64,000 nt of DNA from Azolla caroliniana (GCA_043228905.1 JBHGNT010000016.1:4154001-4218000); one strand, 5' to 3'; numbered from the stretch's first letter, positions 1 to 64,000 are shown. Notes: generated by a model from the sequence alone, not told the origin. A program made the numbers and translations.

Positions 1-394
1 ATCTTGTTGTTCAGGCTCAAGCTTCTGCAGCTTCCAGGGCTCCGCGATTGATAGGTTGATGCATTTATCCCAAGCTTCATCTAGACACATGGAACAAAAG
101 CATGATAAACTACGGAGTAACAATTGTGTTGTGTCCTTGCGGCTAAACCCTAACACACAATGGGTGTTGCGTGTGCCTATCACGGTTTTACAACCATATG
201 ATTTAGTTCTATCGACCTCATCAGCGCGAACTTCAACAAACAATCTCTTCTTACCATCATTTGACATCTTCCATTTTAGCCACTACACAACATCATGTGC
301 ATTTTGTAACTTAGCACCATTATTATCCAACTGCTCACTTGTAAGGGAACGTTTGATCACAGCCCCCGCGCCATCATGCTCTCCTTTTCCATGT

Positions 395-993
395 TGTTGG
401 GATTACGGTCCCTTCGGATGGGATGGTCGGATATCGGAGACGAATGCCGACAAGCCCGGTTTCGGTTTCGGAACCGGATGGTGAAAACCCGACATCGGAG
501 CCGGATGACGAATGTACCCGGAGCGAGATCCGGATGTGGGGACATATCTGTGAATATGTTTGCCAAGGGCCCTTGAGGCTATAGTTGTAAATAGCCCCAA
601 AGTCATATGTGTATAAATATGACTTAGGGCAATCAGTTTTGGTGTGGCTGATCATTTTTCTGTTTTTCCACTCAAGAGGAGTGAAGAGAGAGCAGCCGCG
701 AGAGAGATAGAGCGTGAGAGAGGAAGAGGTCGACGCCTCTGTGTAATACCGCCGCCTGTGGCGAGGACAGCGAGCTCAAGGTCGTCGCCTTGCAGCTCGC
801 CATTGTATATTTCTCTGTGCATAGTTCGTTTGGAGTCTTGTACTCCCGTGGTTTTTCCCGTCTAGGGTTTTCCACGTTAATCCCTGTGTATTCGTGTTCT
901 TTCTCTGTGGTTCCTATTTTCTGCTGCATTGATTCGTGTTTACTCGGTTGTGGCCGAGTGGTGAAGGTTAATCGGAGCGTCGATTGCTCAACA
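395..993 (+). repeat. Copia A 5' LTR
   Basis: TGTTGGG...TCAACA, direct repeat of 5108-5706. Confidence 0.95.
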
Positions 994-996
994 AAC

Positions 997-1007
997 TGGT
1001 ATCAGAG
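997..1007 (+). promoter_or_regulatory. Primer binding site, tRNA-iMet (TGGTATCAGAG)
   Basis: Canonical plant iMet PBS 3 nt after the LTR. Confidence 0.9.
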
Positions 1008-1023
1008 TGGGCTGCTGCAGAAA

Positions 1024-4000
1024 ATGGAAGGCGGCGGCAGCGGGCAGCCGGGGATGATGGTGCTAAATGCACAGAATTACGCCGACTGGAAGATCAAGAT
1101 GGAGGATCTTCTGATTGTTCGGGACCTGTACGAACCGATTGACAGGTCGGAAATACCGAAGGGGGTACTTGAGTCAGAATGGAGGCTTCTGAACCGGAAA
1201 GCCGTTGCAACCATTCGGCAATACGTAGACGTGAGCGTTCTACAACATGTGGCGAACGACACCAACGCATATGAGATGTGGCGGAAGCTGTCGGGCCTCT
1301 ATGAGAGGAAGAATGCGTTGAACCGGACCTCCCTGATGAGGAAGATAGTGAACCTCAAGTACCGGGACGGCGAGAGTATGGTGGAACACGTAAGCACGTT
1401 CATGGGATTCGTGAACCAGCTTGCGGCGATCAAGTTCCCGCTGGAGGATGCAATGCAAGCCATCATTCTGATGTGTACATTGCCGGAAAGCTGGGAGAAC
1501 TTGGTGGTGACTCTCAGCACCTCCTGCACCGAAGATAACTTGTCCCTACAAACGGTAAAGACAAGTATTTTGAACGAAGAAGCGCGTCGGAGAGATAAAG
1601 AACCGGCCTCCGACTCGAAGGCGCTGCTTACCGAATCGGAACGGGGAAGACAATGGAACCGGAGTCCGCAAAGACGGGAGAAGTCGGGGACCCGGTCGCA
1701 GTCAAGAGGAAGGCCCACATGTTTCCACTGTGGGAAGTCGGGGCACTTCCGAAAGAATTGTCGGCATTACCGAAAAGACAACGGAGCCGACGACACCGAT
1801 TCGAAGAAGTCTTCGGAACGGAACGGTGCTTACCGGGGAGCCACGGACCGGAATGGTTCGGATCGGCGAGGGCAGGACCGGAAAGGAACGACGGCACTCG
1901 CGGCAAGTGAAGAGGAGATCATGCTCATTACCGAAGAAGGTGAACTAAACATTGCCGGCGATGAGACTACCTGAGTGGTCGATTCCGGAGCGTCGTTCCA
2001 CCTGACCCCGGAAAGAAGATACTTCTCATCCTACACAGCCAGTGAGCTTGGCTGTGTTCGGATGGGAAATGAAGGTACGTGCCGGATTGCCGGCATAGGA
2101 GACGTGTGGTTGACAACCCCGACCGGATGCAAAATGCTGCTGAAGGATGTCCGACACGTTCCGGAGGTTCGATTGAACCTGATTTCGGCCGGGAGGCTAG
2201 ACGATGAAGGCTACACAGGTAGCATCCGGAACGGCGTAATGAAGTTCAGCAAGGGAAGCCTGATAGTGGCTCGGGCCCGGAAAGTCAACACACTGTACCT
2301 TATGAATGCCTGGTTGTGTCCGGAAGAGTTGAACGTGGCAGCCGACACTGCCAGTGAGCTGTGGCACAAGAGACTGTGGCACATGAGTGAGAAGGGGATG
2401 AAGAGGCTTGCAGAAGACAACCTTATTCCAGTGAAGCATGTGCACCTGGAGAAGTGCACCGATTGCCTGGCCGGTAAGCAGAACCGAACCTCCTTCCACT
2501 CAAGGCCACCGACGAGACGTAGCGCACCATTGGAGTTGGTGCACACTGATGTGTGTCAGGTAGAAACGAAGTCACATGGCGGAGCCCAGTACTTCGTAAC
2601 ATTCATTGATGATCACAGCCGGAAGCTGTGGACGGCACCGTTGAAGACAAAGGACCAAGTGTTGTGCGTCTTCAAAGAACTCCACGCGAGAGTGGAAAGG
2701 GAATCCGGCAAGAAGCTGAAAGCGATACGAGCAGATAACGGAGGGGAATACCGGGGGCAGTTCGCGGAGTACTGTCGCTCGAAGGGAATCCGGCTCGAGT
2801 TTATTGTGCCGAAGACGCCGGAACTGAACGGGCTGGCCGAGAGGATGAATCGGACCATAATGGAGAGGGTCCGGAGTATGCTGGCGCATGCGGAATTACC
2901 CAAGGGGTTTTGAGCTGAGGCGATGTCGACGGCGACATACGTGATAAACAGATCACCCTCAGTACCTTTGGACGGAGACACGCCGCAGAGAGTGTGGACC
3001 GGTAGGGAAGTATCCTACCGGCATCTGAAGGTGTTCGGGTGTCTCGCATACGTGCATGTGGCAAAGGACCGGAGAGGAAAGCTAGATCCAAAGACCCGAC
3101 CATGCATATTCCTCGGTTACGGCGATGACGAGTTCGGCTACCGAGTATGGGACCCGGTCGACAAGAAGATATTCAGGAGTCGAGATATCATCTTCATGGA
3201 GGACAAGACACTCGCCTACTGGGAGTCGGAGAAGAAGATGAAGAGCTCCAAGTCGACCGGTGAGGATCAACTCTACGAAGAGCAGTCCCGACCGGCAAGG
3301 GACCGGTTAGCACTCGAGGACCCGGCCGAAGACGGTGAAGAAACAGAACCGGCCGAGGAAGATGAAAATGATACCGGAACCGGCCCCGATCCCGAAATGG
3401 ATTCGGATGAAGAAGAATCGGAAGAACCAGTTACCGAAGCTCCGGAACGGAGATATCCTCTAAGAGAGAGAAGGGCCCCCCGGAGATTTCCGGAACCAGA
3501 GCACGTGCTGCTAACCGACGAAGGGGAGCCGGAGAGCTTTGAAGAAGCAAAGCATGACACCCAGAGCTGCAGGTGGTTGAGTGCCATGCAGGACGAGATG
3601 GATTCCCTGCATGAGAACCACACATATGAACTTGTGGAGTTGCCGAAAGGAAAGCGGGCACTTCGAAACAAGTGGGTGTTCAAGCTGAAACCGGGAGATG
3701 CCGGAAACCCCCCGAGATACAAAGCCAGGATCGTGGTGAAGGGGTTTCAGCAGAAGAAGGGCGTCGACTTCGACGAGATATTTGCCCCGGTAGTGAAGAT
3801 GACCTCCATCCGGACGGTGCTGAGCATAGCGGCAAGCATGGACCTCGAGGTAGAACAGATGGACGTGAAGACGGTATTCCTTCACGGTGACCTCGAAGAA
3901 GAGATCTACATGCAGCAACCGGAAGGATTCGAGAAGAAAGGGAAGGAGCACCTGGTATGCCGGTTGAAGAAGAGCCTTTACGGACTGAAGCAGGCTCCCC

Positions 4001-5097
4001 GGCAATGGTACCGGAAGTTCGACTCTTTCATGACCGACGAAGGGTACCTCAAAACGCAGTCCGACCACTGCGTGTTTGTGAAGAAGTTCGAAGGAGGAGA
4101 CTTTCTAATACTCCTCCTGTACGTGGACGACATGTTGATCGTCGGACGAGACCAGGTCAAGATACGGATGCTGAAGAAGGCTCTTCACCGAACCTTCTCA
4201 ATGAAGGACCTGGGTCCGGCGAGGCAAATACTAGGGATGCACATCATCCGGGACCGGAAGAAGAAGCAGTTGTGGCTGTCACAGGAGAAGTACGTGACAA
4301 AGGTGCTTCACCGGTTCAACATGTCGGAAGCAAGACCGGTCGGGTCAACACTCCCGGCAAACTGCAAGCTGTCCAGCAAGCAGAGCCCCAAGACAAAGGC
4401 TGAGAAGGAGGACATGATGAAAGTACCATATGCCTCTGCCGTCGGGAGCTTGATGTACGCAATGGTGTGTACCCGGCCGGACATCGGATATGCAGTCGGA
4501 GTGGTGAGCCGGTACATGAGCAATCCCGGCAAAGAGCATTGGAACGCGGCCAAGTGGATACTCCGATACCTGAAGGGCACGGCAAACGTGTGCCTCCGAT
4601 TCGGCTCCGGTAAGCCCGAACTCGACGGCTTCACCGATTCGGATATGTCGGCTGATGCAGATACCAGCCGGTCCACATCAGGGTATGTGATGACCTATGC
4701 AGGGGGAGCCGTTTCGTGGCAGTCGAGGCTGCAGAAGACGGTTGCGTTGTCAACCACGGAGGCGGAGTACATGGCAGCTGTTGAAGCCGGCAAGGAAATA
4801 ATATGGATGAAGGACTTCATTAGAGAGCTCGGGATCCGGCAGGAGGAGTACCGACTCTACTGCGATAGTCAGAGTGCCATCCACCTTGCAAAGAACGCGG
4901 CCTACCATTCCCGGACGAAACACATCCAGCGTATATACCACTAGATCCGGGAAAGAATAGAAGACAAAGAGTTCGTGCTGACGAAGGTCCACACGGACGA
5001 GAACGGGTCGGATATGCTGACCAAGGTGCTCACACCCGACAAGCTGGAAGCATGCCGGAAGAGGATCGGATTGGAAAGACATCCCATGCCGAAGTGA
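1024..5097 (+). pseudogene. Copia gag-pol polyprotein with three in-frame stops
   Basis: Single frame: CFHCGKSGHFRKNC knuckle, VDSGAS protease, HTDV/DNGGEY/AER integrase, YVDD RT, TDSD/STTEAEY RNase H. Stops at 1972, 2911 and 4942 each replace a Trp. Confidence 0.93.
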
Positions 5098-5107
5098 AGG
5101 GGGAGTT

Positions 5108-5706
5108 TGTTGGGATTACGGTCCCTTCGGATGGGATGGTCGGATATCGGAGACGAATGCAGACAAGCCCGGTTTCGGTTTCGGAACCGGATGGTGAAGA
5201 CCCGGCATCGGAGCCGGATGACGAATGTACCCGGAGCGAGATCCGGATGCGGGGACATATCTGTGAATATGTTTGCCAAGGGCCCTTGAGGCTATAGTTG
5301 TAAATAGCCCCAAAGTCATATGTGTATAAATATGACTTAGGGCAAACAGTTTTGGTGTGGCTGATCATTTTTCTGTTTTTCCACTCAAGAGGAGTGAAGA
5401 GAGAGCAGCCGCGAGAGAGATAGAGCGTGAGAGAGGAAGAGGTCGACGCCTCTGTGTAATACCGCCGCCTGTGGCGAGGACAGCGAGCTCAAGGTCGTCG
5501 CCTTGCAGCTCGCCATTGTATATTTCTCTGTGCATAGTTCGTTTGGAGTCTTGTACTCCCGTGGTTTTTCCCGTCTAGGGTTTTCCACGTTAATCCCTGT
5601 GTATTCGTGTTCTTTCTCTGTGGTTCCTATTTTCTGCTGCATTGATTCGTGTTTACTCGGTTGTGGCCGAGTGGTGAAGGTCAATCGGAGCGTCGATTGC
5701 TCAACA
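5108..5706 (+). repeat. Copia A 3' LTR, preceded by PPT GAAGGGGGAG
   Basis: Direct repeat of 395-993; PPT ~5096-5105. Confidence 0.95.
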
Positions 5707-5794
5707 CATGTCTAGACCCGAAGTAATTCCATTGCATACGAATATTGAATAAGGAGAAATACCTGCTTTGGTATCTCAGGTTTCCAACAAAATT

Positions 5795-7270
5795 AGTACT
5801 ATGTTGTCAATTGAGAGTACTACACTTCCATTAATACTGATTTAGTACAAATACAAAACAAAGCATAGCACAACGTATCCATTGAGAACACTCTACACTT
5901 ATTAAAAGATAAATAGTACTATGTTGTCAACCAACAGTACTTGGCATCCATTTAATACTAACTTAGTATGGATATAGCACAAAGTATAGTACAATGAGTT
6001 CATGGAAAGCACTCTACATGTATTAACAGATAAATAGTACAAAATGTTCAATATCGGATAGTACAATACAATGTGTCCACGGAGAACACAACCCTCCTTA
6101 GAAGATCATTAGTACTACAAGACATGTACTTTACATCCCCCAATAAACATTGATTTAGTATAGATACAACACATAGTACAATACAGTGTGTTCATGGAGA
6201 ACGTTAAACATTGATTAATAGATAATCAATACCACACAGTGTGTTTAAAAGATGAGTACAATATGAGTACAATACTATGAGTACAACATGAGTAAATACT
6301 GATTTAGTACAATTCTCTGAAGGACGGACAATACTATGAGTACAAGATGAGTACTTTACATCCTCCTGTAAACACAACATAGTATAGATACAACACACAA
6401 CATAGTACAATGTGTCTATGGAGAACCCTTCACATGGATTAAAACATAATTAGTACAATTCTCTTAAGGACGGACAATACTATAAGTACAAGATGAGTAC
6501 TTTACATCCTTTTGTAAACACAACATAGTACAGAACCAACACACAACATAGTACAATGTGTCTATGGAGAACCCTTCACATGGATTAATCGATACTTAGT
6601 ACAATTCTCTTAAGGACGGACAATACTATGAGTACAAGATGAGTCCTTTACATCCTCCTGTAAACACAACATAGTACAGATACAACATACAACATAGTAC
6701 AATGTGTCTATGGAGAACCCTTCACATGGATTAAAACATAATTAGTACAATTCTCTTAAGGACGAACAATACTCTAAGTACAAGATGAGTACTTTACATC
6801 CTTTTGTAAACACAACATAGTACAGAACCAACACACAACATAGTACAATGTGTCTATGGAGAACCCTTCACATGGATTAATCGATACTTAGTACAATTCT
6901 CTTAAGCACAGACAATACTCTGAGTACAATATGAGTACTTTACATCCTTCTATACACACAACATAGTACAGATACAACACACAACATAGTACAATGTGTC
7001 TATGGAGAACACTTCACATGGATAAAAAGATAATTAGTACAATTCTCTTAAGGACGGACAATACTATGAGTACAAGATGAGTACTTTACATCCTTCTGTA
7101 AACACAACATAGTACAATGTGTCTATGGAGAACACTTCACATGGATTAAAAGTTACTTAGTACAATTCTCTTAAGGGTGGACAATACTATAGAGTACAAT
7201 ACGAGTACTTGACATCCTTCAGTAAATACTGATTTAGTACAGATACAACACACAACATAGTACAAACAAA
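5795..7270. repeat. 146-bp tandem repeat array inside the transposase intron
   Basis: TTAGTACAATTCTC recurs at 6304, 6450, 6596, 6742, 6888, 7034 and 7157; more diverged units lie at 5795-6300. Confidence 0.9.
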
Positions 7271-9339
7271 ATTAGTATGCATGCATCCATTCACAAGTGC
7301 AAGATTCGAATAGTTACAAACATAATTAGTATGCATCCATGTGAATAGTACTGTTTGTTAATAGTTACAAACATAATTAGTATGCATCCACTAACACAAG
7401 AATTACTTCCTTACACATTGCATGATAAGTACTAAACATATGGATTAAAAATTACCTGGCGATAAAGTAGAACAATCGTGCCGCCTTAAACTACAAGGCA
7501 ACACCATCAGACCAAACCCAATGACGGTTAAAGGTTAACCCTAGAGAAAATAAATCTACATGGTGAAGCTTAAAACAATGTTGAACAAATAGTGTATCAT
7601 GCTTTTTATCATCTGAAATGTAAAATATTGATTTCTTATGTAACTCACCGTCTTGCCTCCAATAGCAAATATGTACAAGTATTGTACATTGATCATTGTA
7701 CCAATGCATTGATTGAACTCATTTTGAACTTTAAATGTATAGTTTTCTGCAAAATCAATAACGGATACGATGACACCCGTTGGTAAGTTATTAATACATT
7801 CCTTGAACTGTGAATTTTGCCAATAACTCCGGAAGTTATGTGGAATGAACTCCCCAAGTTGTTTCTTAAATTCTGAGACAAGGGTAGCAGCACATGTCTC
7901 CTTATATACTTCCTTGATACGCTTAGTTACAACTCCCTTGCCAATATTTTCAATCACATACTCCAAATATTTCCATTTCACGATATGACTATTTCCCAAA
8001 TCAAGCTCCTGCCTACAAAATAATGGTAGCGGACAAACCTTACATGTTCTTAATAGACATGTACGACGATGCCACTCACATGATGGTTGTTTTTCACAAA
8101 CACAAGACCTCCATAGCTCAGAAACGGATGCATAAGTCATGTTTCGTGCATTACACCTATTATCCTCCCCATTTGGTCTACAAATCTCACAAGTGCAGAC
8201 ACATAATTCCCCGTGTATACCCTTAGAATCAGTACGCATTGCATTCACTGCTAGCCTTAACATGTCCATCTTCACATGGTACACACAACAACATGTATTC
8301 CTCTCATTTAATTTTCTAACATAAAATGGTTTCAAACCTTGGAACTTGCGGAATCCAACAGTCAAGCTTGGATGTTGGTCTTTAAAGTTCATGTACAATT
8401 CAGCCTACATCAACCAATATATATAGCAAACATTAATATACACTTGGTCAAAACACAAAGTTATGGAATGTGAATTGATATAAAAAAATGGAATACCTCT
8501 GTCATCTCCAAGAAGTGTCTAGGGTGAATCTGGTACTTACCTTGACTTATTTGTTGTCTACACACGTCCTTCTTATTTGGTGAGACACGCGTATTTTTGG
8601 CCCAAAATGAATCCACTTTCTCAATAATCTCTTGAGATAAGGCATCACATCGTCGTCTACGTCCCAACCCCAGCCACTTGAATTTGCTTGAGTGTATATT
8701 TCGGCGATGTTTCCTCAAGTTCCTTCTTTGAATACCCAGGGCTAAGGCAACTTTAGTATCACTATATTTTTTTTCTCTCGCACCGTTCACAACCATGTGT
8801 AGGGCAAGGGTTGCCCTCTTTGCAGCAAGTTTGTCTAAGCTCTCTACACCTTTCACTAAGTCTAGGGATGACTTCATAGACTCCACAATCTCTTCTGAAA
8901 CACATTGGTCCCTAAATTTTATTCTCTCCATGTCTTCATTCAAACTTTGATGGTGTAACACTCTACAGATAATATCCCTACGATCCTCTTCACTAAATCT
9001 CTTCGTTATTTCTACCAAATAACGGACTATGTGAAGAACCACTCGTCTCTTAGTCCTTTCATATATGCATGAGTTACTTGACAACTCACTCTCGTTAGGG
9101 ACCCCCATTCGGTCACTAGATTTATCCACAAAAATTAAGTGTCTTGCGAAAGTAGTTAATGTTATATAGACTCAACCAAGAAAACATAATCAAATGTTTT
9201 TAAATGTGGCCTACAAAGTGAGAAATATTTTGTTTCAAACATTAGAATTACATATCAAATATGACAAATGTCAATTCTAAAAATTTAGTACTGAAATATG
9301 AAGAAATGAAACATTTTAGTACTGAAAATAAAAACATGG

Positions 9340-9570
9340 ATGGAAGGAACCTCCAATGGTGGAGGGAGCGTTGGATATGCCGCCTCGATTTGGTGGAAGG
9401 AACCTCCAATGGTGGAGGGAGCGTGGATATGCAGCCTCGATTTGGTGGAAGGAACCTCCAATGGTGGAGGGAGTGTTGGATATGCTGCCTCGATTTGATG
9501 GAAGGAACCTCCAATGTCGCCTCGATTTGGTGGAAGGAACCTCCAATGCCGCCTCGATTTGGTGGAAAAA
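9340..9570. repeat. ~52-bp minisatellite (GGAAGGAACCTCCAAT...CCTCGATTTGGT) plus shorter ~27-bp units
   Basis: About three long and two short tandem units are visible. Confidence 0.85.
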
Positions 9571-10089
9571 GCCCCAAATCACCACGACATCAACTACAAT
9601 CAGTGGAAGTAAGAAAGTCGTTGTCGAAGAAGTCACTATTGGCTGCTACCTAAACCCTCAGAACAGTCTCTATACCTCAACCTAAACCCTAACAAAAACC
9701 GAAACCCTAAAAAAATCAGAAATCCTCAACTCAAACTCTCCAACTAGACATGGATGTCTGAGATTTAGATTGAAGGAAAATCAGAAACGTGACATGGATG
9801 TCTGTGATGAAAAGCTCAGAGGGATAGAGGAAGAGGAGTATGAGGGGAAGCGCCAAAACGACGTGAGGGGAAAATAGCCCCCAAAATGGAAGAACATCTC
9901 CTCACGTGTTCCCCCCACTCCTTCTATAGTAAATGACACTTGTACTACAGTCACCCCACTCTCCAAAATCGATTTTCTTTTTCTCTAATTTTTTTTCTAA
10001 ATTATTCGGTACTAACAATATTGAAAGTACTGACAATTTTTGTGGCCAAAAACAGTACTTTTTTGGTACACCGTAGCGTGCTTCGACCC

Positions 10090-11686
10090 ATTAGCAATAA
10101 GCCTATGTTAAATTGGGCTTTGGGCCCCAATTTCAGATGGTTGAGGAGAGGAGAAGCTATTACATACTTGGGTTTCAAAATCTGTATGGACATTGATCGA
10201 TCAGAACATTACAATCTACTCATGGACAAAAAACATGCTTCAAACAGGCCAACTTAATCAATGCCCAAGGGAATGCGTTAGTGGACTGGAAGATATTTCT
10301 GTCTAATGATATGGGCACTCCAAAGGCTAGAATATGGAGGATAACCAAGGGTAAAAGCATGCTAATAAGAATTACAGATGTCATTGCACCCAACAAGCAA
10401 ACCTTCGAAGATGAAGCTATAATGGACGGGTCAGTCTTATAGATGTTGGAAATTATCTAATTGGAATTATGAGAATGAAAGGAGGATCTAATGAGCATGC
10501 TACTACAAAATAGAGCATGGAATGCCAATATGTGACCAACCAGCCTATCAAACTGAAAGGCAAATTAGGTTGATTGCAAAAAATGGAAAGGATATGATGG
10601 TTGACCCCAAGCCGAGTGAGATCAAACTGACGACAGTGTGATGGCCGATAGAAGGGCATTCAAATAAACTATCATGGGACCCAACGATGTATTTCGGGAG
10701 AATTCAAGGACGAATCGAGGGTGCCAAGTTGGTTCAAATTTTCAAGTACAACACAAAAATCGGGAGGCAAATTATTCTAGAACAAGAACACAAAGATATT
10801 GCAACACGTAAATATTGGATACAAAAGGGCATTAGTGAAAGGAGATTAGATCAATTCTGGAAAATGATATGGCATGACAGTGGTGACCGCAAGATAATTA
10901 TGTACTTATGGCTTATTGCGCATAGAGCCTTGCCGGTAGGGACATGGGCTAAAGGCCCAAATGTAGACCCTAGACGTAGTGCATGTGGACAACTAGAAAG
11001 CATTTCCCATTGTCTATGGGAATGTCGTGAGGCAACTGTTGTATGGGGAAGGGCATTATGATTGTTATGCCATGCCTCTAGCTCATTTACCCTCAAATGG
11101 GGACATGCTTGTTAGAATTGTCTTGATGATGATGTGGAGAAATTTGATAGAACATGCAAAGCAATGTACAGAGGAGAGAATGGAACTATTCAATTGACCA
11201 TTGATAACAAGGCAACTACAGTTAATGCACAGAAGCAAAAAATTGGAGATTTATGGATGTTGCTTGCACCCATTATCATATGGAGCATATGGACGGCAAG
11301 ATGTACCAAGGTATTTTTCAACAAACAAATGCCCTCCAACTGAATCTATTAAGCTAATATGGCACACATTAATAACTACATTGAGGGCACAATATGAGCG
11401 GATTGATGGAACAGATGATGCTTCAAAGCTAATGAGGCTAAATTTCAGAAAAAAAAATATGTAGTACCCAAATGGTTGTTCCCCCATCCCATTAGATGAA
11501 AGAGGTGCGTGAATGACATGAGATACATAGAGAACAAACATGTGGGCTATTGAATGTAGGTGATGTGTAAGATAAATAAGTGATGTCACCCAATGGAAGT
11601 AGTCAATGACTACCCGATAAAGGGACTAAAGTTGTGTACTGAATGACATTTTAATTAATGGAGTATATTCTTTTTTGGAAAAAAAG
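10090..11686 (+). mobile_element. Degenerate L1-type LINE 3' part
   Basis: ITYLGF RT-thumb motif, zf-RVT-like FWKMIW..KIIMYLWLIAHRALPVG..ESISHCLWEC, A-tail ~11679-11686. Confidence 0.8.
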
Positions 11687-11689
11687 GGG

Positions 11690-12400
11690 CACACCTTGCC
11701 TACATTCCCTTTTCGCCACCCATTAACTAGTATAGCTTTATGAACCAATAACCAACGGAAACAAACAATTTTTCTGCTCATTTTTATACCCCACAACCAT
11801 TTTCAAAATCCATTTCGTCTCTAAAAGACATTTGCGGTTGGTTCTTTCCATGATCTACCACCTAATATTTTCCTACCAATCTTCATAGAATATTGAAAAA
11901 AAGCACATATTTTATCTGAACTTGAACCCACACCTTCCGATACACTTGTCCAGGATCCCAAGATAATCTAGATATTGGTCTCCTTTCTATAATCTAAATC
12001 CTCCAAAAAGAATTCACATTTTGTGGATCCGAATCTAGGACCCAATTTGATCCATCATTTGCAATCACCCTCACTTCTTTATGCAAACAAAAACTAAACA
12101 AACTAGTTTCCTTAGGTGTGAAGATTAACCTATGATCTATACATAAAAAATCATACACACTTGTTCCCCAATATAGGCCTTTACTCCAATCAAAACATCC
12201 AATGGAATAAATAAACCCATCCACTTTTGTATAGCAGATCCAATCTGCATCTGAATATTAGAAAGTGTGTTTTGTATTGCATTATACATTATCTTTCCGC
12301 CCCTTATACCCGATGCTTCTATTATAGTTGTTGAATTTCTAGTTGTTACATATTCATACATTACATGGTCAATATGAAAGTTTTACAAGCAATGTTAATG
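11690..12400 (-). mobile_element. Degenerate LINE fragment
   Basis: Minus-strand translation near 11700-11810 gives KWLWGIKMSRKIVCFRWLLVHKAI, like the zf-RVT region at 48030-48110; many disruptions. Confidence 0.6.
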
Positions 12401-13344
12401 CTATTTTCAGTAAGTAGATGCATTTTTAAAGGTTATGGGATTCAACACTCAATTTTAGGGAAGATGGAGGTCACATTACATGGATGTATACTGTTGTCAT
12501 CATTTTGGGAAACAATGTGCTAACTTTTTTATGGCTTTTGTTGCTATAGGTTGTTGGTGGTATAGGCTACATTTCATGTTCATTTGCAGTTTGGGAGGAG
12601 TAGACCACAGTAATCTTGGAGATATGGTATACAAATATGTGTGGTTATTGTATATACACATCAAATCAGCCATGATGTGAGTATAAGGGGATCGGTTGGT
12701 ATATCCAACACAACTTTTGTACTTCTTGTGATTTTATAATTCCAAGGCATATATTTATTTATTTATTAAAGATTTATATAGTAGCTTTTGTGAACATGCT
12801 CTACATCATATGATTTATATAGTAGGTTTGTAAGACTGACAAATAGTAGCTTTCATGAACATGCTCTACGTCCAATGACTATCAAATAGGATTGTAAGAC
12901 CGACCAATACATTGTATTCAATATTTCTTGAGTCAGTGGGCATCCACATAAGATGGAACTATCACGTCCCTACAAGGATTTGTGTATAACACTCTCAAAC
13001 GTAAAATTTTATAACTAATGGAAGGAGTTTTTTTGGAAAGTAAATAAATATTTGAAGAGTTATTCATCATATGTTTTTTGGTCGATCAATCGAGTGTCAA
13101 ATTTCTAATTACATATAGTTATTGAATGATCATCTTTGGAGAAATACATGTAAGTAGGTTGTACAACATTGAAATATAGATAACTAAAGTATACAAGAAT
13201 GAATATGAATGAAAGGCCTCAATGCTTTAGTAAGTACGCCCATAAAGTGTGGAAAAAAGAATAACAAGAGCAGTAACTTCGTCTCAAAAGGAGAGACAAG
13301 TGGTTTTGACTGATAAGAGGTCTTCTCCATCTCAATCTTGATAT

Positions 13345-16219
13345 GGATTATTTTAATATTTTATCTTGGAACCTTCAAGGGTTAGGTGCAAGTGGTTGTA
13401 ATAGAGTAAAATGTTACTTGAATCAAGAATTATCTTTACCTTCTATAGGTCGACTTGATATGTTATGCTATGTTTTCAAGAACACCATCTTAATTCATGA
13501 AGGATAGCATCGAATAGAAATTTACTACGTGGTAATTGGACTTATGAATGGGTTCCGACTTTTGGACCCTCTTGTACTCAAGGTGGCCTTTGTATCACAC
13601 TTAGAATGCAATGTCAGTCTCATGTACAAGCTAAAGGAGTCTTGTTTGGTGGTAGAGTTTGGTATATGCTTATTCTTATTTCTGGAAAATTGATTGGTTT
13701 TTTGAATGTATATGCTCCGAATTCTGCTACTCAAAGAATTCGATTGTGGAAAAAGTTATTGCAAGATCTTCCTGTGGCACAACATTGGTGTATGTGTGGT
13801 GATTGGAACATGATCGAAAGTTCAAAGCCCTATTGATAGATTAGGTGGAACTTCTGCTACTATCTCGGGTATGGAATTGTATGAGTGGGAGAAATTAATT
13901 TTCAAATATGAAGTTGTTGATTTGTGGCATATTCCTACTTTCTCTTGCATGCCTGATTCCTTGTTATATTCACGTTCCAATCGAAGAAGTGTCGCTCTCA
14001 ATTTGTCGAGAATAGATAGATTTTATGCAGATTCTTTCTCTTTGGGATCATGGAGGATATGTGGGTATTATATCGAGCACTTCGTTCTCTGATCATGCCC
14101 CGATTATGCTCAAATTCTGTATGGACATCCATACTTCTATTTCTCGATTGTACTTGGTTTATTGTTGACGATATGAATTTGTAGAATACAGTGTTGTCAC
14201 TTTGGAGAATGGCCGTAGGGGATTCTAATTGTCAAAAATTACAGAATGCTCTTCTCGCAATTTCCAACTTCTTTATAGAACAAGTTAAGATAAAACAAAG
14301 TAGTTACACTAGAAATTTGTTGAATGCTAAGAGAGGTTTGGCTTCTCTTCAAATTTTGCAAGAAAAACAACCTCATTCTCAATATATTCATTGTGAATTA
14401 CAGAATGCTATGATGTTTATTTCTTCTTTGCAGCAAAAACTTGCTCAATTCTTTCTTCAAGCATCTGCAGCAAGATGGTGTGCAAAAGGTGACACCATGT
14501 ATAAAAAAAAAATCCAACATGTTATGCCTGTTGAAAAAAAATTCAAATTGTACAATTGAAAATATCTAATGGCACTGTTACAATGGATAGAGATGAAATG
14601 AGGCATATTGTAGCCACCTATTATGAGTCGTTGTTATCAGCAGATACTCCAAGTGTTGAAACTCTACAGATGCGCCAAAAAGTATGGGCTGCTACTGCGG
14701 TTAAGGTAACATTTTGGATATCGCTTCAGCTTCTTCGTCCATTTTCCTCCTTTGAAATATTACAAGCTATTAAAGGTGTTGGGCCAGATGTGTCCCTGGG
14801 AGTAGATGGAATGGGAAGAGATTATTTCATTACATATTGGGATTTGATTGTTGATGATCTACTGGCAGCATTTCAAGAAATGTTCAATACATGTATTATG
14901 CCACAAAAGTGGAAAGAGGGATTAATATGCCTCATTCCGAAAGGTGATGTTGTTACAAATGAGGTGAAGGGTTGGCGGCCCATTACTTTATTGAATACAA
15001 TTTACAAAATTTATGTTAAGTTATTGGCCTTGAGATTACAACCTTTTCTTCCAGAGATTGTGCATGATTCACAGACGGGATTTATGCAAGAACGTAGTAT
15101 TTTTGACAATGTTTTTCTATTTTTGGGAATTAACAGGAATGGCAATGAAGAATAAAGAAGATCTTGTGGTACTTTTATTAGATTTTGAGAAGGCATATGA
15201 CAGAGTTGATTGGGACTTCTTGGAAGGTTCGTTTTTTAGATTAGGTTTTCCTGCTCAATGGATTAGGGTTGTAGCTTCCTTGTATCATGAGGCCTTTAGT
15301 TCAGTCTTGGTCATCAGTGGGCAAACTAGAAAATTTTCTATTTCGCGTTCTGTACGTCAAGGTTGTCCATTGGCCCCATTCCTATTTTTGCTAGTAATGG
15401 AAACATTCTCAATGTATTTCAATTCTTCTCAAGTTTCTCTAAAGGGTTTGCCTTTGCCTGCCATGCAACAACAACTGTTGGATGCAGAATTTGCAAATGA
15501 TACTGCAATTTATATTCAAGGTAATGATGAAAATTTAAGTAAATTGCAAGAAATAGTGGAGGAATTCTGTTTTGCCTTTGGAGCAAAGATAAATTGGCAT
15601 AAACCTCTTAGTTTTTGGGTATCACAAAATTCCTTGCCTACTTGGATGCCTTCACAGGAATTCAAGTCGGTTCCTAATGGAACCACTGCTCGTTACTTAG
15701 GCTGCCAAGTGGGACTTCTTGTTACTGCAGATATGTTAGTTGCTCCTCTACTTGTAAAATTAAGGAGAAAATTGTTGCTTTGGGATTCGGTTAACCTGTC
15801 ACTTGCAGGTCGTGTACTTGTAGTTAACCAAGTTCTTTTAGTTACTATTTGGTATATTGCTTTAGCTACATTGTTTGCTAGATCATGTATTTTACGGGTG
15901 CAATGCCTCATTCATAATTACATTTGGGGAGGAAAAACAGGTCAAGGTAAAAGGCCTAAAGTAGTTTGGGCAGTATTGATTGCTACGCGACAAAATGGTG
16001 GGTTGGGGCTGGTGGATCCAGAAGCACAGTGTAAGGCTTTGCTTTCTAAATTTGTGTGTAGAGCTATGTTGCCAATGCAAGGTGTTTGGAGTCGGTTGAT
16101 GATGCATAGGTTGTCTACTATGTGCTCGACAATAGGAGGAAAGTGGCAACCATCATTAAGATGGGGCTTTATTTAGAATTTTCATTTGTTTAAAACAACC
16201 TTATCAGAAGATAGGTTTT
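13345..16219 (+). pseudogene. L1-type LINE ORF2, 5' part (APE endonuclease + RT), disrupted
   Basis: SWNLQGL, GDWNMIE, SRIDRFY, SDHAPI; WRPITLLN, QTGF, DFEKAYDRV, RQGCPLAP, FAND(D), YLG. Frameshifts and stops present. Confidence 0.92.
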
Positions 16220-17284
16220 TGTAAATGATTACTTGCAGAAGCGTTAGAAAACATAGAAAGCAAAGAATACACAGAGTACACGGGAGAGACAGAGAGAGCA
16301 AAACATAAAAGCTATATTCAAAACAATATAAACACTCTGTATTTACAACTATGGCGAACAGATGCCGATGCCTGTTCGTCTACGCACGAAAGGGGATAGG
16401 ATGGAGGTGTTGCCGGAAGCACACGGGCGTTCCTCGAAGCAGCGCGAGCCTCCCGAAATTCTGCAGAGAAGAGCGATGGAGAATGAACAGAGGAGAAGCG
16501 TTTGGTTACGGTTCGACAGCACTTCATCCTCCTCAATGCGCGATCCCCTTCTCCCCGCGTCTCCCTCTCTTTTATAGCTTCAGGAAGGGAGCCGTCTCCC
16601 CCATTTACTTCCTACCTACCGAATCTAACTACCCCGGATATGCCTATGTACCTAATTCCCTATTATATACATTAAAGGGCGCGCAAGCGTGAAGAGCTGG
16701 TTCACGCGCGCTATGCACCGATTGCGCTAAGGGACGGTTTTCTTCACGACATCCGCCCCCACCTAACCGCGCATCCACCGGTATGCGCCAAAATTGCGCT
16801 CTGGTTGGAGAAAACCGGTCCGGGTTCCGGTTCTTCGTCCATCGGTTCATCCCTCGTTTCGGACTGTTCGTCGTCGTTGTCCAGGCCTCTTAGATCCGGT
16901 TCGCCGTCGTGGTGCTTCTTGAACGCTTTGATCCGCTTCCCTGCTACCGGTATCGCCATCCTCGTACCGTCGAGTTCCGCCAGGTGATACGTCCCGTTGT
17001 CGTTGGCGCTCGTTACCACGTAAGGCCCGAACCACCGCTTTGCAAACTTCCGTGTTGCTCGGTGCTGGTTGTCGAGGCTGTTGTCGTAGACTAGCACCCA
17101 GTCGCCTTCCTCGATTTTCTTTGGCCGGAGCCGGTGCGTTCGGTCGAACCGGGCTTTGTTCTTCATCCTCGCCGTCCGAAGTCTCGCCGCCGCTCGTTCC
17201 ACGTTGTCGTAGTGTAGGTTGCACACTATGTGGAAATTATATTTTTGTCCCTCCGGATAAAGAATGGAGTGCTCGGTGAGAACC

Positions 17285-17412
17285 GGAAGAAAACGGCATA
17301 CCGGCGAGGAGGAAAAACGGCATACCGGCGAGGAGGAAAATGGCATACCGGCAAGGAGGAAAACGGCATACCGGCAAGGAAGAAAACGGCATACCGGCAA
17401 GGAAGAGCCGGA
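17285..17412 (+). repeat. ~23-bp tandem repeat (AAAACGGCATACCGGCRAGGARG) x5 in D LTR U3; also at 23798-23925
   Basis: Directly visible in both LTRs. Confidence 0.9.
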
Positions 17413-18054
17413 TAAAGAGACATAAATGTAAAAGGAAAGGAAATACTCACTACTGCGCAGGGCGTGATTCGAACTCTGCACCTCCACGTTGACAAACCCC
17501 AACCTTACCATTACATTAACTTATCTTAAGTGTTTTAAATATAGATTTAATACGTATAAGACCTTTATTTATGCATACCTTTATTAAAAGGTAAATCGTG
17601 TATTTTTTTAATATATGAAAAAGACGAGACACTAAAAATAACTCATGCACATCTAGCGTGCATGAGCCCTATACTTAGGAAAAAGCATCACATGCACATT
17701 TAGTGGACATGAACACTTTTTGTAAAAAAAAAAAAGCATGTAGCTATGCTTAGTCTCTCCCATCACTATATAAGGATGGGGAGCACATTGTAGTTGTTGT
17801 TGATTATTTGGATTAAGAATTAATCGATACAAAAATTATTCGTGGGATTCACGATTTATACGTCTACTTCTCTCTTAACACCCTAAGTACCAATTAATAT
17901 AGTATACTCGTGTGATTCACGAGTTTCTTATCTTTCTCTTTGCTATTTACTCATAATTAATCTCTATCTCACGAACTTCTTTCTCCTAGTCCAAGACCTC
18001 TGTGGTTCCCACCCGACTCACGCAACGATCCGGAGCCGAAAGGCACGACACAGT

Positions 18055-18072
18055 TGGTGAACCCGACGTGAA
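18055..18072 (+). promoter_or_regulatory. PBS complementary to the tRNA-Trp(CCA) 3' end (TGGTGAACCCGACGTGAA); also 36918-36935, 44389-44406, and minus 30005-30022
   Basis: Reverse complement of the plant tRNA-Trp end TTCACGTCGGGTTCACCA as recalled; lies 4 nt after the LTR. Confidence 0.85.
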
Positions 18073-18088
18073 GACGGGTGGCAAGGAG

Positions 18089-20128
18089 ATGGAGGCTCAA
18101 CAAGCTAACAATATGATGGCGATGTTCAAACGGATGCTTCAAGAACAACGCACGATGTCGGAGATTTCGGCATCAGTAGAGCGGCTCGTGCAACGCAACG
18201 GGCAATTTAATGGTAAGGATGTGTCGCGATATTTGCAGGACTACAAGGCGGAGATGCTCCGGTGCCGGGCTTCGGAAGGACTGCAAGTGACATCCTTTAA
18301 CCGGGTGGCGACCGACGGGCTTCAAGGGAGTATCCACGGGTTGCAACAACAAAATCTGACGTGGGAAGCATTCGAAGAGGCGTTAAAGACCACGTTTGCC
18401 ATCGAGGACTCCTCCAAGGCAACGCGGAGGGGATTCGAGGATTGGGTGGAAACGTCAGGTAAGGGGCTGAAGGTCCTCGAAGTGTTTTCGGCATTCGAAA
18501 GTCGGTTCGGGAGGTTGTCCGCGAGAGATCAAACTATTCTTGCACCGGACAAAGTCATCATGTTTTTGCGAGCTGTGGACGTCCAGGACCGGAAAGATCT
18601 CGGAGTGCTTCTTGAGGACACGACCACCGAAAGCGGCCTCACCGAAACATGGGAAAGCGTGCGGGATATCGTCGCGCGGTACACAAAGAGGGGGCAATGG
18701 CTTGCCAACGAAGAAAAGAGGGTTTCGGAACCGATTCCGAAACCGAGAACGGGATTGGAAGACCATCAACCGAGGGCTCGGGAGATTACGGCCGAGAAGG
18801 GAGTCGACGCGTCTACGGTGGAGCAGCTGCTGAAGGAGATGGAGAATCTAAAGATCGCGATGGTGAAGAAGTCGGATGACCGCCCCACAAGCTCCAAATA
18901 TACGGATCGACGGTGCATATGGTGCGATAGTGCCGAACACGATCGGAGGGATTGCGACGACCATAAGGAGGCGCTACGACGGGATCTCATCTACTACGAG
19001 GGAAACCGGATTCATTCGATGGACTCTCGGAAGCCACTCCGACCGAACTTCCGGAAAGGCGGCATGAAGAAGGTGCTCGAGGAGGAGTTAGCGGCAAGAA
19101 GCAACTATGCGACAACCGCGGGAATATGTGTCGGGGAGTCATCGGGAGCGAAGGCGTCTTTCTGGCCGGAGGTGCTAGGAAACACCGAGAAAACCGACTC
19201 CAACGATATCCGAAACACCGCGGAAGGCGTCCGGGAAGCTACGGGATGGGAATGCCCTGTCGACAAGAATAGCATATACGCCCTGTGTCAATTACATGAG
19301 GTGTATGTGGACGAGAAACGACGGCGCACGGAGGATGCGGCCGGACCATCGAAGATACCGGAAAGCTGGAACTCCGGAGGTAAGGGAAAAGAAAAGGCGA
19401 CTCCGGCATTCAAGCTCGCCTCGGACATAGAACAACAAACCGACTTGAAAAGAGTGTTCGAGGAAAGAATCTTGGATAGCCGGGTAGATTTTTCGCTGCG
19501 GGAACTACTCGGAATAGCGAAGAAGGAGTTTCACGATCTTCTCGTGGATCTCGTGAAAAGGAAGAGACAAAGTACGGAGGAAAATGCTCCAAGGGTGAAT
19601 GCAAATACCGTTTCAATGAACGACACCGAAGTGGAAGGCGAAATTCCGAACTCCCACTATACAAGGCCACACTGGGCACGTGCGACTACGGAGACTCCGG
19701 TCCGAATCGGCAACATCAAAGAACCCGTGCTAGCATTGATTGATCACGGATCGGAGATCAACTTGATGTCCAAGGAGTTCTACCGAAAGGGGAAGTGGCC
19801 TATAAACACCAACCATGGATGGAAGATTCGGGCAGCCACGAAAACGACAGAAGACCTATTTGCGGCTTGTCCGGATGTGACGGTAAAGATCGGGGATGTC
19901 GAAATTGACCAAAATTTTTTTGTGCAGGATGAGGTTTCACATTCTGTCATCCTCGGCCAACCCTTTATCACGGCTTCATGGATGGAGACGAAGGTGCTCG
20001 ATAGTGGTGCGGCTTTTGCGCGAATTCGGAGCCAAAACGGAGGGAAATCCGTCCAATTCCTAACGGTGCCGGCAAATCACGAAAGGAACAAGAGGGAACT
20101 CTTGTCCCAAGTGAGAATGGATTTTTAA
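18089..20128 (+). CDS. gag: Gypsy D Gag-protease
   Basis: Open 679 codons with CIWCDSAEHDRRDC knuckle and ALIDHGSEIN...ILGQPF protease. Confidence 0.9.
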   Translation: MEAQQANNMMAMFKRMLQEQRTMSEISASVERLVQRNGQFNGKDVSRYLQDYKAEMLRCRASEGLQVTSFNRVATDGLQGSIHGLQQQNLTWEAFEEALKTTFAIEDSSKATRRGFEDWVETSGKGLKVLEVFSAFESRFGRLSARDQTILAPDKVIMFLRAVDVQDRKDLGVLLEDTTTESGLTETWESVRDIVARYTKRGQWLANEEKRVSEPIPKPRTGLEDHQPRAREITAEKGVDASTVEQLLKEMENLKIAMVKKSDDRPTSSKYTDRRCIWCDSAEHDRRDCDDHKEALRRDLIYYEGNRIHSMDSRKPLRPNFRKGGMKKVLEEELAARSNYATTAGICVGESSGAKASFWPEVLGNTEKTDSNDIRNTAEGVREATGWECPVDKNSIYALCQLHEVYVDEKRRRTEDAAGPSKIPESWNSGGKGKEKATPAFKLASDIEQQTDLKRVFEERILDSRVDFSLRELLGIAKKEFHDLLVDLVKRKRQSTEENAPRVNANTVSMNDTEVEGEIPNSHYTRPHWARATTETPVRIGNIKEPVLALIDHGSEINLMSKEFYRKGKWPINTNHGWKIRAATKTTEDLFAACPDVTVKIGDVEIDQNFFVQDEVSHSVILGQPFITASWMETKVLDSGAAFARIRSQNGGKSVQFLTVPANHERNKRELLSQVRMDF

Positions 20129-20182
20129 AGCGGACTGTTGCGGAGTGGGGAAGTGATAGTCCGAGAAGGCCTGATACCCCAC
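20119..20182 (+). promoter_or_regulatory. Putative -1 ribosomal frameshift signal (GGAUUUU + H-type pseudoknot)
   Basis: Slippery site at the gag-PR stop, open -1 frame into pol, 11-bp stem 20131-20141/20153-20163, loop GTGGGG complementary to CCCCAC 20177-20182. Confidence 0.75.
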
Positions 20183-23100
20183 ACAGGAAGAAAACTCTCG
20201 GAGCAAAACAAGTACGAATCGGCCCGGATGGGGCATCTACGTACACGGCCGTAACCGGAGGAATGAAGAAACAATACCGACAAGTGGAGGATAAGTTACG
20301 GTCGGCATCAATAATAAAAGAAGACGAAGAAATCGTGGGAGTGATCGAGGAAGTGTTCTATGGGAATACACTACAACGGCTTGAAGAGCTTGCGGAAGAT
20401 AAAAGCCAAGGGAACCGGGTAGTCCCGGTGGAATCGGTCGAGATGTACGAGATCGTTGCGAAAATGGGGCCGGATGCGCTCCGCAAAGAAGAAGCAATGG
20501 TAAGTACGAAATACAAGACCGTGGAGAAGAAGGTGAAACCGGCCGCGGGACCACTACCCGCCGATAGCGAACAAAAGAAGAAAGAAGTCTCGGGAGATCC
20601 GACACTTCGGGAGTCCGTGGATATCGGACATGCCTTCACAGATGAGACCCGGAAGAAACTTCGGATCGGTGGAGGTGGGTTCCTCTTACAAGAAGAAGAA
20701 AAACGGTTTCGAGAGATGTTGGAGCAACACGGCAAAGCATTCGCGTTCACATCGAGGGAGATCGGATGCATTGATCCAAAGATAGTGGAGCCGATGGTGA
20801 TTTTCACGATTGATCATGTACCGTGGAACCTGAAGCCGATTCCGGTGCCACGGGCGCATATTCCGAAAGTCATCGACTTGCTCAAGGAGAAGGTGGCGAT
20901 GGGGATTCTAGAGCCATCAAGTGCTCCGTACTCAAATCGATGGTTTACGGTTCCGAAGAAGAATGGGTCACTCCGATTCATCCAAGACTTGCAACCGGTG
21001 AACAAGGTCACGATCCGGAACTCGGGAGTCGGTCCGATAGTGGACGAATTCGCGGAAGCTTTTGCCGGACGTGCGATATACTCCATCGGGGACCTATACT
21101 CGGGGTATGACCAATTCCAACTAGCCGTGGAGAGCCGAGACATCACTACCATGCGGACACCGATAGGACTAGTTCGAATGTGCACACTACCTCAAGGAGC
21201 GACAAACTCGGTTGCACATATGATGAACGCGATGAACAAGGTGCTTCGAGATTGCATCCCGGAGATAACGATGCCGTTTCTAGATGACATTCCGATGAAA
21301 GGATGCGCGGTGGAAGAAAAAGATGAGACTATGGATGATCGGGGATGCCGAAAGTTCGTGGTCGACCATATTCATGATTGCGAGAAAGTGTTGCGAAAGC
21401 TAGAAGATGTGCACCTAACACTTTCCGGGGAGAAATCGGCATTCGGGCAAGAAGAAATATTGGTGGTCGGACATCTATGTGGACCCTATGGCCGAAGACC
21501 GTCACCAACAAAGATCGATGCGATTCAAGCTATGAAGGAAGTATGTGAGTCAACATCGGAAGTCCGAAGGTTTCTGGGTGCGTGTGCATTCTATCACATA
21601 TGGATTCCGCACTATGCACATATAGCGGACCCGCTCTATCACTTGTTGCGGAAAGGTAAGAAATTCGAGTGGAAACCGGAACACACTAAAGCCATGAGGA
21701 AGCTCAAGAAGACACTATGGAGGGCGGAATCACTTAAGAAGCCAAGCTACGAGCGGCCAATCATAGTAACGGTTGATACAAGTCCAACCGGTATCGGGTG
21801 GGTCATCAATCAAGCCGACTCGGATGGTTCGCGGTATCCGATCCGATTTGGAGCAAAGGTCCTCAACGAAAGGCAACGCGGATATGCACAAGTCAAAAGA
21901 GAATTGTGGGGAGTCGTGTCGGCGATAAAATCGGATCGGGATTATTTGATCGGAGCTGAAGTGGTGATCGAGACGGATTGTCTTCCGATACTCGGGATGA
22001 TGCGGTGTTGTACGATACCGGATGTGGCTATGCTAAGGTGGATTGCATATGTCAAGTCACTTAATCCGGAGGTTCGACACATCTCGGGGAAGGACAACGC
22101 GGTAGCGGACATGTTATCGAGGGCGCGGTTTGAAGACGACATAACCGAATCAGATAATGAAGAAGTTTCCGAAGACTACTTCACGTCAGAACACATATGC
22201 CGAGTGAACGTGATCCGAGAATTCCGGGAAGAAGAATACGAGGGGGAAACCTTGATGATCGGGAAGATGCTACAAGAGGTCGAGGATTCAACCAATGATA
22301 AAGAAAGGAGAGCCGAGATCCGAAGGAAGAAGAGGCAAGTCCAAAAGTTCTTCTTGGAAAACGGTTTAATATGGAGGACGCCGAAAAGACCGGATGGGAT
22401 ACCACTTCGAGTAGTCGGGACGAAAGAGCAACGAAACCGGATAATATCCGAGTTCCACGAATCCGATTGGGCTGGACATCGAGGAACATGGGCAACTTTT
22501 GTGAAAATCAAGCAAAGATATTGGTGGAAGAACATGTATAAAGATGTCGCGGAGTTCACAGAAAGCTGCGAGAAATGTCAAGTCTACTCCGGGGTCCGAC
22601 ACCGAGATGAGCTGCATCCGACATTCTCACCGACAATCAACTTCAAGTGGATGGTCGACATTGTAGCTATGCCGACCGGGATTGGACAAAAGAAATACTT
22701 GGTGTTAGCTCGAGAAGATCTCACAAACCAAGTTGAAGGTCGAGCGCTTCGGAGGAAAACGTGTGCCGCGGTGTGCCGATTTCTTTTGGAAGAAGTGTTT
22801 TGTAGGTACGGCTGCGTAGGACAAGTGATTGCGGACCGGGGAGAACTCGACTCGGACAAAGCTAGGGGATTCTTCGCCAAACATGGAGTTCGGTTAACGT
22901 TGACAACGGCCTACAATCCGGAGGCCAACGGGAAGATCGAACGAGGACATAGTGCGATCGTGAAGGCACTTGCGAAGGCATGCGACGGAAGGGTGAAGGA
23001 TTGGCCACAAATGCTTCCGTATGCACTATGGGCGGATCGGACGACGCATAGCTCCGTGACCGGTTACATGCCGGCAGAACTCATGACCGGACAAGCACCG

Positions 23101-23730
23101 GTAATGCCAACGGAAACCGCAATCGCGACATGGACAATACTACCGTGGAAGGAAGAGATGAGCCGGGAAGAACTACTAGCGGTCCGGATACGACAACTGG
23201 AGGGAAGACCGAAAGATGTAGCGGAAGCGTCACGCCGACAACAAGAAGCACGGTTCCGGAACAAAAGCCGGTTCGACACAAAGCACCGACTACGACCGAG
23301 GAGGATTGAAGAAGGAGATTGGGTGATCGTCTATGATAGTAGCTTGGACCATCAACATACAACGATGCGGAAATTCGCGAAAAGGTGGTTCGGGCCGTAC
23401 GAGGTTCGGAAGGTCTTCGACAACGGGACGTACCGACTGTCCGAGTTGGATGGAACAATACTACGAGTGCCTATAGCCGGGAAGCGGGTGAAGATTTTCA
23501 AGAAGCGGACCAACGACAAACCTTATGTGATCCAAGTCGAGGCCGACAAAGAGGAGCAATCGGACGAAGACCACAATGATGCGGGAAGCGAAGAAAGTGG
23601 ATTACAACTCATAGTCGACATAAGGGGAGAATCGGAGGAAGCTTCGGACGAAGACGGATACGAAGAATCAAGAACTTCGGCACATACCGGAGGATGTGCG
23701 GGTTTGGAGGGGGCGAGTGTCGTAGTGTAG
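20122..23730 (+). CDS. pol: Gypsy D Pol (RT-RNase H-integrase), -1 frame relative to gag
   Basis: GDLYSGY, LPQG, FLDD, VDTS, HHCC zinc finger, DDE core, GPY. No stops; the stop codon lies inside the 3' LTR. Confidence 0.92.
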   Translation, partial: FLKRTVAEWGSDSPRRPDTPHRKKTLGAKQVRIGPDGASTYTAVTGGMKKQYRQVEDKLRSASIIKEDEEIVGVIEEVFYGNTLQRLEELAEDKSQGNRVVPVESVEMYEIVAKMGPDALRKEEAMVSTKYKTVEKKVKPAAGPLPADSEQKKKEVSGDPTLRESVDIGHAFTDETRKKLRIGGGGFLLQEEEKRFREMLEQHGKAFAFTSREIGCIDPKIVEPMVIFTIDHVPWNLKPIPVPRAHIPKVIDLLKEKVAMGILEPSSAPYSNRWFTVPKKNGSLRFIQDLQPVNKVTIRNSGVGPIVDEFAEAFAGRAIYSIGDLYSGYDQFQLAVESRDITTMRTPIGLVRMCTLPQGATNSVAHMMNAMNKVLRDCIPEITMPFLDDIPMKGCAVEEKDETMDDRGCRKFVVDHIHDCEKVLRKLEDVHLTLSGEKSAFGQEEILVVGHLCGPYGRRPSPTKIDAIQAMKEVCESTSEVRRFLGACAFYHIWIPHYAHIADPLYHLLRKGKKFEWKPEHTKAMRKLKKTLWRAESLKKPSYERPIIVTVDTSPTGIGWVINQADSDGSRYPIRFGAKVLNERQRGYAQVKRELWGVVSAIKSDRDYLIGAEVVIETDCLPILGMMRCCTIPDVAMLRWIAYVKSLNPEVRHISGKDNAVADMLSRARFEDDITESDNEEVSEDYFTSEHICRVNVIREFREEEYEGETLMIGKMLQEVEDSTNDKERRAEIRRKKRQVQKFFLENGLIWRTPKRPDGIPLRVVGTKEQRNRIISEFHESDWAGHRGTWATFVKIKQRYWWKNMYKDVAEFTESCEKCQVYSGVRHRDELHPTFSPTINFKWMVDIVAMPTGIGQKKYLVLAREDLTNQVEGRALRRKTCAAVCRFLLEEVFCRYGCVGQVIADRGELDSDKARGFFAKHGVRLTLTTAYNPEANGKIERGHSAIVKALAKACDGRVKDWPQMLPYALWADRTTHSSVTGYMPAELMTGQAPVMPTETAIATWTILPWKEEMSREELLAVRIRQLEGRPKDVAEASRRQQEARFRNKSRFDTKHRLRPRRIEEGDWVIVYDSSLDHQHTTMRKFAKRWFGPYEVRKVFDNGTYRLSELDGTILRVPIAGKRVKIFKKRTNDKPYVIQVEADKEEQSDEDHNDAGSEESGLQLIVDIRGESEEASDEDGYEESRTSAHTGGCAGLEGASVVV

Positions 23731-26700
23731 GTTGCACACTATGTGGAAATTATATTTTTGTCCCTCCGGATAAAGAATGGAGTGCTCGGTGAGAACCGGA
23801 AGAAAACGGCATACCGGCGAGGAGGAAAAACGGCATACCGGCAAGGAGGAAAACGGCATACTGGCAAGGAAGAAAACGGCATACCAGCAAGGAAGAAAAC
23901 GGCATACCGGCAAGGAAGAGCCGGATAAAGAGACATAAATGTAAAAGGAAAGGAAATACTCACTACTGCACAGGGCGTGATTCGAACTCTGCACCTCCAC
24001 GTTGACAAACCCCAACCTTACCATTACATTAACTTATCTTAAGTGTTTTAAATATAGATTTAATACGTATAAGACCTTTATTTATGCATACCTTTATTAA
24101 AAGGTAAATCGTGTATTTTTTTAATATATGAAAAAGACGAGACACTAAAAATAACTCATGCACATCTAGCGTGCATGAGCCCTATACTTAGGAAAAAGCA
24201 TCACATGCACATTTAGTGGACATGAACACTTTTTGTAAAAAAAAAAAAGCATGTAGCTATGCTTAGTCTCTCCCATCACTATATAAGGATGGGGAGCACA
24301 TTGTAGTTGTTGTTGATTATTTGGATTAAGAATTAATCGATACAAAAATTATTCGTGGGATTCACGATTTATACGTCTACATCTCTCTTAACACCCTAAG
24401 TACCAATTAATATAGTATACTCGTGTGATTCACGAGTTTCTTATCTTTCTCTTTGCTATTTACTCATAATTAATCTCTATCTCACGAACTTCTTTCTCCT
24501 AGTCCAAGACCTCTGTGGTTCCCACCCGACTCACGCAACGATCCGGAGCCGAAAGGCACGACAACGTCCTCTGGCCTCCGCTCGAGCTGTCGTATACGCG
24601 CCGTTAGCAGTTCTTCCCGACTCATCTCATCTCTCCAGTCCACTGTCGCCCAAGAGGAGATCGTCCGCTCCATCAGCATGATCGGCTTCTGTCCGAACAT
24701 GAGCTCTGACGGCATGAACCCGGTTACCGAACTGTGTGTTGTCCTGTCCGCCCACAAGGCATAAGGTAATAGTCGCGGCCAGTTCCCGACCTGGCCTCCG
24801 CAGGCCCGGACTAGCGCTTTGACGATCGGCCCGTGTCCACGCTCCACCTTCCCGTTCGCCTCCGGATTGTACGCTATGGTGAGCGAGAGCTTGACCCCTA
24901 ACCGGTCGAACAGCTCCTCGGCCTCTTCGGCGTCCAACTCCCCGCGGTCAGCCACGATCTTCCCGACGCACCCGTACCGGCATATCACGTCCTCGATCAG
25001 GAACCGACACACGGCCGCGGTCGTTTTGTTCTGCAGGGCTCGGCCTTCCACCTGGTTCGTCAGGTCCTCCCGGGCCAGCACCAGATATCGCATTTGCCCT
25101 ACACCCATCGGCATCTTCACCAAATCTACCATCCATTTGAAGTGGATGGTCGGAGGGTATGTAGGGTGAAGCTCATCCCGATGTCGGACTATGGAGTGTA
25201 TCTGACAGCTCTCACAAGTTGTCACGAACCAATGCACGTCCCGGTACAATCCCGGCCACCAGTACTTCCCCTTTAGTTTCTCGAACGTGGCCCACGTTCC
25301 ACGGTGTCCAACCCAGGGGCTGTCGTGGTAGGCCTTCAGAAACTCCTCTTGTTCCTCCTTCATCGCCACCACTCGGAGCGGGATGCCGTTTCTCTTCTTC
25401 GGGTGCTTCCACAAGTATCCGTCCCGGAGAAAGAATCGGTATGCTTTCTTCCGGATCCGGTTGGCCTCGTTCTTTGTCCATGACGCGGCCGGCGTCATCA
25501 TCCTCAAGAATCCCCCAATCTGCAGCCACTCCCCGTTGTACTTGCTCTCGTCGAAATCATTAAGCGCCGGAGTGCTCCCTCCCTCGGTTGTTACGTAGGC
25601 CGCCTCGAAGAAGTCTACGCCGACTTCCTCGTCTTCCAAAACCATGCCGCCCTCGTCGTCGAATCGCGCCCTCAAAAGCATGTCGGCCATGGCATTATCT
25701 TTCCCGGAAATGTGTCGTATTTACGGATCCAGGGACTTGATGTACGCTATCCACCTGAGCATTGCCAGGTCCAGGGTTGCGCATCCGGAAACCATGCCGA
25801 GAATCGGCAGGCAGTCCGTCTCGATAATCACCTCTGTCCCGATCAGATAGTCTTTATCGGCCTTTACCGCCGAAACGATACCCCAGAGTTCGCGTTTAAC
25901 CTGGGCGTATCCTCGCTGTCGCTTGCTGAGGACCTTCGCGCCGAACCGGATTGGGAGCCGAATGCCGTTCTCATCTTCTTGGTTGACGACCCATCCGATC
26001 CCGGTCGGACTCGTATCTACCGTTATGTAGATGGGAGTCCCTTTCTCGTAGACAGCCTTCCGGAGTGTCGGAGCTGCAGCAAGAGCCTCCTTCATGTTTC
26101 GGACCGACTCTGTATGCTCGTCTCGCCACTCGAATTTTCGCCCCTTTTTCAGCAACCCGTATAGCGGCTCGGCAACGTGGGCGTAATGCGGGATCCATAT
26201 GTGGTAGAAAGCGCATGCTCCCAAGAACCTCCGTACCTCCGTGACCGAGTTACAGTCGGGCTTCATTGCGGAGATGGCTTCTACCTTAACCGGAGACGGT
26301 TTCTGCCCATACGGTCCGCATAGTTGTCCGACGACCATGATCTCCGATTGCCCGAAGGCCGATTTCTCTCCGGAGAAGGTGAGCCTCGCGTCCTCTAGCC
26401 TCTGCAGCACCTTCTCGCAGTCGCCAATGTGTGTCGCCACGAATTTCCGGCATCCGTCCGATCCGATCGTTTCGTCCTTTTCCTCCACCGGACATCCCTT
26501 GATCGGGATGTCGTCCAAGAATAGCATGGTGATGTCCAGGACACAATCCCTCAGCACCTTGTTCATCGCATTCACCATGTGGGCCACCGAGTTCGTCCCT
26601 CCTTGCGGCAGGGTACACATCCGCACTAGGCCGAGAGGAGTCCGCATCGTCATAATGTCTCTGCTCTCCACGGCTAGTTGGAATTGATCGTACCCCGAGT

Positions 26701-28471
26701 ACAGATCACCGACCGAGTAGATCGACCTTCTGGCGAAGGCCTCTGCGAACTCGTCTATCGTTGGTCCGAATCCTGCGTTCCGAATGGTCACTCTGTTGAC
26801 CGGTTGCAGGTCTTGAATGAAGCGCAACGTCCCGTTCTTCTTCGGTACTGTAAACCACCGGTTCGAGTACGGGGCACTCGACGGTTCGAGGATGCCCATA
26901 TCGACTTTCTGCCTTAACAGCTCCATCAGCTCCGGGATGTGAGCTCTCGGTACCGGAATTGGTTTGAGATTCCACGGCACATGCGGTACCGTGAATATCA
27001 CCATCGGCTTCACGACTGTCGGGTCTACGCACCCGATCTCTCCCGGTGAGAATGCGAAGGCTTTCCCGTGCCTTCCGAGCATTCTCCGAAACCGGTCTTC
27101 TTCCGCCGGCAGTAGGAACCCGCCCCCACCGACTTTGAGCTCCCGTATCGTTCTGTCGGTGAAGGCGTGTCCTATGCAGGCCGGATCTCGTAAACTGGGG
27201 TCCGACGTGACCCCCTTGATTCGCAACTCGCTGCCCTTCGGTAAGGGTGCCGCGACTGGCCTTACCTTCCGGTCCAAAGTCTTGTACTTCGTGTTAACCC
27301 GGGCCGTCCGATCCGACTCGAGCCCTCGACTGAAGTCCGCGATGACTTCGTACATCTCTTCTGAACAAACCGGTATCGTCCGGTCCTCTTTAAGGCCTTC
27401 TCCGACCACCTCTCGCAATATTCCCAAGGTATCGTCGAAGGAGACCGCCTCCACAGCTCTGTTGATTTCCTCGCTGGGCCCGAGAACTCCGCACGCCCAA
27501 AGTCGCTCTTCCGCCCTTGTCTTTTCTCGGCCAACGACGCCGACTATCGTACACCCTCCGTTGTCGGAGAAACAAATCTTCCTATTTATGGTACAAGGTT
27601 TCTTCGGTTTCGCCTCTATCGTACATTTGTGGGGTTTTCCCGGAGTGTCCTCTCGGTTCTCGCCACCGAGGGACTCGCGGTTTTGTTCGTGGTTCGATCG
27701 CACCGTCAGGAACTGGACCGAATGACGCCCGTCTTGACTCTTGACCCTCGCGTAAGCCGACCCGTTGTCCAGCACCTTGGTCTCCATCCGCGCTGCCGTA
27801 ATGTACGGTTCTCCCAGTATGACCGGGTGAGAGGACGTCTCCTGCACAAAGAAGTGTTGGTCTATCTCAACGTCGCCGATCTTGACTCGCACGTTTGGGC
27901 AGGCCCCGTGTAGTTCCTCGGTGGCGCGCGTCGCTGCCCGTATCTTCCACCCGTGCTTGGTGTTGATCGGCCATTTCCCCTTCTTGTAGAAGTCCATGGA
28001 CATCAGGTTTATTTCCGAACCGTGGTCCACTAGTGCCACCACCGGTTCCAAAACATCTCCGATCTTCATCGGGGTTTCCGTGGTCGCTCGGGCCCAGTGT
28101 GGCCTCGAATAGTGGCTCTCTGCCCACTCGTCTTCCATCGCCATGTCCTCCATGTGCGTCGTCCGCACCTCCACCGGCCTTTCCGGTTCTGCCTCCGTCG
28201 ACAGCCTCTTCCTCTTCACCAAGTCTACGATGGAGTCGTGGAACTCCTTGGCGATTCCGAGCACCTCCCGCAACGACAGTTCCACCTTGCTGTCGAGGAT
28301 TCGTTCTTCCAGGACCTTTCGTAGGTCCATGGTCCTTTCGATCTCCGTGCCCAAACGGTATTCGCCCTTCTTGTGGTTATCCCGGGCACTGGACTCACTG
28401 GCCTCGTTCCGTTTCGGCCCGAATCGGGTTTCGTATCTCTGTGAGGGTCCGGCCCCTCCGGTTTTACCTAC

Positions 28472-28911
28472 TCGTTTGTCTTCAACCAGAGCCTCGTAGT
28501 TCTGGCAAGCTGCTTCGACGAACCCCATCTTTTCTTCAACCGGGTCACTCCACCCGGTTACCTCCTGGACCCGCTTCTCCGCGCGGTTCGCCTCGTCTTT
28601 CTTTAGTCCGGCACCGGCGAGGCCTTCCAGCACCGTCGGCCAGAACCCGGCTTTGCTCTCCTTCCGGGCCTTGCTGCCTCCGACCCGAATGTCGTTTGTC
28701 TTCAACCAGAGCCTCGTAGTTCTGGCAAGCTGCTTCGACGAACCCCGTCTTTTCTTCGACCGGGTCACTCCACCCGATTACCTCCTGGACCTGCTTCTCC
28801 GCGCGGTCCGCCTCGTCTTTCTTTAGTCAGGCACCGGCGAGGCCTTCCAGCACCGTCGGCCAGAACCCGGCTTTGCTCTCCTTCCGGGCCTCGCTGCCTC
28901 CGACCCGAATG
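28472..28911. repeat. 220-bp tandem duplication in Gypsy C gag
   Basis: 28472-28691 repeated at 28692-28911. Confidence 0.9.
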
Positions 28912-31292
28912 CCGGCTAACGCTAAGTAGTGGACGGTCTCCGCGTGTCGGGCCGCCGCCTCTTCCATCAGCCTTTTCATTCCTCCTCGCCCGTCGTTTCG
29001 GTTCAAGGCCCTCCGGGTATCGCTAGCGTGCACCCGACCTTCCCACAGGTACACTACACGGCTTCTCAAAGCCTCCGCAAAGTCCCCGCAGTCTTTCCGG
29101 ATGTGGCCGACCTCGTCGCACCACATGCACCTATTTCCTGCCGAAGGCCGTCGGTCACGAGCCTGATCGCCGCCTTCCCTCTGAGCCTGAGCGATCTAGA
29201 GATCCTTTACCGCCCGTGTCAACTCCTCCAAAGTTGTCCCCCCGGACGAGCCTCTGACCACGCCGGTCGAAGCCAAACCGGTTTCGAGCCACTCCCGGGT
29301 CTCTTCCCGTCGCGCCTGCGGTATCGGTTCGAGCTTCCTTGCTGCGACAGGACCCGCCCCGGTCGACCCTGTATCAGCCCACTCCCACCGTTTGTCAAAA
29401 CGGCCGCAGACTCTTTTTACCGCGGCCTAGTCGGCCGTCAGCCCGTCTTCGGTTTCCAGTAAGGAGCCCACTTGCTCCCGATCCCGTGCGTCAACCGATT
29501 TGACAAACAGTAGGACACGACTTGTGTCCAGAACGGTCCGATCGAGCGCCGAAAGGCGCGCAAAGCGATCCTCAAACTCCCGGAGGAGTGCCGACGCATT
29601 TCTTCCTTTGTCGGGGGACTCCACCCACTCCATGAAGCCCCACTTCGAAAGTCGAAGCACGTCATCCAACCCGTATTTCTCCAGGAGCCGTCCTTCGAAC
29701 TCCTCCCAGGTTCGGCTCTCCGCCCGGACCTCGAGCACCTCCGCATGGATGCCCGGCATCGCCACTCGAGGGAATCCGACAAGACGCCTCTCTTCCGGAA
29801 TATCCCTCATCAACATCTCCGCCCGGTAGGACGCCAAATAACTCGTGGCATCCTTTCCACTGAACCGGCCGATCATACCGACGATCGCCTCAATAGCCCT
29901 GTCAAGGGCGTCGGTGCCCACGCGCACGCTCACTATCCGGTCCACGGCCGAAGCCATGGCCTCTGCAAGATCCGACCCCCTCATCTTCTGCTCCTCTGCC
30001 GCATTTCACGTCGGGTTCACCAAAGATTCCACGTTGTTACGCGCGTGCGTGGAGAAACGAGGCGGAACCACCGGGGTCTTGGACCAAAGAGCAGGTGATG
30101 GGAGGGGAAAGAGAAAGAGAGAGACGACCGGTAACGTATGAGCAAAGAAACACAGGGACACGGCCCGTCAACGCAGAAAACATGAATGGACACTGAGACA
30201 GAGAGACACGAATGTTTGTATATTATCAAATGACACAAAACAACAGAGCACGCAAGCGGTTACAACCAAACAGGCCGGCGAACAGATGCTGATGCCTGTT
30301 CATCTGCGCACGAAAGGGAATAGGATGGAGGTGCTGCCGGAAGCACACGGGCGTTCCTCGAAGCAGCGCGAGCCTCCCGAAATTCTGCAGAGAAGAGCGA
30401 CGGAGAATGAACAGAGGAGAAGCGTTCGGTTACGGTTCGACAGCACTTCGTCCTCCTCAATGCGCGATCCCCTTCTCCCCACGTCTCCCTCTCTTTTATA
30501 GCTTCAGGAAGGGAGCCGTCTCCCCCATTTACTTCCTACCTACCGAATCTAACTACCCCGGATATGCCTATGTACCTAATTCCCTATTATATAAATTAAA
30601 GGGCGTGCACGCGTGAAGAGCCGGTTCACGCGCGCTATGCACCGATTGCGCTAAGGGACGGTTTTCTTCACGACAACGCGAACATCTGACACTTACTACG
30701 AGACTATAACTGCCTAGTAGTCTAAACTAATATTAGGCTTCCGGTTACCGATTGGATCCGGCTAACCGGCTCCCCAGCTCACCGGCTCTGTTGCTTGCCA
30801 GCTCAGTTGCTCACCAGCTTACCAATCCATCTCGCTCACCAGCTCAGGCTTATCCAGCTGATTCGGCTCCAGTTGAGCTTGCCGCTCAACACTCCCCCTC
30901 AAGCTCAACTTGAGGTTGGATCCTAGTGTCAGCCTCTGTGGCAGTCGGTTCTTCCAACTGACTTCTCATGGCGTCGCTCCGCCTTGCTCGCGCTCCTCAT
31001 CCGATCCGGTCCCATTTGCCGTGACCCTTCTGGTTCTGCACGCCTCGATCTTCTTGGTCGGCATGTCTAATCAATAGGCCCCTCTCAGCTCCTTCGATGC
31101 TATGACTCCGGCGCTTGCCGATCCGTCGGTTCCTCCGCGATGGCATCAACTTCCGCTGCATCTGTGTCTGCTTGGCCTCTAGTTGATTTGGTTCATCAGG
31201 ATCCATCTATTGATCCGAATCGGCTGTCTCCGATTCGTTCCAGCTCTTGTCTGAGTCGGTATCCTCCGACTCGTCTTTCGGTTTAAGGCCCT

Positions 31293-32737
31293 TCACCACA
31301 TCAGACCACGTCCAGTCTTGGCCTTGCTTCCATCCTCGGCTTCTTCAACCGGTTCACCAAAGTCGAATTCTTCATTCGACTCCGTATCTCGATCACTGCC
31401 GCCGTGATGATGATGACTAACTCCGCATAGTATGCACTTTTCTTCCTGCGTGCACACTTCTTCTTTCCGGTTGGCTCGGTCCTCCTTGACCTTGCCACCA
31501 CTGCTGCTCGTTCCGACTTGTTCAGACGTGCCGACTTTCTTCGTCGACTCGGCTTCTTTTTCCTCCTTGTCTCCCCCTCTTCCGGTTCTTCCCTTACTGG
31601 TGTCGGCAACAGTTTCTTTGCCTTTGCCCGTTCCGGCAGTGTCTTTGCCCCTTCTTCTCCCCCTCAAGTGTGGCACTTTGAGATGTTGAACACCAAGCAT
31701 GTCGGTAAAGTGTTGCAACTTGTCCGATCCGAGCGGCTTGGTGAAGATGTCGGCAACTTGCCGATCCGTGTGAACATATCGTACTTCAACTTCACCGCTC
31801 AGGACCCGCTCATGCACAAAGTGATAATGCACTTCTACATGCTTCGTGCGAGCATGGAACACAGGGTTCTTGGGAGCTACATGCTGCTAATGTTATCACA
31901 ATAAATCGGGATCGGGGTCAGTACCTCGATCCGCAAGTCTCACAGCAATCGCCGAAGCCAAATGGCTTCACAGGTGGCAACGGTTGCGCCTCGGTACTCA
32001 ACCTCAATGCTTGGCAGAGCCACTGTTGGCTGCTTTTTGCTGCTCCACGCAACAGTTGCGCTCCCAAGGGAAAACATAAAACCGGAAGTGGATCTGCGAT
32101 CCGACGCATCGCCGGCCCAATCGGCATCCGTGTAACCGACTAGCTCTTCGGTTATACCTCGCCGGTATAACAGTCCCCGGTCCTTCGTGCCGCTTACATA
32201 TCGCAGTATCCGTTGCGCACATTGAAGGTGCTCCACGGTCGGCTTCTGCATGAATTGACTTATCGTTCCGACCGGATAGCTGATGTTGGGTCGTGTGATA
32301 GTCAAGTAAATAAGGCTTCCGAGAATTTGTCGAAACCATTTCTCGTTGCAGGCTGGTCTGGAGTTAGGACGAAGCTTCTGGTTCCAGTCCAAGGGTGTGG
32401 AGATAGGTCAGCATTCTGTCATTCCGAACTTGTACAGCATATTCAAGATGTAATGTCGTTGTGAGAGCAATATGTCGTCAGGGGTTCGGATCACCTCGAT
32501 CCCAAGAAAATAATGAAGGTCCCCCAGGTCCTTCATCTCAAATGCGTCCAACAACTGGGACTTGACGCGGTTGACTTCTGGAAGACCCGGTCCGGTGATG
32601 ACTAAATAATCAACATACAACAGGATACATACCGGACCGGCTGAGCCTTGCTGGATGAACAACGAAGAGTCGAACTTGGAGGTCACAAACCCCATCTTAC
32701 GCAACCGGTGCGTGATCTTCGGATTCCAAGCTCGAGG
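31293..32737 (-). pseudogene. Copia B RT C-terminus and RNase H, with charged C-terminal extension
   Basis: LLYVDY(D), MKDLG, ITRP, GYTDADWAGD, WSSKKQ, FHARTKHVEVHYHF, ADIFTK; stops and frameshifts present. Confidence 0.9.
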
Positions 32738-33168
32738 TGTTATTCGCTAGCCGGACAAGGCCTAACACAAGGTGTCACGGAGACACTTCACCAAAGGGTG
32801 ATTACGGCATAGGATTAAGATTCAACGATTACACCGACTTACGTAGGTTACACGATTAGATTGCTTTGGTTAATTACACGCGTAAGATATCACAATAAGT
32901 ACAGAACGGAAATCAACACAGAAGTATAAACACCATATGCTCATTTAATTATCCGCTGCGATTACAATGGGGTCCGGGCCTTTAAATAGGTTTCCGGCCC
33001 GTAGTACAAAACGGTGCCTATCGCACCTATTCGGGATCCGTCCGGATCTGGAACGGCATACCGTTTCCAGTCCGTCCGTCCACACTATGCTCATTTACAA
33101 CCATATTTAATTAATTCCTTCACTCCGTATTTTTGGACTCCTTGCCGGCCGGTAACACATGGCACGCC

Positions 33169-35737
33169 GGGAACCTAGGAAGCAAGGACGAATCAAAGCC
33201 GGTACACATCGCCAAAGAAATGAAGCCGGAAGATAAAGCGGCGATGATCAAACTTCTCACGGAGTTTCGCGACATATTCGCCTGGTCATACGAAGACATG
33301 CGAATGGGGGGTGTTTGTGGCCGAAGTAATGATGTTCGGCCTAAAAACGGCACCAGCAACTTTCCAGCGAATTATCATGGAGATCTTTGGCGAATACATT
33401 CCTGCCTTCATGCAGGTCTTCCTGGATGATTTTGCAGTCTATAGCCGGGGAAAAGACCATTTGCAGCACCTACGGTTATGCCTTGAAAAGTGTAGGTTAT
33501 ACCGGCTAAGCTTAAACCCAGCAAAATGCATCTTTGGGGTTTCAAGTGGAATCTTACTGGGACACATTGTAAGTAAGGAGGGCATTGCGGTCGACCAGGA
33601 CAAAGTAAACGCTATACTAGGGGCACCGGCGCCGAAAACGGCCAAAGCACTAAGCCGATTCTTAGGACAGATCCGGTGGCACAGCCGGATGCTCCGTCAC
33701 TTGGCTGACTTGGCTACACCATTACACACCGCGGTACATCGGACACCGTTCCAATGGACGGATACGGAGGATAAGGCATACAATGCCCTGAAGGTACTTT
33801 TGTCGCAAGCACCCGTCGTGCAGCCTCCGGATTGGAGCAAGGAATTTCATGTGTTCGTGGACGCTTCCGACATCGCTATCGGCAGCGCCTTAATGCAACT
33901 TACGGAGCCCAAATGGTACCGGCCGGTATATTACGCCAGCCGGAAGCTGTCCCAAGCGGAGAAGAACTATTCGACTACAGAACGGGAGGCCCTGGGCATG
34001 ATCTACAGTGTCACAAAGTTTCGTCATTACCTATTGGGAAGGAAGTTCTCCTTTCATGTGGATCACTCGGCGCTCCTGTACTTAGTGTCCAAGGCGTCCC
34101 TGACCGGTAAGTTGGCCCGTTGGACCTTGCTGTTGCAGGAGTTCGAATTCGAGATCTTCCACCGGCCCGGTATCCAGCATGCCGTAGCAGACTATCTGAG
34201 CCGGTTAGAGTCCGGAGAATCAGGCGACGGAGTAGCGGATGAATTCCCGGACGTAGAGTTATTCCGTATCACCCCGGAAACGGCAGCGGACGACACAGTG
34301 GCATCAGAAGATAGGTGACTGACAAACATGCACCAGTTCCTAAGCACAGGCCTGCCACCGGAGGAAATGAACCGGGACGAGAGGAAACGACTGGCGGTGC
34401 AGAGCCGCAATTTCTGTCTGTTACGGGACACTCTCTACCACAAAGGAGCAGATGGAATATGGAGACGGGCAGTCCGTAGTGACGAGAAACAAGTAATCTT
34501 ACGGGAAGCACACTGTGGGGTTGCCGGAGGACACTATGCCGGGGAAGCGACGGCAAGGAAAGTATGGCAGAGCGGCTTATTGTGGCCCACGACGTTAAAA
34601 GACGCCGTCAAGTATGCTAAGGAATGTGACCTATGCCAACGAATGGGCCAGCCTACGGAGCAAGCACGGATGCCACACCAACCGGTACTTCCACTAGAGC
34701 CATTCCAGAAGTGGGGGTTGGATTTTGTCGGACCGTTCAAGCCACCGGCAATGAGAACGGGTAATCGTTATGTCATCGTGGCAACAGATTATTGCACTAA
34801 ATGGGTGGAGGCTAAGGCCTTGAGAGACAATACCGCATCATCCACAGCAAAATTCCTGTACGAGAACATTTGGTGCCGATATGGATGTCCGATTGAATTA
34901 ATCAGCGACCAAGGAGGGCACTTCCTCGGCCAGGTAGTGGAAAGCTTAACAACGTTCTATGCCGTGGTTCATAAACGGAGCACACCGTACTACCCACAAG
35001 CGAACGGGTTAGCAGAGTCCACCAACAAAACGCTGCAGAACATTCTCCGCAAAATCGTCAATGAAAACCGGACGGACTGGGATACAAAGCTCCATAGCGC
35101 GCTATGGGCGTACCGGACGGCATACAAAACAAGTATCCGGACAACGCCGTTCCGGTTAGCGTTCGGCTTAGAGGCGGTCATGCCGGTGGAATTTCAGGTA
35201 CCAAGCTTACGGATCCAACTACGGGAACGGCTGAATGAAAAGGAGTCGGAAGAAAGGCGGCTAGCAGCACTATGCGAACTGGAGGAGCAACGGCTGGCCA
35301 GCATCCTACACATGGAGCTGGAGCAACAACGACGGAAAGCGTTCGTTGACCGTCACCGAAAAGGTAATGAAAAGATGTTCGAAATCGGAAAGCCGGTGCT
35401 AGTATTCCAAACGAGGATGGGCAAGATGCCGGGTAAACTCCGGTTTAGATGGACAGGCCCGTATTGGCTGACACGGGAATACAACGGGTCCTATCAGATA
35501 GGGACACTTGCCGGTGAAGTACTAGGCAAGTGGGTGAACGGATTTAGACTAAAGCCGTATAAAGGACCGATGCCAAATAACCCGTTTATGCAGCCCACCG
35601 GCACTATACCGGGAACCTGTCCGGGAACGGTACGGAAAGAAGAAAAAGTCGACGGGGAACCCGTAGCAGAGGCAAAGGAAGACACGGCAACCCGTAAGGA
35701 AAACGGTAAGGGTCCGAAGGGACCTACGGATGGGTAA
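33169..35737 (+). pseudogene. pol: Gypsy G pol fragment (partial RT, RNase H, integrase)
   Basis: FRDIFAWSYEDM, internal RT deletion ~33302, MFGLK, FLDD, VDASD, EKNYSTTERE, WGLDFVGP, SDQG, NGLAES, GPY. Trp-to-stop at 34316. Confidence 0.9.
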
Positions 35738-36174
35738 TATCACATACCGTCATTTTAAAATAATAATAATAATAAATAATAATAATAAAAGAAATCATTA
35801 AAAATCGAGGTATGAACGGACGTGAAAGCAAGGAGCGAAAAGGTACGAAGTGGGCATTTAAGAGCCACCACGCTACTTAATACTAAATTGGTACACGACG
35901 TGTGCATGCTCGAAAAAGGCGCCAAGACGCACAGAGAAGAAGCAAAACGCATGGAGACCTTTTCATTTCACGAGCCAAGAAGCACAGAAGCACCAAGGCA
36001 GTGGAAGCTTAGCAAACGCGAACCTGCACTCAGAGTACCGCCGCGTTCAAAACGCTCTCTCTCTCGCTCTCACTCTCACCACCACTCTACCTCGCCATCT
36101 TTCCTCGACCTCGAAGCAGACATGGAACCACAAACGCTGTCGGAAGCGGCCAGGAAATGGTTCAGGCAACACGG

Positions 36175-39100
36175 TGTCGTAGTGTATTTCGTACACTACG
36201 TGAAAAAGTAAAAAATAATATAAACGATTTAATTACATATAAATAAATAAAATAAGAATATCAAAATGTTTGTCACGTGCATAGGGCAGGATTCGAACCC
36301 TATACCTCCACATAGCCAAACCTCAACTTTACCATTATGCTACCTTACCTTTAGTGTTCTATAAATAGATTTAATAACTATAAGTGCTTTATTTGCACCT
36401 ACCTTTATTAAAAGGTAAATCGTGCATTTTTAGAGTGCGTGAATATTTTATAGAAAAACGCAAGCAACTAAAAAGTGACTCATGCACATCTAGCGTGCAT
36501 GAGCACTATATTTAGCAAATAAAAGCAAGGATTAGAAAAGCATCACATGCATATTTAGTGTGCATGAACATATTAGAAAAAAAGCATGTAGCTATGCTTA
36601 GTCTCTCCCATCACTACATAAGGATGGGGAGCACAATGTAATAGTGTGTGAAATATTTGGGAAATTGGATATATTTCCTAAAACACCAATTAATATACTC
36701 GTGGGATTCACGAATGTTGCCATAAAAAATTACTCTTATAATCTAAATATTGTTTTAAAATACACTAAACTCGTGGGATTCACGAGATTACTATCTTACT
36801 TCTCTTCCTATTATTCATAACTAGCCTTAAGTTGTATTCCTCTTCCTCCTAGTCCAAAACCTCAGCGGTTCCCACCCGACTCACGCAACGATCTGGAGCC
36901 GAAAGGCACGACACAGTTGGTGAACCCGACGTGAAGGCGGGTGGTAAGGAGATGGAGAATCAACAAGAGGCAATGAGCATAACGATGATGATGATGTTCG
37001 AGCGGATGCTACAAGAACAACGAGCGATGTCGGAGATCACGGGGGCAGTAAAGCGGCTCGTACAACGAAACGGGGAATTCAACGGTAAGGGTGTGTCACG
37101 CTACCTACGTGAATATAAGGCGGAGATGATGCAATATCGGATACCGGAAGGATTGCAAGTGATATCCTTTAGTCGGGTGGCCTCGGACGAACTACAAGAG
37201 AGAATCCACAAGATACAACAACAAAACTCGACATGGGAGTCCTTTGAAGAAGCTTTACGGGAGGCATATGACTATGAGAGATGGAAGGGACGAGATCGAC
37301 GAGAATTCGACGAATGGGTGGCGTCGGAGAAGACTCACCGAAGTGCAACGCAAGCGTTCCTAGAGTTCGAGCATCGTTTTGCTCGACTCTCGGAGCGGGA
37401 ACGAAGATTGGTGGGAGAAGATAAAGTCTTAATGTTCGTAAGATCGATCGATCGGAAAGAAAGGATGGACATTGGGATCGAACTCGAAGATGATGACGGT
37501 GCGAACGGCCTTACCGAGGATTGGGCCAAAGTCGAAAGGGTATGCCGAAGACATGATGAAAGGAAGCTGAGAATCTCGTCAACAACGACATGGCCCATGA
37601 AGGATGGTCGATTGAGGAAAAACGATGAAGCCAATATGAAGGCCGAAATACAACATGATGGTACCACGGGAGAAAGAGTGGAACAAGACACCCACTCGTC
37701 TTGTGAAAGAACGATGGCGAAGGATAAGGCCGATAATTCAAGTGTAGAAGGAAATTTCGGGATACAAGTGCCCGAGACATCGGGTCAAAAAGGGGTAAGC
37801 ATAATAGATGTTTGCATAATTGATGCAGATAAAGAGTGTGAAGCGGATGTGATTAAGGAGGTAGCCACAAAAGACGAAATCGAATCGGAGGTGGCTATGG
37901 ACGAATCAATGGCGGATTGCCATATCGAGACTTCCCCACCACTGATTCCAGAGACTCCGGCGGTTGCGATCGAAAGGCAACGTGAGACCGAAGAGACGGA
38001 AGGTGGCGGAGAGAAAACAAAGGTCGAAGTCGATGCATACAACGGAGAGATAGCCGAGAATATGGCTATGGGTGAAACAATGGAGGATGATAATACCGAG
38101 GATTCCTACCCACTAATCCTAGAGACTTCGGCGGTTGTGTCTGAGAAGCAACGTGAGACCGGAGAGACGGGAGGTGGCGGCAAGAAAGGTAAAGTCGGAA
38201 GCCGGTTCGGATGGAAGGTGATCCGGACGGGATTCCGATCCGAAAGAAAGCCGAACCGGGTAAAAGACGATTCGGCCAAAAGACGATCCGGAAAGAAGCT
38301 AATCCGACTCAACCGAAGGTTGGACCGGTCGAGGCTGGTGAAAACGAGGAAAAGAAAGCCAACCGAAACCGAAACCGATAGATTGAAACCGGGCCGGAAG
38401 GAGACCGACTCAATCGAAACCGAACAACCGATTCCGATTCGGCTAAATACGAATCCGATCAGAAGCCGATCATACCGAAAGTCGATCGGACGAGAGCGAT
38501 CCGGAAAAAAGTCAAGGTTGATGAAGACAAGAAAGGGGCCAGTAAAAGACACTACCACGAATGACAAGGGCCAAGAATATGACGAGAGAGAACAAAGAAT
38601 ATGGTGGATCGGATGGCAACAATGGTTCGGGTGGAAAGAATGGGTCTACTCAAAATGGAGAGACAAAGTTGACATAGCGGGACAAACGGAGGATGAAGGG
38701 GAGACAACGAGCATCGGCAACTTCGGCACATACCGGAGGATGTGCGGGTTCGGAGGGGGCGAGTGTCGTAGTGTATTTCGTACACTACGTGAAAAAGTAA
38801 AAAATAATATAAACGATTTAATTACATATAAATAAATAAAATAAGAATATCAAAATATTTGTCACGTGCATAGGGCAGGATTTGAACCCTATACCTCCAC
38901 GTAGCCAAACCTCAACTTTACCATTATGCTACCTTACCTTTAGTGTTCTATAAATAGATTTAATAACTATAAGTGCTTTATTTGCACCTACCTTTATTAA
39001 AAGGTAAATCGTGCATTTTTAGAGTGCGTGAATATTTTGTAGAAAAACGCAAGCAACTAAAAAGTGACTCATGCACATCTAGCGTGCATGAGCACTATAT

Positions 39101-39503
39101 TTAGCAAATAAAAGCAAGGATTAGAAAAGCATCACATGCATATTTAGTGTGCATGAACATATTAGAAAAAAAGCATGTAGCTATGCTTAGTCTCTCCCAT
39201 CACTACATAAGGATGGGGAGCACAATGTAATAGTGTGTGAAATATTTGGGAAATTGGATATATTTCCTAAAACACCAATTAATATACTCGTGGGATTCAC
39301 GAATGTTGCCATAAAAAAATTACTCTTATAATCTAAATATTGTTTTAAAATACACTAAACTCGTGGGATTCACGAGATTACTATCTTACTTCTCTTCCTA
39401 TTATTCATAACTAGCCTTAAGTTGTATTCCTCTTCCTCCTAGTCCAAAACCTCAGCGGTTCCCACCCGACTCACGCAACGATCTGGAGCCGAAAGGCACG
39501 ACA
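36175..39503 (+). mobile_element. Element E, non-autonomous gag-only LTR element of the D family
   Basis: LTRs 36175-36913 and 38764-39503, TSD ACGG, Trp PBS, same PPT as D, no pol. Confidence 0.94.
36952..38835 (+). CDS. Gag-derived protein with acidic, basic and Trp-rich tail (element E)
   Basis: N-terminus aligns with D Gag (RLVQRNGxFNGK.VSRYL..YKAEM, DKVxMF, GLTExW); open 627 codons. Confidence 0.8.
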   Translation: MENQQEAMSITMMMMFERMLQEQRAMSEITGAVKRLVQRNGEFNGKGVSRYLREYKAEMMQYRIPEGLQVISFSRVASDELQERIHKIQQQNSTWESFEEALREAYDYERWKGRDRREFDEWVASEKTHRSATQAFLEFEHRFARLSERERRLVGEDKVLMFVRSIDRKERMDIGIELEDDDGANGLTEDWAKVERVCRRHDERKLRISSTTTWPMKDGRLRKNDEANMKAEIQHDGTTGERVEQDTHSSCERTMAKDKADNSSVEGNFGIQVPETSGQKGVSIIDVCIIDADKECEADVIKEVATKDEIESEVAMDESMADCHIETSPPLIPETPAVAIERQRETEETEGGGEKTKVEVDAYNGEIAENMAMGETMEDDNTEDSYPLILETSAVVSEKQRETGETGGGGKKGKVGSRFGWKVIRTGFRSERKPNRVKDDSAKRRSGKKLIRLNRRLDRSRLVKTRKRKPTETETDRLKPGRKETDSIETEQPIPIRLNTNPIRSRSYRKSIGRERSGKKSRLMKTRKGPVKDTTTNDKGQEYDEREQRIWWIGWQQWFGWKEWVYSKWRDKVDIAGQTEDEGETTSIGNFGTYRRMCGFGGGECRSVFRTLREKVKNNINDLITYK

Positions 39504-42097
39504 ACGGACTGGAGGGGTTCTTGACCATCATGGAGGCACCGCCGCACAGAGAAGCCGACCGGGTCATCAAGGAGCTCGACACGGAAGTCATCACCGAGGA
39601 AGCGATCCGTGCGCTAACAGGCCTTCCGGAGGGAGGTATTTTTCAAATCGATAACCCAACCTCGGAGCAACTCACCCGATATTTCGGTGAGTACTCTGTT
39701 GCCGGCAAAGGCTATCGAACGCAGGGCGGCGAAGATCCGCTATTCAGGGAGATAGCTCGAGTGCTCCATGAGTACGGCCACGTGTACCCCCGACCCCCTG
39801 TCATGCCAAAAAATCGGGCAGGGATGATCATAGCCACCTATGAAGGGATCAAGGTGGACTGGCCGGTGTTGATTGCAGACGGTTTGTGCGCGGCAATCGA
39901 CATGGTACGAGGGAAGGACGGCAAGGAGGGCCGGAAGCTGTGGCATGCCGTAGCACAGTGGATAACATTGCTCGTGCCGCCGGTCAAGACCGTTCAGCCA
40001 AAGAAGCGGCCAAGATTATCGGAAGGAAGCACCCCGAAGCCCGCGTCCAAACGACAGCAGCTGCTGGCGTCAAAGGCGACGAAAGGAAAGAAACGGCTCC
40101 CAGAACCGGAGGAGGTGTCACCGGTCCGACCCGTTAAGATAACCATACGGCGACCGGGACAGAAGGAACCGGAACCCTTGACGGCACAGAAACATGCCGT
40201 TACCCAGGAAGAGGAAACGGAGGAGCCAGAAGAGCACCTCCAACGACGGTCAAGAAGTAGGACCGCCGGGACAGCGGGGGAGCGTTCGTACCCGCAAGAG
40301 GAAGAAACGTCCCCAACTCAACCTGAGCAGACCACAAGGGAGGAACCGGAACCGGTGCGTATGGTACCGGCCTTGTCGACTTCTATAGAAGAAGTCATTC
40401 CAACGGCTCCGGAGACGGCGAGAACCGGAACTCAACAGCCGGCGAGCCCAGCCAGCACACACGGCGGCCAAGGAGTAGGACCAGTACAGCAGCAGGGCAC
40501 CAGTAGCATGTGGCTACGGTGGGTAGGTGAGCAGATCGCCGGAGCGGTCGAGTACATAGAGGCGGAGGAGAGAGCGCACAACGAACGGTTGCTCGTCACA
40601 ACCGTAGATCTAGAGACGACCCGGTCTAGAATCCGGAGCCTTGAACAAGACTTGGACAGGGTCACAAGGGAAATGGCTCAATTGGCTTTGACAACACAAG
40701 TCCAAGCACCGGTGACTCCGGGCAATGTACAGAATAAAGCGTCAGATCAACCTGTACATAGCAATCAGACCCCGGTAACGGAAACCGTTCCGGAGAGAAA
40801 TGCGGCACAAGCCCAAGAGCTTCCGGACTTAAAGGATGAGCTAGCTGCCCAAGAAGCGTTGAGGAGCCGCGAAAGAGAATTGAAGACGGCAGCGGAGGCG
40901 GAACTCAAAAAGACGGCTGAGAATCTACGCCGAGCCGAGGAGAGCTTACGAAAAGGCCACCAAGCGTACGACCGGCTCAAGGAGGAAAAGGAGAAAATGC
41001 TGCAAGAGAAGGACAGACTCCGGAGAAACGCCGAAACAGAAGTAGAGCGCCTGAAAGAGGAACTCCGGCAGATAAAGGACCGGGAGGACCGGAACCATCG
41101 CCAGATCAACGGCAAGCTCAAACAAAAAACGGAGGAATTTGAGCACTTGCACCGGGAGTATAAACGGTTGCAAACGGAGCACAAGGAACGGACGGATGAG
41201 CTCCGGCAAGCAGTTGATCGGACCGCAACGGCATACGCTAATGAACAAGCGGAAACCAGAAGACGGTTGGAAGAGGCGGAGAAGGTTCGGACAGAGCTCC
41301 TCAGGCAACAGCAGGCGGAAAAAGAAAGAGCGGCGGAGGTACTGCAGAGGCTGCAGACAACATATCAAGGGCAGCTGACGCGCTACAGAGAGCAGGCGGA
41401 GGATACGGCGAATCTCATCAAGCAGTTGAAGGAGGAGCGACAAGTGGTGGAAAGTAGAGCGCAAATGGGAGCAAGTCGCATCCAGGATATCATGCGGGCC
41501 TGGTTGAACCAGACCAAGAGCTTGATTGACAACGGCTCCGTCAAATGGTGGACCAAGTGGGCCACGAACGCGGCGGAACTCCAATTGCTCCGGGCCGACG
41601 TAGAGAACCGGCGGAAGGAGGGAGATGATTGCTATATGCTGACTTCTGAAGACTTCACCGGCATAAGAGATGAGCTGGCCGAAGACTTTCAAGCCTTGGC
41701 AGAGGACCAACTAGGGCGAGTCCGGCAACTTGTAGCTCAACTGGACGACGACAGGCTGGAGGCGCAGATCCAGTTTGAAAGCTACGAGAGGTCCCGGATC
41801 CGGGAAGAGAAAGCACGAGAACCGGTTACGGTCAACCTCAGTAATGAGGAACCGTTACTGGAAGGAGACCGGACCGGAAGCAGTCAAACGGAGATGCCAG
41901 AGTCAGAGAAACAAACGGAGCAGCCGCCGATAGAGCAGCCGGAACAGCCTCAGTCCCAACCGCAACCACAGCAGCAGCAGCAAGCACAGCCGCAACAACC
42001 ACAACCGGAAGAACAAGTGGAAATTCTGGAACAAAGTATTTTGGACAATTTGGGTGAACAATGAAGGGGCCGAGAAGGGTTCGACGTACAAGGTACT

Positions 42098-42114
42098 GTC
42101 CCACGGGCGTGCCA
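42098..42114 (-). promoter_or_regulatory. tRNA-Arg(UCU)-type primer binding site on the minus strand (TGGCACGCCCGTGGGAC)
   Basis: Matches the Tat-type Arg PBS pattern TGGCACGCCC(A/G)GTGGGAC with a 1-nt gap; 2 nt from the LTR edge. Confidence 0.7.
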
Positions 42115-42536
42115 TGTGTTACCGGCCGGCAAGGAGTCCAAAAATACGGAGTGAAGGAATTAATTAAATATGGTTGTAAATGAGCATAGTGTGGACGGAC
42201 GGACTGGAAACGGTATGCCGTTCCAGATCCGGACGGATCCCGAATAGGTGCGATAGGCACTGTTTTGTACTACGGGCCGGAAACCTATTTAAAGGCCCGG
42301 ACCCCATTGTAATCGCAGCGGATAATTAAATGAGCATATGGTGTTTATACTTCTGTGTTGATTTCCATTCTGTACTTATTGTGATATCTTACGCGTGTAA
42401 TTAACCAAAGCAATCTAATCGTGTAACCTACGTAAGTCGGTGTAATCGTTGAATCTTAATCCTATGCCGTAATCACCCTTTGGTGAAGTGTCTCCGTGAC
42501 ACCTTGTGTTAGGCCTTGTCCGGCTAGCGAATAACA

Positions 42537-43534
42537 CACACTTCCTCTGATTTGGAAGTGGTCTTCTTCATCGAGTTCACCTCGTGCTTTATCACCAAGG
42601 CTGGTCCATTACCGTTCTTGGATCCTCCCGATCCCTTCGCGTAGTGCGAGCTTTGTCGGCCATCCTTGCTGGCCTTGCCGGATCCTGATTTGTCCGAATC
42701 GGCACGTTTTCTCCAGCACTCGCTTTCTCTGTGGCCCTTTTTGCCACAGTACCAGCATTCCATTGCAGTCTTCTCTTGCCGTCTTCCGGTGCCGCCATAA
42801 CTCCCCCTGCTCCCGGAGGGTCCGAAATTGTTGTCGACATGTTCTCTATGCCTTTGTTCCTGGTCTTGTCGGCCGCCTCCATTGTGTGCCGACCCGCCTT
42901 GTCCACCACGCCCACGGGACCGATCCGCTTCCGTGTACAACATCTGGTTGTCAATGGGTGCGCTAGTTGGCGCACCGGCGTGGTTCTCCTCTACAAGGAG
43001 CATCGATTGTAAGTCGAAAAATGACGGCGTATTCTCCCTTGTACATACCACCGTTCGGAACGCTCTGAACTTACACGCCAGGCCCCCAAGACAGACCTGT
43101 ACCATCTCGTCTTCCTCTACGGTAACGTTGATAGAGGCAAGCGAGTCACAGATCTCCTTGATTCGGGCCATGTAATCCGCCACCGACATGTCCTTCTGTC
43201 GGACATTGCTCAACTCCTATCGGAGTTGCAGCTTCTGGGTTGTAGTGCTCGCGGCGAAAACCTTCTTCAGGTTTCCCCAAGCCTCCTTCGGCGTCTTGGC
43301 GTCTCGGATGTGGTTCAACAGCTGGTCTCCGACACTGGACGCGAAGCAATACATCAATCTGCTTGCCGATTGTTCCCACACTGGGAAATCCTTATGTGCC
43401 ACATCAGGTGCTATTTCGTTGGCTCCTTCGACGAAACTCCAGTAGCCATGCCCAAGTAGGTACTGGTGCATCTTGTACAACCAAGATGCGTAGTTGGATT
43501 TGTCGAGTTTCTCCACAAGGAGTGAGCTAGCCAT
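42537..43534 (-). pseudogene. gag: Copia B gag, truncated at the protease start
   Basis: EKLDKSNYASW, KEAWGNL, CWYCGKKGHRESEC; stop at 43217; ends EEV(W) at the G junction. Confidence 0.9.
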
Positions 43535-43661
43535 TCCTCTATCCATCACTTCTCTGTCTGCTGTTCTTATGACCTGTTAGGGTTTGCTTTCAAGCGTTTG
43601 TGGGTTGCAGGGGTTCTCAACCTCACTATGATACCATGTAATCAATTACTTGCGGAAGCGT

Positions 43662-46600
43662 TGTCGTAGTGTATTTCGTACACTACGTGAAAAAGTAAAA
43701 ATAATATAACCGATTTAATTACATATAAATAAATAAAATAAGAAAATCAAGATATTTATCACGTGCATAGGGCAAGATTCGAACCTTGTACCTCCACATA
43801 ACCAAACCTCAACTTTACCATTATGCTACCTTATCTTTAGTGTTCTATAAATAGATTTAATAACTATAAGTGCTTTATTTGCGCCTACCTTTATTAAAAG
43901 GTAAATCATGCATTTTTAGAGTGCGTGAATATTTTATAGAAAAACGCAAGCGACTAAAAAGTGACTCATGCACATCTAGCGTGCATGAGCACTATATTTA
44001 GCAAATAAAAGCAAGGATTAGAAAAGCATCACATGCACATTTAGTGTGCATGAACATATGAGAAAAAGCATGTAGTTATGCTTAGTCTCTCCCATCACTA
44101 TATAAGGATGGGGAGCACATTGTAGTTTTTGTTGATTATTTTTTTATAATGATCAATCAATTTAATATAATCGTGGGATTCACGAATTTGCTAAAAATAA
44201 TTCTCTCTTACTACCTAAATATTGACTAAATATACTAAACTCGTGGGATTCACGAGATTCTTATCTTATAACTCTTTATACCTATTCTTTACTAGCCTTA
44301 TTTGTATTTTTCTTTCTCCTAGTCCAAAACCCCGGTGGTTCCCACCCGACTCACGCAAACGATCCGGAGCCGAAAGGCACGACACAGTTGGTGAACCCGA
44401 CGCGAAGGCGGGTGGCAAGGAGATGGAGAATCAACAAGAGGCAATGAGCATAACGATGATGATGATGTTCGAGCGGATGCTACAAGAACAACGAGTGATG
44501 TCGGAGATCACGGGGGCAGTAAAGCGGCTCGTACAACGAAACGGACAATTCAACGGAAACGATGTGTCACGCTATCTACGTGACTACAAGGCGGAGATGA
44601 TACGATGTGGGATACCGGAAGGATTGCAAGTGACATCCTTCAATCGGGTGGCCACGAATGAGCTACAAGAGAGAATCCACAAGATACGGCAACAAAACTC
44701 GACATGGGGGTCATTTGAAGAAGCTTTACGAGAGGCATATGATTACAAGAGATCAAAGGGACAAGATCGGCGAGAATTCGATGAATGGGTGGCATTGGAG
44801 AAGACCCACCAAAGTGCAACACAAGCATTCCTAGAGTTCGAGCATCGTTTTGCGCGACTCTCGGAGCAAGAACAAAGATTGGTGGGGGAGGACAAAGTCC
44901 TAATGTTCGTAAGATCGATTGATCGGAAAGAAAGGAAGGACATCGGGATCGAACTCGAAGACGATGACGGTGCGAATGGTCTTACCGAAGATTGGGCCGA
45001 AGTCCAGAGGGTATGCCGGAGACATGATGAGAGGAAGATGAGAATCTTGTCAATGACATGGCCGATGAAGGATGGTCGATTGAAGACAAACGATGGAGCC
45101 GATATGAAGGCCGAAATACAACATGATGGTCCGACGGAAGAGGGTGTAAAACAAGCTACCCTCTTGTCTTGCGAAAGAACAACGACGAAGGATAAGGCCG
45201 ATAACCCAAGTGTAGAAGAAGATTTCAGAATACAAGTGTCCGAAACATCGGGTGAAAAAGGGGTAAACATAATTGATGCAGTGAAAGAGAGCAAAGAGGA
45301 CTTGATTGAGGAGGTCGCCACGAAAGATGACATCGAATTGAAGGTGGCTATGGACGAATCAACGACGGATGGCCATATCGAGACTTCCCCACCACTGATT
45401 CCAGAGACTCCGGCGGTTGCGATCGAAAGGCAACGTGAGACCGAAGAGACGGAAGGTGGCGGAGAGAAAACGAATGTCGAAGCCGACGAATACGATGAAG
45501 AGATAGCCGAGAAGAATGCTAAGGGTGAAACTACGAAAGAAGGTAATACCGAGGATTCATGCCAACAATATCTAGAGACTTCGGCGGTTGTGTCCGAGAA
45601 CCAACGTGAGACCGGAGAGACGGAGAACAACGGAAAGAAGTGCCGAAAGTCGAACCGGACAAGGCAGGTGAAAACGAAGAAAAGAAAGCAAATCCGGACG
45701 AAAAGAAAAGAAAAGAAACCGACCCGAAAGAGCACTGAATCGGTAAAAACCGATCAACCGAGTCCGGATCGACCGAATACAAATCGGAAAGGAAGCCGAA
45801 CTAAACGAAAGACGATCCGACGAGACCGAATCGGAAGTAAGCTAATCCGACTAAACCGAAAATCCGAAAAGAAGTCGAGATTGATGAAGAAAAGAAAGAG
45901 GGCAAGAAAAGATACTACCGCGGATGACAAGGACCAAGCGGGCCATGCAAAAAGCGAACATAGAATATGGTGGATCGGATGGCGACAATGGTTCGGGTGG
46001 AAAGAATGGGTCTACTCAAAATGGAGAGACAAAGTTGACATAGCGGGACAAACGGAGGATGAAGGAGGAGACTAACAAACACCAACAACTTCGGCACATA
46101 CCGGAGGATGTGCGGGTTCGGAGGGGGCGAGTGTCGTAGTGTATTTCGTACACTACGTGAAAAAGTAAAAATAATATAACCGATTTAATTACATATAAAT
46201 AAATAAAATAAGAAAATCAAGATATTTATCACGTGCATAGGGCAAGATTCGAACCTTGTACCTCCACGTAGCCAAACCTCAACTTTACCATTATGCTACC
46301 TTATCTTTAGTGTTCTATAAATAGATTTAATAACTATAAGTGCTTTATTTGCGCCTACCTTTATTAAAAGGTAAATCATGCATTTTTAGAGTGCGTGAAT
46401 ATTTTATAGAAAAACGCAAGCGACTAAAAAGTGACTCATGCACATCTAGCGTGCATGAGCACTATATTTAGCAAATAAAAGCAAGGATTAGAAAAGCATC
46501 ACATGCACATTTAGTGTGCATGAACATATGAGAAAAAGCATGTAGCTATGCTTAGTCTCTCCCATCACTATATAAGGATGGGGAGCACATTGTAGTTTTT

Positions 46601-46854
46601 GTTGATTATTTTTTTATAATGATCAATCAATTTAATATAATCGTGGGATTCACGAATTTGCTAAAAATAATTCTCTCTTACTACCTAAATATTGACTAAA
46701 TATACTAAACTCATGGGATTCACGAGATTCTTATCTTATAACTCTTTATACCTATTCTTTACTAGCCTTATTTGTATTTTTCTTTCTCCTAGTCCAAAAC
46801 CCCGGTGGTTCCCACCCGACTCACGCAAACGATCCGGAGCCGAAAGGCACGACA
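43662..46854 (+). mobile_element. Element F, non-autonomous gag-only LTR element in the Copia B 5' LTR
   Basis: 723-bp LTRs 43662-44384 and 46132-46854, TSD GCGT, Trp PBS, PPT. Confidence 0.94.
44423..46075 (+). CDS. Gag-derived protein with acidic, basic and Trp-rich tail (element F)
   Basis: Open 550 codons, homologous to the E ORF along its length. Confidence 0.8.
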   Translation: MENQQEAMSITMMMMFERMLQEQRVMSEITGAVKRLVQRNGQFNGNDVSRYLRDYKAEMIRCGIPEGLQVTSFNRVATNELQERIHKIRQQNSTWGSFEEALREAYDYKRSKGQDRREFDEWVALEKTHQSATQAFLEFEHRFARLSEQEQRLVGEDKVLMFVRSIDRKERKDIGIELEDDDGANGLTEDWAEVQRVCRRHDERKMRILSMTWPMKDGRLKTNDGADMKAEIQHDGPTEEGVKQATLLSCERTTTKDKADNPSVEEDFRIQVSETSGEKGVNIIDAVKESKEDLIEEVATKDDIELKVAMDESTTDGHIETSPPLIPETPAVAIERQRETEETEGGGEKTNVEADEYDEEIAEKNAKGETTKEGNTEDSCQQYLETSAVVSENQRETGETENNGKKCRKSNRTRQVKTKKRKQIRTKRKEKKPTRKSTESVKTDQPSPDRPNTNRKGSRTKRKTIRRDRIGSKLIRLNRKSEKKSRLMKKRKRARKDTTADDKDQAGHAKSEHRIWWIGWRQWFGWKEWVYSKWRDKVDIAGQTEDEGGD

Positions 46855-47236
46855 GCGTTAGAAAACATAGAAAGCAAAGAATACACAGAGTACACGGGAG
46901 AGACAGAGAGAGCAAAACGTAAAAGCTATATTCAAAACAATATAAACACTCTGTATTTATAACTATGGTTAGTAGCACTATTTATACAAGTCCTCGTGGG
47001 ACTGACAAAAGTACTACGTACTTCAATGCTCACACGAGCATCTGACACTTACTATGAGACTATAATTGCCTAGTAGTCTAAACTAATACTAGGCTTCCGG
47101 TTACCGATTGGATCCGGCTAACCGGCTCCCTAGCTCACCGGCTCTATTGCTTGCCGGTGAGCCGATCCGTCTCGCTCACCAGCTCAGTCTTATCCAGCCG
47201 ATCCGGCTCCAGTTGAGCTTGCCGCTCAACAGTTTT

Positions 47237-49008
47237 TTAATGGAATTATCACAAGTTGGTCAGCTATTAAAAAGTTTATAGTTCGGAAGGTGCCTTCGAC
47301 AACGGATGACTTGTTGAGACAGCCTTGACCTAGAACTTTCTCCTTTCAGATTCAAGTGGTTTTTTGCTTGGTAGCCGTCCTTAGTTGAATTAGGCTTCTG
47401 TGGATGCATCAATAGCAGGTAATGTTCTATCATGGGGATGTTATGTTATGAATCAACCGTTACAATCTCTATCGAGGCTTTCAGTTCGAGGAAGTGCTAT
47501 TATGCGCAATGATATGCAAGTGGCATTGGGACAAATTATGGCTTCATTGTCCCCCTCTAGCAATCAGATTTGGTTTGGTTATTTCTCTTCTTTAAAAATT
47601 ATTTTAGGAGCTAAAGTAATTAACACTACGGGTGATGTAATATACTTTAATGTGGATGATGATGGTAGGCTGTGGCATGTATTTTCTGAATCAAATGTGT
47701 GGATGTCCGCCAATGTTTCAGCGATTCGAGTACTTGCAAGATCTAGAAAAAAATGGTTCTTGGATCCACCCTTTCAAGAATACTTACGGTGTTGTTCATT
47801 GTGGGTTTTTCAAAAACAACCACTTTATAATTTGGATTGGGATCCAACTGACTATCAATGGAAAAAACCGAATGCTAATGGAAATGGTAAACATTTGGAG
47901 TTCTTCCAGTATTCAGTTAAGCTAGGTAGAAATTTATTATTACAATCAAAGTATAAATGCCTTGTTGCCATGAAGCATTGGACTGCAAATAATGTGAATG
48001 CATTGCAACTTACAAAATTTTGGAAATGGTTGTGGAGTATGTAGTTACCGAAAAAAGTAATTTGTTTTCGATGGTTGTTGATGCAATATGCTCTTCCTGT
48101 TGGTGATTGGTTGAGGCCAAATCAGCAATATGCTTGTGGAATGCATTGTGGTGCATTTACGGAATCTATTTTGCATTTGTTTTGGTTATGTCCCAAAATC
48201 AAGCAATTTTGGAATGAGTTGTTTTTATTACCGAGTCACCATTATTCTCGTTCTATTTTCTCATGGGGTGCAATATTATGGGGTGTCCTTCATGGAGATG
48301 TTATGAATTATGGAAGTATGCATGCTTCTCATGTCTTTCACTTTTCCAATGGGTACATCTATCTTAGTTCATTTCCATCTTTTATTCCACAATTTAGAAC
48401 TGAAATTTTGGTTATTTGGTGTACTATTACGTCATTAGCTCTTTCGACAATATGGAAAATGAGATGTGAGGTTGTTTTTAATAATGCTCACATACATCTC
48501 AGTACTATGCTTATTGAATTCTGGTTGTTATTTGTCCATACCATACGTGGGCAATATGATGATCTGCAAGGTTCAACTGATGCTCAAAGGCAACATCAAG
48601 TAGACTTTAAGAAACGGTGGCGAGGGCTTCACTTATTTTCAGATATAACTTCTGGTATGAAGTGGTTGTTATTTGTCCATACCATACGTGGGCAATATGA
48701 TGATCTGCAAGGTTCAACTGATGCTCAAAGGCAACATCAAGTAGACTTTAAGAAACGGTGGCGAGGGCTTCACTTATTTTCAGATATAACTTCTGGTATG
48801 AAGTGGAATTATGCCATGCCTTCTTCTTTTTATTGCATAGCTTGTAGATTGTGCTCCATTCGTTTCTTATATGATATCATCTGTTTGATCAGATATTGGT
48901 AGTAGCTTTTGTCTTACAATAGAGGTGAGATGAAATGTCTCCCTTCTGTTTTCTATATGTACATTTCTCAAGTAATATATTCAGGTGTATCTTTCTTGAA
49001 AAAAAAAG
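47237..49008 (+). mobile_element. 3' continuation of the LINE starting at 13345
   Basis: Resumes after TSD GTTTT; LDWDPTDYQW, zf-RVT-like region, A-tail ~48999-49007; perfect 141-bp duplication 48522-48803. Confidence 0.88.
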
Positions 49009-49294
49009 GTACACCCATAAGGTGGATGCTACAAAGGTTGTAAGATATCCCTATCAAGATGTTTGATAAAAAACTTGGTGACATGTTTCATGAACAAAAA
49101 TGTGGAACTTTTGTGCAATCACAAGTTATTCTAAGGAAGGTTTAATTCCCACACATCTTAGAGAATATCCTACCCTTAAATAAGGGCTTCTTATTTCTAG
49201 ATCATTGTTGAAAGATAACATAAAACCCTTTTCTCATATAATGGAAGGAAGCCTACTTGAGGAATACTTTTCATCTTCAAGAACAACTTCTAGG

Positions 49295-52200
49295 CATGGT
49301 TGTAACATACGTAGCATACCGTACGCGTACAATACGTATGTTACGTATTTTATAAGTATTCTAAATTATTTTTATAAGTTCTTAGAATACGTATTTAAAG
49401 GTAAAATACATTGAGTTCGTTGAGTTCGTTGAGTATGTTGAGTACGTTGAGTACGTTAAATACGTTTTGAATACGTTGAATACTTTAACACCATTGATGT
49501 TGAATGCAAAGATACTCGGATTTGAATAGTATTTACTATATAGTAAACACAAATTATCTTTATTTCCCATGGATAATACATGGTTATCTATGTTTCAATA
49601 CATGTGGTATACATATTTTAAAATGAAAGAGGAGATTCAAGAGTCAAGAACATAATTGAAGTTTGAATCAAAACACATACTATTTCAATCCTCATAGAAA
49701 ATGAATAAAGTAATAAAAAAACTATTAAAATTTAAAACTTTCTTCATACTCATAGTTATTGGTTCTTAAATTCAAATAAATATGCAAAAACCAAGAATCC
49801 ATGCAATTTTCGATTATCTTTCTTCTTCAACATCATCATTAGAAAATTCCATTGTTATATCATCATAGTTGTCCACATAATCACTATCTGAAGATGAATC
49901 AACTATGGCATTGTCAATGTCTTCATCCTCTTGATCTCCATCATCATTTCCATATTCATCATTGCAAGCCTCAATTGTAGTTTGTCGAGTATTTACCCTT
50001 CTTGTACTTGCAACTCTCGCGCAAACTCTTCTAATAATGCTAGAACTTGATCCCACCAATCCTTCATCCACTATCATATTGGCAAACTTAGATCTACTTC
50101 GAGTAACCCGACCAATATGCATAGCCTCTGCTTCCGCAAAATATGCTTGTGCGACTTGAGTATCAATATTGGCTGTTGATGGAGGCATTTCAGCAGTCTT
50201 GTCAATGTCTATCTCATCAGGATTTACCTAAATCAAATAATATTTACCAATTAACAAGGTTCGTTAATTAACCTACAAATGATTTTCTAAACATCAACTT
50301 TCAAGTGTCAAACATGAGTAAGAAAGATGTAGACTTGCATTGGAAGACCTGCATGAGTTTGAAAGCTTCGAACAAGCCTTAAGTTTTCTCTAACATATAC
50401 TAATCTCTCCACTTGTTTCACCTTCGAACAGTTCCTCCTTTTTGTATGTGCCAATGCATGTGCATTCCAATTTCTTTCAGTAGCTCCAGAAGAGCAATCC
50501 TATGACACAAAGTATTAAGCAAACAATACATGTCATTGTAGAAGATTAATAAAATTGAAACATTAATAAAAAAATGAGTTATAATACCTGAGACAATACT
50601 CTACAAGCTAATGATTGTAGCAAGGGCACATTGTCTCCATATCTTTCCCACCATGAAACAGGTTTACATTTTGCAATGTGTGACTTTGATAACTCATTGC
50701 TAAATCGGCCCACACCATTTCTATACATGTCAAATTGATCTTGCAAGATTTCACATTCATCTATAGAATATACTTTTTGAATATATGCAAGCCATCCATC
50801 CATCATCTCTGCATTCATAATAATTGGTTGATCTTTGGGCTTCCATAAAGGATGCAAAATATGTGCAACAATATGAATTGGCTTTTTGAACCACGACCAA
50901 CGACAATCAAAACATTCCAAAACCTCTTTATATCTGCATTAACATTTGACAAACTTAAATCAAAACTGGAAATCAGTTACTGAATTATGCATAATATAGA
51001 CAACAACAATGATTCAAAGAAATGAAAAAGATGCAATAAACAACAATTGTACATAGTACATAGTACATAGAAATAATAATATTAGAATAGAAACATATTA
51101 CCTGTCCTTGTGTAATGTGTCGTCTCTTGCTCCTCGTTCCAATGTGTCTCTAGCCCTCCTCATGAACTCATAAAGTAAGCCCATTGTAGATCCTTCACGA
51201 TTAGTTAGCCGCAAAACAGAAAACAATGGACGCATAATCGAAATTACAATCATAATTGAAGGCAAAGTAGAGCTATCTTGCACAATGGACTTCACCTTGA
51301 CAACATCTGGCTTTTTGGAGTCACTCCAATCCTCCCAATAGTTACTAACCACAATTTGTTCTAGGGCTCTCCAAACTCTTGCCAGCCTCTCAAGGACAAT
51401 AAGGATATAGCCAAATCGAGTGGCACTTGGCCTAAGGAGCACAAGAGATGAATAGTTGCTGAAAATTTTTCGTGCATTCCTTTTCTTGGTGAATAGTCTA
51501 ACCACATAATTTGCTCTCTTGTGCACTCCACGAACCCAAGACAACTTCCCAATATCCTCTAGCAATAAATCTAAAGAATGTGATGCACAAGGAGTCCATA
51601 CAAGGCCTGGGAATTTAGTCTCTAGAATGTGACCCATGCTAACACAATTAGATGCATTGTCAGTGACAATTTGCACCACATTTTCTACTTTTACTTCATT
51701 TATTGCAGTTGATAGCATTTCAGCCAACCATGGACCGTTGACCCTTGTAGAAACACCACTACAATCAATAGTTTTAAGGTACATAGTGCCATAACAACAT
51801 GAGACCAAAATATTCACAAGTGCTCGCTTGCTAGTGTCAATCCATCCATCTGAAAGTATGGTAACTCCATATTTTGGCCAAAGGGCTTTCACATTTTCCA
51901 CTTTGTGTTGCACATTCAAATGCTCTTTCTTTAAATATTTAGCTCTTAAATCATTGTAGGTAATACCACTATACTTTTCCCCAATATCAGAGAAAGCTAA
52001 CAACATGTTCCTCCAACATGACATTTTCAAAAGATTAAAAGATAGATTACCTTCCACAATGCATCTAACCAACATTGTGTTTGCATGGTCTTTCTTGATC
52101 AACATAGCAGCATTTGATCCTCTCCTTATCGTGCTTTGAGTGAGACCTTTTCTTCTTGAACCTTCTGTATCTTCAATATCAATAGGAATTTGGTCTATTG

Positions 52201-54430
52201 AATCCTTCTTAGATGAGGCACTTATGCTAGCCATTGAAGGTTGTGATTGGAACATTGAATCAACCATTGAATCCACAATGCCTTCTTGAAGCTCAATTTG
52301 TTGTTCCATGGCTTCCACTTCTTTAATGCGTTTTAGCTTCTTGCGAGTCAATTCACTTTCTTGTGCTACTGCCATAGCCTCAAGCCTCTAGAGTTACTTG
52401 CACACACTTGTCTATACCTTCACCTTTAATTCCAGCAAGGTGAGCAACTAAATGTGTTAGTATCCCAAACCCATGAAAACCACATAATCTACAATCCCAA
52501 TAATAGTTCCCAGATGACTTCCCAGCTTGTCTGTTCACACAATATTTATCCCATAAGGGGGATTCCTTGCGTGGCATAGTTGATTGAGTATGACAAGTTC
52601 TAGAGATTCGAAGTTGTCTTTTATATTTTCCTAGATTCATGAATTCACAATGTTAAATATGTGAATAAGGAAATCATGTGATGTAACAATGTAGGAAGGG
52701 ATTGTGTGAATGATAAGCATAACCAAATGACAAATCTGAATGGAAGCTAGCTACCTAAGCAAATGGCATTCCATCCCTATTAAGAGGAAAAATTATTATT
52801 CATTAGAAATGAATTATAAAGAGCATCATATGGAACTTTTACCTGTGATATAGGCGTGCTTTTGAATGAAGAGACTATTCTTTGATAAGCCACCACAAGC
52901 TATCAGAGTCTCTATCTGCCACCAACATTGTTATATTAAAGAAGGGATAGACACACATATAACCAAACCATACATGTAACATGTTGAACTATACAATAGT
53001 CTATTTATGCATATAAATTAATGGAATTTGTGTTTTGATGAATTCAATAGGAAAAACTCCAAACAATCTTGGATGGCGTCGTGGCAGTGATTTTCATTTA
53101 ACATCTCTACCAAATCACCAATAATTAGCTTTTATCAAATTAATAATCATTGAAGAATGCTTGAGAAGACAGTAAGAGTGTGGTATATACAACACATTAC
53201 ATCGATTGACCATAAAGCTTATCATCCCCCATAAAGATTATTCTTCGATAAAACAAAGAAGACTAAACTAGGGAGAACTAAGAAACTACTTATACCTCCA
53301 AGTTTTGCAATATTTCAATAGAAAACGAGTGTAGGGAGAAATAAAGAAGCAATTTTCTACAATAACTCCTTTCCATAGATTGAGGAGAAGGAAGAATTAA
53401 TCTATCCAATGATTAAAGAATTTTATTTAGGCTTTCGAACCGAATAATTGTGACTAAATGAGGGAGAAAGAAGAGATTATTTCTTCCTAATTTAGTCCAA
53501 TTTACTACTTAATCATACAAGATCAATGGAAAGAAAGGAAATTCCTCCTTACTTACATCTAAGTTTAGATTCAAGCAATTTCTCCTCAATTATGAATGCA
53601 AATCAGTTAATCAACAGAACTTGAAGCATTTTGACAGGAAAAAAGTCACTAAATTAGGGAGAGGAATCCTAATTAAGCCCATCCAATATGCATGCCTTCC
53701 AAAGAATTAACATTTTCAAGAACATCAGAAACTAAAACGGGTGAATAAAGAGATAATTTCCTACAATATATATCCAAATTGTAGGTAATGAATTGAAGAT
53801 TAATGGAGTCACATCAGATAATTAGTAGACGGATGACTCTTCAAAATTTTCATTACATGTAGGGAGAAGGAAAAAAGCAATTTTTCTCCTAAATAAGTTC
53901 ACTTTTAGATCAAAATCGATAGATAGAGGTCTTTCAACACACTAAATAGAAGTTCCAATAAGAAGAATCAAGCAGAAATATATCCCTCAATCGACAGGAA
54001 TTGATCTCTCTTGAGTTAACCACAAACTAGGAGGTTGTTAAATTTCAAGAATTTTTTAAGAAGAAAGAAGGAAATCAACGAAGGAGAATACACCTTGTAG
54101 TATGTACGTTGAGCTCTTAAAAGGGAAGAAAGGGAGGAGGAAGAAGAAGGGATTCATAGCTTCATAGTTTGGATTTCGTTTAAGAAGCTTCCATGTACCT
54201 GTGTAAAAACCTAGTGTCTACAAAATGCAAACATTGTAACACTCGTTACAAAAACCCCCAAATTGTTTTTTTTTATTATTAAAAAAAGCCCTAGAAAATT
54301 AATTTTTAAATTATTTACAAATTTAGGCTTACAAAAAATGGCAGTTCCAAAAGGTAGAATACGTTTAGAATACGTGTGGGTATTCTAAAACGTACTCTAT
54401 TTATAAAATACGCGTTTTTTAACAACAGAA
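49295..54430 (-). mobile_element. hAT DNA transposon
   Basis: 8-bp TSD (C/G)TTCTAGG at 49287-49294 and 54431-54438, degenerate TIRs (GTTGT core), TACG-rich subterminal repeats, transposase. Confidence 0.8.
49814..52577 (-). pseudogene. hAT transposase (BED finger, DUF659-like, dimerisation domain), spliced
   Basis: WDCRLC..HL, SDGW, VTDNASN, PCASHSLDL, ATRF, WWERYG, SSGATERNW; introns ~51101-50935, ~50587-50500, ~50348-50229; premature stop at 52380. Confidence 0.88.
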
Positions 54431-54469
54431 GTTCTAGGGTGACAAAATTAACAAGTCATTCAATACACT

Positions 54470-55674
54470 CCTATCCACGTGGTGGTGCAGGTTGGTAACA
54501 TCTGGAATACAGAGCCGGATGTTGCTAAGGTGGAACCCCATTGGAAGTTATGGGTATATGGTTGTCGTCCCCTCATCGAACTAGAATGGGACCCAGGGGA
54601 TTTCAGGTGGAAACATGATGGCAGATTTCGCCATTTCTTCGAGTACAACACTAAACTGGATTGGGCTTTTCAACTACAGCTAAACGGCCCCTTACGCAAT
54701 GGCTGGCGTACACTGGGCATCCCTGATGAGGTGCTCATTACCTTTTGGAAGGGTCTCTGGCATCTCCACTTGCCGGAAAAGATAAAGTTTTTTTGGTGGC
54801 AAATTAGTCATAATGTGGTTCCCGTTGGCGAATGGCTAGGTAAACGTGGCGGCCCGTTAGGCTACCCACTTTGCCATTCACCTATTGAGACTCTGAGGCA
54901 TTGTCTGTGGGATTGCCCTCACGCTCAAAAGGTATGAGATAGAGTGACTCGCCTCCTTGCGGCATGTGAAGTGGATGGAACAACATCGTGGAGTGTTGCG
55001 GCATGGCTTGATCACTCTGTTGATAGGTGGACGGACGCCTTCAATGCAAATAGTTGGTGCTATGTATGCATGAGAGGAAAAATCGCCAAGATTCAATTTG
55101 AGAGAGGCTTGCAGTCCGCATCCCCTAGGTTCTCGGACATTTGGCTGTTGATAGCAAGTTTCACCCTGTCGTATGTATGGAAAGCGCGTTGCCTAAAGGT
55201 CTTCCAGGATTTGGTGTGACCCCCAGAGGAAGTGATCATGGACATATGGTTTGCGCTTATTAGCTTCCTACAAGGGCAATTGGACGAGGTTTGCAGCCAT
55301 TCCTCTGACGTGGGTACTACCCGTTTGCGCTTTTGGCAGAAATGGCGGAACACGCCTATGGTGACACAAGGAGGAAGTGGCCCGAGGTGGAACTACCAAC
55401 CCCCACGCTGGTTGTTTCCGGCTCACTTACCACCCTCTCTCTGTTGTCAACCCCAAGAGTTGTCTCGTACTAGCCATCACTACAGGGCACTGTTTTAGTT
55501 GTAGGTACTTACACTAAGTAGTCCGTCCGAAAGGCGATGTAACTAGTCTCAATTTCTTGAACTTGATCGGAGGGGGTTTCCTCGATCTACGTTTTAGCCT
55601 CCTTGTACAGTCTCTTTGTAATAATCCTACCTAACTAATGGAAAAGTAGCTTCATTTTGGAAAGAAAAAAAAAA
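54470..55674 (+). mobile_element. 5'-truncated LINE
   Basis: LEWDPGDFRW, zf-RVT-like FWKGLW..PEKIKFFWW..ETLRHCLWDC, poly(A) 55660-55674. Confidence 0.85.
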
Positions 55675-57454
55675 CACTTTCATGACCTATTCAATAGCCA
55701 AAAATATCAAACAGGTCAATGTGCCTATGTTTGTTAATTAACATGAACTACACATCTACAAGACCCTTATACTCTAACGATATGGTTGTGTAAATGGATT
55801 ACATTCACTATGATTTTGTATCAGCCCTTTAGATAGGAGTAAGATGCAACTACCTCCAACTTTTCTTCTAGAAAAATGTCTTCATAATTTCACTTTCCAT
55901 GGTCCAAGGGTGGAAATAATACCATTTTGTATTTCCTTTAAAGAAATGTTATAGCTCGTTAAGAAAACAAGATATATAATACCATAGCTTGTCATATAGT
56001 ATTAGCATTTTGCGAGTCATGCAACAATCATCATAATGATAGAACAATTTAATATTTTTTGACAAGCATGTTCATTGTCCTTATTTCATCCAATATATAT
56101 GACTAAGAATAAGATGTGTACCTTGGGATAAAATAAAATTTTGAAATAAAGTAAATGCATCAAATGATAAATCATGTTGGTTGAGGAACAACATTTGTGT
56201 GATGACAAAAACACTAATTTTGTTTAGCAAAGAATATAGGAGAAAATGAATGATACATATTGGTCCCACATTGGCAAAGCATGAGACTGAAATGATCTTA
56301 ACCATGAAAGCAGCATACCCCTTAATGGGGAACCATGTACATTCAAATCCCAATGAGGACAAAAAACCTTCTTGTTATATCAAACGTTAACAACCAACAA
56401 TGTGTTGAGATAAACATCTTTAACCAAGGCTCCTCAATCTTTATGTCGGTTTGGTCCATATGATGCTTTATCACCATCATTTTCTTCCCTATGAGTGATG
56501 GGCTTCCTACTTCCTTTTTTCATTTCAAGGCTTCTTGGAACTCCGTTACTTTTATGAATGGATAAAAAAAACACATTTTTATTGACACCAAGCACCAAGC
56601 ACTTCGAGGAAAAAGAGTGCATGCGAGGTGAAAAACCGGGTGCATGTTAAAAAAAAGAGTTACGATTTTTATTTGCATGAGGTGCTCCTAAGGCCTATAA
56701 AAGGGAGAGGAGAGTTCATTGCAAAAGGGGATTTTTTAGACCAAGGTGGACGCATGGGTTCAAGTGACTCAAGAGGGCGTTCAAGATCACCAATTGCAAA
56801 AGGCAATGAAGTCGTTGAGTTGGTCCTTTGAACTAAAACTTGAGGATATCCCCCCAAAGTTCTATCTACATATCAAATATCTCTATCTTATTTATCTATT
56901 TACCTCCTAAGTCACTCCATGTAACAGAGTTGAGAATCATCTCACTTATATCTAAATCAACTTTTCAATCTCCGATGTATTTTGCCTTTTCGGTATTCAT
57001 AAATTTTTTTATAGGAAAATCGACTATCTAATGTTATTTGTTATTAAATGGGGATTGGAATGGATTTCTCGGCTCCGAAATCCTAGCTCGAAACACAAAT
57101 TTACACTATTCGGATTAAAATTTTGTGAGAAGACATGCCCTCAAATCACCACATCGAGAAACTCATATCGTTGACAAGAAGAATTTGTCACGAGATTTCT
57201 GTGAGATTTTTTGGATCATGATTCTGACCACGGTGTGAGAAGTTGGAGCCTTCTCCTCGCTCCAATCTTCTCCTCCTCAAACGTTCTCGTTGTTGGAGGA
57301 AGTGAGTGTCATGATGTTTCAACACATAGCTTGAAACCATCCCCATTAGGGAGTAAAATAATGATATGAGGATGTAAGCCAATATGCCACAAAGGTGTAT
57401 TTGGGAAAGGCAAGAATTCAAACCATGGACCTTCAAGGTATAAGCATTGTATTT

Positions 57455-58135
57455 ACCAATAGGATAACTACTATTGAGTATTTGATTTTGTATAAATAGT
57501 TTTAGATATCAATTGATGTCAAAAACCACTAAAACAAAACCACGGTCCACATGCGCAAACCCTTGGTTTCAATGTTGGAAGCCCATGACCAATAGGGTAA
57601 CTACTATAGAGTGTTTGATTTCTCACAAGTAAATTTGACATGTGAATAGATAGTCAAAAACCACTAAAACAAAACCACATGTGCAAACCCCTGGTTTCAA
57701 TGTTGAAAGCCCATGACCAATGGGGTAACTACTATGGAGAGTTTGATTTCTCAGAGATAAATTTTACATGTGAATAGATAGCCAAAAACCACTAAACAAT
57801 TGATGTAAAAATAGTTTTAGATATCAATTGATGTCAAAAACCACTCAAACAAAACCACATCAGGGGTTTCAATGTTGGAAGCCCATGACCAATAGGGTAA
57901 CTACTATAGAGTGTTTGATTTCTCACAGGTCAATTTGACATGTGAATAGATAGTCAAAAAGCACTAAAAGAAAACCACATGTGCAAACCCCTGGTTTCAA
58001 TGTTGAAAGCCCATGACCAATGGGGTAACTACTATGGAGAGTTTGATTCCTCAGAGATAAATTTTACATGTGAATAGATAGTCAAAAACCACTCAAACAA
58101 AACCACGTGCGCAAACCCATGGTTCCAATGTTGGT
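57455..58135. repeat. ~130-bp tandem repeat with a 300-bp higher-order duplication
   Basis: ACCAATRGGRTAACTACTAT at ~57455, 57588, 57716, 57888 and 58016. Confidence 0.85.
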
Positions 58136-58199
58136 TTAAGTCCTTGGTGGTTACACTCACGTTTCACACATACACGGTAGCTTCACAACAACGTTAAAA

Positions 58200-61100
58200 C
58201 GAAATTTCTTGAATCTATGATTCAACAATGGGTGGACCAACAAGTACTCTAAATATCATTACATCTAGCATGGGCCCTAGTGTGAAAGGGTAGGAACTGG
58301 AGTCTGTGAAGCCTCCTCCTACTATACCACACATGTGCGTCAAAGGGCAAGTGAACTTTGACTTCGGTAAAGGATCGGACAACTTCCTCCATAGTTGAAT
58401 ATTGTCTCACGTCAATACCACATCTTCAATTCTTAACGTGTAAAATCTCATTTGGCATTTTCTAGTTCATGGCATCGTAATCCCATTGATCTCCCAAAAT
58501 TTGGAGACTTACACAATTGAGTCTCAAAGCGATCTATCTATTCATGTATGTATGTACGTAATGTACTTTGAGACAATGTTGTACAACCAATATGCATTCA
58601 AGTTTCCCACATATGCCCAAGAAGGCTTGGTCCATTAGGAACAATTTCATTTTTTCCAAAAGTTAGCATTGTTAGAGGGATGTTCTAAAAAGTCTTATGA
58701 CCTTCAAGCTTCAACGTTGAAAGGAGAATAGTCACAAAGATTTAACTAAGCCCAATCCTCCATAAAATTGGTCACAACTTTAACAATCCACTTAGTAGCC
58801 AATCTGGAAAATAATATATGGAGATGAAGGATTCATATAACCAACCCTTCTGGATTTTGGGAGAAGTGTAAATATTAAATACAAGTTTGGGGGGCATGAA
58901 CTATGATTTTACCTCAAAGTAAAGAAACTCAAAATAAACTATCCAATCCAACCATATGATCTACACACTCTCACAATTAAGCCATATGCTTGGTGTCTGT
59001 GCCAGAACGTATCACTAAAGTATGAAGATATTTCTTTCAAGGATGGGCTTTCAACCTTGTTCGAATAGGAGGTAAATGAGAAGACTATAATCCTTGTTTC
59101 ATTGAAATTGATATTTGTACTTCAAGCAATACACATATCTCTAAGTATTCCAAAAAAAAATTCATAGATGTCTTATTGTCCTTTACCAAACCATTGGTGT
59201 CATCAACAAATTCAATACTTCCAACTCACCTTTGTTTATCTTGTCTTGGACTAGCTAAGTTAGTTCATATGTACCAATAGCACGCAATAGAGGGGCAAGT
59301 GGGAAACCTTACCTAATGGATCATGTGTGACAAAAGAGCTCAATCAACAACAATCAATGGTAATATGGGCAATAGCATTACCAAAAAGTATAATAGCAAA
59401 ACTAATCAATCTCTTTCATATATCATATGCATTGTCAAAATTAGTTTTGTAAAACAAAGTCTTGATTGATTTTGAGGTATAATATAAATCACCTTCTTGT
59501 AAAACCCTTAGGTTCTTCTGTTATGAAATTGTTCATCTGGCCATGGAATCTATTGTCTATAACTTTGGCAAATATTTTATATGTAGAAGTGAGATCTTGA
59601 CTTTTGTAATTTATCCTTCTTATCTCCTTCATGTGGATGTAAGCTTGTGTATTCTTGATGAGTATCAACGACGTCTAGGATGAAAATTTCTTTGAAATTG
59701 TTGTAAAACTCATTTGGGATCCATACAAATCTAGTCTTTTACCTTGTTGTAGCAACTCAATGACCTTATCAATGTCCTCTTTCAACGTAAAAGAATCATG
59801 AGAGTTGTAATATTGGAGGGTTCCTTGTTTTGTTTCTTGCTCTAGTTTCTTAACGTATGCTCTCTACTTCTCCTTTGTCATGGTTTTAGGAAGACGAGAA
59901 GATATTATTGTATCAACAACATTTTTTCGTTAAGAGTAGTTTCATTTGTTATGCGAAGAAAGAGATATTTTCTTCTAATTTACTTCAAAGTGCACTTTAT
60001 ATTTGCTAGATTTTCTTCTAATGCTCTTAAACAAGGAAGAAATAGCCTTGCCACCTTGTGTGATCTTCCGCTGAGAGAGCTTTTTGTTGGCATCTTTAGC
60101 TTCTTTGGAAATATAGCTTTCAAGCATAAAATGTCTTGTTGACCATTCACTTCACCTTCACCACCATTCTTTCCATTGATCCTAGTCTTTCATGATCAAT
60201 AACTTTCTCAAGATTTTTTGTGTCATTGATGTGTTTCTTGACTTCGATAATAAGTTGTCTCATGACAAACCCCACTATTTGGTGGAATTTAAAGGGCATT
60301 GTGGAATTTTTTCTTTCAAACGGTACTTGTTTTATCTTTGCCATATTCCTTATCAAGTAAAGATATCAACATGAAACCAACTTGCTTTTCTATTTACAAC
60401 TTTCCCTCAATAGGTTTCAGTCAAACATGGTAATGGTGAGGTAATAATTGGATTTAGTATGTTAGGAATAGTCTAGAATGTCATTATTGAGAAAATATTT
60501 GTCCACACTAGTTTTCCTATGTTGGTTAACACTTCTAAAGTTTCCCAAAGTAAATTCCACATTTCTTGTGATGCAAACCAAGGGATGTTTGTTGGTTGTG
60601 TGAAAGGTTGTAGCACTATAACAATTAATGTTATGTAGATTGGTCATGTATGACGATAAAAGGGATGAATATCAAATCACAATGTTAATTTTGGTATTAA
60701 GGTATCTTGTTGATAGTATTAAAGGAGATGTAAACATGTACTTGGCACAATTGATAACCTTTAATAGTTGTAGGTGAGGAACAGTGTAATCAATTTGATT
60801 GTTTTCCCTTCCTCACATTCATGTAAAAGAAGGCTAAGATTAAGAAGGAATTTCTATCTCTCTCTCGGTTGGTCTCACATTCTTGAGGATTAGTTCGCTC
60901 TCTAATTCTCTAGTTTTTTCCATCAAGATTAGTAAGAAAAATAGCAACCCCATCACCTCTCTTGGCACCTCTTATATGATCATTACTAGAGTTGTGCTCC
61001 TAATTTGTTGTCACCTCTTAGCACCTTTCGTATCACCATTCATAGAGTTGTGCTCCTAATTGGCTTTTGTAGCCTCTAAGAACCACCATGTCATGGTCAT

Positions 61101-61900
61101 TCAACAACAGACATTGACAACCAGAACAACAATGTTTAGCCTAGACAACATAATATTTGTTGCTTGATTGGCTTCATATTTTGGGTCTAGTAGTTTATGT
61201 GTAACTTTAGGTCTTCTACCATATTGAAATCCCCAATGAGGATTATATGATTGAAATCCATTTGTGATCTGCATATCCAAGTCTTAGAGGAATTTGTGTT
61301 CGTGACATATTTGTGTACGGAAATTCAAGTTTGATATCGACAACCACGAGTCCAAATGGAGAAGATTAGTCTTATTATCCCTATAATAAATGGAGGACAT
61401 TTAAACAAGTATCTCATAAACCTTGATTGCTAGATATGGTTGTCCACGTAACCTTATTGTAAAACATTTTTACATTGCCCTAAAGACACCTGCAATATGC
61501 CTTAATTTCTTTGAGACAAAGAACGTCATATGCGCACTTGCTCCTATGAAGCTAGCTTTTTAGATTCTAAGCCCTATTGGATTGCATAATCTTTCACATT
61601 GTACGACATGGTATTCACATTAATATGGGTTTTGTGGTTTGATATGTTTTTATCCTTGTCCATTTATCAATGTTAGGGGCCATGTCAATGGATCTAGACC
61701 TCTTTTCAAATGAATCTCCTTCTCAATCAATTCCATTTTCTAGTTCCTTGCCTTTGGCAGCATTGTTAAGCTTCCTCATGGGGAAGGAAGACACGAGACT
61801 TAGTGGATTCAAAATGTACCTCATAGGCCTTATTCAAGTTTGACTCAGGTGTTGTACTTGCATAATTGTCCGCAACAACTTCCTCCACATTTTGTTATTG
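58200..61900 (-). mobile_element. Highly decayed retrotransposon-like internal region
   Basis: Purine-rich, coding-like minus strand with no long ORF; no motif is clear enough to assign a family. Confidence 0.3.
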
Positions 61901-62007
61901 GTGCCTAACAAAAGCCTTGGTTGATGTCACATGAGTTAGCCACGATATGCAAAGGAGAGTAGTAAGGAGATATAGGCAACATTCTATGTACAAACTAACT
62001 TCAAAGA

Positions 62008-62008
<1 letters not shown>

Positions 62009-62052
<44 letters not shown>

Positions 62053-62200
62053 CGTGCGTGCGTGTGTGCGTGTGTATCGGTGCCTAACATGAGTCTCACA
62101 TGAGTTAGCCATATGATATGCAAAGGAGAGTAGTAAGGAAATATAATCAGCATTCTTTCTATGTATAGACTCACTTCAAAGAGTGTGTGTGTGTGTGTGT
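62009..62200. repeat. (TG)n/(TGCG)n microsatellites within a short local duplication
   Basis: TG runs at 62009-62074 and ~62183-62200, each preceded by similar GATATGCAAAGGAGAGTAGTAAGGA...CTTCAAAGA sequence. Confidence 0.9.
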
Positions 62201-62358
62201 CTAATTGCTACATCTTTCAAGCATCATTTAAATTGAAGTATTTAGGTGAGTTCTAAAAGTTTCAACCTACTTTATACCTATAGAAAAAACTAATAAAGTA
62301 TATGCATAATGCATGGATGGTTAGCATAACATACGTGCACATAAATATTCAATTCATG

Positions 62359-62895
62359 TGTTGTGCCCCTAGATTATGGGGGTCTCAAAACAACAAGAAA
62401 ACACAGTTGGACACCAATTAGGACACAAGTCATAGTTATATCTCATTATGAATACACAAGCTTACAACCGTCCCAAATTGGAACAAACCACTCAAAGTTG
62501 GGACAAGTCGGGGTGAGTCAGGACAACTCCCCAAAACCACCGAAAGAAGGAGATAGCAAAATGATTAAACGCTCCTTAGAGCCAAGATGAGAATGAGAGA
62601 GTATGAGAGTGTGTGAGAGAATGGATCTCAGAAAATGGTGATATGGGAATGTTACAAATTAGGAGAAGCTCCTCCTTATATAGGCCAAATATGGCCATTG
62701 GATGAAACTAGTTGTTGGGGGGAGGGGGGTCTCTAGCCATTGGGACTAGTTAGGACTAGCCGTTGGGAGGTCTCCTTGGGACTGGGTTGTCCCAACCCAA
62801 GGTGACGCCTTCTTTGGGACTGGGACTGGTCCCCTTGGTGAGTTCCAACTTAGATTGGAATTGTGTCCCAGTTGGGATAACTCAGGGACACCACA
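62359..62895 (-). mobile_element. Solo LTR (537 bp)
   Basis: Termini TGTTGTGCCCC / GGGACACCACA, TSD TCATG on both sides, minus-strand CCTATATAAGG TATA box at ~62674-62684. Confidence 0.85.
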
Positions 62896-64000
62896 TCATG
62901 TGTAACAAACATATATATGCATGCATGGAAATCTAGAAGATTAATGATATTGCCCTAAAGAATGGGCCTATGTCACACTTCAATTCCTATAATGGTTTTT
63001 TGTTCTAAAATGAGAACGTGATTGTATGGTTTTCCATCATTTTTGGGAGGCTTATTACAAACTATTGAGACTTCTTAAAACCTCCTCCCTTTTTATAGAA
63101 AGTTTATTTTACATTGTCCTAGTTAAGGTTGTGGTTGGATGTATCCCATCATGTTTCGCATATGCCTTTAATGTCATGATTCCCAAATTTCTTCTATTTA
63201 ATATAGTTTTGAAGGTATCACAATAAATGAAGTGGGCTATGTACAATGTGGGGAAACTCGGTTAACATTGAAGCACAAGCTATGTATCTTACTCAATATA
63301 TAAGAGACATGTAAGTTTGTAACCAACATTATCTTGTATGGCTCTTTATTTCCTCATAATAATGTGTCTAAATGGAAAGGAAGAGAATATATGAGAGCAT
63401 AAAAACTACATGTGAAATCACGTGTGACACGTGCAGCTTCATGGGAGGTGTTAACATGTCACAGTTAATGAGATTTATTTGAGAAAGACTATATCATGTG
63501 CATAGTTAACATCCATGTGTTTCTTAATGTTCTCGGAGAAAGCTATTGAATACCATCAAATTGTGTAATGTTGTAATGGCCTTACCCTATCACATTATGT
63601 CAATGTTATATATGCCACTCATGATCATGTAACCAATGGTAAAATGCAAAATACAATATGGACAGTGGACACCTCATTTTTGCCATAATTAGGTTTCAAT
63701 CATAACTTTGGTTTTGAAGTATTACTTGGCACCTTTCATGTCGTACAATCACCAAACTTTATTTTGAGAATTTGTCTTTTTCATCCTCCCTCACTCAAAC
63801 ATAATAGTAACAAGTGTCATGTTGTGGATAGAATACAAACATTAAATGGAAAGCGTAGATAGATCAAGAATTCACAAATGCATGGCAATGTGACACCAAA
63901 TATACTACTTTTGTTTGCCATCATTTGAAAACTACTCTCACATCGTTCATAATGATTGCGGTTTAAAAAGGCCATATTTTGTCCGTGTTCAACCTAATAG

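What the first reader, a model, noticed from the sequence alone, without database searches (positions are those of the whole stretch)
42061..42536. Gypsy G has a tRNA-Arg 3'-end sequence where the polypurine tract should be: possible tRNA-primed plus strand or antisense-templated replication
Seen: downstream of sense pol and the extra ORF, the LTR at 42117 is preceded not by a PPT but by GGGTTCGA-cgtacaaggtact-GTCCCACGGGCGTGCCA-TG. Established: plant tRNA-Arg(UCU) ends about GTGGGTTCGAGTCCCACCGGG(C/T)GTGCCA, and Tat elements use its complement as PBS. The minus strand therefore carries a 17-nt PBS plus a separate T-arm match, with a small GTAC/GTAC hairpin looped out between them. Seen: the LTR's promoter-like CCTATTTAAAGG..CCCCATTGTAA and its T-rich U5-like part read in the plus (coding) direction, and the tRNA-like block begins ~12 nt after the extra ORF's stop. 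Inference: either plus-strand DNA is primed by tRNA on the minus cDNA, or the packaged template is antisense to the coding strand. I do not know of either in plant LTR elements.
Basis: partly seen in the sequence, partly recalled or inferred. Interest (0 to 1): 0.8.

Follow-up and report, generated by a model that had tools for sequence, protein, structure and literature searches.

The report
Retrotransposon primes both strands with tRNA
A lineage of plant jumping genes carries a conserved match to an arginine tRNA's tail exactly where the purine tract that starts the second DNA strand normally sits, and a few genomic copies have the host tRNA's own sequence fused at that end, so a second tRNA likely primes that strand, a route not found in the papers searched.

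Summary
Confirmed and lineage-wide. Of 20 copies fetched, 18 have direct LTRs and pol, 17 of them with exact 5-bp TSDs. A 13-nt tRNA-Arg(UCG) PBS follows the 5' LTR. A tRNA-Arg(UCU)-sense block ends 2 nt before the 3' LTR, with no PPT. The block's core occurs at 2,101 genomic sites (control 0), in families with different LTRs and in metagenome contigs, and its inserted hairpin covaries (0/500 shuffles).

Polarity is conventional: aberrant copies show the UCG site re-copied from tRNA up to A58, so an antisense template is unlikely. Four independent loci carry host tRNA-Arg(UCU) itself, including the C the elements lack, fused outside a 5' LTR. That is the footprint expected of an unremoved plus-strand tRNA primer.

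Best model (0.8): a second tRNA anneals to minus-strand cDNA and primes the plus strand. A primer cut from the element's own RNA is not excluded, and nothing was shown biochemically. The window's copy is rearranged, with an inverted left LTR. Ten literature searches found no precedent. This scan noted the same block in at least eight other pieces of this genome.

The parts
32738..33157 (-). Inverted copy of the LTR; peculiar to this rearranged copy
   Evidence: 2 mismatches to 42117-42536; flanks cgagg / cacac, no TSD
33158..33168 (-). 2-nt spacer plus the 9 terminal bases of the tRNA-Arg(UCU) site, joined to pol
33171..35737 (+). 5'-truncated pol (RT, RNase H, integrase); 398-nt deletion in RT near 33303, in-frame stop at 34316-34318; gag and 5' PBS absent in this copy
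35738..36174 (+). pol-to-extra-ORF spacer and start of the extra ORF
   Evidence: aligns to element positions up to 6775
36175..39503 (+). Unrelated nested LTR element inserted in the extra ORF; 4-bp TSD ACGG
39504..42064 (+). Remainder of the sense extra ORF (long frame, about 870-970 codons stop to stop in other copies; no Pfam hit)
42077..42084 (+). Match to tRNA-Arg T-arm, positions 51-58
42085..42097 (+). 13-nt insert with a covarying 4-bp hairpin (42086-42096), placed between tRNA positions 58 and 59
42098..42114 (+). tRNA-Arg(UCU) 3' end, positions 59-76 minus one C, ending in CCA; its complement on the minus strand is the proposed plus-strand primer-binding site
42115..42116 (+). 2-nt spacer between CCA and the LTR, as between a PPT and U3
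42117..42536 (+). 3' LTR, 420 bp, TG...CA; TATA-like motif at 42284-42295

Best explanation
This is a young Ty3/gypsy non-chromovirus lineage with no polypurine tract, in which a host tRNA likely primes each DNA strand. Shown in sequence: coding-sense elements carry a 13-nt PBS for tRNA-Arg(UCG) after the 5' LTR (Arg(UCU) in some sister families) and a tRNA-Arg(UCU)-sense block ending 2 nt before the 3' LTR. Inferred steps: (1) tRNA-Arg(UCG) primes the minus strand on the sense RNA. (2) Once the minus strand has crossed U3 and RNase H has cleared the RNA, the copied block is an exposed binding site for mature tRNA-Arg(UCU): 11 terminal bases pair, possibly helped by further T-arm pairing around a hairpin looped out at m1A58. 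(3) RT extends the tRNA's CCA end to make plus-strand strong-stop DNA, which is copied into the first tRNA up to A58 and then transfers. (4) RNase H normally removes the second tRNA, leaving two extra bases for integrase to trim. When removal fails, the tRNA is copied and appears outside the 5' LTR. Speculative: the bulge and hairpin keep the tRNA:DNA hybrid too short for RNase H to destroy the primer before it is used.
For: Architecture: 18 of 20 fetched copies have direct LTRs; all 18 have the PBS after the 5' LTR and the block, with no PPT, before the 3' LTR; 17 have exact TSDs. The host tRNA genes match both sites. Polarity: 100 genomic sites extend the UCG complement to at least 17 nt. 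All 30 examined follow an LTR end; 23 of 30 stop at exactly 18 nt; both isodecoders appear (26 and 4); the 4 of this family jump into sense internal sequence. Plus-strand primer footprint: 4 independent loci carry the host tRNA-Arg(UCU) version, with the C the elements lack, outside a 5' LTR, each element keeping its own hairpin-type block at the 3' LTR. They are 57 nt including the anticodon arm (this family); 18 nt at two LTR-LTR junctions of one TSD-flanked element; a long copy with T at A58; and 18 nt with one substitution. Three of the four use the UCG PBS, so Arg(UCU) is not their minus-strand primer. Conservation: majority-base frequency is 0.85 in the T-arm match against 0.40 upstream and 0.54 in the LTR. 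The hairpin is 95.8% paired, with 23 cells changed on both sides, 0/500 shuffles and above all slid controls. In metagenome contigs, 43 of 45 sites with a protein hit lie downstream of sense ORFs. Block-bearing families form one clade (100/100).
Against: No biochemical or cDNA-intermediate data. The tRNA junctions are rare (0 of 60 unselected 5' LTRs) and were found by a pattern that asked for them. A retained element-derived RNA primer followed by a template switch onto tRNA could give the same junctions, and my tally of element-version junctions was unbalanced. The basal hairpin pair is G-U on the sense strand in 5 of 24 representatives against 1 A-C, which hints that the hairpin may matter on the RNA. 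One family changes A58 and T60 together, keeping an intramolecular pair but losing tRNA pairing, so the T-arm contact may be a relic. The 24 representatives are related, so the shuffle counts are not probabilities. A tRNA:DNA hybrid is an RNase H substrate, and how it would survive is inferred only.
Confidence: 0.8

Rival explanations
1. The block is a PPT substitute cut from the element's own RNA. The tRNA-like sense RNA (hairpin plus CCA end) is spared and cut by RNase H after CCA and primes the plus strand. Real tRNA enters rare junctions by a later template switch through the 10-11 shared bases.
For: The sense RNA carries the block at the PPT position with the same 2-nt spacer. G-U pairs at the hairpin base fit the sense strand. 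The A58/T60 co-change keeps an intramolecular pair.
Against: All 4 clear junctions outside a 5' LTR are the tRNA version. Among genome loci held, 0 of 31 distinct element-version blocks preceded an LTR followed by a PBS (biased sample). There is no obvious reason for an RNA-derived primer to keep identity to the host acceptor end across families whose LTRs and extra ORFs have diverged.
Confidence: 0.12
2. The packaged template is antisense to gag-pol, so the block is the true PBS and Arg(UCG) primes the second strand.
For: The block's complement looks like a PBS 2 nt from an LTR end. The tRNA-outside-5'-LTR junctions fit this order too. No stranded RNA data were available.
Against: The site re-copied from tRNA up to A58 and mis-transferred into internal sequence is the UCG site (100 sites). 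The UCU block keeps its missing C, and only 7 perfect 18-nt + 2-nt sites exist; none of the 24 tolerant matches showed perfect tRNA replacing the block after a sense extra ORF. The TATA-like motif reads in the coding direction.
Confidence: 0.03
3. The block has another job (RNA circularisation, dimerisation, packaging or strand transfer), and the plus strand is primed in some other way at the same base.
For: In families whose 5' PBS is also Arg(UCU), block and PBS are complementary. The hairpin is under structural constraint.
Against: In this family the PBS is Arg(UCG) and shares only 4 bases of complementarity with the block, yet the block is unchanged. No purine tract is conserved upstream. 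The LTR edge is fixed 2 nt after CCA. This reading does not explain the tRNA junctions.
Confidence: 0.04
4. A chance tail-to-tail fusion at this locus.
For: The window copy is indeed rearranged, with an inverted left LTR and no TSD.
Against: The block is at the 3' LTR of 18 of 18 two-LTR copies and in many other families.
Confidence: 0.01

Closest known systems
Canonical LTR-retroelement replication (retroviruses, Ty1, Ty3, plant Ty1/Ty3; passages of PMC3185662 and PMC7197481)
   Same: tRNA-primed minus strand at a PBS after the 5' LTR; plus strand copied into the primer tRNA up to methylated A58; TG...CA LTRs with TSD.
   Different: The plus-strand primer there is an RNase H-resistant purine tract of the element's own RNA. 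Here no purine tract exists (purine share 0.47 in the 15 nt, against 0.73-0.87 for four other LTRs in the window), and a tRNA site takes its place.
Plant non-chromovirus Ty3/gypsy: OTA (Athila, Tat/Ogre/Retand), Phygy, Selgy (Neumann et al. 2019, PMC6317226, passages and Additional file 5)
   Same: gag-RT-RH-INT order, no chromodomain hit, 5-bp TSD, about 9.8 kb, extra ORF after pol, tRNA-Arg PBS as in Ogre, TatIII and some Retand; nests among non-chromovirus proteins of liverworts, ferns and seed plants.
   Different: No additional RNase H (so not Tat); PBS is not Asp/Asn/Ala (unlike Athila); TSD is not 4 bp (unlike Phygy and Selgy); extra ORF is sense, not antisense as in Retand (abstract of PMC11963269). 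The passages read describe no tRNA site before the 3' LTR.
Extended tRNA contacts: Ty3 bipartite PBS, HIV-1 primer activation signal (recalled; no call)
   Same: Pairing with the tRNA T-arm in addition to the acceptor end.
   Different: Those are complementary to tRNA on the RNA and serve minus-strand priming. Here the RNA carries the tRNA-sense sequence, so only the minus-strand DNA can bind tRNA.
Tf1/sushi and Tcn1 self-priming (passages of PMC10085805, PMC6317226)
   Same: A departure from standard priming in Ty3/gypsy elements.
   Different: It replaces the minus-strand tRNA and keeps the PPT, the opposite change.
cqgypsy_1 of Culex, with tRNA copies in the PBS region (passages of PMC3286476)
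   Same: CCA-ended tRNA-like sequence next to an LTR.
   Different: One element, at the 5' PBS, described as an insertion; not a conserved PPT replacement.

Membership tests
Ty3/gypsy LTR retrotransposon | gag, RT, RNase H, integrase in that order | tested here: met
   on a related copy (protease not detected by Pfam at E 0.01)
Ty3/gypsy LTR retrotransposon | Direct TG...CA LTRs with TSD | tested here: met
   18 of 20 copies have two direct LTRs, 17 with exact 5-bp TSD, 1 with one mismatch; the window copy itself is an inverted-LTR rearrangement
Ty3/gypsy LTR retrotransposon | tRNA PBS after the 5' LTR | tested here: met
   13-nt match to host tRNA-Arg(UCG); 285 exact LTR-end/PBS sites; 60 of 60 sampled
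Ty3/gypsy LTR retrotransposon | Polypurine tract before the 3' LTR | tested here: not met
Tat (TatI-III, Ogre, Retand) | Additional (archaeal-type) RNase H domain | tested here: not met
   no such hit; PF13456 is listed for three angiosperm hits
Athila | No aRH, 5-bp TSD | tested here: met
Athila | PBS for tRNA-Asp/Asn/Ala | tested here: not met
   Arg(UCG) or Arg(UCU) here; table
Athila | RT-RH clusters with Athila references | tested here: inconclusive
   lies outside the seed-plant clade without aRH; no curated Athila references were on hand, and lineage labels are my inference
Athila | Athila-type extra ORF | tested here: inconclusive
   no Pfam hit; feature hits PF20167 (0.83) and PF03078 (0.82) are under 0.9, leads only
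Phygy / Selgy | 4-bp TSD; tRNA-Trp or tRNA-Ala PBS; no extra ORF | tested here: not met
Self-priming elements (Tf1/sushi, Tcn1) | Minus strand primed by the element's own RNA | tested here: not met
   PBS re-copied from two tRNA-Arg(UCG) isodecoders
Dual tRNA priming (proposed) | tRNA covalently joined to plus strong-stop DNA in particles | not testable with these tools
   only fossil genomic junctions

The most novel reading that the evidence does not exclude
A whole, recently active clade of plant LTR retrotransposons has dropped the polypurine tract and primes both DNA strands with host tRNAs, the second on a structured DNA site that loops a hairpin out at m1A58; no retroelement is known to start its plus strand this way.
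Probability: 0.8. Interest if true: 0.9.

Novelty: new variant of a known kind. Interest (0 to 1): 0.85.

Why it matters
PPT priming is treated as a rule for LTR retrotransposons and retroviruses (passages of PMC3185662, PMC7197481). A successful lineage (hundreds of young copies of this family, some 2,000 related sites in one genome) that apparently replaces it with a tRNA would show that RT can start on a tRNA:DNA hybrid in vivo and that RNase H can spare, then remove, such a primer. It makes testable how plus-strand primers are selected, and how a new priming signal can arise from a captured tRNA copy. It adds a second target for tRNA-fragment control of transposons (inference). Annotation tools that score a PPT would mark such elements as defective or place them in the wrong orientation. 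The element belongs to a known kind, but the priming route has no counterpart in the papers searched.

Tried and rejected
Inverted LTRs as the family's normal form (suggested): rejected, because 18 of 18 two-LTR copies are direct.

A displaced PPT in the purine-rich run 35-50 nt upstream: rejected. It is not conserved (0.40), and TSDs fix the edge 2 nt after CCA.

Seven of the 24 tolerant tRNA matches (L151, 152, 153, 158, 162, 164, 168) were dropped from the plus-strand evidence. They appear to be ordinary 5' PBSs of a non-autonomous family, judged by similarity to L126, L224 and L266. L157, L166 and L169 are block variants. L149, L150, L159, L160 and L165 could not be assigned as plus-strand events. 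L161 and L163 (63 and 64 nt of tRNA) are candidates only. L146 and L148 duplicate the L147 event.

Unselected sample of 60 5' LTRs: no retained primer of either version (59 host edges, 1 without an LTR start), so it does not separate the two main readings.

The pattern of substitutions in the T-arm match fits tRNA pairing but is expected from base composition; it was not used.

RNA: no RNA holder was listed, and the two contig runs laid gave no strand or start.

Size of the Copia stretch lost between the window's two arms: no locus held both flanks, so it was not measured.

Sequence look-up of earlier notes was blank.

The tRNA:minus-strand co-fold used RNA parameters for a DNA strand and is illustrative only.

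Additional file 1 of PMC6317226 (per-element table) was too large to read and may list such elements.

Full report
1. Observation. The window shows, on the + strand: the extra ORF's stop (42062-42064), 12 nt, GGGTTCGA, a 13-nt insert with a GTAC/GTAC stem, a 17-nt tRNA-like tail ending in CCA, TG, and an LTR at 42117-42536. Host tRNA genes were found by pattern (66 and 3 matches; 18 loci read, 10 called by ARAGORN). The tail equals tRNA-Arg(UCU) positions 59-76 with one C missing, and the insert sits between positions 58 and 59.

2. The window copy is atypical. Its left arm, 32738-33157, is an inverted copy of the same LTR (2 mismatches), followed by the spacer, 9 bases of the tRNA site and a truncated pol. 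There is no TSD, and an unrelated element is nested at 36175-39503. The family therefore had to be read elsewhere.

3. Family structure. A search with 42050-42540 gave 41 matches from 40 scored of 2,315 candidates; 40 cover the whole junction. 29 of 30 loci print the motif; the thirtieth has one substitution. I extended 20 of these loci to 20 kb. Eighteen have two direct LTRs with pol and the extra ORF in sense (one internally deleted, one with a nested insertion), and 2 are truncated. The 18 have LTR pairs with 0-5 mismatches, 17 exact 5-bp TSDs and one with a mismatch. After every 5' LTR comes a 6-nt spacer and a PBS; before every 3' LTR comes the block, with no PPT. The PBS matches host tRNA-Arg(UCG) over 13 nt (one of the 18 has a substitution). 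There are 285 exact LTR-end/PBS sites. Pfam gives gag, zinc knuckle, RT, RNase H and integrase, no additional RNase H, and nothing for the extra ORF.

4. Lineage. The 10-nt core + 2 nt + TGT occurs at 2,101 sites (control 0); 220 sites have the longer core with a spacer not starting in T. Of 11 regions sampled for other spacers, 7 show the hairpin block downstream of a sense extra ORF, behind LTRs with different starts, and two of these use Arg(UCU) at the 5' PBS as well. Metagenome contigs gave 118 matches in 114 loci. 45 had a protein hit upstream: 43 in sense, 2 antisense and more than 1.3 kb away; 73 had none. Extra-ORF identities of 25-74% suggest other hosts, which I did not identify. 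In a 55-row RT-RH tree, all 7 block-bearing rows plus two unnamed proteins form one clade (100/100) among non-chromovirus proteins of liverworts and ferns (two candidate proteins and one window element failed the length or hit filter; long branches are flagged at the root).

5. Structure of the block. 121 distinct sites fell into 42 clusters by flank. 24 in-register representatives were counted, and 18 with shifts or a lost T-arm match were left out. Majority-base frequency is 0.85 in the T-arm match, 0.40 upstream and 0.54 in the LTR; the tail's conservation is partly imposed by the search. The 4-bp hairpin is 95.8% paired, and its two middle pairs switch independently (UA/GC 13:10, AU/GC 13:11), 0/500 shuffles, above all slid controls. 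A 7-bp extension is 94% paired. Against a simple picture: 5 G-U pairs at the hairpin base fit the sense strand, and one family changes A58 and T60 together.

6. Which strand is the template. In retroviruses the plus strand copies the primer tRNA up to methylated A58 (passage of PMC3185662). Here 100 sites extend the UCG complement beyond the normal 13 nt. All 30 examined follow an LTR end. The match is 18 nt in 23, 17 in 3, 19 in 3 and 39 in 1, and both isodecoders appear. The four of this family continue in sense internal sequence. These read as mis-transferred plus strong-stop DNA, so Arg(UCG) is the minus-strand primer on a sense RNA (inference from standard replication). The UCU block, by contrast, keeps its missing C.

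7. Footprint of a second tRNA. A perfect 18-nt UCU end + 2 nt + TGT occurs at 7 sites, and at 24 with a tolerant pattern. After reading each, 4 independent events place the host-tRNA version outside a 5' LTR of an element that keeps its own block at the 3' LTR. (a) G000:C2 near 12.01 Mb: 57 nt of tRNA, this family, UCG PBS, locally triplicated. (b) C16 near 17.53 Mb: a TSD-flanked element with three 5' LTRs, whose two junctions read U5 spacer + one PBS base, 18 nt of tRNA, the element's own 2-nt spacer, then U3. (c) C2 near 12.74 Mb: a long tRNA copy with T at position 58, as expected of RT misreading m1A (recalled). (d) C20 near 0.88 Mb: 18 nt with one substitution. The other sites are accounted for under Tried and rejected. 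Such junctions are rare: 0 of 60 unselected 5' LTRs. They are what an unremoved plus-strand tRNA primer would leave. A template switch from a retained element RNA primer is possible but needs an extra step.

8. Mechanism. Shown: the two sites, their conservation, the hairpin, the fossil junctions. Inferred: order of priming, annealing on minus-strand DNA, RNase H sparing and removal. Confidence 0.8; rivals 0.12, 0.04, 0.03 and 0.01.

9. Literature. Ten full-text searches gave no description of a tRNA-primed plus strand or of a tRNA site replacing the PPT. The library lacks most subscription papers. Seen: PMC6317226, passages and Additional file 5 (Additional file 1 unreadable); PMC11963269, abstract and outline; PMC3286476, PMC10085805, PMC3185662 and PMC7197481, passages. 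Other papers were seen as listings only. The Ty3 bipartite PBS, the HIV-1 activation signal and m1A misreading are recalled. Eight earlier AI notes on this genome state the same idea; they are not independent support, and one calls the host a fern, which I did not test.

10. Verdict. A real, lineage-wide feature. This is a known kind of element with a priming route not found in the papers searched; interest 0.85.

Noticed in passing
window 36175-39503; related LTRs at about 17205/23718 and 43662/46132: Nested element with a 4-bp TSD of NCGN form (ACGG), a normal purine tract and a PBS that looks like tRNA-Trp (identity recalled). These are the marks listed for Phygy, described as specific to Physcomitrella patens. 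The window's gag-pol at 17990-23730 may be its autonomous partner.
   Followed up: partly
window 32738-33171; L127 (G000:C1 near 26.33 Mb): Copies with an inverted LTR joined through the tRNA site. L127 has an internal inverted LTR-block within one TSD-flanked insertion. This suggests that nascent minus DNA folds back or switches template at this site.
   Followed up: partly
window 31000-32737 and 42537-43640 (minus strand): The two arms are flanked by Copia RT on the left and Copia gag on the right, with the part between them missing, as after a non-concerted integration; size not measured.
   Followed up: partly
L126, L156 (L173-L174), L224, L266: Small non-autonomous elements (about 1.3-2.7 kb) keep a PBS and the hairpin block; some have a 10-nt Arg(UCU) PBS only 2 nt from the LTR. 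The block behaves as a required cis signal.
   Followed up: partly
L071, L072, L073, L116: Aberrant elements with 39 to 76 nt of the minus-strand primer tRNA copied next to the LTR, that is read-through past A58.
   Followed up: partly
L177-L178 (G000:C16 near 17.53 Mb): The junction keeps the whole 11-nt spacer plus one PBS base, implying a long overhang at the U5 end that integrase or another nuclease must remove.
   Followed up: no
G000:C4 19.5-20.1 Mb, C11 0.69-0.70 Mb, C22 1.43-1.51 Mb: Clusters of tRNA-Arg(UCU)-like genes, many about 0.7 kb apart, against only 3 matches for Arg(UCG).
   Followed up: no
window 6140-7169, 9341-9548, 57437-58224: Tandem arrays with periods of 146 nt, about 52 nt and 128 nt.
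   Followed up: no
extra ORF, residues 60-320 of the L045 copy: Weak language-model likeness to PF20167 and Athila ORF-1 clusters (0.82-0.83); function unknown.
   Followed up: partly
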